Of a stretch of DNA of 64,000 nucleotides, positions 1 through 64,000 are shown in pieces. How positions within the stretch are numbered: the first letter of the stretch is position 1; the number at the start of each line of letters is the position of its first letter. The notes under the pieces are model-generated. The model ran no database searches, had not been told where the DNA came from, and worked only from the letters and a program-made list of their open reading frames with translations. The position numbers were made by a program, and so were the translations under genes. The stretch comes from Halarcobacter sp. (GTDB lineage Bacteria; Campylobacterota; Campylobacteria; Campylobacterales; Arcobacteraceae): positions 2,336,001 to 2,400,000 of the forward strand of contig OY781089.1 in assembly GCA_963676565.1 (NCBI GenBank), given 5' to 3'.

Positions 1-1080
1 TAAAATATAACTATCTAAAAAATTTCCGTAACCTAATATATGAGATATCAATTCAAAAGGATAAAAAATAGTAAATCCTAAAGTTATTAGAGGTGATAGA
101 AGTTGTTCATAGGAGGTATTAAAAAAGAAAAAATGAACAATAGGATTAAAAACGAGGAAAATCCAAATATTAAATAATAGAAAACTAAATATTTTTGGTA
201 ACTCTTTAAAATACTGAAGATATAAAAAGATATAAAATACACCAATAATTGAGAACCAAAAAGATATTGAAAATAAGAACTGAGGGAATAAAGAGATTAT
301 TATCAAAAAAGTTAATACTAAAGTTTGAAAAGAAAGAATTTTCATGTTTGAACGAAGAAATAAAAAAGCTAAAACAAACATTATAAAGCTTCTTAACAAA
401 GATGGTACCAAGTTGGATAAAAGTAAATATAAAAATAAAATTATAGTTGTTAATACCATTACATCAGCTCTTTTATTTCTAAAAATAAAATATCTTTTAT
501 GAAAATAACTATAAGGAAAATAGATCAACCAATAAACTATAAAAGAGAGTATTGCCAAATGGAACCCAGATATTGCTATTAAATGGCTAATACTAAAGTT
601 TGTATAAACCTCTCTATATTCTTTTGAAATTGGAATTGCTAAAAATAAAGCAGAGAATAATTCTTGTAATTTTTTATTGTCATGTTGTTCATTTATTTTT
701 AAAAGAAGTTTTTCTTTTAGGGTATCATCTGAAAAAATCTCATCATGATAAAGTGATTTTGAATAAAAACCTTTTAAAAATTCATAAAAACTTATATTAG
801 TGGTTAAAATAGCGATATTTATATTACTAAGCTTTTTTATCAAAGTGTCTTTTTCAATAGATGTATACAAAACTAGGTTCTTTTCTTGAAGTTTCAACAC
901 ATAAAAATCTTCTTTATCATAAATATTTTGTATTTTAAAGTTTGAATAATAAACTTCTTGGGAAGTAAAATCTTTATATTTCATATACTCATGAATTATA
1001 TTAAATAAAAATACAAGTGATAAAAATAAAATTATTAAAATAAAATCTTTTTTTGAAGAGAGTACTTGTAGACTGTTCAT
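1..1080 (-). CDS. comEC: ComEC/Rec2 family competence membrane protein (3' end runs off the window; missing from the ORF track)
   Basis: Hand translation from ATG at 1080 gives MNSLQVLSSKKDFILIILF... with ComEC motifs SHLIAISGFHLAIL and PSLLRSFIM and many hydrophobic segments. Confidence 0.85.
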   Translation of the reverse strand, partial: MNSLQVLSSKKDFILIILFLSLVFLFNIIHEYMKYKDFTSQEVYYSNFKIQNIYDKEDFYVLKLQEKNLVLYTSIEKDTLIKKLSNINIAILTTNISFYEFLKGFYSKSLYHDEIFSDDTLKEKLLLKINEQHDNKKLQELFSALFLAIPISKEYREVYTNFSISHLIAISGFHLAILSFIVYWLIYFPYSYFHKRYFIFRNKRADVMVLTTIILFLYLLLSNLVPSLLRSFIMFVLAFLFLRSNMKILSFQTLVLTFLIIISLFPQFLFSISFWFSIIGVFYIFLYLQYFKELPKIFSFLLFNIWIFLVFNPIVHFFFFNTSYEQLLSPLITLGFTIFYPFELISHILGYGNFLDSYIL

Positions 1081-1096
1081 AAAAAACAGTCTACAA
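1066..1096. promoter_or_regulatory. 12-bp perfect inverted repeat downstream of ovoA; the loop contains the comEC start codon
   Basis: TTGTAGACTGTT-CATAAAA-AACAGTCTACAA. Confidence 0.6.
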
Positions 1097-1116
1097 TAAT
1101 ATAAGTTTATAAATTA

Positions 1117-3246
1117 TTAATTAACTTTTTTCCAAATACTCATTTGAGAAAGTGTATGTTGATGTTTTCTAGCTGTTTCTCTAATAACGAAAGGTACGTC
1201 AATAGTTTCAAGTAATTCAAATTTATCTTGTAAATTCTCTTTTAGAGTATCTAAAGTTTCTACTTCCTTGTTATCTTTTAGAAAACCTCCAAGCCAGTTT
1301 TCTTTTGGTGTATAATCCTCTAACCAAGTATAAGGACTTAAAATTACTAATAAACCATCTTTATTTACCCTATTTGGAATATCATCTAAAAATTTTTGAG
1401 GATAATATAATCTATCAATTAAATTTGAACAAAAAATCAAATCATATCCAGTGTATAAATCTTTTAAATTACAAGCATCACCTTGCATAAAAGTTACTTT
1501 GTTTTTAATCTCATCAAGACCAAAACCTTTTAAAGATACAGTTTTTTCTTCAAAAAGTTCACCTTGAGTTGCTACTTTAAAAGTTAAAGAATCATATTTT
1601 TTTAGCTTTACTCCTACATTGATAAAGTTTGCTGAAAAATCAATTCCTAAAACTTCATCAAAATATTTTGCTAGTTCAAAAGTACTTCTTCCAACCGAGC
1701 ATCCTAAATCCATCGCTTTTTTAGTTTGTATATCTTTTAAATATGGTTTTAATATTTCCACACTATTTTTTGGAAAGTTTTTAACCCCAAAATACTCATC
1801 ACCATAATGAAATTCACAATACTGAGAGATTTGTTCATCTGTTTCATAAACATTGTTATTTAGTTTTGTTCTATAATCATTATCTGATTTAACATATCTA
1901 AATCCTGCATGTTGAAAAAAATGTTTTCTAAAGGCATATCTTGCACTTCTTAAAATCTCATTTCCTAAAGATATAAAAGAACCACCTTTTATTAAAGCGT
2001 GTCTATCATCAAAAGTTGGAGTAGTAAAGTCATCATATATAGGATGTGTTTTAAAGCCATCAAAAGGATATGTAGGAGTTACGCTCCATTGCCATACATT
2101 TCCAACTACATCAAAGAACTCGTCAAAATTGTATTTATCAACAGGCGTTTGATTAAAGAAATTTAATCCTAAGTTTGCTTCACCATTTTTAACCTTATCT
2201 TGAGCATTTACATAATCATTTAATCTATAAAATTCATCTTCACTTGGAAGTCTAACCTCAAAACCTAACTTTTCACTCTTATATTTACAAAATGCTTCAG
2301 CTTCATATACATTTATATCAACTGGATAGTTTAAAGGAAGAGGTACAATTCTATTTATCTCTCTTAAAAAATATTCTCCATCTTGTTTTAACCAAAATGT
2401 TGGCATTTTAGCTTGCTTGAAATCTAACCATTTTATACCATCTTCACTAAAGTAATGAAGTTTTGAATATCCTCCATCTTTAACAAACTCCAAAAATTCT
2501 CCATTTGAAACAAGATATTTACTTGCTTTAAAATCTTTTATATATGCTTTATGAAAGGCAAACTCATTATCCCATCCATAAAAAACTGGATTTTCGTAAT
2601 CTTTTTCCAAGAAAACTTCTCCACCTTTTACATCAATAAGTTCATTTTGTGGATATTTTTCAGAGAATTCATTACAGTATTGAAAAGTTTCATCTTTAAT
2701 TAGATATTTAATATCTAATTCCCTTAAAAGTACAGAAGATGTTTCAATATGGATATTTTCATGTTCAATTCCCATAAGAATAATCCACATAGGAGATTCC
2801 CAATTAATTGGAATAGTAAACTCAATGGTATCAATTATTTCCAAAACCAATGCCTTTACTTCATCTCTATATTGTTTTACCTCTTCATATGTTGGCCATT
2901 CATAGTTTTCACTATTTAAATCATCCCAACTCATCTCATCAACGCCAATAGCAAAAATAGATTCAAATTTTTTATTAATTCTTTTTGTTGTGATATTTGA
3001 GATATTTAATTTATTCATAAAAAAAGTAGCAGTATGCCCATAATAAAAAATAAGAGGTTGTCTTAATTTATTTGGTTGTTTATGAAAATATTTTTTGTCT
3101 TCAAGTAACTCGAATAGTTTTTCGTCTAATTCATATGTTTGAAGAAAGTAATTTCTAATCTCAGCTCTCTTTTCTTCAACAGTGCCCTCATCTAATCTAA
3201 TTGTGTCTTTTCTATAACTTCCCATGCTTTCTTTTCTATAATTCAT
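1117..3246 (-). CDS. ovoA: 5-histidylcysteine sulfoxide synthase OvoA (DinB-like + FGE-sulfatase + SAM methyltransferase), ovothiol biosynthesis
   Basis: LIFYYGHTATFF, iron motif HENIHIE (HX3HXE), GNVWQW, HPIYDDF, RYAFRKHFFQHAGFRY, C-terminal DLGCSVGR methyltransferase. Confidence 0.92.
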   Translation of the reverse strand: MNYRKESMGSYRKDTIRLDEGTVEEKRAEIRNYFLQTYELDEKLFELLEDKKYFHKQPNKLRQPLIFYYGHTATFFMNKLNISNITTKRINKKFESIFAIGVDEMSWDDLNSENYEWPTYEEVKQYRDEVKALVLEIIDTIEFTIPINWESPMWIILMGIEHENIHIETSSVLLRELDIKYLIKDETFQYCNEFSEKYPQNELIDVKGGEVFLEKDYENPVFYGWDNEFAFHKAYIKDFKASKYLVSNGEFLEFVKDGGYSKLHYFSEDGIKWLDFKQAKMPTFWLKQDGEYFLREINRIVPLPLNYPVDINVYEAEAFCKYKSEKLGFEVRLPSEDEFYRLNDYVNAQDKVKNGEANLGLNFFNQTPVDKYNFDEFFDVVGNVWQWSVTPTYPFDGFKTHPIYDDFTTPTFDDRHALIKGGSFISLGNEILRSARYAFRKHFFQHAGFRYVKSDNDYRTKLNNNVYETDEQISQYCEFHYGDEYFGVKNFPKNSVEILKPYLKDIQTKKAMDLGCSVGRSTFELAKYFDEVLGIDFSANFINVGVKLKKYDSLTFKVATQGELFEEKTVSLKGFGLDEIKNKVTFMQGDACNLKDLYTGYDLIFCSNLIDRLYYPQKFLDDIPNRVNKDGLLVILSPYTWLEDYTPKENWLGGFLKDNKEVETLDTLKENLQDKFELLETIDVPFVIRETARKHQHTLSQMSIWKKVN

Positions 3247-3316
3247 TATTACCCCTTTTTATATGAGGGTTATTTTAGTAATTTTAAATTACAACTTGTA
3301 TTCAATAAATGTTAGT

Positions 3317-5518
3317 TTATAAATTTATGTTTTCAATTTTACCTTTTTTAACAAACTTTTCAATTAAACAATCTATTTGATTTTTTTCGTAAGTATCCAC
3401 TAAATTTATATGTTTCTTTAATCTAATCATTAAATCTTTAGTTGATTTTCCCATTAACATATTAGCAATAATATTTTCACAAAGTATAATACCTAATCTT
3501 TTTATTGAATTTGTAGTATCTAAAATCTCTATTGCTTCTAGGGTGAGTTTATCAACCGTTTCTAAACACTTTTTATCATCAATAACTAAAGATTTATATA
3601 AGATATTTAATGCCTGATTATGAAGAACTACAGGCATCTCATCTCTATCTCCAACTGAAGTTTTTAATAATAAACCTATATTCCCCATATGAACTGATTT
3701 ATCTATTGTTTCAATATTTTCAAGATTTTCAAAAATAAATTTCAATCTATACGAAATAGACATATTAATAAAGGTTCCACCATACTCAAAGTCACCTAGA
3801 TTTGGTATCGCTAGACATTTTTTGTAGTTTTTTATTGCATTTTCATAATCTTCATTCCATTCACAATAATTAGCCTTAATATTATAGTAATGCCATAACC
3901 AAATAGGTTCATTATCATAATTGTGAGAATACAATAAACTTTCTAACTCTTCTAATAGTTTTATTCCCTCTTGTTTTTTCTCTTCATCTCTTTTTGAAAC
4001 AATAATCCAAGATTTTCTTTGTAAAAATTTTACTTCTATTTCTTCTATTTTATTATCTCTTTTTTTAACAATATTTTCTGGTAAAGTTTCATATGCTTTA
4101 TTAAAATCTCCCATTCTTTCATATAATGAGCTAATATCAACAGCATATTTATTTGGGTTTATTTCAAAAAGATATTGAGAGATCAATAATGCTTGCTGGA
4201 AGTAACCATTTCTTTCAAATAAAAATTTTAAATCAGCTAAAGATTTAATTGATAATTTTCTATATATGGAATTATTTGTTAATTCAAAGTTTTCAATCTG
4301 CTGTGGATCAAACATTTCACCAGCTATATCAAACCAATAATTATCAATCAATGAGTATTGTTGTTTATTCTTTATTGCAAGAATAAGTTTTTGTAAAATT
4401 GCTATGGTTCTTTTATCATCTAAAACTATATCTTTTACATAATAATATAAAATAAGTAAAGAGATAGGATTATCAAAATACTCTAAGCACTCTTCTATAT
4501 GGTTTCTTAGATAGTAAGATAGTCTTCTTTTTTCATCTTCTAAATCTTTATTTTTTACAATATCAGAAAAATATATTTGTGCAGATTTTTCCTGCTTTAC
4601 AAATTTAAAATCATCAAAACTTCTATTTATAAAGTTTTGAAAACCTGAAATTAAAATATTTGAATCATTTTTAGTATCAAAAAAGTTTCTACCACAATAT
4701 TCAAATAACTCTAAAGAGATAAAAGTTTTTTGACATTTACTATTTGTAATAAACTTAGTTGAGCTTAAATGCATCAAAGAATAAAGGTTTTTTTCCTTTG
4801 AAGATAACAAAAATTCAATATCAGAATCAAATTTCCCATTTTTAACATTTTCAAAAACAATCTCACTTACTCCAAGTTTTTTTAATCTATTTTCAAGAAC
4901 TTTTTTTAAATCATTTCTCACATAAAAGTTCACTTCATCAAAGTTTTTCAGTAAAGTTGGAATAATCAAACGATTCATCCAATGATTTTTTTCAAGAATA
5001 TCAACATTGTAAATATTTACTGAAGTCTTTCTGTTTAGTTCTTTTAAAGCAACTTGAAGCCTTTTTAATCTTCTTGTATCTTTATTAAACCATGATTGTA
5101 AACCATCTTTTAATTGACTGCTTTCACCTTCTAATATTGAAGGCATCATTAAAAGACCAAAAAAGAAAATCAAAACAAAAAAAAGTGAGATATAATCATC
5201 CAAGCCCATATTAAATGGTGTTTCAAATAAGATTTTTTTGAACATATCTTCATATAAAGAGGAAGAGATTAAAGCAAAAAGGATAATAATAACAGAAATA
5301 ACACTTAAAAAAAGTGTTGATATTTTTTTTCTAAACCTATAAAAAGATGATGAATTTCCACACACACTATTTAAAGAAGATTCAAAATCATCTAAACTAT
5401 CTGTATCAAAATATGTAATTTCAATGCCATTTTCATTTTTTTTGATTAGTGAATCATCTTTTGTTTTTCTACTAAATTTATTTAAATCTCCACTTATAAT
5501 AGTCGATTTACTCTTCAT
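3317..5518 (-). CDS. Hypothetical membrane-anchored protein with C-terminal TPR-like helices
   Basis: 733 aa, two N-terminal hydrophobic segments, TPR-like helices (ENAIKNYKKCL); overlaps the upstream gene. Confidence 0.55.
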   Translation of the reverse strand: MKSKSTIISGDLNKFSRKTKDDSLIKKNENGIEITYFDTDSLDDFESSLNSVCGNSSSFYRFRKKISTLFLSVISVIIILFALISSSLYEDMFKKILFETPFNMGLDDYISLFFVLIFFFGLLMMPSILEGESSQLKDGLQSWFNKDTRRLKRLQVALKELNRKTSVNIYNVDILEKNHWMNRLIIPTLLKNFDEVNFYVRNDLKKVLENRLKKLGVSEIVFENVKNGKFDSDIEFLLSSKEKNLYSLMHLSSTKFITNSKCQKTFISLELFEYCGRNFFDTKNDSNILISGFQNFINRSFDDFKFVKQEKSAQIYFSDIVKNKDLEDEKRRLSYYLRNHIEECLEYFDNPISLLILYYYVKDIVLDDKRTIAILQKLILAIKNKQQYSLIDNYWFDIAGEMFDPQQIENFELTNNSIYRKLSIKSLADLKFLFERNGYFQQALLISQYLFEINPNKYAVDISSLYERMGDFNKAYETLPENIVKKRDNKIEEIEVKFLQRKSWIIVSKRDEEKKQEGIKLLEELESLLYSHNYDNEPIWLWHYYNIKANYCEWNEDYENAIKNYKKCLAIPNLGDFEYGGTFINMSISYRLKFIFENLENIETIDKSVHMGNIGLLLKTSVGDRDEMPVVLHNQALNILYKSLVIDDKKCLETVDKLTLEAIEILDTTNSIKRLGIILCENIIANMLMGKSTKDLMIRLKKHINLVDTYEKNQIDCLIEKFVKKGKIENINL

Positions 5519-6074
5519 CTTTTAAACCATCTTTTGCAAACTTATTTTGAATAGGATCACTAAAAATATAGTTTCCATCTTTTATTGAAAAAGGGAAATT
5601 TGAATATGATTTTATAAATTCCTCTTTAAACTCTTTCGAATATGGTTCTAAACCATCTTCTAAAAGTTTAATATACTTTTTAGGGATAAAAGCTTTTTGA
5701 TTTGAACTGTGCGCTACTTTTTCAGGGTTTGTAGTCATAAAAGTAAAAATCTTTTCATCTGTTTTAAAACCTTTTATAGAATCGATTTCTATACATGAAT
5801 AATTCTTTTCTCTAAGCTTTAAAAACTCAAACTCTTCATCTGTAATTTTAAGTAAAACACCATTAGTTGACTCATTTGTATCTTTTTCTAAGTTTAAAAA
5901 AACTGCATCAGTAATCTTTTCTTCACCTTCAAAAATCACATGTTCAATGGAGTTCCAAACCTTTTTAAAACCCTTTACTTCAACTGTAATAAAATCACTA
6001 TTTCTAAGTTTTCTTTTAAAAGATTTTTGAGCACTATTTATGTTTACTAAAGAACCAAAACCAAAGATATACAT
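5508..6074 (-). CDS. Gamma-glutamylcyclotransferase (GGCT/ChaC-like) family protein
   Basis: N-terminal YIFGFGSLVN, NGVL and LKLREKNY motifs. Confidence 0.75.
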   Translation of the reverse strand: MYIFGFGSLVNINSAQKSFKRKLRNSDFITVEVKGFKKVWNSIEHVIFEGEEKITDAVFLNLEKDTNESTNGVLLKITDEEFEFLKLREKNYSCIEIDSIKGFKTDEKIFTFMTTNPEKVAHSSNQKAFIPKKYIKLLEDGLEPYSKEFKEEFIKSYSNFPFSIKDGNYIFSDPIQNKFAKDGLKDEE

Positions 6075-6554
6075 TTAAACAATTTTTTCTTTTGAAAGGA
6101 TAATTCCATCTGTGTCAGCATAGATATAATCACCATCATTAAACTGTACACCACAAAAAGATAATTCAATATTTCTTTGACCTTCAGTTACAGGTATATA
6201 TTTTCTTGGACAAGTCCCTCTAGCAAATAGAGCAACAGGAATATCTTTTATCTGAAAAGTGTCTCTAATATATCCATTTACAATTATCCCTTCAAAATTA
6301 TTCTGATGGGCAAACTTCATCAAGTTATCACCTACAACAGCATAATATTCCTCTTCAACATCAACAACAACAATTTTTCCTGTTCCATCTTCATCTCTTA
6401 GTAATTTAACCAATTCACTGTTATTTCTATCAAGCTTTAGAGTTACTACTGTTCCACAAATTTTATCTTTTGCACCATAGTTTTTAAATTCATTGTCTAA
6501 AACATGAACTTTATCTGCATGTTCATCACAAATATCAGCTGTAAAAAATTCCAT
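6075..6554 (-). CDS. rraA: RraA / HMG-aldolase family protein
   Basis: TADICD, AVVGDNL, GYIRD and DGDYIYADTDGI motifs; 159 aa. Confidence 0.85.
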   Translation of the reverse strand: MEFFTADICDEHADKVHVLDNEFKNYGAKDKICGTVVTLKLDRNNSELVKLLRDEDGTGKIVVVDVEEEYYAVVGDNLMKFAHQNNFEGIIVNGYIRDTFQIKDIPVALFARGTCPRKYIPVTEGQRNIELSFCGVQFNDGDYIYADTDGIILSKEKIV

Positions 6555-6663
6555 ATAATATATCCTTATTTATTTTTTAAGCTTCAATTATCTCTAAAAT
6601 GTTATTAAAATCACTTTTTCTATACAATAAACTTTTAAAATATAAAAAACAAAAGAGAGAAAG

Positions 6664-7653
6664 ATGAAAATATATTTTATTTTATTTCTAACAATATTTT
6701 TATTAGGATGTTCTAATAAAACAGTTACTATAAAATCTTTACAGCCATCACAAATTTCTAACATAAGAGTACATGATGTTATTTTAGAGGAGTTTGTAAA
6801 TGATAATATTAATCAAACAAATTATTTAGAAGAGCAAATTGTCAATAAAATAGTTGAAAATAAAAGAGTTTTTACCCTTAGACCTTCGTACAAAAATATT
6901 GATGCAATAATAACAGGTGAGGTTTTAAACTCATCTATACATTTTAGTTATTATTATGAAGATGATGTAGATTATTCTAGATGTGTTAGATTTGAATATA
7001 AAGATGGGAAAAGAACAAATAAATGTATAGAGTATAAAAAGATTAAAATCCCTTGTGAAAGAAAAGATTATTATGTACAAACAAAAATTGATGTTTTAGA
7101 TTATAATGAAACTACTCTTTTTTCTAAAATCTATAAAGGACATAGACAAAATATCGATTGTAACTATACAAGAAGATTTTTTACTCAATATTTTTTAAAT
7201 GTAGACAGAGTAAAAAACAACTCAACAGATTCTATGAATCTAGATATTGCAAAACAAATAGCAGCAAAGGCAATCAATGATATTTCACCCCACTATGAGT
7301 ATACAAAGATTGAATTCTTTTCAAAACTTCATAATGACAACTATCCAGAAATGATAAATAAAAGCTTTGAAAATATTGTAGAGTTATTAGAAAAGAACCA
7401 AACTAATATTGCTCAAGAAAAGCTTATTATTTTAAACGAGCAATTAAATTCAAACTCTTACGAGGTTTTATATAATTTGGCTTTAACTTACGAAAATCAA
7501 AGTTTATTTACAAAAGCTAGAAGATATTATTTAGAAGCAAAAGATATATGTTCAAATAGTGAGGATTTAATATTGATTAATAAAGCTATTGAAAGAGTAT
7601 CTGTAAATTCATATAATAATTCCAAAGCAAAATCTCAATTGATTAAAAACTAG
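6664..7653 (+). CDS. Lipoprotein with C-terminal TPR
   Basis: Lipobox LLGC; YNLALTYE...KARRYY TPR-like segment. Confidence 0.65.
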   Translation: MKIYFILFLTIFLLGCSNKTVTIKSLQPSQISNIRVHDVILEEFVNDNINQTNYLEEQIVNKIVENKRVFTLRPSYKNIDAIITGEVLNSSIHFSYYYEDDVDYSRCVRFEYKDGKRTNKCIEYKKIKIPCERKDYYVQTKIDVLDYNETTLFSKIYKGHRQNIDCNYTRRFFTQYFLNVDRVKNNSTDSMNLDIAKQIAAKAINDISPHYEYTKIEFFSKLHNDNYPEMINKSFENIVELLEKNQTNIAQEKLIILNEQLNSNSYEVLYNLALTYENQSLFTKARRYYLEAKDICSNSEDLILINKAIERVSVNSYNNSKAKSQLIKN

Positions 7654-7724
7654 TATTAAAGTACAAAAAGTTGATACCAAGATATTACTACAAATGGTAA
7701 ACTTAAAAGAAATAAGGATTTATC

Positions 7725-9149
7725 ATGAAAGTTTTGTTAACAGGTTCAACAGGATATATTGGAAGAAGATTAAAACAAAGACTATCAACTAGAGATGATA
7801 TAGACTTAAAAATTTTTGTACGAAATAAAAAATCACACTCAAACTTAACTTTAAATAGTTTTGAAATTTTTGAGGGTGATACCTTTGATAAAGAAAAACT
7901 TGAAACAGCTTTACAAGGTGTAGATATAGCTTTTTATCTAATACATTCACTAAATAATAAAAACTATAAAGATTTAGACAAAATCTCCGCTAAGAATTTT
8001 ATAGAAGCAGCAGAAAAATGTGGTGTAAAAAGAGTAATATACCTTGGAGGATTAGGTGTAAAAAATGAAAACACCAGTGAACATCTTTTAAGTAGAATTG
8101 AAACAGGTGAAGTTCTTTCTTCATCTAAAAAAGTGCAAACTATATGGATTAGAGCTGGGGTTATTATTGGTTCAGGAAGTACTAGTTTTGAGATTATTAG
8201 AAATTTAACAGAAAAACTTCCTATAATGACTACACCAAAATGGGTTTATACAAAAACACAAGCAATAGGTGTTGATGATGTATTAAACTATTTAGAACAA
8301 TCAATAGATTTAGAATCTAAAGAAAACCTAGTTGTAGATATTGGAAGTGAACAATTAACCTATAAAGATATGATGATTCAAACAGCTCAAGCACTTGACT
8401 TAAAAAGGATAATTATCCCCTTGCCTTTTTTGTCAATTACCCTCTCATCTTATTGGTTAAACTTATTTACCCCTGTACAATTTACTGTTGCAAAAGCTTT
8501 AATCGAAGGATTAAAATCTGAAGTTGTAATTCAAAATGACAATGCCCAAAAATATTTTCCAAATATAAAACCAATAAGTTATAAAGAGGCTGTCAAAAAA
8601 GCAATTAAAGAGATAAAATCAAACCAAGTTATTAGTAGATGGAGCGATACAGGTGGAAGAATTTGGGAGAAAAATCACACCCAAGAGATAGCTGATGCGA
8701 TTTTCGTAGATAGAAAAGAAAGAATAATAAATAATATCAATAAAGAAGCTATATACAAAAGTTTTATTTCAATAGGTGGTAAAAATGGCTGGTTTGCTTA
8801 TGATTTTCTTTGGGAGATTAGAGGTGTTTTAGATAAGTTAATTGGTGGAGTTGGATTAAAAAGGGGGAGACGAAGCCAAAATGATTTAAGAATTGGTGAA
8901 TCGTTGGACTTTTGGAAGGTTGTAGATATTAAAGAAAATGAAAGACTTTTACTTTTTGCTCAAATGAAACTTCCAGGCCTTGCTTGGTTAGAGTTTAAAA
9001 TTGAAGATAATAAACTAATTCAATCAGCTTATTATTATCCAAAAGGTGTTTTTGGTAGATTGTATTGGTATTGTTTAATCCCAATTCATTATTTAGTTTT
9101 TAACAATATGATAGATTCAATTATAAAAAAATCTGCCAATGCTGACTGA
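7725..9149 (+). CDS. YbjT-like NAD(P)-binding SDR oxidoreductase with DUF2867
   Basis: TGSTGYIG Rossmann motif; C-terminal GGKNGW, LDFWKV, MKLPGLAWLEF, GRLYWY. Confidence 0.85.
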   Translation: MKVLLTGSTGYIGRRLKQRLSTRDDIDLKIFVRNKKSHSNLTLNSFEIFEGDTFDKEKLETALQGVDIAFYLIHSLNNKNYKDLDKISAKNFIEAAEKCGVKRVIYLGGLGVKNENTSEHLLSRIETGEVLSSSKKVQTIWIRAGVIIGSGSTSFEIIRNLTEKLPIMTTPKWVYTKTQAIGVDDVLNYLEQSIDLESKENLVVDIGSEQLTYKDMMIQTAQALDLKRIIIPLPFLSITLSSYWLNLFTPVQFTVAKALIEGLKSEVVIQNDNAQKYFPNIKPISYKEAVKKAIKEIKSNQVISRWSDTGGRIWEKNHTQEIADAIFVDRKERIINNINKEAIYKSFISIGGKNGWFAYDFLWEIRGVLDKLIGGVGLKRGRRSQNDLRIGESLDFWKVVDIKENERLLLFAQMKLPGLAWLEFKIEDNKLIQSAYYYPKGVFGRLYWYCLIPIHYLVFNNMIDSIIKKSANAD

Positions 9150-9870
9150 AATTTCTATGAAATTCCCCAAGGGCATTTTTAGAAAAATAGTGAATATATT
9201 TATCTTTTGAAATAAAAAAATAAACCCTTGGAGAATATGGTTTATGTTTTATGGCAATAACTTTAAAAAACCTATTTTCCAATTTTTCTTTTATAATTTT
9301 AATTTGATTATCGTGGGGCATTGAACGGTTTAGATGATGATAAACGACAACTGATCTTCCAATATTATATAACTGTTCTATTTCATCAAGAAAAATATAT
9401 TTTCCTGCTTTAGATTTCTTAGAGAAGTTGTCAAACCCTAATAGGTCTATATCTTTTTCTTCTTTTCTTACCTTTGTTGCAATACCATTATCAGGATCAA
9501 CAAAAATAAAATCAGCATCTTTTGAAAATCTTAGTGCTTCTAAAAACCACTCTTTTCTAAAATCTAATCTATCTTTTCCATTTTCATTTACATATTTTGA
9601 AAAATATTCGCAGTTAGATAAAAGATTTAAACTCTCCAAAGCTTTTACACTTCTTTGTCCACTAACAAGCTTTTTAAAAGAGTTTTCTAAATATATGTCA
9701 ATATCTTTTACTTTATCAAAATAATTGATATACATACCATCACTATTGTGGGATTCATCTGGATACATGTACCAAATTTGTTTTAATTTATAACTATTAT
9801 GATTAAAAAGTGTTCTTAATAGATGAAACTTTCCAAAATCTCCAATATCAGCCGCATATCTATCTTGCAT
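9121..9870 (-). CDS. Conserved hypothetical protein, possible SAM-methyltransferase-like fold
   Basis: MQDRYAADIGDFGKFHLL and FIFVDPDNG motifs. Confidence 0.5.
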   Translation of the reverse strand: MQDRYAADIGDFGKFHLLRTLFNHNSYKLKQIWYMYPDESHNSDGMYINYFDKVKDIDIYLENSFKKLVSGQRSVKALESLNLLSNCEYFSKYVNENGKDRLDFRKEWFLEALRFSKDADFIFVDPDNGIATKVRKEEKDIDLLGFDNFSKKSKAGKYIFLDEIEQLYNIGRSVVVYHHLNRSMPHDNQIKIIKEKLENRFFKVIAIKHKPYSPRVYFFISKDKYIHYFSKNALGEFHRNFSQHWQIFL

Positions 9871-9874
9871 AACA

Positions 9875-12800
9875 TCAACTTTTTCTTAAATAGATAAGTC
9901 TGTAAACCATTGGTACATAATAAAGATTCAAAATTGTTGCCCACAATATTCCATATCCTAAAGATAAAGCCATAGGTTGTAAAATCAAAGCTTGTCCAGA
10001 AGCAAAAAATATCAATGTACTTAAACCTAAAACAGTTGTAATAGAAGTTAATAAAATAGGTCTTAGTCTTAATACAGCATAATCTTTTAACTCTTCTAAG
10101 TTTTTGGCTCTTTTAATGAAGTCCATCATAATAATACCATCATTTACAATTACACCTGCAAGTCCAACCATACCAATTAAACTTGGCATTGTAATATTTA
10201 CACCCATAATAAAATGTCCAAAATAAACACCTAAAATAGATAAAGGAATAGTACTAATTATAATAAGTGGTTTAATCATGGAGTCAAACATCCATACTAA
10301 GGCAATAAAAATTAAAATGATAGCCATTAAAGCAGCTTGAAGCATCTCTTTTTTTACTTTTTCATTCTCTTCTTGCTCACCTTTTATATCAATATTTACA
10401 CTTGTTTTTGTTTTTAATTCTTCTAATACAGGATTTAATTTTTCAAAAACATCACTAGAAGTTGTATCAGTAAAAGATGCTGTTACACTTGTAATTCTTT
10501 TATTGTTTTCTTTAAATATTTGAGAGTAAGCAGGAACTTTAATAAAATCAGCAACTTGAGATAATAATACTTTTTGATTAGTTCCGGGAACTGTAACTTC
10601 AAAGGAATTTAAAGATTTTAATTCATCTTTATTTTTACTTTTAAATACAATATCAATAATACCTTTATCATCAAACATTTTTGAATAAGTACCTTTAAAA
10701 TATAAAGGTCTAAGCTCATTTAATATTGATTCTTCTGAGAAACCTAGCTCATAACCATATGCGTTTACTTTAAATTTTAGCTCATAATTTCCTGTTAAAG
10801 AATCATCAGCAATATTGGAAACACCTTTGATCTTTGATAATTCACCTTTAAGTATTTGTGCAATTTTTCTAACCTCTTTATCATCACCCGAAACTGCTAA
10901 TTCCAAATCATTTTTAACAATTCCAGCTTTTGGTACAAATACTTTTAACTCATCGAAATCATCTGAGTTTATATACTTTTGTAACTTTTCTTTAACTATT
11001 TTCTCAATATCTTGAGCACTATTACTTCTAATCATATCTTTGTCATCATATTTAGGTGAAAGATATGGATTGATATATTTTTCAAAACTATTTTGTGGTG
11101 CTCTTTCATACAAGTTAACAAATATTTGGAAATAAAACTCTTCATATTGCGGTTGATTCTGTCCATCAAGTTTCATTCCTATAACAGAACTAACTGATTG
11201 GATTTCAGTTTTAAAATCAAGTGTATTTAAAAGTTGTTTCTCCAACTGAAAAACTGTTTGTTCTGTCTGCTCAATCTTTTTACCAACTCCTACTGAACCA
11301 GTTATATAAATCTGCGTAGAATCAAAATCTGGTAAAAATTGAAATTTTGAAGATTTAATAAGTATAAAAGTTGATCCAATTATAAAAAAAATAAAAATTA
11401 TCAATGCGATAAATCTACCTTTTAATAAATAGGATAAAATATTTCTATATAGATTTTTATTAAAATCCCAAACTTTATGGGATTTTCTATCTTCATGACT
11501 AACCTTTAAAAGTTGATTCGCATGTAAAGGCAAAAAGAAAAATGCTTCAATAAGTGAACTTAGTAATAATATTGATATCATAATTGGTAAGATTTGCATA
11601 AATTTACCAGTTTGACCTGTCATAAGTAAAATTGGTAAGAAAGCAAATATTGTAGTAGCAGTTGCTGTTAAAACAGCTGGATACATCTCAATTGCACCAT
11701 CTCGTGCAGCTTCAAACTTATCTTTTCCCATCTCCATATGTCTATAGATATTTTCTCCAACAACAATCGCCTCATCAACTAACATCCCTAAAGCAATTAA
11801 TGCCCCAAGAAGAGATAACATATTTAAACTATAGCCTAATGCGTCTGCTGAGATAAGCCCTATCATAAATGAAGTTGGGATACCTATTGCAATTACTAAA
11901 GCAATTCGCATATTAATAAATATCAATAGAGCAATAAATAAAAGAACAAGACCAAATAAGATATTTGAAACTACTGTATTAAGCCTATTTTTTACCCAAA
12001 TAGAAGTATCAATATATGTATCAAATTGTACATTTGTATATTTATTTTCAAATTCTTTTGTAATCTCTTTGATTTGTTTAACTAAATCAATCGCATCACC
12101 CTCTTCACTTTTACTGATACTAACAGCGACATTTCTTTCACCATTAAAGTGAGACTTATCTTGAACATCTCCATATGTATATGTAATATCTGCAATATCT
12201 TTTATTCTAAGTTTAGTATCACCTACTTTTATTATTGTGTTTTTAATATTTTCAACATCTTTTTCACCATTAAAAGTACTTAAATAATAGTGTTTTGAAG
12301 TATCTTTTATAATTCCAACAGGAAATATTGTACTTAATGATTGTACTGCAGTTATTACAGCTGTATTAGATAGATTAAAAGCTTCAATTTTAGCTTCATT
12401 AAATATGATATGTAGTTCTTTGTCACTTTTACCTAAAACACTTACATTTTCTAAATCTTTTAACTGTTGTATTTTTGATTTAACATCATCTGCAATATCT
12501 AATAATTCTTCTTTAGAAGCATTATTCTTTGAATAAACAGCCACAGTAATCAAAGGGAAATTGTGAATCATACTTTTAACTGTTGGTTCATCCATATCTG
12601 AAGGCAAGTTAGTTTTAACTTTTGTAACAATATCTTTTACATCATCAACAACAAAATTTGAATCTTCCCCCTGCTTTAGTTCAGCAGTTATTGTAAAAAA
12701 TCCATTTTTAATAACTGATGTAATCTTATCAACTTCACTAACACTTAAAAGTTCATCTTCAATATCTTCAACTGCAATTTTGTCAAGTAAATCTGAACTT

Positions 12801-12967
12801 GCTCCTGAGTAAGTCCCAGTTATTGTAACTGCATCCATATTTGATGGAGGGAATATCTCCTTTGGAATTTGAAAATATGCGAATACTGATAATATAAAAA
12901 TGAAAAATAGTAAGAAATGGTTTAGTATTGGCTTTCTTAGTCCAAACTCAATAATTGTTTTTATCAT
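9875..12967 (-). CDS. RND efflux transporter permease (AcrB/AcrD/AcrF family)
   Basis: 1030 aa, GMLVDEAIVVGENI, GVIVNDGI, RLRPILLTSITTVLG. Confidence 0.93.
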   Translation of the reverse strand: MIKTIIEFGLRKPILNHFLLFFIFILSVFAYFQIPKEIFPPSNMDAVTITGTYSGASSDLLDKIAVEDIEDELLSVSEVDKITSVIKNGFFTITAELKQGEDSNFVVDDVKDIVTKVKTNLPSDMDEPTVKSMIHNFPLITVAVYSKNNASKEELLDIADDVKSKIQQLKDLENVSVLGKSDKELHIIFNEAKIEAFNLSNTAVITAVQSLSTIFPVGIIKDTSKHYYLSTFNGEKDVENIKNTIIKVGDTKLRIKDIADITYTYGDVQDKSHFNGERNVAVSISKSEEGDAIDLVKQIKEITKEFENKYTNVQFDTYIDTSIWVKNRLNTVVSNILFGLVLLFIALLIFINMRIALVIAIGIPTSFMIGLISADALGYSLNMLSLLGALIALGMLVDEAIVVGENIYRHMEMGKDKFEAARDGAIEMYPAVLTATATTIFAFLPILLMTGQTGKFMQILPIMISILLLSSLIEAFFFLPLHANQLLKVSHEDRKSHKVWDFNKNLYRNILSYLLKGRFIALIIFIFFIIGSTFILIKSSKFQFLPDFDSTQIYITGSVGVGKKIEQTEQTVFQLEKQLLNTLDFKTEIQSVSSVIGMKLDGQNQPQYEEFYFQIFVNLYERAPQNSFEKYINPYLSPKYDDKDMIRSNSAQDIEKIVKEKLQKYINSDDFDELKVFVPKAGIVKNDLELAVSGDDKEVRKIAQILKGELSKIKGVSNIADDSLTGNYELKFKVNAYGYELGFSEESILNELRPLYFKGTYSKMFDDKGIIDIVFKSKNKDELKSLNSFEVTVPGTNQKVLLSQVADFIKVPAYSQIFKENNKRITSVTASFTDTTSSDVFEKLNPVLEELKTKTSVNIDIKGEQEENEKVKKEMLQAALMAIILIFIALVWMFDSMIKPLIIISTIPLSILGVYFGHFIMGVNITMPSLIGMVGLAGVIVNDGIIMMDFIKRAKNLEELKDYAVLRLRPILLTSITTVLGLSTLIFFASGQALILQPMALSLGYGILWATILNLYYVPMVYRLIYLRKS

Positions 12968-13233
12968 TTAATTTTTGTTCCGTTTGCTTCTTCAATTGAA
13001 TAAATTAAAAGTGAATCTTCAACTTGGTTTTTAAATTTCATGTCCTCTAATTGTTGGGCAAGGAATTTATTTTCCTCTTTTAATGAGATGTAATGGGCAT
13101 ATAATTTATTTATATCCTTACTTTTATAATATATATTATTCATAATATACAATTTAGGTACAAATAAAATCAAAGCAATTAATAAAATACCTAAAACAAT
13201 AAGTATTGAATTTTTCGCATTTAATCTAGTCAA
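12964..13233 (-). CDS. FtsL-like small membrane/coiled-coil protein
   Basis: One TM plus coiled coil, directly downstream of rsmH (usual ftsL position). Confidence 0.55.
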   Translation of the reverse strand: MTRLNAKNSILIVLGILLIALILFVPKLYIMNNIYYKSKDINKLYAHYISLKEENKFLAQQLEDMKFKNQVEDSLLIYSIEEANGTKIK

Positions 13234-14128
13234 ATTTAAAAACCCTTAATTTTGAGCTTCTACTTCTCGGATTTTGTCTTATCTCTTCTTTTGTAGGAAC
13301 TATTGGTTTTTTTGTTATAATTTTTCCTAAAGCATGATTATTTCCACAAGTACATTTAAAAGCATCTTTTGGACAAATACAAGATTTACTCCATTTTTTA
13401 AAATAGTTTTTTACAATCCTATCTTCTAAAGAGTGAAATGAAATAATTGCAATAATGCAATCTTTTGGTTTATTCTCTTCGATAGAATCAAAAAGTCTTT
13501 CTAATACTCCAAGTTCATCATTAACTTCAATTCTAATACCTTGAAAAGGTAATGTAGCTGGATGTATTTTACCCTTAGACATTTTTTTTGCTAAAAAGTC
13601 TGCAAGCTCTTTGGCCGAAGAGAATGGTCTGTTATTAACAATTAAAGAAGCGACTTTTTTATATTCTCGTACTTCTCCTAAATCATGAAAGACTCTTTCT
13701 AAATCATGTTGAGAGTAAGTATTTACCACAACTGAAGCATCTAATGCTTTTGTTTGATCCATTCGCATATCAAGGGTATCACTATCAAAGCCAAATCCCC
13801 TTTCATTTTTATCAAGTTGTAAAGATGATACACCAATATCAGCTAAAATCCCTTTAATATTGAAGCCTCTAAAGGTTTCAATTACATGTTCAAAGTTTCC
13901 TTGATTGAATAAAACTCTATTTTTATAAGGTTCTAATCTATTTTTAGAAAATAATAATGCCTCTTCATCTTGATCATTACAAATTAATTGAATATTTTCA
14001 TTTTGCTCTATCAAACCGATACTATGTCCCGCATAACCAGTTGTACAATCTATAATATAACCTTCATTAATTTCACTAAAAGTTTCCAGAACCTCATTGA
14101 AAAGTACTGGAATATGTGGTATTTCCAT
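13226..14128 (-). CDS. rsmH: 16S rRNA m4C1402 methyltransferase RsmH
   Basis: HIPVL, DIGVSSLQLD, LDMRMD, ISFHSLEDRIVK, NPRSRSSKLR. Confidence 0.97.
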   Translation of the reverse strand: MEIPHIPVLFNEVLETFSEINEGYIIDCTTGYAGHSIGLIEQNENIQLICNDQDEEALLFSKNRLEPYKNRVLFNQGNFEHVIETFRGFNIKGILADIGVSSLQLDKNERGFGFDSDTLDMRMDQTKALDASVVVNTYSQHDLERVFHDLGEVREYKKVASLIVNNRPFSSAKELADFLAKKMSKGKIHPATLPFQGIRIEVNDELGVLERLFDSIEENKPKDCIIAIISFHSLEDRIVKNYFKKWSKSCICPKDAFKCTCGNNHALGKIITKKPIVPTKEEIRQNPRSRSSKLRVFKFD

Positions 14129-14214
14129 TCATTAAGCCTTTAAAAGCAATTTAGTATTTTAATCGCTATTTGATATAATATTCTACCCAAAATTTTATTT
14201 AAGGTTTTTTAATA

Positions 14215-14790
14215 ATGATTGATCCTAATACTGTAAGACTTCTATCCAATTTATCTCTAACTATGTTTAGAAAAAATTTCTTTGGAATATATCATGGTGC
14301 AATATCCGCAAAAATTGACCATAACTCATTTATTATCAATACATCAGATGCTATTTTTGATGAGATGGATGAAAGATCGTTTTGTAAACTAACAATGAAT
14401 AAAAAAGATTATAGATGGAATATTGCAAGTATTGAATCAGATATACATTCAACTATTTATACTAATATTCATGAAGCCAAATATATCGCCTTTGGAGTTC
14501 CTATTTATACAACAGCTTATACCTTTGATAATGATGAAATTATATTTGATGATTATTTTGGAAAAACTACATTTGGAAAAATCAATATTTATGATCCTGG
14601 TAATTTTGATACTTGGTATGATAGAAATGCTTTAGAGATCACTAAATATCTCAAAGAAACAAACAATCATGTTATGGTAATTAGAGGAATTGGAACATAT
14701 GTATATGATAGAGACATCAATAATTTAGTTAAGAGAGTAGCAATTTTAGAGAACTCATGCAGACTTTTAAGTATAAAATCTTCTTATTAA
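14215..14790 (+). CDS. Class II aldolase/adducin N-terminal domain protein
   Basis: HGAISAK, ASIESDIHSTIY, VIRGIGTY. Confidence 0.75.
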   Translation: MIDPNTVRLLSNLSLTMFRKNFFGIYHGAISAKIDHNSFIINTSDAIFDEMDERSFCKLTMNKKDYRWNIASIESDIHSTIYTNIHEAKYIAFGVPIYTTAYTFDNDEIIFDDYFGKTTFGKINIYDPGNFDTWYDRNALEITKYLKETNNHVMVIRGIGTYVYDRDINNLVKRVAILENSCRLLSIKSSY

Positions 14791-14908
14791 TAACAAATTT
14801 CTCTATATTTACAGAAAATAAGTCATGCAAGCCCCTAGTTTTAGCTATTTCAAAGGAAACATACTATAAAGTTTACTGATATTTTAATCTTACACAAGGA
14901 GTTCTTCT

Positions 14909-15184
14909 ATGAACAAAGCTGAATTTATTGATGCAGTTGCAGCAAAAGCTGGTTTATCTAAAAAAGATGCTAAAGGTGCAGTTGACGCTGTATTAGATAC
15001 AATTACTGAGACTTTAGTAAAAAAAGAAACTGTTAGTTTCATCGGGTTTGGTACTTTTAGTACTGCTGATAGAGCTGAGAGAACTGCAAAAGTTCCTGGA
15101 ACAGACAAAACTGTTAAAGTTCCAGCTACAACTGTAGCAAAATTCAAAGTTGGTAAAGCTTTAAAAGAAGCAGTAGCTAAGTAA
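14909..15184 (+). CDS. hup: DNA-binding protein HU
   Basis: MNKAEFIDAVA...GFGTFS...KFKVGKALKEAV; AAGGAG RBS. Confidence 0.96.
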   Translation: MNKAEFIDAVAAKAGLSKKDAKGAVDAVLDTITETLVKKETVSFIGFGTFSTADRAERTAKVPGTDKTVKVPATTVAKFKVGKALKEAVAK

Positions 15185-15208
15185 TTACTTACTTCTTCAT
15201 ATAAACAT

Positions 15209-15241
15209 AAAAAGGGTCTATCGTAAGATAGGCCCTTTTTT
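15209..15241 (+). terminator. Intrinsic terminator of hup
   Basis: AAAAAGGGTCTATC-GTAA-GATAGGCCCTTTTTT. Confidence 0.85.
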
Positions 15242-15323
15242 AATTCTTAATTAATTTAATTTTTACTAATTAAACATAAATTAATTAAATAACGGATAAA
15301 ATTTCATCCTTAATTTATTAGGT

Positions 15324-15365
15324 GCCGCTATGGTGAAATTGGTAAACACGCCGGATTCAAAATCC
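15324..15365 (+). pseudogene. 5' half of host tRNA-Leu(CAA), broken by island insertion (attL)
   Basis: GCCGCTA TG GTG AAATTGGTAAA CAC G CCGGA TTCAAAA TCC followed by unrelated sequence; joins perfectly with 52254-52309. Confidence 0.9.
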
Positions 15366-15426
15366 AATGTTTAATTTCACTAGGTATTCGGTAATATAGG
15401 ATATAGATAGTTATTTAGAAATACGA

Positions 15427-15450
15427 GGGTATCACTTATGGGTATCACTT
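15427..15450 (+). repeat. Tandem GGGTATCACTT direct repeats, putative integrase arm-type sites (left end)
   Basis: Copies at 15427-15437 and 15440-15450; related copies at 52094 and 52116. Confidence 0.7.
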
Positions 15451-15460
15451 TACTTTTTGT

Positions 15461-15547
15461 GCCGCTATGGAGAAATTGGTAGACTCGAGAGATTCAAAAT
15501 CTCTTTTCAGCAATGAAGTGTCGGTTCGAGTCCGACTAGCGGTACCA
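15461..15547 (+). tRNA. Island-encoded complete tRNA-Leu(CAA)
   Basis: Acceptor GCCGCTA/TAGCGGT, D stem GAG/CTC, anticodon arm AGAGA-TTCAAAA-TCTCT, long variable arm TTCA-GCAA-TGAA, T arm GTCGG-TTCGAGT-CCGAC, discriminator A plus encoded CCA. Confidence 0.93.
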
Positions 15548-15678
15548 TTTAAAATTTCGATACTTACACTTTTTATATAAATATTATTTAAACTTGAAAT
15601 ACTATTTCTAATTCTATATAGGAGAGGAAATACTTTAAATAGGCTATTAAAAGAGTAGTATTTTTAAAGGTGTACTTA

Positions 15679-15987
15679 TTATTGCTCTTTAGTTATAAAC
15701 ATTATAAAAGCTGAAATAATTAGAATTGGTACAACTATATAAACTAAGTATACACCAACATAAGATACAGTTGTAACTGTAACCACTGTAAGTATTAAGC
15801 TCAACCAAAATATCATCGAAGCAGTATTATGAATATTTTTAAAACTTCCAAACCCTAACAATCCTAAGATTGTTAAAGCTGGAATTGAAAAGTATGTAGC
15901 ATATACACTAACATAAGAACCTGAACTTAATATTGCAATATATGAGATAAGAACAATGAAAAAAGCTAATCTTATTTTATCTCTCAT
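15679..15987 (-). CDS. Small four-TM membrane protein with an internal duplication
   Basis: 102 aa, hydrophobic; SYVSVYATYFSIP / SYVGVYLVYIVVP; starts 5 bp after the res stop. Confidence 0.6.
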   Translation of the reverse strand: MRDKIRLAFFIVLISYIAILSSGSYVSVYATYFSIPALTILGLLGFGSFKNIHNTASMIFWLSLILTVVTVTTVSYVGVYLVYIVVPILIISAFIMFITKEQ

Positions 15988-15992
15988 ATTTC

Positions 15993-18938
15993 TTACTTCA
16001 ATATATCACTAATTAACTGTGATAACTCAGGATTGTTAAGTTTAGTTTTGTATTCAACATTTACACCACTTTTTCTTAACTCTTTAAAAAAGGCTTCGGC
16101 ACTTTTAATCTGTAGTTTCTCTTTTGTAGTTATATCATCAAACTTTTCATAGCCTTTAGTTTCAACTACAAAATATAATTCTTTATCATCTTTCGATTCT
16201 ATTACATATCCAAAGTCTGGATTGTAGTTTCTTCCATGAGCTGTAGGAATATTTACTTTTGGTAGTTTTCCAAATACAGTAATTCTTTTATCACTAGATT
16301 CATCTATAGTTATCTTTTCAATAGTACTATCAACTTCCATAAAGTCTTCATTATAGATTGACTTTTCTACTATGTTCTTAGATTTTATTTTATAAGTTTC
16401 AACACCTAAACTACCCTCAGGTATAAATTCTCTAACTTTACCATCTTTGTCAATGAGTGAGGTATTACTAGTCTTTATCTCTTTTAGATCATATGAAATT
16501 TTATTGATTATAGTATCGTAAATAGCACTTACTAATTGCTCTTCAATTTTCTTAAGTGCTAAGTTTTCATTTTGTGGAATCAAATCAAACTTTTCTTTTT
16601 TAATTCCATGTAAAACTTTTGCAACTGTTTGCATACTAAGTTTTGTGTTATTAGATAGTGCTTTAATAAATTCATAAAGAGTAAATATTGAGTGAGTTTC
16701 TACTTTTACAGTATCTTTATCACTATCATACTTTTCACTATCTTCTATATTTTTATCTCTTTTAACAATGATATCTTGCCCACTTATTGTAAAGTTATCA
16801 TCTATCTTCTTTTTAGCCGTATTTATTAATGTAATACTATTAATATCATATTTAACCACAGCATCATAATTTAAATTGTCCCATAAAGCTTTAAACTTTT
16901 TAAAATTCTCTTGATGAATTTTAATTTTACCCTTATCTTTTTTCTTACCACTTCTGTCTTTTGCTTTTACTCTAGTAGATGTTTTAAAGAAGCTATCAAA
17001 ATACTCTTTAAGCTTTTGAGTATCACAACCTTTCATTTCTAAAGACTCCAGTTCTTTTGACTTAGTACTATAATCTTCTTTTGAAATAGTTATTTCACTA
17101 TTACCCTCATCATCAATATCTATGAAACCTTTAGTTTGTAAGTTTGTAAGAATATTAACTGCAGCAAAGGCATTGGCTGCAATTCCATTTTCTGAAATGA
17201 CTTCTGCTGTAAATAATTTTGTTACCTGTTTAATACTATTTTCACTTATCTCTTTTTGAATAGATGTTACAAAGTTTTCTTCTGTCGATGGAACTACTAC
17301 AAAAAGCTCATTTATAAACTCAAAGTTACTGTCTTCTTGAGTAATTCTTTTCCCATCTTGATCTACAGCAAGTCTTAATCCCCTACCTATTTGTTGTAGT
17401 TTTGAAATTTTAGAGTTACTTGGTGCTAATTTACATAGAGTCATTACATTTGGATTATCCCAACCCTCTTGTAAAGCCCATTGTGAAAAAATAAATCTTA
17501 AGTCACTATCAAAAGATAGTAACTCTTCTTTCTTATTTAAAATTAGCTCAATAGCTTCTGCTTCATCGCCCTCTTTTTTAGATTTAGCAAAGTATCCACT
17601 ATGAATTTGGTTTAAACTATCTTTTGTCTTTAGAAGATACTTTTCATAATCTTCATCTAGATCATCTCTTTTTAGTACTTCATTTAGGTTTTTGAGATAT
17701 AACTTTTCAAAAAGTTTTGCTAGTTCACCATTAGTACCCTCATCAGTAAGATACTTATCAACTCTATCTATAAAGAAAAGACAAAGTGCTTTAATATCCA
17801 TTTTAAAAAGCTCTTCTTCTCTTTCAAAATGGTTTTTTATAGCAGTATCAACAATAACCTTTTGCATCTCATCAAGAAGTACACCATAACTTTCACTAAC
17901 TCCTAAAGGTAAAGAGATACCATTGGTAAATAAGGTTTCACTCTTTGTAATCTTTTCAACAACATAACTATTTAGATATTCAATATCTACTTTCTCTCCT
18001 AAATTCTCACCCTTTATAAGTACTGTTTTTTTATTTTTAGAATTGATGTCCTTGTATTCTATAGTTGCTTTATAATCTTTTTGAGTTTTACCTTCTATTT
18101 TAGTAAGAGCAATAGTATGGTTATCTACATTTTCATTTCCAACTGTATCAACTGTAATAGCCTTAACAAGTCCTCTACTAAATGCATCTACACTATCGAG
18201 TATATAAATAAGATTTTTATATTCATCACCTTTAAATGTTGCACCAAACCTTAGTGTAAAAAGAGCATTAAATGCTTTTAAGTATTTTGCAGTTTGTTTA
18301 CCTTCAAATCTATGTGGTTCATCAATTATAATTACAGGTCTAAGATATGAGATAGCTTCCATATAACTTTTTGCACGACCTATAAGGCTTTGCTCTATTT
18401 TACTTTTATTTATATTGTTAGAAGCTTTATTAAATGATTGATACGTTGATACAAGTACTGAAATATTTTGATCACTTGCATTGATATAGTTTAAAACTGT
18501 TTTCTCACTATAGTTATATACTGATATTTGTTTTCCATACTCTTTGACAAAGAACTCTTTTGTAATTTTAATATTTTTAATCGTACCTTGTCGTGTAGGA
18601 TTAGACGGTACTAAGATTATAAACTTTGAAAGTCCATAATCTCGGTTTAATCTATAAATTGATTCTAAAAATGTAAAAGTCTTACCGGTACCAGTTTCCA
18701 TCAATGTATCAACTACAAGTTCATCTTTGATAGATACTTCCCCAATATCTACTTTATTTGACTTTCTAACCTTTTCAATATTATTTACTAAAATACTTTT
18801 AGAATATTCAAGCTCAAAAGACGGGTTACTTTTTCTATTATCATTTTTAGTAAATGATATATTTTTAAATACATCACTTATACTATTTACTGCTTGTTCT
18901 TGATAATCAAGTCTATCAAACTTTATTTTTAAAGACAT
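15993..18938 (-). CDS. res: Type III restriction-modification endonuclease/helicase subunit Res
   Basis: METGTGKT, IIDEPH, LRFGATF, ALQEGWDNPNV, QQIGRGLRL, C-terminal YNPDF...VVETKG. Confidence 0.93.
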   Translation of the reverse strand: MSLKIKFDRLDYQEQAVNSISDVFKNISFTKNDNRKSNPSFELEYSKSILVNNIEKVRKSNKVDIGEVSIKDELVVDTLMETGTGKTFTFLESIYRLNRDYGLSKFIILVPSNPTRQGTIKNIKITKEFFVKEYGKQISVYNYSEKTVLNYINASDQNISVLVSTYQSFNKASNNINKSKIEQSLIGRAKSYMEAISYLRPVIIIDEPHRFEGKQTAKYLKAFNALFTLRFGATFKGDEYKNLIYILDSVDAFSRGLVKAITVDTVGNENVDNHTIALTKIEGKTQKDYKATIEYKDINSKNKKTVLIKGENLGEKVDIEYLNSYVVEKITKSETLFTNGISLPLGVSESYGVLLDEMQKVIVDTAIKNHFEREEELFKMDIKALCLFFIDRVDKYLTDEGTNGELAKLFEKLYLKNLNEVLKRDDLDEDYEKYLLKTKDSLNQIHSGYFAKSKKEGDEAEAIELILNKKEELLSFDSDLRFIFSQWALQEGWDNPNVMTLCKLAPSNSKISKLQQIGRGLRLAVDQDGKRITQEDSNFEFINELFVVVPSTEENFVTSIQKEISENSIKQVTKLFTAEVISENGIAANAFAAVNILTNLQTKGFIDIDDEGNSEITISKEDYSTKSKELESLEMKGCDTQKLKEYFDSFFKTSTRVKAKDRSGKKKDKGKIKIHQENFKKFKALWDNLNYDAVVKYDINSITLINTAKKKIDDNFTISGQDIIVKRDKNIEDSEKYDSDKDTVKVETHSIFTLYEFIKALSNNTKLSMQTVAKVLHGIKKEKFDLIPQNENLALKKIEEQLVSAIYDTIINKISYDLKEIKTSNTSLIDKDGKVREFIPEGSLGVETYKIKSKNIVEKSIYNEDFMEVDSTIEKITIDESSDKRITVFGKLPKVNIPTAHGRNYNPDFGYVIESKDDKELYFVVETKGYEKFDDITTKEKLQIKSAEAFFKELRKSGVNVEYKTKLNNPELSQLISDILK

Positions 18939-18941
18939 TGA

Positions 18942-20810
18942 TTATCCTCTAAATCTTAATTTATCAGGTTTAATACCAAGCTTTGAAATATTACTTTCAA
19001 GCTCTAGAGTAAATTTATCATCACTTATATTTGGAGAATACACAGTAATATACTCACACTCTTTTTTATCTTTTAAAGCATCTACTAATTCATCAGATGT
19101 TATATCTCCAAGAATAAAGGCTACATTTGACGCAAGATAAAGCTTATCTATTATAAGTTCTTCATGTTTTATACTAAAAGGTAATGCTTCTGCAACAAAT
19201 AGATTATAAAGTATCTCTTCATTAGATTCTATATCAGGTTTTTCCATCATAGCTAACAAATCATCTTGACTTACTTCTTCTAGTGATTTTTGGTAGATTT
19301 TTTGTTTTTGATCTTCTACAATTTCAAAAATTCTAAAACCAATATCTCCATCATTCACTTTATTTCCAGCTCGCATTAACCTTTCTGCTGTAATTTCAAA
19401 AATATTAATAGGTTTATTGAGCTTAGTTAAAAAGTCAATTCTTTTCTTTATAGCTTCTTTTTCTTTTTGAGTCAATCCTGTTGTGTATTCTATTTTTTCA
19501 TCTAGTTGAACTAATATAAATTTTACTTTTTCATCTTTACTAAAAACTGCATGACCTGTTGAGCCAGAACCTGCGAAAAAATCTAAAACAATATCATTGT
19601 CTTTTACATTTGCTATATCTATTAAGTTCTTTATTAATTTAGTTGGTTTTGGGTTTGTAAAAATACCTTTTTCATTTTCAAAAAGTTCTGCAAGTTCATC
19701 TGTAGCCTCTTGATTATTTCCAAATTTATCATGAGCCCACCAGTTTGTAGCACATTGTCCTTCTTGTTCTCTCTCAAATTTAAAATACTTTTTTCTAGGA
19801 AAACCATCACCGTTTTTTGTAAAAATTATTCTATTATCATTTTTTAATTCCAAAAATGTTTTTTCTTCTCCCATCCATGTTTCATTAAATTTTTTTCCTG
19901 TAGGACTTTCAATTATATATTTACTACCATCTTGTCCTTCCCCTGCTTTCCAAGGCTTAGAAGCCCATTCACCTCTAGGATCATTGTCTGGATTTGAAAA
20001 TGTACCTGTAAGACCTATTTTACCTACACCAGATTTTTTATATTCCTCTTTATCTTTTGAATACACTAAAATATGTTCTGTAACCAATGCAATCATTTTG
20101 TTTTTATCATTTGGCTGATTAGAACGTCTTCTCCAATGAATATGACCTTCAAAGTTATCTCCACCAAACACTTCATCACAAAGTAATTTAAGTTGAGCAA
20201 CTTCATTATCATCAATTGATATAAAAATTACACCATTATCTTTTAACAAGTCTTTTGCAAGCAAAAGTCTAGGATACATAAAACTAAGCCATCCACTATG
20301 AGTTTTTGCTCCTTGGATATTTTCTATATAATCTATATACTCTTTATCATAACCAAGTTCTTCAAGTGTTTGCTCAGTTGAAGTAGTAAAGTCATCATTG
20401 TAAACAAAACCATCATTTTTAGTGTTATAAGGTGGATCAATATATATCATTTTAATAGATTCAAAGTAGTTTTGACGAAGTATTTTTAAAGCATCAAGGT
20501 TATCACCTTTAATAAGAATATTTTCTGTTTCATTCCAGTTTTTTGAATCACCTTTTAAAGGCTTTAATACTTTATAGTTTTTTTCAAATGCCTTATGATA
20601 AGCCTCTTTTTTACCAACCCAGTTAAGACCATAGCCATCTTCTCTTATTTCTGCTTTTGAAGGGTCTAGACTCATCTGCAATTTTTGAGGGTCAATAACA
20701 TATTTACCATTTTCATCTACAGTTACGGCATGAGGAAACTGTTTTTTTAATAACTCATAATTTATATCATTTATACTTTGTTCTTTTATAACATTAATTT
20801 TTTTATGCAT
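18942..20810 (-). CDS. mod: Type III RM adenine methyltransferase Mod
   Basis: GDNLDALK, IYIDPPYNT, HSGWLSFMYPRL, LDFFAGSGSTG; 3 bp upstream of res. Confidence 0.93.
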   Translation of the reverse strand: MHKKINVIKEQSINDINYELLKKQFPHAVTVDENGKYVIDPQKLQMSLDPSKAEIREDGYGLNWVGKKEAYHKAFEKNYKVLKPLKGDSKNWNETENILIKGDNLDALKILRQNYFESIKMIYIDPPYNTKNDGFVYNDDFTTSTEQTLEELGYDKEYIDYIENIQGAKTHSGWLSFMYPRLLLAKDLLKDNGVIFISIDDNEVAQLKLLCDEVFGGDNFEGHIHWRRRSNQPNDKNKMIALVTEHILVYSKDKEEYKKSGVGKIGLTGTFSNPDNDPRGEWASKPWKAGEGQDGSKYIIESPTGKKFNETWMGEEKTFLELKNDNRIIFTKNGDGFPRKKYFKFEREQEGQCATNWWAHDKFGNNQEATDELAELFENEKGIFTNPKPTKLIKNLIDIANVKDNDIVLDFFAGSGSTGHAVFSKDEKVKFILVQLDEKIEYTTGLTQKEKEAIKKRIDFLTKLNKPINIFEITAERLMRAGNKVNDGDIGFRIFEIVEDQKQKIYQKSLEEVSQDDLLAMMEKPDIESNEEILYNLFVAEALPFSIKHEELIIDKLYLASNVAFILGDITSDELVDALKDKKECEYITVYSPNISDDKFTLELESNISKLGIKPDKLRFRG

Positions 20811-20868
20811 TAATTTTCTTACCTTATATTAAAGTTGATATTGTATTAAAATTCTTGTTATGAGATGA

Positions 20869-21774
20869 TTATAATAAAGCTAATTTATCCATATGTTTGT
20901 TTAAATTAAGTAGAACATCATAAATTTCTTTTGCACAAGAACTATAATCATTTGATTTAATAATTGGTAAACTATTTTCTATTCCTTTAGCTGAATTTCT
21001 AATAGTTATTTTTGTATTTGAATGTGTATCAGACCAAAAAACAACAACTAAAGGAACATCTAAAAGTTTACAAAAATCATCAAGAACACTAAATCTAGTT
21101 GAATCTGCCGTATATTTTTGGATAGACTCTTCCTCTAAGATTCTTCCTTGTGTATCAGACTTATATTCTAAAATAGCTTGAACATTATAGTTTTCATCCA
21201 TTAGAATACCATCAGCATCGCCAGGGAAAGCTATTTTCCATTGATCTCTTGGGATATTTGCCAAGTAATATTCTAATCTTGTAGGAATAAATGTAACTGG
21301 TTTTCGTGTAGCTCTTTTTTCATAATTTTTCAACAGAACTCTTAAACCATCAACATTAATTCTTTTTACTTTTTTTTCTATGTTAATTTTGGGGAATAAT
21401 ATTATTTCCTTCTTTAAAGCATCTTCATCATCTTTTGGATAATTATATGGAGTAAAAACACAAGATAGATCACATTCAAGTTTTTTACTAAATTTTCTAG
21501 CAATATTAAAATCTACTTCTTTATCCATTTCATCAAATAAAATTCGTGCTAAGTCAGCCAACTCTGTATCCTTGACAAGTTCTTGATTATATTCACGACA
21601 ATATAATAATAAAGTTACTCTATTTCCATTTTTAGGAATAACATATCCATCAAAACCAATTATTTTATGCGTTGAATTAATTATTCTCTCCAGTTCTAGT
21701 ATTAAGTTACCTTTAGCAGGTTTTCTTTTATATTTTCTATTATCATGTTCTCTTGTTATTCTTTCATAAAGCAT
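20869..21774 (-). CDS. Putative PD-(D/E)XK nuclease
   Basis: PGDADGIL...AILEYKSD motif; lies inside the defence array. Confidence 0.5.
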   Translation of the reverse strand: MLYERITREHDNRKYKRKPAKGNLILELERIINSTHKIIGFDGYVIPKNGNRVTLLLYCREYNQELVKDTELADLARILFDEMDKEVDFNIARKFSKKLECDLSCVFTPYNYPKDDEDALKKEIILFPKINIEKKVKRINVDGLRVLLKNYEKRATRKPVTFIPTRLEYYLANIPRDQWKIAFPGDADGILMDENYNVQAILEYKSDTQGRILEEESIQKYTADSTRFSVLDDFCKLLDVPLVVVFWSDTHSNTKITIRNSAKGIENSLPIIKSNDYSSCAKEIYDVLLNLNKHMDKLALL

Positions 21775-21791
21775 ATTAAACTTTAACTCCC

Positions 21792-24700
21792 TTATTTGAA
21801 ATATTTATAGCTTCTTTTGTCAAAGGCAGGTCTTGTACCTTCTAAGATATCAACTATACACTGATTGATTTCAGAATCTTCTATAGCTCCACTTTTAACA
21901 GTAAATCTATTATTATCTTGTTTATCAATACTTGCATAAATAATTTGTTCAGCATCTGCAACAACTGCTAGATTGGGATTATGAGTTACCATAATAATCT
22001 GCCGCCTTTTTTTAGCTAACTTTATAAATTTAACAACAATTTTATATACACTCTGATTATCTAAATTATCTTCTGGTTGATCTATAATTAATGGGATTTC
22101 TTCCTTATCAAGCATTAGATAAAATACTAATAGTAATGCACCTTTTTCGCCAGGAGATAACTCAACAAGATTTTTATTATCTAGTTTTAACTCGTAATTA
22201 GGAAGTAGGTAATCTAAATTAAAAAGATACGAATAAAAAGTCTCAATATTATCTACTTGATCAACAATTATTCTAGCTTCACCTTCTCTATCTTCTCTTT
22301 TATCAACTTCTAGATAAGTAATAAGCTCTTCTAGAATATCTTTAAAGTCTTCTTTTAAATCTAGATTCTTTGTTTCTATAATTTCTCTAAGTTTTACTTT
22401 ACCTTCTTCTGAACCATAAAAACTTCCCATTTTGTTTTGCTTAATAAATTTAAAAAAGTCTATCTCAAAACTATTAAGCTTATAAGTTGCATCAATTGCG
22501 ATATTATAATTTGACAGTAATTCTGTATATTGATTTAATGTTATATCAATAGTTTCCTTTAATGATTTAAAGACTTCAACTATTTCGAACTTTTTATCAT
22601 ATATCTCAAGAGATAAGTTAATCCTTTCTTCTCTTTTTTGATTTAAATCACTATCTAAGTCATTTTCAATATATTTTAATTTACCTCTATAATATTTTAA
22701 TGTACCAGTTGTTTCTTCATCACCAATAATTTCTTTACTCTTTTCTTTCCAACTATTAAATTCAGATAGATATTTTCTATACTCCTGTTCTGGTTTAGAT
22801 AACTCTTTTTCTGTAATTGTGATGAACTCTTTTATATTTTCAATATCAACTTTTAATCCTGTTCTTTGATTTTCACTCTCTGATAATATTTCTTTTTTTA
22901 GTCTCGATACCTCTTCATTTTTTGTTTTTATAGTTTCATCAATTTTTGATAAATCACTGTTAATTTTTAGTAAAGCATCAAATTCAAGTGTATACTTATC
23001 TAATAACTCTTGTTTTGATTGCCTAAATTCATTAATTGAAGTAATTAGTCTTTCAAAATCACTCTTTAATGTATTAAGTTCTGAGACTTCTATTAGTCGT
23101 ATCTTAATAGTTTGTTCATAAGATTTTAATATATTTTCTTTTTGTTCTAACTCAGCTTTTTTTTCATTAACACTTTTTATTAATTTTTCTTGTTCTTCAT
23201 CAACTTCACCAGATTGTGAAGGATTAGCTATTTTAATAGGTCTATTTTTTTTATGGTCGAAAAGCTCTTTAAATTTTAATTCATAATTATTTTGTAGAAA
23301 TTCTTTAAAGGATGATAGCTTATGATTTTCTAATTTAATAATCTCTTGATTTATGTTACTTATTTTAGGGATAATTGTTTTAATATCTTCGTTAATGATG
23401 TTAGTTTTTATATCAATTAATTCATCAAAACTATCAGTTCCAAGCTTTTGTTCATCTGGTAAATGTGAAAAAACAACTTTTTTTAAAGCTTTTTCAAATC
23501 CTTCACCTTCTAAATCATTACAAAGCTCTTCAAAATAGTTTTGTGGTAAATATCGTACTCTTTCAGGTCCATTAATATCTGAATTATCGTTTAAGTTAGA
23601 AATAGTTTGCTCTCCAGATTCATAATGTAATGTAGCATTAAAGTTTTCAGCTAACTTTTTCTTTTTAAATTTTCTAGTATTTAAAAAACTAAAGTGATTC
23701 TCTTTGTGACTATTTCCTAGAAGTGCAATAATATCAGACAAAGCACTTTTACCACTTCCTTTATTCCCAATAATTGCTACAAGTTCATTATTTAATTTGA
23801 GGCTTATATCATCAAACCAAATTCCTTTAGAACCATTATAAGTAGCAGTTTTATCTATATTAAGTTCTTTAACATACTTTGTTCTATTATCTTTTACTCT
23901 TTTTAAAACCTCAGGTTCTTCTCCTATAAAAACCCTTTCTTCATATTCATGTATTACTTGCTTTAATCCTTCAAATGTTGGATTCGCTTTAATCCATGTT
24001 AGTGTATTCCCAAGTTTATCTTTATTATCTGATGAACTAAATGAGTGAGCATCACTACAATCTAATAAATATGAATTAACACCCTCATTTTTTAACTTTT
24101 CCTTACTTTTCTCATAGTTTTCTTTACTATCTGTTGAAATAAAAACGAAGTTTGCCTCATTTATTATTGTTTTTTTATCAGTTACTGATCCAGTCCATCT
24201 CATTGCATCCCATTCTGTTTTCCCAACTGCTAACAAAAATTTATCTTTAAAGTAATGAGATTCTAATGCTTTTTTTACTTGATCGTAACTATGAGTAAAA
24301 TTACTAAATCCAACTTTTAAATCTGAACCACTTATTGATACAGTTGCACTTTTTTTGATTTTTTTTCCTAAATCAGATAAAGATTCTTTTGTAATTACTC
24401 CAAAGAACGAGATACTATCTTGATTAAATTCATCAATTGGAGAAAGTGTATAGTTAACTTGTATAGCATTTAAAAATTGACTTTCTATTGTTTCTGCACT
24501 TATTTCATCTGAAAAAATTATATGTAAATTTACTCGCTTCCAAGCTTTATCATCTAGATTACCATACTTATCAATACGAAGTTCAACTACTGGCAGAAAT
24601 AAATCTATATTAGACATCCTTCCTTGACTTTTATATTTCAAAACTTCTTTGTAACCATCCAAAAAAATATAATCATTAATGCCAAGTACTTTTATATCTT

Positions 24701-24836
24701 CAGGTAAACTTTCAATGTCATGAACAAAATTTTCCCAAGCATCACTTGTATCTCCACCATAATGCTGTTCGATTGATTTTGGCGTGTGAACGTGTAAATC
24801 CCATTTTCTCCACTCTGAACCTCTACTAAAACTCAT
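21792..24836 (-). CDS. PHP-domain/ABC-type ATPase fusion (TrlF-like; Ppl-type anti-phage protein)
   Basis: GSEWRKWDLHVHTP, CSDAH, TWIKANPTFEGL, Walker A GNKGSGKS, LSPGEK, IIDQPEDNLDN, VTHNPN. Confidence 0.85.
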   Translation of the reverse strand: MSFSRGSEWRKWDLHVHTPKSIEQHYGGDTSDAWENFVHDIESLPEDIKVLGINDYIFLDGYKEVLKYKSQGRMSNIDLFLPVVELRIDKYGNLDDKAWKRVNLHIIFSDEISAETIESQFLNAIQVNYTLSPIDEFNQDSISFFGVITKESLSDLGKKIKKSATVSISGSDLKVGFSNFTHSYDQVKKALESHYFKDKFLLAVGKTEWDAMRWTGSVTDKKTIINEANFVFISTDSKENYEKSKEKLKNEGVNSYLLDCSDAHSFSSSDNKDKLGNTLTWIKANPTFEGLKQVIHEYEERVFIGEEPEVLKRVKDNRTKYVKELNIDKTATYNGSKGIWFDDISLKLNNELVAIIGNKGSGKSALSDIIALLGNSHKENHFSFLNTRKFKKKKLAENFNATLHYESGEQTISNLNDNSDINGPERVRYLPQNYFEELCNDLEGEGFEKALKKVVFSHLPDEQKLGTDSFDELIDIKTNIINEDIKTIIPKISNINQEIIKLENHKLSSFKEFLQNNYELKFKELFDHKKNRPIKIANPSQSGEVDEEQEKLIKSVNEKKAELEQKENILKSYEQTIKIRLIEVSELNTLKSDFERLITSINEFRQSKQELLDKYTLEFDALLKINSDLSKIDETIKTKNEEVSRLKKEILSESENQRTGLKVDIENIKEFITITEKELSKPEQEYRKYLSEFNSWKEKSKEIIGDEETTGTLKYYRGKLKYIENDLDSDLNQKREERINLSLEIYDKKFEIVEVFKSLKETIDITLNQYTELLSNYNIAIDATYKLNSFEIDFFKFIKQNKMGSFYGSEEGKVKLREIIETKNLDLKEDFKDILEELITYLEVDKREDREGEARIIVDQVDNIETFYSYLFNLDYLLPNYELKLDNKNLVELSPGEKGALLLVFYLMLDKEEIPLIIDQPEDNLDNQSVYKIVVKFIKLAKKRRQIIMVTHNPNLAVVADAEQIIYASIDKQDNNRFTVKSGAIEDSEINQCIVDILEGTRPAFDKRSYKYFK

Positions 24837-24839
24837 TGT

Positions 24840-26855
24840 CTATTCTCCTAAACTTTTTTTATCTTCTAACACATCCATCATAGAACCATCTACTAAAACC
24901 GTATCTAACTCTTTTTTAGGTTTAATATTTGACACTTTCTTTAACATGGTTACTTGACTTATCAAATTACCACGCCCACCACTAAGCTTTTTAAATGCTT
25001 CATCATAGTTAGTTCTAGCAGTTTCAAGTCCTTTATCTACTTTCTTTAAATCATCTATAAATCCATGGAACTTTTTATATAGTTCTTCTGCCCTTTTATA
25101 CACATCTGCAATATTCTGTGCTTGTCTTTCATATCTCCACGTATTTTCAACTGCTCTTAATGCTACAAGAAGTGTAGTAGGACTAACTAATATAATCTTT
25201 TGTTTAAAGGCTTCATCGTATAAATTAACATCATTATCTAGTGCTAAAAGTAAAGCTCCTTCTATTGGCACAAACATAAATATAAAGTCTAAACTATTTA
25301 CATTTTGTAAATCTTCATACTTTTTATTTGCAAGCCCTTTGATATGATCTTTTACAGATTTAATATGATTCTTAAGATATATTTGTTTAAGACTATCATC
25401 TTCTTCTGCCATATAATCATTATAAGCTGTAAGTGATGTCTTCGCATCTATAATAATATGTCTATTGTCAGGTAAATACACAATTACATCAGGTCTGAAA
25501 GGTTTATTTTCATCATCTTTTAAACTAACTTCTCTTTTAAATTCATGTCCTTCTCTTAGCCCTGAACTCTCAAGTACTTTTTCAAGTACCATTTCACCCC
25601 ATTTACCTTGCTTCTTACTATCACTTCTTAGTGCATTTGTAAGGTTATGAGCTTCTGCACTCATTTTTTGATTTAGTTCTTTTAGTGTTTTTAGTTCTGC
25701 AGAAAGTAGACTTCTATCTTTTGCTTCTTTATCATATACATCTTCAACTTTCTTTTTAAAATCTATAAGCTGTGCTTTCATAGGATTTAAAATTAACCCT
25801 AAATCTTTTTGATTTTGTTCACTAAATTTTTTACTATTATCAGTGAAAATTTTGGTTGCTACATTTTCAAATTCCAGTTTTAATTTTTCTTCACTATTAT
25901 GTAATATTTGTAATTTCTCTTCTATAGCTTTTTTTTGTTCTTCAAGTTGAGTTTGCAATTGAGATATAGTAGCATTATCTTTAGTTACTTGAACTTGTAA
26001 CTCTTTTTTATCATCTGTTAATGTATTAATTGTTTGTTTTAGATCACTGATATATGATTCTTTATCAGATAATATTTTTTTAGTATTTTGTACACTTTCA
26101 TTTACTTTTGTTTCTAATTCAGATATCTCTGATTTATATTTCTTTATCTGTTCGTTATAATCTGAATTAGTTGATTTTAAAGTTTGACTTTCATCTTTTA
26201 ACTCTTCAATTCTTTTATTTAAAGAAGTAGACAGTTCTGTATTTTTTTCTTTTTGCTCTTCAAATGAAGTTTTATATTTTGATAAGTCTTCTTTTAATTG
26301 TCCTATTTCTAAAGACTTACTTTCATTTAACTCTTTCAACTGTATATTTTCATTTTTTAACTCTTCAATTCGTTTATTCAAAGAGCTAGATAACTCAATA
26401 TTCTTTTCTTTTTGTTCTTCAAACGAAGTTCTATATTTTGATAAATTTTCTTTCAATTGCCCTATCTCTAAAGACTTATTTTCCTCAGAATCTTTTAACT
26501 GTATATTTTCATTTTTTAAATCATCAATTCTTTCAGTTTGTGACTTTTCAAAGGCATTATATTTATTTATCTGCTCATCGAGTAAAGCTTTTGTTTTTGT
26601 CAAATCTTCTTTAAATTGATTTGATTCTTGCTTTTTTTCCTCTAGCTGTTTAGAAGATTCATTGTATAAATCTTTTATATTATTAGCGTTATTAAGACTC
26701 ACAGTTAACTCTGAGTTTTTTATCTCTAAATTTTGTCTATCATTTGATAAATCTTTAATCTCAGTATTCTTATCTTTAACTGTTTTATAAAATAATAATC
26801 CTCCTATAACTAATATAGCTGAAAACAATGCTACCAGTACTTCAAAGTTTTCCAT
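24840..26855 (-). CDS. rmuC: RmuC family protein with N-terminal TM and expanded coiled coil
   Basis: QGKWGEMVLE, RPDVIVYLP, IIDAK, FMFVPIE, SPTTLLVALR, GGRGNL. Confidence 0.85.
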   Translation of the reverse strand: MENFEVLVALFSAILVIGGLLFYKTVKDKNTEIKDLSNDRQNLEIKNSELTVSLNNANNIKDLYNESSKQLEEKKQESNQFKEDLTKTKALLDEQINKYNAFEKSQTERIDDLKNENIQLKDSEENKSLEIGQLKENLSKYRTSFEEQKEKNIELSSSLNKRIEELKNENIQLKELNESKSLEIGQLKEDLSKYKTSFEEQKEKNTELSTSLNKRIEELKDESQTLKSTNSDYNEQIKKYKSEISELETKVNESVQNTKKILSDKESYISDLKQTINTLTDDKKELQVQVTKDNATISQLQTQLEEQKKAIEEKLQILHNSEEKLKLEFENVATKIFTDNSKKFSEQNQKDLGLILNPMKAQLIDFKKKVEDVYDKEAKDRSLLSAELKTLKELNQKMSAEAHNLTNALRSDSKKQGKWGEMVLEKVLESSGLREGHEFKREVSLKDDENKPFRPDVIVYLPDNRHIIIDAKTSLTAYNDYMAEEDDSLKQIYLKNHIKSVKDHIKGLANKKYEDLQNVNSLDFIFMFVPIEGALLLALDNDVNLYDEAFKQKIILVSPTTLLVALRAVENTWRYERQAQNIADVYKRAEELYKKFHGFIDDLKKVDKGLETARTNYDEAFKKLSGGRGNLISQVTMLKKVSNIKPKKELDTVLVDGSMMDVLEDKKSLGE
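26195..26530 (-). repeat. 159-bp (53-aa) tandem repeat inside rmuC, just over two copies
   Basis: RIDDLKNENIQLK...SLEIGQLKENLSKYRTSFEEQKEKN / RIEELKNENIQLK...SLEIGQLKEDLSKYKTSFEEQKEKN; anchors at 26202, 26361, 26520. Confidence 0.85.
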
Positions 26856-26890
26856 TAATATCTCCTAATTATAAATTATCACATTATATT

Positions 26891-26924
26891 TTAAGTAAGT
26901 CACCTAGTTAGGTGACTTACTTAA
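26891..26924. repeat. 16-bp perfect inverted repeat with 2-nt spacer at the jetD/rmuC junction
   Basis: TTAAGTAAGTCACCTA-GT-TAGGTGACTTACTTAA. Confidence 0.85.
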
Positions 26925-27788
26925 GTATTCTTGTTCAAGTGTGATTTTTCGATTTTTTATAAAATCTATAAGTTCCTTTAATTTTACATCATTTTTTGAG
27001 TCAATATTTAAATATCTTGTTTGGTTGGAATAGTCTTTTTTATAATTCTTTTCTACCATTATTTTATAAATATTTTCAGGAATCAAAAAAGAATGTGATC
27101 TGCAATGTCTAAGCCTAGGTAATATAGAGTTAAGATAAATATTTATACCCGCTAAATCAAAATCACCAAAATGAATATACTCTCCTTTAAAGGACTCCAG
27201 CCATTTGTATTGGAAGGAAGTCTTAAATTCACTAAGAGACAAAAATATATATTGTTTATCTTGATTAAAAAGGTGTCTATATCTATTTATAAACCAAACA
27301 ACTTGAGGATTTTCTACACCTACTAAAACAATATCATTATCCAATTCTAATTTAGTACTATAATGCATAAATAAGCCTGTACCTTCTATAGGATAGATAT
27401 ATTGTTTTACTCCATTTAAAGTAACTTCTATCTTCTCAAATACACTAATCATAAGTCCGTTAAAGCTTTTTGATTCTATTCTTTTAGTATCTGAGAATTT
27501 TTCAGCGACTTCATCACGACTTTTTGATTTTTCACTTTCTTCAATAAAATAGTCTATATCTTCTATACAATTAATGTTATAACCATTTGATTTTAGAACT
27601 GCAAATAAAGTATTTATATCTTTTAAATACATACATTGTGGCTTTCCATCTATATCTATTGCATTACACTCTTTAAGTGAATTTATAAGTTTTTGAGAAG
27701 ATATCTCTTTTTTTAATATATATTCATCTTTTAAAAGTTTTTTTAGTGCTTCAAAATTTCTTGTATTAATATTTATAGCCATTACCAT
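26904..27788 (-). CDS. jetD: Wadjet JetD/MksG-like Toprim nuclease
   Basis: VGVENP, YIHFGDFDLAGINIY and LEQE Toprim-like motifs; follows the SMC gene. Confidence 0.75.
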   Translation of the reverse strand: MVMAININTRNFEALKKLLKDEYILKKEISSQKLINSLKECNAIDIDGKPQCMYLKDINTLFAVLKSNGYNINCIEDIDYFIEESEKSKSRDEVAEKFSDTKRIESKSFNGLMISVFEKIEVTLNGVKQYIYPIEGTGLFMHYSTKLELDNDIVLVGVENPQVVWFINRYRHLFNQDKQYIFLSLSEFKTSFQYKWLESFKGEYIHFGDFDLAGINIYLNSILPRLRHCRSHSFLIPENIYKIMVEKNYKKDYSNQTRYLNIDSKNDVKLKELIDFIKNRKITLEQEYLSKSPN

Positions 27789-30700
27789 TCATCCATAGCA
27801 TTTTGTGCATCTATAAGACTTAGCTCAACATGATTTGAGCTTTCTCTTGTTCCCATATATATTCTAGGATATGCATCAATAATATCGTCATCATTTGCAG
27901 CAGTTCCATTGATAAATACAAAATCCAATAATTTTGCATAATTCATAAGTTCAGTAAAGTAATCTGCAGATATCTGACCAATTTCATCAATAATACAATG
28001 ATATTTTATGTTCTCGCTATTGGCAAATTTCTTTGTAACCATACGTAATAATGTTATATAAATAATTGCTTTTACCATTATTGATGTTCCGTTACTACCT
28101 ATATTATCTAATGTTGCAATACCTTTTGTAACCTGGTTGTTTTCACTTACATCAAAAGTTAATGTACTTATATCTGAAACAGTAATATTCTTTTTAAATG
28201 TTCTTTCTAATATTACTTGAAGATCTTGAGCTATTTTTACTAATTCATCTTTTACTGATTCTGATCTTTCGCTATTTTCATAGCCAATAAGCATATTTGC
28301 ACTTAACATATCACCTATGTTTTCAATTCTACTGACAATTTCATCATTACCTATATTTCTGAAATTTAACTTGATAAAATCAATCACTGTAATATTTGTA
28401 ATACCATCATTAATAGTTGAATTAATTTTATTTACATCTTTTACAATACTATCAAATGTGCCTTTGATATGGGATATTCTACTAACAGCATCATTTATAG
28501 TTTCAATTAGAATATGTAACTGTAAGCTTGTTCCTTCAATATCAAATTTTGTTTTGATAAAATCTGAGTATGATTTTGCAATTACAATATACTGTTCGAT
28601 ATTATCATCGAAACTATTTATATCAGATTTTGATTTGAGCTTCATCATATTATCACTAGGAATATCATCAACAATTCTTCTAGTATCAAGTTTAATTGTT
28701 TTTTCTTTTTCATCTTGTTGTATTTCAAGAGTTTTGTATCTCTCTAAAAGAGTAATATTTTGTTTAGAGTTCAAGAGAGATACAACCTCTTTTTCGATAT
28801 AAGAATCATAGTTTATATTAGTAGTTATTTCAAATTGAGATAATGCATTTTTAAAATCTTTAAATGATCTGGCATGAGATTTCCAAATATTTATAGAATC
28901 CTCTAATTGCTTTAACACACCACCAATAACTTTTAATTCTTTTTCATAATAATCTTTTTCTTCAGTTCTTTGTTTATCTGTTTGCACTAACTGATCTTTT
29001 AATAAAGGGATTTGATTATAATTAGGTAATACTTCATCATCATATCTTTTAACTAAACCTTTATTATCTTGTATCTCTTTTATAGTTTTTGTTAATTGTT
29101 TAATTGTCTTATTATAAGAATCAAGTTCATCAGTATCAATATTCTGACTTCTTTTAATTTCATTATATATTTCATGTATCTTTTTATCTGACTCGTTGAC
29201 AAGGTTTTCATATTTTTTATTTATCGATTTAATGCTATTTTTACACAAAGAAAATTGAGCATTTAAATCCTTTTCTTTCCCCTCATATTTTGCATTTATC
29301 TCTTGAATAAAAGTATCTTTTTTTCTTTTCTTAGTAGAGATATATTCTATTAAAGTAGTTAAGCTTTCTCTGTCTTTTAAAAGTTGTTTCTTTGTTTCAA
29401 TTATTCTTTTATCATTTTCATCTTTTAAACGTGCTATCTCTTCATCTAATCTTCTTTGCTCATTTGCTATTTTTATCTCATAATCTTTAATTTTAGGACT
29501 TAAGTCATAAATTTCTCTTGACTTTTCTTTTATTGATTTTTTAAATTTATTAGATGAAGATTTTAGATTATCTTCAAGTCTTTTATATCTTATCTTATGA
29601 TTTGACACTAACTCATTTAGTTGTTTTTGAAGTGCTGTTTTATTATTCTCAAGGGTTTCTATATCATATTTACTTGCCATTGTTTCAATATCACCGTCAA
29701 TCACTAAACCATAAAAATTATCATTGCTAGTTTCAAGCGAAAACTTAAAGTTTTTTTCTTCAAATAAAATTTCATCATTTGCTATAGCTAAAATCTTTCT
29801 TTTATTTGGAACTTCATTTTTATTTAGAAAACCAAAAAGGTTGTTTTTTCCAATGTCTAATTTTTTATTAACTAACTCTATTTTCTCTTTTAGCTTACTT
29901 TTCTTATTGTTATATTGGCTAACTTCATCTTGAATTTTTTTATTAAGCTCTTCAAAACTAGCATCCCTTTGTTTTTCAAGTTCTAACTTTTCACTCTCTA
30001 ATACTTCTATACTTGATTCAATCGAACCTTTTAAAGTTATTAATCTATTAATCTCTTTTTCAAATTTAATAGAAGCATTACTCTCTAACTTTTGAGATGG
30101 TAATAATCTTAAAGTAGTCTCATCTTCTGATATTTTTTTATCTAATTGGTTATACTTAGTTGTTTTTAGTTCTATTTCTTCGTCAAATGCATTTATACTA
30201 TTTTTAAGCTCAACCTCTTTGTCCTTTGATAATTGTAGTATTTCTTCTGCAAGTTGTTCTTTTTTTTCTTCTAGTTGTATTTTTTCTTCTTCTTTTTTAC
30301 TATTAAAAGAAATTCGTTCTTTTTGTTTTTCTGTTTCCTCTTTAATATCAAGTTCTTCAAGGCTACTAGAAATTGCAACTACTTTAATTTCTAGATTTTT
30401 TTTCTGCTCTTCATATTTATTTTGTTTACTATCTTCTTCTATTAATCTTTCAATTTTATATTCATCAATAAATTTATTGTATGTAGTTTCATTACTTTTG
30501 ATAGTTTTATTAAGTTCTGCAATTTGATCGTTGTAATTAGTAGACTTTTTATCCCATTCATTCGACAACTTTTCACTTTTTTCAGTCTCTATCTTCTCTT
30601 GAGCATATAAATCTAGCTGTTTTGTTTCTATTACTTCACTTATTATATCTTTATTATAAGACATTGTTTCAAGTTCAAAAACAGTTTTATCTATTTCACT

Positions 30701-31489
30701 ACATAATGCTCTATAAGAAACAATAGTTTCATCAAGTTCTAATATTTTTTCTCTTCTGTCTTTTATTAATTCAAAATGTTCTACATTTTTCAAGGCTTCA
30801 TCTAACTTATGTTTAAAACTTGATATATCTAAAGAATACTCTTTTTCTCCAATTAAAGAAATAAGCATATCTTTAATACCTCTATCTCTAACTGAAGAAT
30901 TTGAATATATATTAAATAAATATTTACCAAATAAACTTGCAGACTCTTCACTATCATATAGTGAAAAATCTAACTCAGATTTATCTTTACTTGGTAACAT
31001 TTTATAACTTTTTCTACACATCATTTTTCTAAAAGTAGGAACAGTTTCACTTTTGTAATATGTTAAACCATGTTTTAAACAATTTGACAAAATCTCTTTT
31101 AGATTTAAACTTCGATTGTTCTCATCGAGATATAAAATACTTATGTCTTCTTGAAAATTATGTATATTTATAAAAATATGTTTGATTGATTTTCCATCTT
31201 CTTTACTTAATAAAAGAAGATTCTTTCCTATCTTATTTTCATAAACATAAATCAAATGAGAGTAACTACCTTCAATATGCCAATCATAAAAAGTTTTCTC
31301 TTTTGGAATAGGTCTTGTTTTAAATTTATCCATTGTATAAAAGTAACATATAGCACTCATAACAGTTGTTTTACCTACACCAGAACTACCAAGTAGCAAA
31401 GTAAAATCATCAATGATTATTTTTTCATGAGGGAAGTGTCCACTATTTATAAATCTTAACTCTTTTAAGCCTAATTGATTATAACTCAT
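27782..31489 (-). CDS. jetC: Wadjet JetC/MksB-like SMC ATPase
   Basis: Walker A GSSGVGKTT, long coiled coil, GSNGT signature, Walker B IIDEIG; ATG at 31489 has a GAGG RBS. Confidence 0.8.
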   Translation of the reverse strand: MSYNQLGLKELRFINSGHFPHEKIIIDDFTLLLGSSGVGKTTVMSAICYFYTMDKFKTRPIPKEKTFYDWHIEGSYSHLIYVYENKIGKNLLLLSKEDGKSIKHIFINIHNFQEDISILYLDENNRSLNLKEILSNCLKHGLTYYKSETVPTFRKMMCRKSYKMLPSKDKSELDFSLYDSEESASLFGKYLFNIYSNSSVRDRGIKDMLISLIGEKEYSLDISSFKHKLDEALKNVEHFELIKDRREKILELDETIVSYRALCSEIDKTVFELETMSYNKDIISEVIETKQLDLYAQEKIETEKSEKLSNEWDKKSTNYNDQIAELNKTIKSNETTYNKFIDEYKIERLIEEDSKQNKYEEQKKNLEIKVVAISSSLEELDIKEETEKQKERISFNSKKEEEKIQLEEKKEQLAEEILQLSKDKEVELKNSINAFDEEIELKTTKYNQLDKKISEDETTLRLLPSQKLESNASIKFEKEINRLITLKGSIESSIEVLESEKLELEKQRDASFEELNKKIQDEVSQYNNKKSKLKEKIELVNKKLDIGKNNLFGFLNKNEVPNKRKILAIANDEILFEEKNFKFSLETSNDNFYGLVIDGDIETMASKYDIETLENNKTALQKQLNELVSNHKIRYKRLEDNLKSSSNKFKKSIKEKSREIYDLSPKIKDYEIKIANEQRRLDEEIARLKDENDKRIIETKKQLLKDRESLTTLIEYISTKKRKKDTFIQEINAKYEGKEKDLNAQFSLCKNSIKSINKKYENLVNESDKKIHEIYNEIKRSQNIDTDELDSYNKTIKQLTKTIKEIQDNKGLVKRYDDEVLPNYNQIPLLKDQLVQTDKQRTEEKDYYEKELKVIGGVLKQLEDSINIWKSHARSFKDFKNALSQFEITTNINYDSYIEKEVVSLLNSKQNITLLERYKTLEIQQDEKEKTIKLDTRRIVDDIPSDNMMKLKSKSDINSFDDNIEQYIVIAKSYSDFIKTKFDIEGTSLQLHILIETINDAVSRISHIKGTFDSIVKDVNKINSTINDGITNITVIDFIKLNFRNIGNDEIVSRIENIGDMLSANMLIGYENSERSESVKDELVKIAQDLQVILERTFKKNITVSDISTLTFDVSENNQVTKGIATLDNIGSNGTSIMVKAIIYITLLRMVTKKFANSENIKYHCIIDEIGQISADYFTELMNYAKLLDFVFINGTAANDDDIIDAYPRIYMGTRESSNHVELSLIDAQNAMDEW

Positions 31490-32045
31490 ATTCAACATCC
31501 TCAATAATATCTTCTACGAATTTAAATGATCTTAGTATTAAAAATTCTTCTTCCCTATTACCAATACTTTCAGCAAAACCATCATTTTTTAATCTTGTGA
31601 TGATTGAATCTATAGCTTCACGATTAGTTGACCTTTTCTTTAAAAAACTCATTTTATCAATCATTGCTTTTAATTCTATATCTCCATTTAACCTAGTTTC
31701 CATGTCACTTGCACTATACGGACCTGCATCTGATGAACCAATATCGCTATTTAACAATTTTAAAAATCTATATATATCAATATAGTCAACATAACCATTA
31801 GAATAAGGTTTGGGAATATTTTCATAAATATCAATAATAAAATAAAAAAAGCCTGTATCTGATCTTAATGTATATCCTATGATGCTATAATAATCTTTTA
31901 CATCTTGCTTGTATTGGTATATAAAATTGTATGCTTCTTTAATTTTATAATCTGAACTATTTTCATTAATGAATTTACCATTTACTCTACACTCTTCAAT
32001 CACCTGGAAAATATCTTTGTATTCTAGTAATTGCAATAAATCCAA
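31479..32045 (-). CDS. jetB: Wadjet JetB/MksE-like subunit
   Basis: 188 aa, NGKFI and DYYSIIGYTL...FFYF; positioned between kleisin-like and SMC genes. Confidence 0.65.
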   Translation of the reverse strand: MDLLQLLEYKDIFQVIEECRVNGKFINENSSDYKIKEAYNFIYQYKQDVKDYYSIIGYTLRSDTGFFYFIIDIYENIPKPYSNGYVDYIDIYRFLKLLNSDIGSSDAGPYSASDMETRLNGDIELKAMIDKMSFLKKRSTNREAIDSIITRLKNDGFAESIGNREEEFLILRSFKFVEDIIEDVEYEL

Positions 32046-32046
32046 T

Positions 32047-33225
32047 TTATCCCCTTTTTATAATATGAGGTAATCTAATACCTTTATGCTCTACAATATC
32101 GTCTTTAGATATTGATAAAAACTTGTTATACTGTAAAGTAAGCCTAATGAAAATTGATAAAAATTGCTTTTTATCTAAATCTTTCTGTTTCAAAAATGAT
32201 GCTAAATCTAAATCCTGCTTAATAAAGCTTTTATAAACTTTTTTTGTACTTAATATAACTTTTGTTTTTGAAACTTTTTTATCATTAGACTTTATTGGAT
32301 TAGGTCTTGCTTCATTCTTTTCATTTTTGTCTTCTTTGGATTTATATTGTTCTTTTGCAATACTCACTATTGATTCTATTAGTACTTCGTCATTCATATA
32401 TTGTGGTCTTACTTTTATTGGATCAGCTATGTTTTCTAACCTTGTTACAACCGACTCAATATTGCTCTTTTCAAATAATTCTCCATTTACTTTCATCTTA
32501 TACAAATGATTTAATTTTTCTATCTTTTTTGCTTCTTTTTCAATATGCATTAAATATTTTGATAATTCATTTAATGTTTTTCTAATATTCTCTCTTACAT
32601 CATGTATATAGTGAGCTAATTGATTAGTATGAAAAGAAATTGATTCATTACCTAGCTCATCTACAAAATATGACTTATACTCTATTAGAAATTTATCAGT
32701 ATTACTAACAGCTTCAGACAATGCTGTTAAATCAGCTTTACAATCATATAGATTAGCTTTTTTAACTTCAAAGTTTGTTTCTGCTTTAAACTTCATCTCT
32801 TTTTCATTAAGTGATTCAATTACTCTATAAATTATCTTTTTAATACTTCTCAATGTAGAGTTTATTCTTTTTATTTCATTTGAATAAAACTGATTATCTT
32901 TTCTTTTAATATTAATATCACGAATTAACTTCTTAATATTTTTTTGCTTTTCCTCAATATCTTTGATATTAACATCTGTATAAGTTTTTAAATGTGCGTT
33001 ATAATCATCACTAAGTAATAAAGAATAAGAATACTCATCATAGTCAAATACATTGAAATCAATAAGTTTTTCAATAACTAAAGATAAATCTTTATTTTTT
33101 TTAGCATCATAATACGGCATATTCTCGACATATTCAATGCTACCTTTAAAATGAGCATCAATAATTGCTTCTTTTGCTTCATTTTGTGCTTTAATAAATT
33201 CTTTAGGATTGATATTTGTTGTCAT
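32047..33225 (-). CDS. jetA: Wadjet JetA/MksF-like kleisin
   Basis: 392-aa helical protein, first of four coupled genes ending in SMC and Toprim. Confidence 0.6.
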   Translation of the reverse strand: MTTNINPKEFIKAQNEAKEAIIDAHFKGSIEYVENMPYYDAKKNKDLSLVIEKLIDFNVFDYDEYSYSLLLSDDYNAHLKTYTDVNIKDIEEKQKNIKKLIRDINIKRKDNQFYSNEIKRINSTLRSIKKIIYRVIESLNEKEMKFKAETNFEVKKANLYDCKADLTALSEAVSNTDKFLIEYKSYFVDELGNESISFHTNQLAHYIHDVRENIRKTLNELSKYLMHIEKEAKKIEKLNHLYKMKVNGELFEKSNIESVVTRLENIADPIKVRPQYMNDEVLIESIVSIAKEQYKSKEDKNEKNEARPNPIKSNDKKVSKTKVILSTKKVYKSFIKQDLDLASFLKQKDLDKKQFLSIFIRLTLQYNKFLSISKDDIVEHKGIRLPHIIKRG

Positions 33226-33627
33226 CTATACTCTTTATTCATATTTTGATAAAATCATATTACAAGTAAATAATAGATTTAGGTTACTCACTTTTTTTAT
33301 ATATTTTTCAATTCTCACTTTTTAATTCATCCAGTCTAATAACATAAAGCATATATCTTTGAATAGTAGGAATTAGTTCTAGCAAATTATCTTCATTTTT
33401 AATAATAATCTTTAAACTAAGGAAATTTGATACATTGAAAATCTCTATTTAAATTATTCCTTATTAATATAATTATTTTATATTATTTTAACTTATATTT
33501 TAATAACTATATTATATATCCTAACTATTATTTATCTATAAGAATTGTTAAATTTCAATACTTCAATAATGTCTATATTCAGAATTAAGAAATTTATAAC
33601 AATTTATTATTTCTTTATTCCATTCAA

Positions 33628-34503
33628 TTAAACTAAATAATCTTTTAACACGTTATTTAGCTTATCTTTTAAATATAACGGCTCAACAATCTTAATATAA
33701 GGTATCCAATATTTAACTACTTTTAGTATTTCATCATCATAGGATACTTTTGTAGAAATAATTAGATAATCATCATTTTGCTCGAGTGTTTTTTGATTTG
33801 AAAATATCTTTCTTCTCTCAAAATACTCTTTAGCTTCATTGTCTATTTGTAGAATTACTTCTATTTTATCAGTAAACCAGTTACTTTTATTTTTTTCAAG
33901 TTCTTCTAAAAACTCTTTTTTAGGTTTAAAACTTTTATTTTCATCTTTCCAGTTAAAGTTTTTAATCTTTGAAAAAGTAAACGTTTTCAACTTTTCATCT
34001 TCTTCTGCCAATAGATACCAGATACCATTATTATTGATAAGTTTATATGGATTTACAACTCTAATTATTTTATTAAATTCAAAACTAATAGGACTGTTTT
34101 TTACAATAGCTGCACTTATTTTTTCAAATTCATTTTGTTTATAACTTATATCTTCAAAACTATGATTTTTAATAAGATATGCTTTATTTAATTTTTCATT
34201 TAAAATATCTGCAATAAATCCATCTGTTAACTCAGGATAAAGTGATTTAATACCACATAATGTTGCAAAACTTTTTATATCTCTAAAACTTAATTTTCCT
34301 AGAGCATAACTTGCTAAACTATAATCATCACCATTTTTTTCAATTGGAATATAAGAGAATCGTTCATTAATATCTCTTTGAATAGTTCTTATACTTACTC
34401 CAAATTCTTTAGATAAGCTTTTAGTATTAAGTTTTTCACCATTGTTTAATTTTGTAAGAATTAAAGATAGTCTAGTAGCTAATTTATCATGTTCTGTAAC
34501 CAT
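33628..34503 (-). CDS. HTH-WYL-WCX transcriptional regulator
   Basis: LSKEFGVSIRTIQRDI HTH; VNPYKL...IWYL...KTFTFSKI WYL; EILKVVKYWIPYIKIVEP WCX. Confidence 0.92.
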   Translation of the reverse strand: MVTEHDKLATRLSLILTKLNNGEKLNTKSLSKEFGVSIRTIQRDINERFSYIPIEKNGDDYSLASYALGKLSFRDIKSFATLCGIKSLYPELTDGFIADILNEKLNKAYLIKNHSFEDISYKQNEFEKISAAIVKNSPISFEFNKIIRVVNPYKLINNNGIWYLLAEEDEKLKTFTFSKIKNFNWKDENKSFKPKKEFLEELEKNKSNWFTDKIEVILQIDNEAKEYFERRKIFSNQKTLEQNDDYLIISTKVSYDDEILKVVKYWIPYIKIVEPLYLKDKLNNVLKDYLV

Positions 34504-34523
34504 AAGTTAATACCAATTTTTGC

Positions 34524-34925
34524 TTATATTAATCCTTTAATTCTATCTATTAAAAAATTTTTGAATTTTTTTTCTAATTTGTTACATCGATTATAAGTAC
34601 ACTTATATACTTCGTCATCTTTATCTACACAGAAAAAAGATCCATCTCCAGACTCAAAAAAAACTATTAAATTATTTGGAAAATTTTCAATTATACTTCT
34701 ATGATATAATGTTGAATGTATAGCACTTGGTAAAACATTGTTATCTTTGAAAATTCCATAAAATTCTAAATATTCTACTTCTAATGTTCCAAATTCTAAA
34801 AGAAAACTTTTGTATTCATTTCCCAATTTAATATTTAATTTTCTTTCGAAATCATTAATATCTTTATCTATAACATGGTTAGTTAATTCAAAATCTAAAT
34901 TTAATTTTTTTATTTCACTATACAT
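34524..34925 (-). CDS. SMI1/KNR4 (SUKH) immunity protein
   Basis: INDFERKLNIKLGNEYKSFLLEFG, GDGSFFCVD. Confidence 0.85.
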   Translation of the reverse strand: MYSEIKKLNLDFELTNHVIDKDINDFERKLNIKLGNEYKSFLLEFGTLEVEYLEFYGIFKDNNVLPSAIHSTLYHRSIIENFPNNLIVFFESGDGSFFCVDKDDEVYKCTYNRCNKLEKKFKNFLIDRIKGLI

Positions 34926-35523
34926 TTAAATCCCTTTCTTTTTTCATTTCTTCTGCCCTTGCTTTCCAGTGATCACTTCTTTCTTTATCCCAATTAACTT
35001 CACTATTCTCATTATGTACTTCTGTTTTTTGCGTCTTATCATGAAGAGCAGAATCATTTTTTTTATGAACATTATCTTTTAATTCAGCTAAAGGTGAATC
35101 ACTTTTTTGTCCAATATGATGCAAGTTATATGGCTTACCATCTTCATCTAATGGAGCTAGTCCTTTTTCCATTCTTTCAAGGTTTGTTCTTCCTTTACTA
35201 TCTACTAAATCAGGATCAATATTAGTATCTTTTAAAGTTATTCTGTCGTTAACTTTACCTTCTTCTAAGCCTTCATTTTGATAAACATCCAATTCTTCTT
35301 CTGTTATTATGTAATCATTTATATCATCTGAATAATTAGTTTTTTCTTTTACTTTTTCATCCTCAGTTTCCTTGTCAACTTCACTTCTAACAATACCATG
35401 TGTAACAGTTTTTAAAAAATCTGGGACATTAGTAGATTCTTTTTTCTCTTTACCAAACTCAGGGGTATTATCTGATATTTTTTTAACACTTTCTTTTGCA
35501 ACTTCAACTATTTTTTCAATCAT
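34918..35523 (-). CDS. LHH (HNH/EndoVII-fold) nuclease toxin
   Basis: GRTNLERMEKGLAPLDEDGKPYNLHHIGQKSDSPLAEL...HWKARA; overlaps the SUKH gene by 8 bp. Confidence 0.88.
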   Translation of the reverse strand: MIEKIVEVAKESVKKISDNTPEFGKEKKESTNVPDFLKTVTHGIVRSEVDKETEDEKVKEKTNYSDDINDYIITEEELDVYQNEGLEEGKVNDRITLKDTNIDPDLVDSKGRTNLERMEKGLAPLDEDGKPYNLHHIGQKSDSPLAELKDNVHKKNDSALHDKTQKTEVHNENSEVNWDKERSDHWKARAEEMKKERDLNV

Positions 35524-35535
35524 CTATTAAATCTC

Positions 35536-38500
35536 CTAAAAGTGATTTCTATGCCAATTACCATAATGTTGTTCAAAACCACTTGTATCGCAAGATTCAC
35601 AATACATAATCATATCTTTTAGATGTAATTCTAGATATAAGTTATCATCAATATTTACATTTTTTTTAATCAAATTAGAAAAATTCAAATCATACTCTTC
35701 CATACTTTTCGCATTTTTAATTCTTGATAATATTTTACTTCCATCTAAAAGTTCATTTATAATCTTTGCTTTAGTTTTTTTATCAATACTTTTAGATGTT
35801 TTTTCATTATTAGTAATTTCAAGCAATTCATCTTTTATATTAGTTGAAATATTCATGGTATTAATATATTCTGTTAAATCTTTTAACTTTATATTATCAA
35901 CTCCTAATTCTAGTTTTTCATTAAGCTCTTCAAAAAGAAGTATTTTTAATAAACTACTCATTAAGTTGTTATGTGTATTTATAACATCTTTAAAAGAATA
36001 ATTAAGTGCTTTAAACTCTTTTTTATCAAAGACATCTATTTTACATAATACAGCTTCTAACCAGTTATTTTGATATACAATAGCTGTTCCTGTACTAAGT
36101 TTTGGAATTTCATTTATTTGCTCATCGTTTAAAGCAGCAGACCTACCAATATCATTTCTATCTGTATATTCAGGTAATCTCATTATTATTTTTGTTCCTG
36201 TATTCCTAATCGCTGAGATATCAAGCATATTTGGAGATTGGTCAACAATAATAAATCCTTCTCCATAAGTTCTCATTTCTGCTATTGCATTAGAAATCAT
36301 TTCAACTGATTTTCCTTGAAGGTTATTTCCTTCAGATGATTGTTCTGTTGATGTTCTTTTTAAAATATTATGTGCTTCTTCTAGTACAGTAACATGTTTG
36401 AGACTTGAGTCTAATGTTTCTTTGTTAGAATATCTGTATTCAATTAATCTTAATACAATCATTCCCATAAGAAGTGATTTTGTTTCCATAGAACCAACTC
36501 TACTTAAATCAACAATTACATTTGTATCAAATAGTTTATCATCACTAATAGGATCAATATTATTTAAAACTTGTCCTATTAGACCATTATTTAAAGATTT
36601 TACCCTAGTTAATAATGCACCTTTATAATTTGACTTCATCTCTTCTGAATAACTAGAGTCATCAATTATTTTTTCTAAAGTATTAAGTAGTATTTTAAAA
36701 GTAGGATATCTTTTTGTCTCATATATTGAATAAGATAAATCTGTATCCCATCCTACCTCTTCATAAGATTTGATAATTGCATCTTTTAACACTTCAGGCA
36801 TAGCTGCATACATAGGCCAACAAGCATTAAATATTTCTACAAGCCTATCAATATGCTCTAAAACATGAATTTCATCATGAAAACTAAAAGGGTTAAGTTT
36901 TAATACTTCTGAGTATTTTGAATTTGTTCCCAAAACTGTTACATCTTCTCTTCCCCCAAATACCTCTTTATATTCACCTTTAGCTGGTTCAACTACAAGA
37001 AATTTTACATTATTTTTATCTAATTGATTCAAAATACTATAAAGAGTATTCGATTTGCCTGCACCTGTTGATCCTGTAACTAAAGTGTGCATACTTAAAC
37101 TGTCAATGTCAAGTTTTATAGGAGTATTATGTTCTAAAGTTCCAAGATGTGTTAGTTTTCCAAGATTGATAGTCCTTTTTGAAGATGAGTTGTCTAAAAG
37201 ATGTAAACTTCTTCCAAACTCTACACTCTCTTCAACAGCTAAACCTTTTACAGATTTTCGTGGAAAACTCATTGCTAAAGAGAGTTCTTTACTACTAATT
37301 AAACTTGTTGGTTTAATTTCCATATCTATATTATTAAGACTAATTTTTGGATGCTCAAAATTTTTTAAATAAGGTATTAATTTAATAGATTCGCTTATAT
37401 TCCAACTGACAACAGACGATTTTTCTAAGGAAGACACTTCTCCTCTAGTAATAGACTTATATGTACTTGCTGCAATTTTTGCATCTTCATGACTGTCTGA
37501 AATAAAATATGCTGCAAAATCAAACATTCCATAATTTTCAGATTCAATAATTCTTTCAATCTGTTTATCTATTTTTTCTAAAATATTCTTTGCTGTTTTA
37601 TTTTCATAATTTATTTGATAAGTCTCTGATTGACCTGTCGTATTTGACTCTGAACTATTTGTACCTTTCATTGTACTTTCAGAAGTTCCTTTATTTAAAC
37701 TTTCACTATTGCTTTCAGATTTATTTTTAGAATAACTTGCAGAAGCTATTAAAACACTAAGGTTTCCAGATATACTTTCACCTTCTGAGATACTTGTTGT
37801 TTTACTAAGTGATTCAGTTACTGTATTTGTAAAGGATGAACTCATACCATCTGTTATAGTCATACTTTCATTCTTACCAAAACTTATTTGTTGTGAGCTA
37901 AAAGGAAGAAGAGATGAGTATATTTTTTCATATGCAGACCTTCTTTGTGTAATGGCAGAATCAGATACACTATCAGCTATAAATAAAGCTGTATATTTTT
38001 TACCATTCATTGCTTCAATAAATTTTTCTATACCTTGGGAAAATGATTCTTTATCATTACTTTTTAAAGAAGGAACTCCATTTGCCAAACTTACTGCTAT
38101 ATTATTTGAATTAAAAATTTTTTTGTTTACTAGCTCTTCAATTTCTGAGTTTAAAAACTTCTCTTCTATTTTACATCCTGGAAAATTTCCAGATAATGAA
38201 CCAAAATATCCATTTTCAAGTAACTTTAAATCCTTATTTTCTGACTTTTTTGTTCCTAGATAAATTTCTATTTCATTGCCATTAGAATAAATAATCATAA
38301 TAGCAGAACCACCCAGTGAATTTATTGTAGTATAAACACTTGTAAGCTTATCTTGAATATCTTCATTTTTATCAAAAACTATTTTTCTTACTTTTTTTAA
38401 TCTAACATTTTTTGCTGGCTGAATTTCTTTTATAGATGTTAAAATAGGATAATCTGATATGTTTTCAAGATATCTCTTTTCTATTACCTCTTCTACACTT

Positions 38501-46371: not shown

Positions 46372-49300
46372 TTATTTAGTTTCTTGCTTTTTTTGTAGTT
46401 GTTTTCTATCATATTTATCATACATCTTTTTAGCGGTTTCAATATCTTCATACTCATATTTAAATCTCGCTTTTCCTTCTCTATTTGTAATTATAAATCC
46501 CTTTGGAACTAAAATGTCTTTTGCTAATTTATAATTTTTTATTCTTGAAAGTTTTTTATAGTTAACTTCTTTAAATGAAGAAACTCCTTCAAGTAAAACT
46601 TTTTCTTCACCTTCTTCATTTATTGCTTTTATAACATCTGATTCTTGTTTAAACATTTCATCTTTTTCTTTTAATTCATTAATAAATAAAGTCTTATTTT
46701 CAAAATTATGATTATTATAGATTTTACAAAAATAATCAAAAAGATACTGATTAATAAAATAGCCTTTTTCTAAAGCAGCTTTTAGAGGTTTATATAATTC
46801 TTCGTCATCTTTTAAAGTATCAAAATACTTTAAATCATAATTTTTAAAAGCTAATATAAAATCATCCACTTGAGAAGCAGAAATTTTTTCATTTGTTTTT
46901 TTATCTTTCACACTATTATCTATATCTCTGTCTTCTGTATTTAATGCATATCTTGCAAAATGTCTATCTATTGGATAAGTTGATAAAATAGATGAAAATA
47001 GATCTATATCTTCTAGAATTTTTGTTTCTAGTGTACTTTCATCAGGTACTTCTAATTTTTCAAGAATAGTTTGTAAATCATTGACTTTTAAAACTGTACA
47101 TTTTGAATAACAAGATTTAGCAATTTCATATACTTCATCAGATGTAATTATTGTCTGCCCATATATTGGTACTATTTCAAACTTATTATCTTTATTCTTT
47201 GTTTTTACTGATTCTTTTACTAATAATTCTTTTAATATTTTAGATAAGGTTTCATTATTAAATTTTGACTTTTTATTATCTATAGTACCTATATGAAAAA
47301 ATATCTTATTTTTTATTATATTTGATATCTCAACTTTACTATATTCTTCATCACTTATAGTTGTACAATATTCAAAACCAAATATTTGCTTAATAATAAG
47401 CTCTAAAAATAGTTCTTCTTTTACAGTTCTATCTCCTACCAAGGCTATTGCTACATTTGTTTTTTCTAATCTCTTAAAAAAGGAAGCTAACCAATTCATT
47501 ACATATGTATAATTAATAATATCTTCTTTCACCATATAATAAATAAACTCCTCAATAAAAGATTTTTTGCCATTATCCTTAAAACTATAGTTTTCTAAAA
47601 TTGAAGTATTAGATTCAAGATAAAAATTGCTTTCATTTTTATAAAAAATTTTTTTCTTCTTATCTAGTGTTAATTCGAAAGATGATTCTTTTTTAACATC
47701 AATATATCTGCACTCTTGATGTCTTTTTAGTAAATTTTTATTATGGACAAATAGATTTCTAGTCAAATTAAGACTATAATAACATTTAAAAAACTCCTCA
47801 GAAACTGTAATATCAAAAACTTCATCCTCTACTATAGGTATTTTATTAGAAAAAATACATATTACAAACATATTATTCAAATTCAATTTTTCAGTAATTT
47901 TAGTTGCTTCTTCAATATTATCTACAATTCTAACTTCTACTGAAAAAAGCTTATTCCTATTATAATTTTTTCTAATTATGAAATCATTTATTTTTTGATT
48001 AACTGAACTATTTATTTTTTTACTTATTTTTTTCTTGTCACCAGACTTTACTTTACTACTAATTCCTGCTCTAAAGTAATATTTGTCATCTTCATTATTT
48101 AACCACAAACATAAATCATCTCTATTTATAATATTTAATACAATATCTTGCCAAAAATAAATATCATCTAGTTTATATTCTCTATCTCTTTGTTTTTGAT
48201 AATCACTTTTTAAATTTGCAATATTTATATTATGGATTTTCTTTTCTAGAGATATAATTTCATTTAATGAGTTCTTATATCTTTTTATTGCTTTTTCATC
48301 AGATAAGTATTCAAATAATTTGTTTAAACTATCTACACTTTCTTTATTGAAATTATTTTCATAAGGTATTATTTCTTTATGATCTTGTACTACTGGTGAT
48401 TTTTCTTCCACAATATTATCCTTTAATAAAAGCCAATTAGGATTAGACTTTTTTCTTATTTCTATTTCATTACTATATGCTTCGTTATCAGCTTTTTTTA
48501 TTTCTTGAAAGTTTTTTATCTCTTCTTCATCACATTCACTATAAATATATTTATTTAATTCATTTATTTCATTTTTGATAAATGATAAATCCCGTCTTAA
48601 AAATTCTAATCTATACTCATTGGATAGTAATTCTTTTATATTTAAAAACAATTTTATTAGAATATAAAAAACTGGACACTTATTACTATCTTGTGGAATA
48701 TTAATATCATTATTTAATAGGTCCTCAAATATATTTATAATAAAACTTTTGTAAATATTCTTAAAGAATTTAACTTCAGAATCTTCTAGAGTAATCGAAA
48801 AAAATTTATTATTTTTTATCTCCTCTAAATATCTATATAAAGGATAGTCAATCTCAATTTTAAAAGACTGTGTATCACTATTATAAGTAAAAGAAAATAA
48901 AATAAGATTTCTAGAAAAAGAAGTTGCCGTGATTATATTATAGATATTTTTCCACTTATGAAGAGTATAAATGTCTATTCTTGGTAGTTCATTTATATCT
49001 TTAGTATCAAAAGTATAATAATTATTTTCTTCAATATTAATTTTAAGCTTTTTTTCAATAACAATATTAAATATTTTGTAAATATAATTACTTAAAGTAC
49101 TGTGAATAGCATCTTTTAAAGCCAAGTTACTACAACGTGAACAAGATTCATCAAGAGGATTAAAAATCAATTTAGTTTTAATTATCTTTTCAGGGATTAA
49201 AGTCCAATCATCATTAGCTAAAATCATTTGTTTATTATCAAATATCAATCTGTAAGAGTTCTTAAGATTTTTAGAGTACAAGTATTCTAACTTATTTACT

Positions 49301-49383
49301 TTATGAAATTCTATATTTAAATTTTTTAAAACATTTATATATAACTCAATCAATTGAGGATGATAAAACTGACTTATATTCAA
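46372..49383 (-). CDS. Large protein with a degenerate primase-associated SF3-type helicase domain
   Basis: YVMNWLASFFKRLEKTNVAIALVG...IIKQIFG, LKELL and TIITSD resemble NrS-1/D5-type helicases; Walker A is degenerate. Confidence 0.5.
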   Translation of the reverse strand: MNISQFYHPQLIELYINVLKNLNIEFHKVNKLEYLYSKNLKNSYRLIFDNKQMILANDDWTLIPEKIIKTKLIFNPLDESCSRCSNLALKDAIHSTLSNYIYKIFNIVIEKKLKINIEENNYYTFDTKDINELPRIDIYTLHKWKNIYNIITATSFSRNLILFSFTYNSDTQSFKIEIDYPLYRYLEEIKNNKFFSITLEDSEVKFFKNIYKSFIINIFEDLLNNDINIPQDSNKCPVFYILIKLFLNIKELLSNEYRLEFLRRDLSFIKNEINELNKYIYSECDEEEIKNFQEIKKADNEAYSNEIEIRKKSNPNWLLLKDNIVEEKSPVVQDHKEIIPYENNFNKESVDSLNKLFEYLSDEKAIKRYKNSLNEIISLEKKIHNINIANLKSDYQKQRDREYKLDDIYFWQDIVLNIINRDDLCLWLNNEDDKYYFRAGISSKVKSGDKKKISKKINSSVNQKINDFIIRKNYNRNKLFSVEVRIVDNIEEATKITEKLNLNNMFVICIFSNKIPIVEDEVFDITVSEEFFKCYYSLNLTRNLFVHNKNLLKRHQECRYIDVKKESSFELTLDKKKKIFYKNESNFYLESNTSILENYSFKDNGKKSFIEEFIYYMVKEDIINYTYVMNWLASFFKRLEKTNVAIALVGDRTVKEELFLELIIKQIFGFEYCTTISDEEYSKVEISNIIKNKIFFHIGTIDNKKSKFNNETLSKILKELLVKESVKTKNKDNKFEIVPIYGQTIITSDEVYEIAKSCYSKCTVLKVNDLQTILEKLEVPDESTLETKILEDIDLFSSILSTYPIDRHFARYALNTEDRDIDNSVKDKKTNEKISASQVDDFILAFKNYDLKYFDTLKDDEELYKPLKAALEKGYFINQYLFDYFCKIYNNHNFENKTLFINELKEKDEMFKQESDVIKAINEEGEEKVLLEGVSSFKEVNYKKLSRIKNYKLAKDILVPKGFIITNREGKARFKYEYEDIETAKKMYDKYDRKQLQKKQETK

Positions 49384-49396
49384 AGATAGTTCCTAA

Positions 49397-50251
49397 TTAT
49401 TTAATTTTATTATAATGATTATTCCACTCATCTACAATAAATTTGTTATCTTCAACAATATTAATGTAGTCATTTGCATCTAATCCAAACTCTTGTGCTT
49501 TTTTTTTAATCATAGTTTTATATGAGAAGTCAAGAATAGTATCATTTTCAAAAGCTTTTTTTAACTCTTCTTGAAAAGATTCTATTTCAAGTTTTAGCCC
49601 ATGTAAATGTTTTATATGTTCGCCAATCTCAATATCCCACTCTAATCTATGATTTAAAGCACTTACAATATTTTCTTTTGAATATTCTATACCAATTGCA
49701 TCTTTAAATTTTTTATTTATATCTTCAATAAGAGAAGATATATTAACTTCTTTTAAATCTCTTAAAATAAAATATAAATCAAATAGATCTTTGATTGTAT
49801 CAGGACGATCACATAAAGCTTTTAGTTTATACAATAAAAGATTATATAAATTTTCTGTTCTAAATATATCTTTATTTACAAATGTAAAATCTTTTAATCT
49901 TGTACAAGTAAAATTTAGGATTTCAATTTTTACTGTTTCATCATTATCTTCAAAATCATAAAACATTCTCCAAGACAGTTCATCTTTTATCCATTTTGAA
50001 TTTACAAGTTTAGCTTCTGGAAGTTTTGATAATAAACTTAATATTTCATCTTTAATTTCATCTAGTTCTGTTTTATCACATAATTTTTCTAAAAAAAAGT
50101 CTAAATCTTCTGAATTACGATAGGCAGTTGGTAGTACAAATCTTTGAAGACCTGTACCACCAGCAAGAAACATTTTATTATTTAAAGGTTTTAATTGTTC
50201 AAGTATTTTATCTTGATTTTTAAATACGCTATCCCAATCATCTCTATGCAT
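49397..50251 (-). CDS. AbiEii-like nucleotidyltransferase toxin
   Basis: FLAGGTGL...YRNSEDLDFF, KLKALCDR...KDLFDLY. Confidence 0.85.
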   Translation of the reverse strand: MHRDDWDSVFKNQDKILEQLKPLNNKMFLAGGTGLQRFVLPTAYRNSEDLDFFLEKLCDKTELDEIKDEILSLLSKLPEAKLVNSKWIKDELSWRMFYDFEDNDETVKIEILNFTCTRLKDFTFVNKDIFRTENLYNLLLYKLKALCDRPDTIKDLFDLYFILRDLKEVNISSLIEDINKKFKDAIGIEYSKENIVSALNHRLEWDIEIGEHIKHLHGLKLEIESFQEELKKAFENDTILDFSYKTMIKKKAQEFGLDANDYINIVEDNKFIVDEWNNHYNKIK

Positions 50252-50657
50252 TAGCTAATTTACCTATTATTTGTCTTTGTATATTAAAAGGAAGATTTTC
50301 TTCTATTCTTTTTATCATTTTTTGATTTTTCCCTTTTATTCCATCAACAATATCATTAATCGTATAATTAGTACCCCAAAATACTGACTTTAATCTTTTC
50401 TCTTCATTTTTTGTTAAAGAGTAATTAGTTTCTGAACTAATTGTATTATTCTTCCTTAAATCATTAGCAGCATCTAAATCAAGTTTTTTTCGATAATTCA
50501 TATCTTTTAATATAACCATAGCATATGGTGGTACATGATTTCTCTTCTTCCACCCAGCTACTGTATCATAAGGAATTTTAGAATATTCAGAAAATTCTTT
50601 TTTTGATATATTATTATTAATTAACATTTTTTCAAATATTATGTTTGTAATTTCCAT
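50244..50657 (-). CDS. HTH protein, probable cognate antitoxin
   Basis: SKKEFSEYSKIPYDTVAGWKK HTH; 8-bp overlap with the toxin gene. Confidence 0.65.
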   Translation of the reverse strand: MEITNIIFEKMLINNNISKKEFSEYSKIPYDTVAGWKKRNHVPPYAMVILKDMNYRKKLDLDAANDLRKNNTISSETNYSLTKNEEKRLKSVFWGTNYTINDIVDGIKGKNQKMIKRIEENLPFNIQRQIIGKLANA

Positions 50658-50741
50658 GATTATCCTTTCATTTTTATAATTATATCATTTTTTAAGTATT
50701 TGTCAAAATGACAACTATATTATAATTGTTTATTTTTAAAA

Positions 50742-52034
50742 CTATGCTTTTAAAAACACAATTAACTGCTCAATAGATTTTTCAGGAAACAAAGTTTGTA
50801 ATTGTTTTAATTTATCATTATCAGCCTCTTCAGTTTTATTTTCGTCCAGCAAACCATTAAGTGCTGTATCCACAATAGAACCAACAGTAGTATTTTTAAT
50901 AGTTGCATACCTTGAAGCGATACCACTTGGTATATGACCTAAAACTGTATCGACTACATTATTACTCTGTAACATTTGATTCATCAAATACTCACCTAGC
51001 AATTTTCTTATATCATGCATTCTTGTAAAAGGAAAATTATTATCACCTCTTACCTTTTCCCAATGATTTCTTAGTGTCGCTTCATTAAGAGGTTTTTTCT
51101 TGTCGTTAATACTTTTAAAAACATACCCTTTCATCTGTTCAGGTTGCTTTGTTCCTGCTAAAACTTTCAAAGTACTATAAAGTCTATCTGATACCCGATA
51201 AGTCATATTGATACCCGCTTTATTAGAAATATCTCTTATAGTATATGTCATATCTTCAAAATTAATATCTTCCCATTTTAAACTAAGGACTTCACCTCGT
51301 CTTCTTCCATGCAATAACCACATAAATAATTCTCTAAATGGTGTAATAGGATAATCTCTTAGAGCCTTTGCAACTGCTTTTGATTTTTCTAATGGTAAAT
51401 CTAAATTTGTTTTATTTCTTAGCGGTGGCAAACCTTTTTGCGAGGCTGGAGAGATAAGCACAAACTCTGTAGTAGACTTATTTATCTCACTATAGATATA
51501 ATTCACAACCTGATAAGTCCTTCTTTGTGTTCTATCAGATCTACCAGCCCTTTTTAATCTATCTGCAATATCTTTTATATCGTTTGGTGCAATTTTATTT
51601 AATGGCTTTTTGTAAATTGGTTGCAACCAATTTTTATAAAATTGTTTCTCTGTTTTGTTATCTTTTCCGTTTCTGTCTTCTTTATCTCGAATAAGCTTCC
51701 AAGCCTTTTCAAATAGCATATCTGGCTTAATCGTATTGCTTGAGTCACTATAAAAGATTTTATTACTTAACTTATCCATCATCTCATCATATCTTTTTGA
51801 TGCAATCTTTATAGCTTCTAGTAATGTTGTTTTAGGATCAAAAGTAAGTGTTTCTTTATTTACAGATCTTTTTCTATCAATAACTTTAGAAGCTCTTACT
51901 TGAAGCCTGTAAGGTTTTGAAAAAGTTATATTAGTATTGATGATTTTTCCATTTTTGATTTTACTTTTTGGTATCTGGTCATCATCTTTGTATGTAATAC
52001 CAATAGTTGGTCGATTCTTTAAATCAAAATACAC
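50742..52034 (-). CDS. int: Tyrosine recombinase / integrase
   Basis: GRRRGEVLSLKWEDI, HDIR, VLGH, RY catalytic residues; adjacent to attR. Confidence 0.93.
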   Translation of the reverse strand: MYFDLKNRPTIGITYKDDDQIPKSKIKNGKIINTNITFSKPYRLQVRASKVIDRKRSVNKETLTFDPKTTLLEAIKIASKRYDEMMDKLSNKIFYSDSSNTIKPDMLFEKAWKLIRDKEDRNGKDNKTEKQFYKNWLQPIYKKPLNKIAPNDIKDIADRLKRAGRSDRTQRRTYQVVNYIYSEINKSTTEFVLISPASQKGLPPLRNKTNLDLPLEKSKAVAKALRDYPITPFRELFMWLLHGRRRGEVLSLKWEDINFEDMTYTIRDISNKAGINMTYRVSDRLYSTLKVLAGTKQPEQMKGYVFKSINDKKKPLNEATLRNHWEKVRGDNNFPFTRMHDIRKLLGEYLMNQMLQSNNVVDTVLGHIPSGIASRYATIKNTTVGSIVDTALNGLLDENKTEEADNDKLKQLQTLFPEKSIEQLIVFLKA

Positions 52035-52093
52035 CTCTTATCTCCTTATCAAGCAATTATGACTACAATTACGAAATTAAATTATATCATAAC

Positions 52094-52127
52094 GGGTATC
52101 AATTTTAACTAATATGGGTATCAACTT
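52094..52127 (+). repeat. Two GGGTATCA direct repeats, putative arm-type sites (right end)
   Basis: GGGTATCAATT at 52094; GGGTATCAACTT at 52116. Confidence 0.7.
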
Positions 52128-52253
52128 ACTAATATATACCTATATTTAGTTGTACACATTTGTATATAATTTAAAATAAAAAAGATGCTATTAGTAAGCT
52201 AAATAAGGGCTATTTGTATGTTTTTATATACAGGTATACTCAAAATAGTAATT

Positions 52254-52309
52254 GGATTCAAAATCCGGTGACTTCGGTCTTGTCGGTTCAAGTCCGACTA
52301 GCGGTACCA
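52254..52309 (+). pseudogene. 3' half of host tRNA-Leu(CAA) (attR)
   Basis: GGATTCAAAATCCGG T GAC TTCG GTC TT GTCGG TTCAAGT CCGAC TAGCGGT ACCA; no 5' half upstream. Confidence 0.9.
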
Positions 52310-52318
52310 CTTTATATT

Positions 52319-53086
52319 TTAAAGAAAAAATCCATCTTCTTTTTTGATTTCTGTTTCTTTAGAGTCTTCTTTTAACCATTCATCAAAATCTTCATTTATT
52401 TCAGAAGTGTAATCTTTTAAATTCTCTTTATATTGAATATAAGCTTTTTCATTTGGTTTTATAATATCACTTTCTTCAATTTCATCTAAACTAGCATTTA
52501 AATTATTTATATTGCTAACTTTTCCACCATTACAAGTTATTATTACATTTAAAGAATTACTTTTATATTGTTCAAATGTGTCTATCTGACCTTCATGTTT
52601 TTCAAATCCATATTTTTCAATAATTTCATCTGTACATTCTGAATCTTTTAATAAAGTTAAACTTTTAAAAGTAGTACTTTTTATAGGTTTAAAATAAAAT
52701 CTTCCAGCTACAAGTCCGAATTGTACTTGTGTTGCAACATAATACATTTTAGAACTATCAGTTGAAACTTTTATCATATCATCATTTTCTCCCCCACTCA
52801 TATAAAAAAAGTGCGTTCCTGGATTTGTCTCATAAATTATTCTATCATAAGAGCCTAATGTTCCTACAAGTTTTGTTTCTTTTGTTGAAGGGTCAAATTC
52901 AATTACAGTATTACTTAAAGCTGCACCTAATGTTTGAGGTCTAGCAAAAGTAATATAACTTTTTGATTTGTCTGCAGTTATTTGAGAAATTGGAGTATCA
53001 ATTTTTGTTGTTAAACTACTTGCACAACCAGTAAATAAGATAACACTTAAGGCAAGTGTACCTACTTTTAAATAATTAAAATTCAT
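52319..53086 (-). CDS. Lipoprotein, unknown function
   Basis: Lipobox FTGC. Confidence 0.7.
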   Translation of the reverse strand: MNFNYLKVGTLALSVILFTGCASSLTTKIDTPISQITADKSKSYITFARPQTLGAALSNTVIEFDPSTKETKLVGTLGSYDRIIYETNPGTHFFYMSGGENDDMIKVSTDSSKMYYVATQVQFGLVAGRFYFKPIKSTTFKSLTLLKDSECTDEIIEKYGFEKHEGQIDTFEQYKSNSLNVIITCNGGKVSNINNLNASLDEIEESDIIKPNEKAYIQYKENLKDYTSEINEDFDEWLKEDSKETEIKKEDGFFL

Positions 53087-53237
53087 CTATTTCCTTTAAT
53101 ATATAATGTAATTATAATAATATAATATCTCTATTTATAAATTTATTAGTAATGTATACAAGATAAAAATAAATACAACTCTAATTATTAAAAGTAAATA
53201 TTTGTTATAATCAACTACTTTTTTTGAGGTTAATTAG

Positions 53238-53435
53238 ATGAAAATCATTAATATATTTTTTATTATTTTACTAAGTTTTATTCTTTCTGGATGTGTTACT
53301 GCACTTTTAGTAACAGGTACTGTTGTTGGTGGAGTATATGTTGCAGATGAGATTGAAAATGATTACAATGGAGATGCAGGAGAGTTTATCGAAGATAAGA
53401 CCAGCAAAGCTTATAGAGCAATAACTAAAGATTAA
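53238..53435 (+). CDS. Small lipoprotein
   Basis: LSGC lipobox, GAGG RBS. Confidence 0.6.
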   Translation: MKIINIFFIILLSFILSGCVTALLVTGTVVGGVYVADEIENDYNGDAGEFIEDKTSKAYRAITKD

Positions 53436-53474
53436 TTAAAACTTGATATTGAAACAGCTATTGCTTGAATTGCT

Positions 53475-53497
53475 AGTAGAATCCATATGATTCTACT
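53475..53497. terminator. Hairpin between convergent genes
   Basis: AGTAGAATC-CATAT-GATTCTACT. Confidence 0.5.
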
Positions 53498-53525
53498 CAT
53501 ATTTGCATCAAACCATTTATTAAAA

Positions 53526-55796
53526 TCATTCATTGTTTTTCTCTTCTAATTTATCTTGAGGTCTACCTACATAATACCCTTGAGAATATATAATGCCCAT
53601 ACTAACTATATAATCAAAGGTTTCTTTGTCTTCTATAAATTCAGCAATTACTTTAATTCTTAAATTATCACATAAAAACTTCAGTGTTACAACAAGTAAT
53701 TGAGTTTTTGGATTCTTACTAATACCTCTTATTAATGAACCATCTATTTTAATATAATCAATATAATCACTCATTTTAACAATATAATCAAAATTTGAAT
53801 ATCCACTACCAAAATCATCAATAGCTACTTTACAACCATATTCTCTAATTTTTTCCAAAAAATTAATAAACTCTGAATAGTTTGCAATACCCTCTTGCTC
53901 AACTATTTCAACAACTAATCTATCTTTTATATCAAACTCTTCAATTTTTTCAAATAAATATTTCTGTAAATCTATATTTGTGATATCTAATATACTTAGA
54001 TTTATAGAAAACTCAATATCTTTATCTTTAAAAAAATCAAAGGCCTTGTCAATAATCAAAAAAGACAAATCATTGTATTTATTTATTTGTTTAGCTATTG
54101 GTAAAAATATATCTGGATAAATTAATTCATCTTTATCTTTAATTCTTGCTAAACACTCATACTTTTCTATAGTTTTACTTAAACTATTGAAAATTGGTTG
54201 ATAATGAAGAACTAAACCATCATGCTCAATTGCATTTTTGATTTTTCTTGCTAATTGAATATTATCTTTATTTGTTTTTATATTTTCATTATGTTCTTCT
54301 TCAAAAATAGCATATCGTTTGTTTTTACTTAGCGCAATTTCTAAAGCATTTTCTGCCTCATTTAATTCCTCAATACTATAATTCAACTTATGAGGATTAC
54401 TAATACCTAAAGTAATATCTAAAAGGAAATCAAACTCTTCTTCATTTAAGGTAAAAGAACAACTTTCAAGTTTATTTATTAAGTTATCTATGAAACTTTT
54501 AAAAGAGCCGTAGTCTGTGTATTGTAAATTTATTATAAATGTATTGTAATTATTTGAATAAATTTTTAAAATATTTTCTTCATTTAATGACTTCAAAACA
54601 TTATGAAAATTCTTAACAACTTCATCTGAGATTTTATATCCATATGTACTTTGTATTTTAAGTAAGTTATTGATTGATATTAATATTACAATTGTAGATT
54701 TAGGAAATTTTTTGTTGATTAAATCATTTACTAAATTAACCCTATTGGGTAAGCCTGTTAGTTTATCATGTTGTTTGTCTTTGTTAGCTTTATCCCTTAA
54801 AAAATCAGGTAGCTTTGCAAAATAAATTATTATAGGAAAAAGAACAATACTAAATAATATACTTAACCATACAAAGTTATTTTGTGTTTTTTGTGTATTT
54901 TTTATCTCTTCTAAAAACTTTGGTTCTAAAACTAACCTAATATTTTGTCCATTATTAAAATCACGTATTTTTAAAGAATAAAAGTTTTTTAAATAATAAT
55001 AATCATTTGTTAATGCTTTAGAAGCATCTTCTGGAAACTCATCATACAATGTATAATTCATATTTCTACCAATAAGACCATAATTTGGATTGTGATGACT
55101 TAAAAAAGAACCATTTTTATCAACTAAATGTGTATAATATAAAACTGTATCATCTAAATTTTTAAATAATTCCTTTAAAGAAATATTATAAATAAGTATA
55201 CCTTTCTTATTATCATCATTATCCCTTAAAATCATAGCAAATCTAACTACTGGTTGCTTTGGTAAAGTTATTTTACCTAACTCTTTGTTTAACTCAATTT
55301 TTGAAATTCCAATATCATCTTTATGTAGATTTACAAACTTTTTAAAGTATTTAGTATCTTTCTTATTTTGTAACTTATCTTTAGGAACTATTTCAATTAT
55401 CTTTTTTACACCACTATTAGAATTAAAAAAAGAAGAGTGAACTCTTACAATCTCATTTCCATCAAAATCTAAATATCTAATTTGCCTAAGGTTAGGTAAC
55501 GATTCTTGTATACTAATAAAATAGTTTTGTATATATGTATGGTCAATACTATTACTGAGTGAATTTTTTAAATTTTTATTTTGAGTAACTGCTTTAATTG
55601 AACTAAAATATGGTTTAAAAAAACTATGAAAATACTTTTCCCTTTCCAATGTTTTACTATGCATATTTTTTTGTGTTATTTGTCCAACATCAGTTGAATT
55701 TGTTACTATAAATAAATTAATTACTAAAAAAATAACTATTAAAATTATAATAAAATAACTAACTAGTATTTTTATTTTATATGATAAAGTGTACAT
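53526..55796 (-). CDS. Membrane sensor with degenerate GGDEF domain and EAL phosphodiesterase domain
   Basis: Two TMs flanking a Cache-like domain; DKLTGLPNR but no GGDEF motif; YQPI, ECLAR, IDDFGSGYSNF, IKIDGSLI, QGYY. Confidence 0.88.
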   Translation of the reverse strand: MYTLSYKIKILVSYFIIILIVIFLVINLFIVTNSTDVGQITQKNMHSKTLEREKYFHSFFKPYFSSIKAVTQNKNLKNSLSNSIDHTYIQNYFISIQESLPNLRQIRYLDFDGNEIVRVHSSFFNSNSGVKKIIEIVPKDKLQNKKDTKYFKKFVNLHKDDIGISKIELNKELGKITLPKQPVVRFAMILRDNDDNKKGILIYNISLKELFKNLDDTVLYYTHLVDKNGSFLSHHNPNYGLIGRNMNYTLYDEFPEDASKALTNDYYYLKNFYSLKIRDFNNGQNIRLVLEPKFLEEIKNTQKTQNNFVWLSILFSIVLFPIIIYFAKLPDFLRDKANKDKQHDKLTGLPNRVNLVNDLINKKFPKSTIVILISINNLLKIQSTYGYKISDEVVKNFHNVLKSLNEENILKIYSNNYNTFIINLQYTDYGSFKSFIDNLINKLESCSFTLNEEEFDFLLDITLGISNPHKLNYSIEELNEAENALEIALSKNKRYAIFEEEHNENIKTNKDNIQLARKIKNAIEHDGLVLHYQPIFNSLSKTIEKYECLARIKDKDELIYPDIFLPIAKQINKYNDLSFLIIDKAFDFFKDKDIEFSINLSILDITNIDLQKYLFEKIEEFDIKDRLVVEIVEQEGIANYSEFINFLEKIREYGCKVAIDDFGSGYSNFDYIVKMSDYIDYIKIDGSLIRGISKNPKTQLLVVTLKFLCDNLRIKVIAEFIEDKETFDYIVSMGIIYSQGYYVGRPQDKLEEKNNE

Positions 55797-55941
55797 AATT
55801 TAATTTTATATTAAAATGATTATAAAGTCAAATTTATCAAAGATAACCTAAACATAGTTTATTATAAAGTAATTTTGATAGTTAATAATTTTTTAATTAA
55901 ATTAGTATTAAGATTAATCAAAGATTGATAAGGAGGATATT

Positions 55942-64000: not shown

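What the first reader, a model, noticed from the sequence alone, without database searches (positions are those of the whole stretch)
15324..15547. Island breaks the host tRNA-Leu(CAA) and carries its own complete replacement tRNA
Seen: the host 5' half (15324-15365) and 3' half (52254-52309) rejoin into a perfect tRNA-Leu(CAA) through the 13-bp core GGATTCAAAATCC. Neither junction regenerates a tRNA, unlike the usual attP that duplicates the 3' half. A full isoacceptor lies 95 bp inside the left end, with compensatory changes in the D stem (GTG/CAC to GAG/CTC) and anticodon stem and a different variable arm, which indicates selection for function. I recall similar tRNA complementation in some actinobacterial temperate phages; I know of no report for a capsid-less Campylobacterota island.
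Basis: partly seen in the sequence, partly recalled or inferred. Interest (0 to 1): 0.85.

Follow-up and report, generated by a model that had tools for sequence, protein, structure and literature searches.

The report
Island splits tRNA-Leu, brings its own
A 36.9-kb mobile defence island has cut the bacterium's only tRNA-Leu(CAA) gene in two and carries a complete substitute gene beside its insertion site, a trick so far described for phages and seen here in non-phage elements of several bacterial groups.

Summary
Window 15324-15365 and 52254-52309 are the two halves of a tRNA-Leu(CAA) gene. They share the core GGATTCAAAATCC. A simulated excision gives an 85-nt tRNA that matches the intact gene of an island-free relative at 84 of 85 positions. 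Neither junction holds a tRNA.

The tRNA at 15461-15547 is the only tRNA-Leu(CAA) among the genome's 49 tRNA genes. It scores 53.9 bits against Rfam's tRNA model.

The island (15366-52253) has a tyrosine integrase beside attR, GGGTATCA repeats on both sides of the core, and defence cargo. No capsid or terminase gene was found.

This is the logic of "tRNA-dependent lysogeny", described for actinobacteriophages in 2024 (PMC10865867). Here it sits in a non-phage island.

The same layout recurs: a host 5' fragment, then 71-106 nt, then a co-oriented full tRNA. I found it in 3 of 25 genomes of the genus, in 2 further genomes of the order, and in 12 of 112 loci from a scan across all prokaryote species. 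More distant relatives of the integrase rebuild the same tRNA in the usual way.

One caveat matters. No tRNA-Leu(CAA) was found in 5 of the 25 genus genomes, so the substitute probably spares fitness rather than life.

Verdict: real, a new variant of a known kind, moderately interesting.

The parts
14909..15184 (+). hup (HU-type DNA-binding protein), the host gene on the left flank
   Evidence: PF00216, E 1.1e-29. The hup and tRNA-Leu(CAA) neighbourhood is kept in 18 of 23 genus loci.
15209..15240 (+). terminator-like hairpin after hup, so the host tRNA gene must have had its own promoter in 15241-15323
   Evidence: 14-pair stem followed by a T run.
15324..15365 (+). host tRNA-Leu(CAA) 5' half (attL side), ending in the core
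   Evidence: Identical to positions 1-42 of the intact G010 gene (100% over 1-42).
15353..15365 (+). 13-bp core GGATTCAAAATCC at attL: the 7-nt anticodon loop plus 3 bp of stem on each side
15366..15460 (+). island P' arm, the 95-bp spacer between the core and the island tRNA
   Evidence: Not found in island-free G010.
15427..15450 (+). two direct repeats GGGTATCACTT (starts 15427 and 15440), putative arm-type integrase sites
   Evidence: repeat at spacer offsets 62 and 75. GGGTATCA occurs 9 times in the window against 0.54 expected.
15461..15547 (+). island-borne complete tRNA-Leu(CAA), the only CAA tRNA in the genome
   Evidence: RF00005 53.9 bits against a gathering score of 29. Alignment.
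15679..50657 (.). island cargo: type III restriction-modification, SMC/Ppl-like ATPase, RmuC, MksE/DUF3584/DUF7281 (Wadjet-like), WYL regulator, LHH nuclease with SUKH immunity, HerA-like ATPase, dynamin-like GTPase, DUF932, Gam-like protein, Rad52-like recombinase, AbiEii
   Evidence: Pfam, PADLOC, PHROGs. No capsid, portal, tail or relaxase family was found.
50742..52034 (-). tyrosine integrase (430 aa), with its start facing attR
   Evidence: PF00589, E 1.4e-12. phrog_1 integrase, 1.1e-19. 38% identical over its full length to the integrase of the G014 island.
52094..52123 (+). two GGGTATCA repeats (52094 and 52116), putative P-arm integrase sites
52254..52266 (+). 13-bp core at attR
52254..52309 (+). 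host tRNA-Leu(CAA) 3' half (attR side)
   Evidence: 98% identical to positions 30-85 of the intact G010 gene. Also.

Best explanation
A 36.9-kb integrative island (15366-52253) inserted by tyrosine-integrase recombination into the anticodon loop of the host's single tRNA-Leu(CAA) gene. Its attP matches the host only over the anticodon loop and 3 bp of stem on each side (13 bp). The gene is therefore cut and not rebuilt.

The island carries a compact cassette: integrase, P-arm sites, core, P'-arm sites, then a complete tRNA-Leu(CAA). After insertion the island tRNA lies 95 bp downstream of the host 5' half, in the same orientation, and takes over UUG decoding.

Shown by sequence: the two halves, the empty site in a relative, the single copy, the well-formed tRNA, the arm-type repeats, and the recurrence of the design.

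Inferred:
- The tRNA is expressed and charged. It may be transcribed from the host tRNA promoter reading through the 5' half, or from a promoter in the P' arm.
- Carrying a whole tRNA frees the element from having to match the host's acceptor and T arms. It can then use any host whose tRNA-Leu(CAA) has this conserved anticodon stem-loop.
- The changed anticodon stem of the island tRNA may keep it from being a target of its own integrase. This last point is weakly supported.
For: Structure:
- Halves, core and tRNA.
- Simulated excision gives a tRNA matching 84 of 85 positions of G010's intact gene; neither junction holds a tRNA.
- G010 has hup, the tRNA and then the right-flank genes, with nothing between.
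- The island tRNA is the only CAA tRNA among 49 tRNA genes.
- It scores 53.9 bits on RF00005. The eleven island tRNAs tested score 50.4-59.8 bits, and the intact host gene of G010 scores 62.2.
- Stem changes are compensatory.
- GGGTATCA occurs 9 times against 0.54 expected. Four copies flank the core and two lie inside int.

Recurrence:
- 3 of 25 genomes of the genus.
- The G014 island (about 24.6 kb) has both ends, a 38%-identical integrase, its own arm motif GACACAA on both arms, and a different cargo with a relaxase.
- G403 and G409 have integrases 44% identical to the window's and share the design.
- 12 of 112 loci in the scan across all species show the design. One is an 8.9-kb Sedimenticola element with both ends and a 17-bp core.
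- 7 of 10 spacers hold a pair of exact direct repeats of at least 7 nt just upstream of the tRNA.

Host range: near-identical island tRNAs and arm repeats sit in hosts whose own 5' halves differ. Examples are G007 (GCCCGTA) against Poseidonibacter L115 (GCCTCTA), and G409 (GCCGCTA) against G403 (GCCTCCA).

Precedent: PMC10865867 (abstract and sections 5, 6, 10, 11 read).
Against: - There are no data on expression, processing or charging. No RNA run was listed.
- The consensus promoter scan found nothing upstream of the island tRNA. It found 3 sites in the region against 5.4 expected, none in 15241-15460.
- No tRNA-Leu(CAA) was found in 5 of 25 genus genomes (G005, G008, G011, G019, G024). TTG makes up only 6.4% of Leu codons here. 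The host might therefore tolerate the loss, and the tRNA need not be required.
- There is no evidence of excision. All four runs laid were contigs, and none joins across the island.
- No excisionase was identified.
- The self-immunity idea is weak, because host alleles also differ from one another in the anticodon stem.
Confidence: 0.8

Rival explanations
1. The island tRNA is not there to compensate. tRNA-Leu(CAA) is dispensable in this lineage, and the island-borne copy serves another end. It could be a spare that resists anticodon nucleases of competing defence systems, or it could adjust UUG decoding for island genes. On this view the broken host gene is simply tolerated.
For: - No tRNA-Leu(CAA) was found in 5 of 25 genus genomes.
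- TTG is a minor codon: 6.4% of Leu codons in host ORFs and 7.4% in the 16 island ORFs counted.
- The discussion of PMC10865867 raises tRNA-targeting defences as a possible selective force.
- tRNA-Leu(CAA), the leuX gene, is non-essential in E. coli (recalled, not checked here).
Against: - The tRNA always has the same anticodon as the gene that is cut.
- It always lies 71-106 nt from the crossover and is co-oriented with the host gene. This holds in elements with unrelated cargo: a defence island, an element with a relaxase, and an element with a primase.
- More distant relatives of the integrase that carry no whole tRNA carry the 3' part of the tRNA instead and rebuild the gene (G188, G357). 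An intact tRNA-Leu(CAA) is thus kept by one route or the other.
Confidence: 0.12
2. The layout is a decay product of an ordinary island. The element once rebuilt the tRNA at attL, and a later small insertion or rearrangement separated the host 5' half from the rest.
For: Ordinary islands at this same tRNA exist in the order (G188 and G357). Nine ordinary loci (full tRNA, then a 3' fragment) appeared in the scan across all species.
Against: - The tRNA at 15461-15547 is complete, with its own 5' half that differs from the host's.
- The 95-bp spacer carries the same repeat motif as the integrase-side arm.
- The same layout recurs with unrelated spacer sequences in at least 14 other assemblies.
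Confidence: 0.03
3. The host had two tandem tRNA-Leu(CAA) genes, and an island without a tRNA happened to hit the first.
For: Tandem full copies exist elsewhere (L111 and L150).
Against: - Island-free G010 has a single gene followed directly by the right-flank genes.
- No genus genome without the fragment has a second CAA tRNA at the locus: 16 of 16 loci with an intact gene.
- The sequence between the 5' half and the full tRNA carries the island's arm repeats.
- The host 3' half lies 36.9 kb away, beyond the integrase.
Confidence: 0.02

Closest known systems
Mycobacteriophages Gaia and Nebkiss (Cluster X): tRNA-dependent lysogeny at tRNA-Leu-CAA (PMC10865867, section 10 read)
   Same: Same tRNA isoacceptor is targeted. 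A tyrosine integrase acts on a very short common core (8 bp there, 13 bp here). No tRNA forms at attL. The element's own tRNA-Leu-CAA lies near int. A relative (Omega) has a 44-bp core that rebuilds the gene, as G188 and G357 do here.
   Different: Those are temperate phages of Mycobacterium; this is a non-phage defence island in an unrelated AT-rich host. The window integrase has no close match in 50,697 phage records (best 24% identity). The requirement for the tRNA was shown experimentally for that phage system and not here.
Mycobacteriophage Fionnbharth (K4) and Cluster L phages: tRNA-Lys-TTT (PMC10865867, sections 5-6 read)
   Same: A 10-17 bp core. Putative arm-type sites flank the core. 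A phage tRNA of the same isotype complements the cut gene.
   Different: A different tRNA is targeted. The phage tRNA lies elsewhere in the genome, overlapping gene 37 on the opposite strand. The host tRNA is single-copy and its loss is lethal. Here the tRNA abuts attP, and essentiality is doubtful.
Prophage Lj965 of Lactobacillus johnsonii, and phage-related sequences of Sinorhizobium meliloti
   Same: Reported as integrations that do not rebuild the tRNA, in elements that carry a cognate tRNA. Lj965 is known to me only from the discussion of PMC10865867. The S. meliloti case rests on a passage of PMC11476347.
   Different: Both are described as prophages or phage-related sequences. I read single passages only, so their layouts could not be compared.
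Ordinary tRNA-targeting genomic islands (Islander definition, PMC4383910, passages read; anticodon-loop sublocation of Williams 2002, recalled)
   Same: A tyrosine integrase. The crossover lies in the anticodon loop, with the stem as a symmetric flank. The integrase sits at one end of the island, and a displaced 3' fragment marks attR.
   Different: In ordinary islands attP holds the 3' part of the tRNA, so the gene is rebuilt as a host-island hybrid at attL. Here attP holds only the stem-loop, and a whole separate gene is supplied.

Membership tests
tRNA-dependent lysogeny (Guerrero-Bustamante & Hatfull 2024) | A tyrosine integrase recombines attP with an attB that overlaps a host tRNA gene | tested here: met
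   Integrase PF00589. The halves sit at both island ends, and the site is empty in G010. This is inferred from sequence; recombination was not assayed.
tRNA-dependent lysogeny (Guerrero-Bustamante & Hatfull 2024) | A short common core (about 8-17 bp), so that no functional tRNA is rebuilt at attL or attR | tested here: met
   The core is 13 bp. ARAGORN finds no tRNA at attL or attR.
tRNA-dependent lysogeny (Guerrero-Bustamante & Hatfull 2024) | [quoted passage not shown] | tested here: met
   tRNA-Leu(CAA) at 15461-15547, 53.9 bits on RF00005.
tRNA-dependent lysogeny (Guerrero-Bustamante & Hatfull 2024) | The disrupted host tRNA is single-copy and essential, so the element's tRNA is required for survival | tested here: inconclusive
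   Single copy: yes, 1 CAA tRNA among 49. Essential: doubtful, since none was found in 5 of 25 genus genomes. The requirement itself needs genetics.
tRNA-dependent lysogeny (Guerrero-Bustamante & Hatfull 2024) | The carrier is a temperate phage | tested here: not met
   No capsid, portal, tail or true terminase family among 27 island ORFs in Pfam or among 19 ORFs in PHROGs. The only PHROGs hit in the head-and-packaging category is a P-loop-only match of a HerA-like ATPase to a terminase family, in which no stretch passes on its own.
tRNA-dependent lysogeny (Guerrero-Bustamante & Hatfull 2024) | Pairs of putative arm-type sites flank the attP core | tested here: met
   GGGTATCA at 15427 and 15440, and at 52094 and 52116. 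There are 9 copies in the window against 0.54 expected. Binding was not assayed.
Ordinary tRNA-restoring genomic island (Islander definition) | [quoted passage not shown] | tested here: not met
   Island sequence next to the core on either side is not tRNA-like. No tRNA is found at either junction.
Anticodon-loop class of tRNA integration sites (Williams 2002, recalled) | The crossover segment is centred on the 7-nt anticodon loop, with the stem as inverted flanks | tested here: met
   The core is GGA, TTCAAAA, TCC. In 13 other cases homology ends 2-5 nt after the loop.
Integrative mobilizable or conjugative element | A relaxase, with or without a coupling protein | tested here: not met
   No relaxase family was found in the window island. 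The sister island in G014 does have a TrwC relaxase and a TrwB-type coupling protein.

The most novel reading that the evidence does not exclude
The int, attP and tRNA cassette may be a widespread, portable integration module of non-phage elements. It occurs in defence islands, mobilizable elements and primase-bearing satellite-like elements across at least three phyla.

By matching only the near-universal anticodon stem-loop of tRNA-Leu(CAA) and bringing a whole tRNA, it would uncouple integration from host tRNA sequence. As islands decay, it would leave their tRNA behind and so horizontally replace host tRNA-Leu(CAA) alleles. This would explain why the tRNA at the hup locus varies so much within one genus while tRNA-Leu(TAG) is nearly invariant.

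The fixed position of the tRNA, 71-106 nt downstream of the crossover and co-oriented, may let it be driven by the captured host tRNA promoter only once the element is integrated.
Probability: 0.35. Interest if true: 0.7.

Novelty: new variant of a known kind. Interest (0 to 1): 0.55.

Why it matters
- It extends a mechanism shown in actinobacteriophages in 2024 to non-viral mobile elements of Gram-negative lineages. The authors of that paper left this question open (discussion).
- It gives a simple rationale for host range. A whole portable tRNA avoids mismatched hybrid tRNAs.
- It implies that island-mapping tools built on the rule "regenerated tRNA plus displaced fragment" would take the island tRNA for the regenerated host gene and misplace attL by about 140 bp. 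This is inferred from Islander's filters as given in passages of PMC4383910.
- It suggests a route for horizontal turnover of a tRNA gene.
- The compact int, attP and tRNA module could serve as a self-compensating integration vector for hosts that have few genetic tools.

Tried and rejected
- Sequencing runs: no RNA holder was listed, so nothing can be said on expression.
- Reads: all four runs laid were Logan contigs. No contig joins 15365 to the right flank, and none shows a circular junction. Contigs drop rare variants, so this says nothing on excision. The low-depth joint 15369 to 15519 in X2 and X3 carries other letters between its two sides; I read it as intact tRNA-Leu genes of other organisms.
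- IMG/VR scan with the two-loop pattern: 0 of 10 hits hold a tRNA. The module was therefore not found in viral contigs with this exact pattern.
- Integrase against 50,697 phage records and 72,556 plasmid records: only distant matches, at most 26% identity.
- Consensus promoter scan: uninformative.
- First fuzzy-regex script: timed out; replaced by BLAST.
- Integrases of the Cellvibrionaceae and Aliarcobacter-MAG cases were not found with the window integrase as query. Their right ends were not found either.
- G007: no host 3' half was found in the assembly, and no integrase among the 12 ORFs of 150 aa or more in the 20 kb beyond the tRNA. It is either a remnant or cut by the contig end.
- Self-immunity of the island tRNA through its altered anticodon stem: kept only as a weak idea.
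- No supplementary files were read.

Full report
**Observation**

ARAGORN finds a single tRNA in the window, tRNA-Leu(CAA) at 15461-15547 on the + strand. Reading the sequence shows a tRNA 5' half at 15324-15365 and a 3' half at 52254-52309. Both contain GGATTCAAAATCC.

That 13-mer occurs exactly twice in the window. Shuffles give a mean of 0.16, and 2 of 100 shuffles reach two matches. The repeat alone is therefore weak evidence.

The context decides. A script that simulates precise excision yields an 85-nt tRNA-Leu(CAA) at the rejoined site. It yields no tRNA at attL or at attR taken alone. The rejoined gene differs at 1 of 85 positions from the intact gene of relative G010.

In the whole genome (49 tRNA genes) the island copy is the only tRNA-Leu(CAA). 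The other Leu tRNAs read TAA, TAG and GAG.

The hup flank was found in 23 of 24 other genomes of the genus. Among those 23 loci:
- 16 have one intact tRNA-Leu(CAA) directly after hup.
- 5 have none.
- 2 (G014 and G007) repeat the window's layout.

G010 is 96% identical over the flank. It has hup, the intact host-type gene and then, 43 bp later, the genes of the window's right flank. It has no copy of the island-type tRNA. The tRNA at 15461-15547 therefore came with the island.

**The island**

The integrase (50742-52034, minus strand, PF00589) faces attR.

GGGTATCA occurs 9 times in the window against 0.54 expected. Two copies lie 62 and 75 nt after the core at attL. Two lie 131-160 nt before the core at attR. 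Two more lie inside int. This is the pattern expected of arm-type sites on both arms of an attP.

The cargo is mostly defence genes: type III restriction-modification, RmuC, an SMC/Ppl-like ATPase, an MksE/DUF3584/DUF7281 set, AbiEii, a WYL regulator, a HerA-like ATPase, and an LHH nuclease with SUKH immunity. It also holds a Rad52-like recombinase, a Gam-like protein and DUF932. No capsid, portal, tail, true terminase or relaxase family was found. The island looks non-viral as far as these libraries can see.

**The island tRNA**

It scores 53.9 bits on RF00005, whose gathering score is 29. Eleven island tRNAs score 50.4-59.8 bits, and G010's host gene scores 62.2.

Compared with the host gene:
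- The acceptor stem is identical.
- The T arm is identical except for one loop base.
- One D-stem pair is flipped, T:A to A:T.
- Three of five anticodon-stem pairs change on both sides and stay paired.
- The variable arm is replaced.

**Recurrence**

The pattern GATTCAAAATC, a gap of 100-130 nt, then GATTCAAAATC hits 3 of 25 genomes of the genus.

G014 has a complete sister island of about 24.6 kb. It has a host 5' half, 89 nt and a full tRNA at one end. At the other end a 38%-identical integrase sits beside the host 3' half. Its own arm motif (GACACAA) lies on both arms. Its cargo includes a TrwC relaxase, a coupling protein and McrBC.

G007 has the 5' half and a full tRNA. No host 3' half was found in the assembly. 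No integrase was found among the 12 ORFs of 150 aa or more in the 20 kb beyond the tRNA.

A scan of one genome per prokaryote species gave 112 stretches, and I screened all of them (80):
- 12 loci from 11 assemblies show a 5' fragment followed by a full tRNA-Leu(CAA).
- 9 show the ordinary order, a full tRNA followed by a 3' fragment.
- 2 are tandem full genes.
- 89 have no tRNA at either motif.

One of the 12 loci duplicates a genus locus already counted. One (L066) is cut in the T loop, not the anticodon loop. The record titles name Aliarcobacter (two assemblies), Arcobacteraceae, Poseidonibacter, Sulfurimonas, Sedimenticola, Cellvibrionaceae, Paraglaciecola and Bacteriovoracaceae (two assemblies).

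The Sedimenticola element is complete at 8.9 kb. Its core is 17 bp. Its integrase has an arm-binding domain and sits beside attR. It has a PriCT-2/DUF5906 primase and the motif ATGTAGC on both arms.

In 7 of 10 spacers examined, a pair of exact direct repeats of at least 7 nt lies just upstream of the island tRNA.

**The integrase family**

Homologues at E of 1e-25 or better occur in 29 of 401 genomes sampled from the order, counting G000.

In the 30 loci returned, including the window's own L181:
- The window's own locus and the two closest homologues (44% identity, G403 and G409) sit next to an orphan tRNA-Leu(CAA) 3' half.
- Two more distant homologues (G188 and G357, 28-32% identity) also sit next to tRNA-Leu(CAA) sequence.
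- 8 lie next to a tRNA-Gln and tRNA-Met pair.
- 2 lie next to tRNA-SeC and 1 next to tRNA-Val.
- 14 have no tRNA within 1.5 kb.

G403 and G409 carry the replacing design. The spacer is about 106 nt, and one shared island tRNA sits in hosts whose own tRNA halves differ. G188 and G357 carry the ordinary design, with an identical 3' part duplicated and the gene rebuilt after hup.

The same integrase family at the same target therefore uses both solutions. This mirrors the phage pairs Gaia and Omega, and Cain and Ximenita, in PMC10865867.

**What is known**

Guerrero-Bustamante and Hatfull (mBio 2024, PMC10865867; I read the abstract and sections 5, 6, 10 and 11) define tRNA-dependent lysogeny. 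It has a tyrosine integrase, a core of about 10 bp, no rebuilt tRNA, and a phage tRNA of the same isotype that is required for viable lysogens. Their table includes Gaia, which has an 8-bp core in tRNA-Leu-CAA and its own tRNA-Leu-CAA near int. They cite prophage Lj965 and leave open how common the phenomenon is outside actinobacteriophages.

A passage of PMC11476347 reports similar replacement by phage-related sequences in Sinorhizobium meliloti. PMC12429752 looked for it in other prophages and did not find it.

Six full-text searches gave no report for a non-phage island or for Campylobacterota. This shows absence from that library only.

**How it most likely works**

Shown by sequence: cutting at the anticodon loop, no repair of the gene, a well-formed substitute 95 bp away in the same orientation, and arm-type repeats on both sides of the core.

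Inferred:
- The substitute is expressed and charged.
- Carrying a whole tRNA avoids a hybrid with a mismatched acceptor stem. For example, a hybrid of the host 5' half in L086 with that island's 3' strand would have three acceptor mismatches by my reading.
- This lets one module work in hosts with different tRNA-Leu(CAA) alleles, as seen for G403 against G409 and for G007 against L115.
- The constant short distance and shared orientation may let the host tRNA promoter drive the island tRNA after integration.

**Against a strict requirement**

No tRNA-Leu(CAA) was found in 5 of 25 genomes of the genus. This rests on three checks: no ARAGORN tRNA after hup, no BLAST match, and no tRNA-like pattern match. 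TTG is 6.4% of Leu codons. tRNA-Leu(UAA) may therefore cover UUG, which I take from recalled knowledge of wobble decoding.

The substitute more likely avoids a fitness cost than a lethal loss.

**Verdict**

The finding is real and correctly read. It is not a member of tRNA-dependent lysogeny in the strict sense, because the carrier is not a phage and essentiality is doubtful. It works the same way. I rate it a new variant of a known kind, with interest 0.55.

Noticed in passing
window 51189-51216 (minus strand): Two further GGGTATCA copies 20 bp apart lie inside the integrase ORF. They could be extra integrase-binding sites, for example for autoregulation, or chance.
   Followed up: no
window 52319-53086 (minus strand): A 255-aa ORF with no Pfam or PHROGs family lies directly right of attR. 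It is present in G000 and G014 and missing from island-free G010, where the tRNA is followed after 43 bp by the GGDEF/EAL gene region. It might be a leftover of an older insertion at the same tRNA.
   Followed up: partly
genus loci L012, L014-L017 (G011, G024, G019, G005, G008): Five species of the genus have no tRNA after hup, and no tRNA-Leu(CAA) was detected anywhere in them with BLAST or a tRNA-shaped pattern. The isoacceptor appears dispensable in that subgroup.
   Followed up: partly
genus loci L004-L026, alignment: The tRNA-Leu(CAA) at the hup locus is unusually variable within the genus, down to about 75-80% identity with different acceptor stems (for example G003, G020, G001, G021). 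The tRNA-Leu(TAG) match is the same in nearly every genome (43.7 bits, 77%). This fits repeated replacement by island-borne copies.
   Followed up: partly
L167 (G044:C1:297300-297900): The Sulfurimonas assembly holds a second, orphan tRNA-Leu(CAA) 3' half with the same 13-bp GGATTCAAAATCC junction. It lies on the opposite strand, 119 kb from the 5'-fragment-plus-tRNA locus. Its acceptor strand does not match that 5' fragment.
   Followed up: partly
L066 (Paraglaciecola MAG): A variant of the design. The host tRNA-Leu(CAA) fragment runs through the anticodon and variable arms and breaks in the T arm. A different full tRNA-Leu(CAA) follows about 60 nt later. The same strategy may exist at the T-loop integration site.
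   Followed up: no
L086 and L114 (one Aliarcobacter MAG, two contigs): The 5' fragment, spacer and island tRNA are identical on two long contigs of the same assembly. This is either a true duplication or a binning or assembly duplicate.
   Followed up: no
L026 (G020): This locus has an intact but divergent tRNA-Leu(CAA) after hup. It is followed by repeated AATGTAACTA motifs and an ORF start. It looks like a different, ordinary island at the 3' end of the same tRNA.
   Followed up: no
window 26904-33225: Four minus-strand ORFs resemble a Wadjet/Mks-type condensin defence set: DUF7281, a 1240-aa DUF3584 ATPase, MksE, and a 392-aa ORF with no family. None matched a PADLOC model at 1e-5.
   Followed up: no
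run X3, window 15076-15550: Contigs of a coded organism C carry hup, the same 5' half and a diverged spacer (20 differences and 6 gaps over 395 bp), together with an island tRNA identical over 15441-15550. This is another carrier of a related module.
   Followed up: no

Follow-up and report, generated by a model that had tools for sequence, protein, structure and literature searches.

An island of about 37 kb was identified that has split the host's gene for tRNA-Leu(CAA) within its anticodon loop, has not rebuilt it, and carries a whole tRNA-Leu(CAA) of its own (referred to here as the spare). The spare keeps the anticodon loop but differs from the integration target at one diagnostic stem pair, 29:41, and nearly all related islands defined by their arm repeats differ at the same position. 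Through this pair, selection probably maintains the spare as an inferior attB for integrases of the family that its carrier uses. The feature is real. The splitting and replacing of a tRNA gene is known, and for the position-specific recoding of 29:41 no published statement was found in the literature searched. The window, meaning the whole stretch of DNA analysed, is 64,000 nucleotides in length, and its features are listed in Table 1. Stem positions are given in the standard tRNA numbering, as 27-31/39-43.

Table 1. Features of the island and its insertion site (positions within the window).
Feature	Position	Strand	Remarks
HU gene	14909..15184	+	Pfam Bac_DNA_binding; host landmark upstream of the tRNA-Leu(CAA) locus
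Orphaned host tRNA-Leu(CAA) 5' half	15324..15355	+	B side of attL; stem arm CCGGA
attL core, 13 bp	15353..15365	+	GGA-TTCAAAA-TCC; exact match
7-nt anticodon loop after host 5' half	15356-15362	+	presumed overlap
Island P' arm	15363..15460	+	begins TCCAAT; without tRNA 3' half
11-nt direct repeat pair	15427..15450	+	GGGTATCA motif; presumed arm-type integrase sites
Island-borne intact tRNA-Leu(CAA) (spare)	15461..15547	+	ARAGORN, Rfam
Anticodon stem-loop of spare	15488..15504	+	AGAGA-TTCAAAA-TCTCT
Diagnostic pair 29:41	15490 / 15502	+	A with T in spare; G-C in attB and attP
Cargo	15679..50657		type III R-M, TrlF/Ppl-like ATPase, RmuC, Mks/condensin-like genes, WYL, SUKH, LHH nuclease, HerA, dynamin-like GTPase, DUF932, Gp157, Rad52, AbiEii pair
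Tyrosine integrase, 430 aa	50742..52034	-	open frame; Pfam Phage_integrase
P-arm repeat pair	52094..52127	+	GGGTATCA motif; 159 and 137 bp before core
attR core	52251..52266	+	P half ATTGGA 52251-52256, loop 52257-52263, then host 3' stem start
Orphaned host tRNA-Leu(CAA) 3' half	52264..52309	+	ends in CCA; preceded by loop 52257-52263

The two host tRNA halves lie 36.9 kb apart, and the 3' half adjoins the start of the integrase gene. When the halves are joined in a script, ARAGORN calls a full tRNA-Leu(CAA) with a CCGGA/TCCGG stem, which is the host attB that the first-pass annotation had proposed. The joined island ends (attP) give no tRNA call and read ATTGGA-loop-TCCAAT, a perfect 6-bp inverted repeat, again as that annotation had reconstructed. 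Both attL and attR retain the full 13-bp core. Exact copies of the core exist in the window only at 15353 and 52254, and these two (attL and attR) are the only copies in the 3.34 Mb genome; the inner 11-mer occurs 20 times genome-wide. The crossover presumably fell within the 7-nt anticodon loop. The sequence after the attL loop contains no variable arm or T arm, attP does not contain the displaced tRNA 3' half, and neither attL nor attR rebuilds the tRNA. A single tRNA is called by ARAGORN in the window. The right arm opens with 7 nucleotides identical to those with which TTGGA-type alleles begin their 3' half, so the perfect attP inverted repeat may partly be a relic of a tRNA stem.

An empty site is present in a genome of the same genus (G129), with an intact tRNA, an identical HU distance (174), and the same genes on its flanks. 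The host 5' half in the window is identical to the 5' half of this intact gene, and the HU-tRNA gene order recurs in many family genomes. Sequencing run X3 has a contig that is identical to the host side but for a single difference, and a further piece that contains the host 3' half; these contigs are weakly suggestive of an empty site in a near-identical strain. Neither an attP joint nor a joint of the spare with an att site was found in the contigs of four sequencing runs, where contigs drop rare forms and the stretch compared was attL only.

The integrase contains the invariant catalytic residues R245, K272, H340, R343, H367, and Y376 and matches the lambda and Tn1549 integrases by profile and by fold. 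A PDB search with the single sequence was empty, and the profile search gave matches. Two long strands and a helix are predicted by the model at residues 42-95. The GGGTATCA motif is also found behind attL in G033, L163, L168, G034, G513, and G514, and P-arm spacings of 159 and 137-138 bp are also found in the three closest relatives (L305, L032, and L033). Paired repeats on both arms with conserved spacing are as expected of arm-type sites, and these are presumed to be such sites. A third GGGTATCA pair is located within the integrase gene on the minus strand (51189-51216) in the opposite orientation. The L032 and L033 integrases, the nearest ones with fully resolved sites, are 76-77% identical and their islands have the same P half and arm motif, but their tRNA is rebuilt. 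Because restoring and replacing elements alternate on the integrase tree, the switch between the two probably happened more than once. Related integrases also occur in or beside a protein-coding gene (L306 in G116, L307 in G131) and at the 3' half of tRNA-Leu(TAG) (L070 and L071).

The cargo is mostly defence-like, and no capsid, terminase, head, or tail family was found by Pfam among the 31 proteins scanned. No homology to this island was found in the stretches from G141, G130, G018, G135, and G127. The island in G033 (L299) shares the DUF932/Gp157/Rad52 block and neighbouring genes with window positions 41640-47180, and its arm motif is identical.

The spare folds into a cloverleaf (z -2.5) and is the sole intact tRNA-Leu(CAA) among 51 genes called in this single-contig genome. 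Its stem-loop has the sequence and the position within the tRNA reported in the first-pass annotation. That annotation also held that the stem removes the core match, which is overstated: two mismatches to the 13-bp core are present, but 11 of 13 bases match, including the entire 7-nt loop. The spare is located 95 bp inside attL, directly behind the arm sites. It shares 86% identity with the host 5' half over 43 nucleotides, and there are further differences in the D stem and in the variable arm. Relative to the spare, the host halves form direct repeats at distances of 137 bp and 37 kb. A promoter scan gave no plus-strand site above chance, and the spare may be transcribed either from a promoter of its own or from that of the host.

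UUG makes up 6.6% of Leu codons, so the penalty for loss of tRNA-Leu(CAA) may be mild, and it is doubtful that the spare is essential after integration. The CAA pattern is without a match in 21 of 151 family genomes, which is no proof of absence. Eight genomes that are 99-100% complete (G071, G092, G105, G110, G002, G038, G044, and G060) lack a match to either Leu-CAA pattern, and natural loss of the tRNA in these is possible. A further ARAGORN call, located outside the window, is a tRNA-Thr(GGT) that has a 184-nucleotide insert at position 38 (G000:C1:3098591-3098866); the insert may be an intron, the gene may be one more case of a split tRNA, or the call may be wrong.

The resident tRNA closest to the spare once the stem is masked is that of G069 (96%); its stem, AGGGA, departs from that of the spare solely at 29:41. 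It follows that pairs 27 and 28 are not rewritten host pairs; judged by sequence, the spare is a borrowed allele from another lineage, and these two pairs came with the donor. Of the rewritten stem described in the first-pass annotation, the specific change at 29:41 is what stands. Single-pair steps of this kind are AGGGA to AGAGA here, TTGGA to TTTGA in G135, and TGCGA to TGTGA in G130/G018. TTTGA is absent from the 18 resident stems.

A host 5' half followed by a whole spare is present in at least 11 of 151 family genomes, this genome included. In G140 a half lies at a contig end, and in G034 the half is decayed. Order-wide, the half-plus-spare pattern was matched in 5 of 401 genomes, all of the same family, using a narrow pattern that does not exclude occurrence elsewhere; it had 0 matches among viral contigs. 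A metagenome scan added 84 loci. From the 95 loci examined, 5 tandem intact tRNAs, 1 chance match, and 6 T-arm/variable-arm cuts were dropped, and the 83 kept are anticodon-loop host/spare pairs. Loci cut in the T loop or variable arm and followed by a whole spare (L105, L111, L122, L140, L146, and L180) are a separate replacement family, and five of the six keep GGA.

Position 29 of host and spare differs at 30 of 36 loci whose right arm starts with TC. When islands are grouped by arm repeat, 30 of 31 depart from their host target there (GTACAYA 19/19, GGTATCA 4/4, GGACRC 4/4, GTGCCTC 2/2, and TGGTGACT 1/2). The null model used genus-weighted resident frequencies, with spares clustered with the stem masked. 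At 90% clustering, 12.5 of 13 lineages differ at position 29 against 6.0 expected (P about 4e-5); at 85%, 5.9 of 6 against 2.9 (P 0.01); and at 80%, 3.8 of 4 against 1.9 (P 0.058). For all TC loci, P is 0.0045 and, at 85% clustering, 0.099; for all low-GC loci it is 0.0044 and 0.073. These P values overstate the case because the lineages are related and because the five arm motifs were chosen after the data had been viewed; the lineages are also few (4-6 deep ones), with kin not independent. The recoding that the first-pass annotation looked for in related islands is thus seen at 29:41 in arm-defined islands, but positions 24-28 of these islands show no excess at any clustering level, and loci whose right arm starts otherwise than with TC differ at position 29 in only 17 of 47, which is the null expectation, although this null is not apt for them. 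An earlier grouping (low GC, TC arm, and L112 dropped by eye; 12/12 clusters) was post hoc and was replaced by the arm repeats.

In the GGTATCA arm family, to which this island belongs, 19 of the 20 att half-sites that could be read have G at position 29 (counted by hand, decayed G034 excluded), and 0 of the 5 spares do; the backbones of these spares are of at least three kinds. Hosts with C29 or T29 are accompanied by a spare with a different base at 5 of 5 such loci. Pair 30:40 is altered in four TC-group spares, and the loop itself, within the presumed overlap, is altered in six other spares.

These observations can be placed in a mechanism in which a lambda-like tyrosine integrase would cross over in the 7-nt anticodon loop and bind stem bases on both of its flanks, mainly those at the three positions closest to the loop (GGA/TCC). 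According to work cited in bioRxiv 2020.11.02.365908, ICEAfe1 integration required 19 bp of the anticodon stem-loop. Since the host gene is not rebuilt, the island would supply a whole tRNA-Leu(CAA) just inside attL. Having the same loop, the spare would be a second potential attB inside the element; if attP or attR recombined with it, the island would be split or deleted and the sole CAA tRNA destroyed. Tandem integration into a plasmid's own tRNA gene is a speculation found in PMC10865867. Pair 29:41 would be the free pair nearest to the crossover, because the two inner stem pairs are fixed in tRNA-Leu(CAA); all 114 residents carry the inner GA. Elements would persist if their spare carries a non-target pair at this position, here A-U for G-C, whether the difference arose on the island itself or was retained through sorting of donor alleles. 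The change would lower, and not abolish, recognition by the island's own integrase and by relatives with the same core.

Beyond the anatomy, the sole-copy status, and the position-specific pattern observed across relatives, we infer the crossover point, a reading of position 29 by the integrase, and the selection behind the change. Self-avoidance and avoidance of competitors are indistinguishable by sequence alone. As attL and attR keep the full core, competitors would still be admitted to the locus, and only the working tRNA would be shielded.

Several observations run against a strict form of this mechanism. The layout at L186 (G127; 880-1100 and 13930-14250) is nested, with a host 5' half, spare A, and then 13 kb of cargo without an integrase match. 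It is followed by a second island-type 5' half with T29 and its own arm-like spacer, core-fused to the host 3' half. L187 (G031) has the same nested layout, with its second island-type 5' half loop-fused to a chimeric 3' half. The 16 kb covered for G127 gave no match to an integrase. The G127 hybrid would be the expected product of attR-by-spare recombination, and a deletion at the 11-bp microhomology would fit equally. G127 shows this hazard to exist and a recoded tRNA to remain open to joining. The claim that the change stops recombination with the island's own tRNA is therefore too absolute, as a T29 tRNA was joined in G127, and what agrees with it is the pattern at 29:41. One integrase type (95-99% identical; G018, G130, and G104) entered both G29 and C29 hosts, so position 29 is not strictly read. 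Many non-TC islands keep GGA, and the stem arm of L106/L118 is identical to that of the host. In G141, the right arm of attP starts with TCT, the same as its spare. The AGAGA tRNA lineage is associated with integrases only 38-40% identical. The L156 and L159 spares are identical to the resident tRNAs of G077 and G133.

An allele borrowed without any selection on the core is the alternative that comes nearest, although we consider it unlikely. The mismatch would then be a by-product of a few ancient captures and of targets biased toward G29. This fits the variable resident pool, the finding of AGAGA in the G024 resident and in the second chromosomal copy of G067, the two spares equal to resident alleles, and the small number of deep lineages. 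However, the null model already draws on this variable pool and is exceeded at position 29 only, single-pair changes arose on several backbones, and the C29 and T29 hosts also receive a spare with a different base.

It is much less probable that the change protects the RNA and not the DNA, by evading a tRNA nuclease or toxin or by tuning UUG decoding. Phage tRNAs have been proposed to evade anticodon nucleases (PMC10264068), and among the products of the island are an AbiEii nucleotidyltransferase and an LHH nuclease. Yet the loop is unchanged in this island, the cargo is not common to the five other stretches fetched (G141, G130, G018, G135, and G127), and the new base at position 29 varies (T 14, C 10, and A 6 of 31 arm-defined spares). 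Because it varies, the base is defined by differing from the target and has no fixed identity. Equally improbable is a general divergence selected to limit homologous recombination of the spare with the host halves. In its favour are the 86% identity to the host 5' half and the differences in the D stem and variable arm, but the excess is confined to position 29, and the G135 5' halves differ at only 2 of 32 nucleotides, one of which is position 29.

The resident tRNA-Leu(CAA) genes have 18 stems, with G at position 29 in 69, A in 22, T in 13, and C in 10 of 114. A rule that all residents carry G29 was considered and rejected, as 45 of 114 do not. By visual reading, 3 stems are seen for Leu-TAA, all G29, among the tRNA-like ones of the 150 matches listed, and 3 for Leu-TAG, which, one chance match aside, are all A29. 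The hypervariable Leu-CAA stems suggest turnover driven by these islands; alternatively, they reflect relaxed constraint on a minor tRNA, for which the low share of UUG among Leu codons speaks. The second tRNA-Leu(CAA) in G067 (L197, 3148-3234) is 1 nucleotide from that of the island and lies 1.3 kb behind an intact resident; an attR for this copy was not found. In G034 (L274/L321), the sole match is an intact T29 tRNA; it stands behind a host 5' half that has decayed, GGTATCA arm repeats are present, and a host 3' half was not found. By its sequence, G034 appears to be a spare on the way to becoming a resident gene. Among 116 intact copies, relics of arm repeats lay upstream of the resident in a single one (G034), so wide domestication is without support.

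A more tentative extension, to which we give somewhat less than even weight, is that 29:41 acts as a specificity switch in a continuing island cycle of allele replacement. Each island family would deliver a tRNA allele poorly read by its own integrase. The island would then decay, and the allele would stay as the host gene (as in G034) and immunise the site. Integrases reading the new base would invade and bring the next allele (as with G018 and L156, where C29 hosts are split). If true, such a cycle would account for the 18 stems of Leu-CAA against 3 each in Leu-TAG and, among the matches listed, Leu-TAA.

Should the proposed role of 29:41 hold, the pair would be a specificity determinant for integrases of a so far uncharacterised family, and a host tRNA gene would have had its sequence shaped by a mobile element. 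A design rule for integration vectors that are obliged to carry a complementing tRNA would follow as well. Annotation tools that seek a long duplicated tRNA 3' end would be expected to miss such islands.

Classical gene-restoring anticodon-loop tRNA islands (the sublocation scheme of Williams 2002, as cited in bioRxiv 2020.11.02.365908), of which HP1 is a further example, have the tRNA 3' half within attP, and the gene is made whole again at attL, as in L032 and L033. This island, in contrast, keeps at most 7 nucleotides resembling a 3' half. Common to both is a symmetric core around the 7-nt loop. The Sinorhizobium meliloti prophages described in PMC11476347 inactivate tRNA-Leu(UAG) and carry a foreign copy that is 80.6% identical to that of the host. 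They have in common with this island a host tRNA that is cut centrally and replaced by a foreign, element-borne allele, and the authors note tRNA diversification. Those hosts are Alphaproteobacteria, and the text available contains no position-level analysis of the core.

Judged by its sequence, the island works like the tRNA-dependent lysogeny of PMC10865867 (Guerrero-Bustamante and Hatfull 2024) but is not a phage; the comparison refers to the available portions of that paper, which describes actinobacteriophages, among them Fionnbharth, cluster L, and Gaia at tRNA-Leu-CAA. Both systems have a tyrosine integrase, arm sites, a core within a tRNA gene that is not rebuilt (8-17 bp in those phages, 13 bp here), an element-borne tRNA of the same isotype, and restoring as well as non-restoring elements among close integrase relatives. 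Unlike those phages, the island has no phage structural genes among the 31 proteins scanned, its host belongs to Campylobacterota, and its spare lies 95 bp inside attL, right behind the arm sites. The portions available speculate that the tRNA may be an attB and contain no analysis of a phage tRNA altered to escape the integrase. How an element avoids its own tRNA gene as a target was left open in that description, and for this question the island family yields a prediction of a single base pair.
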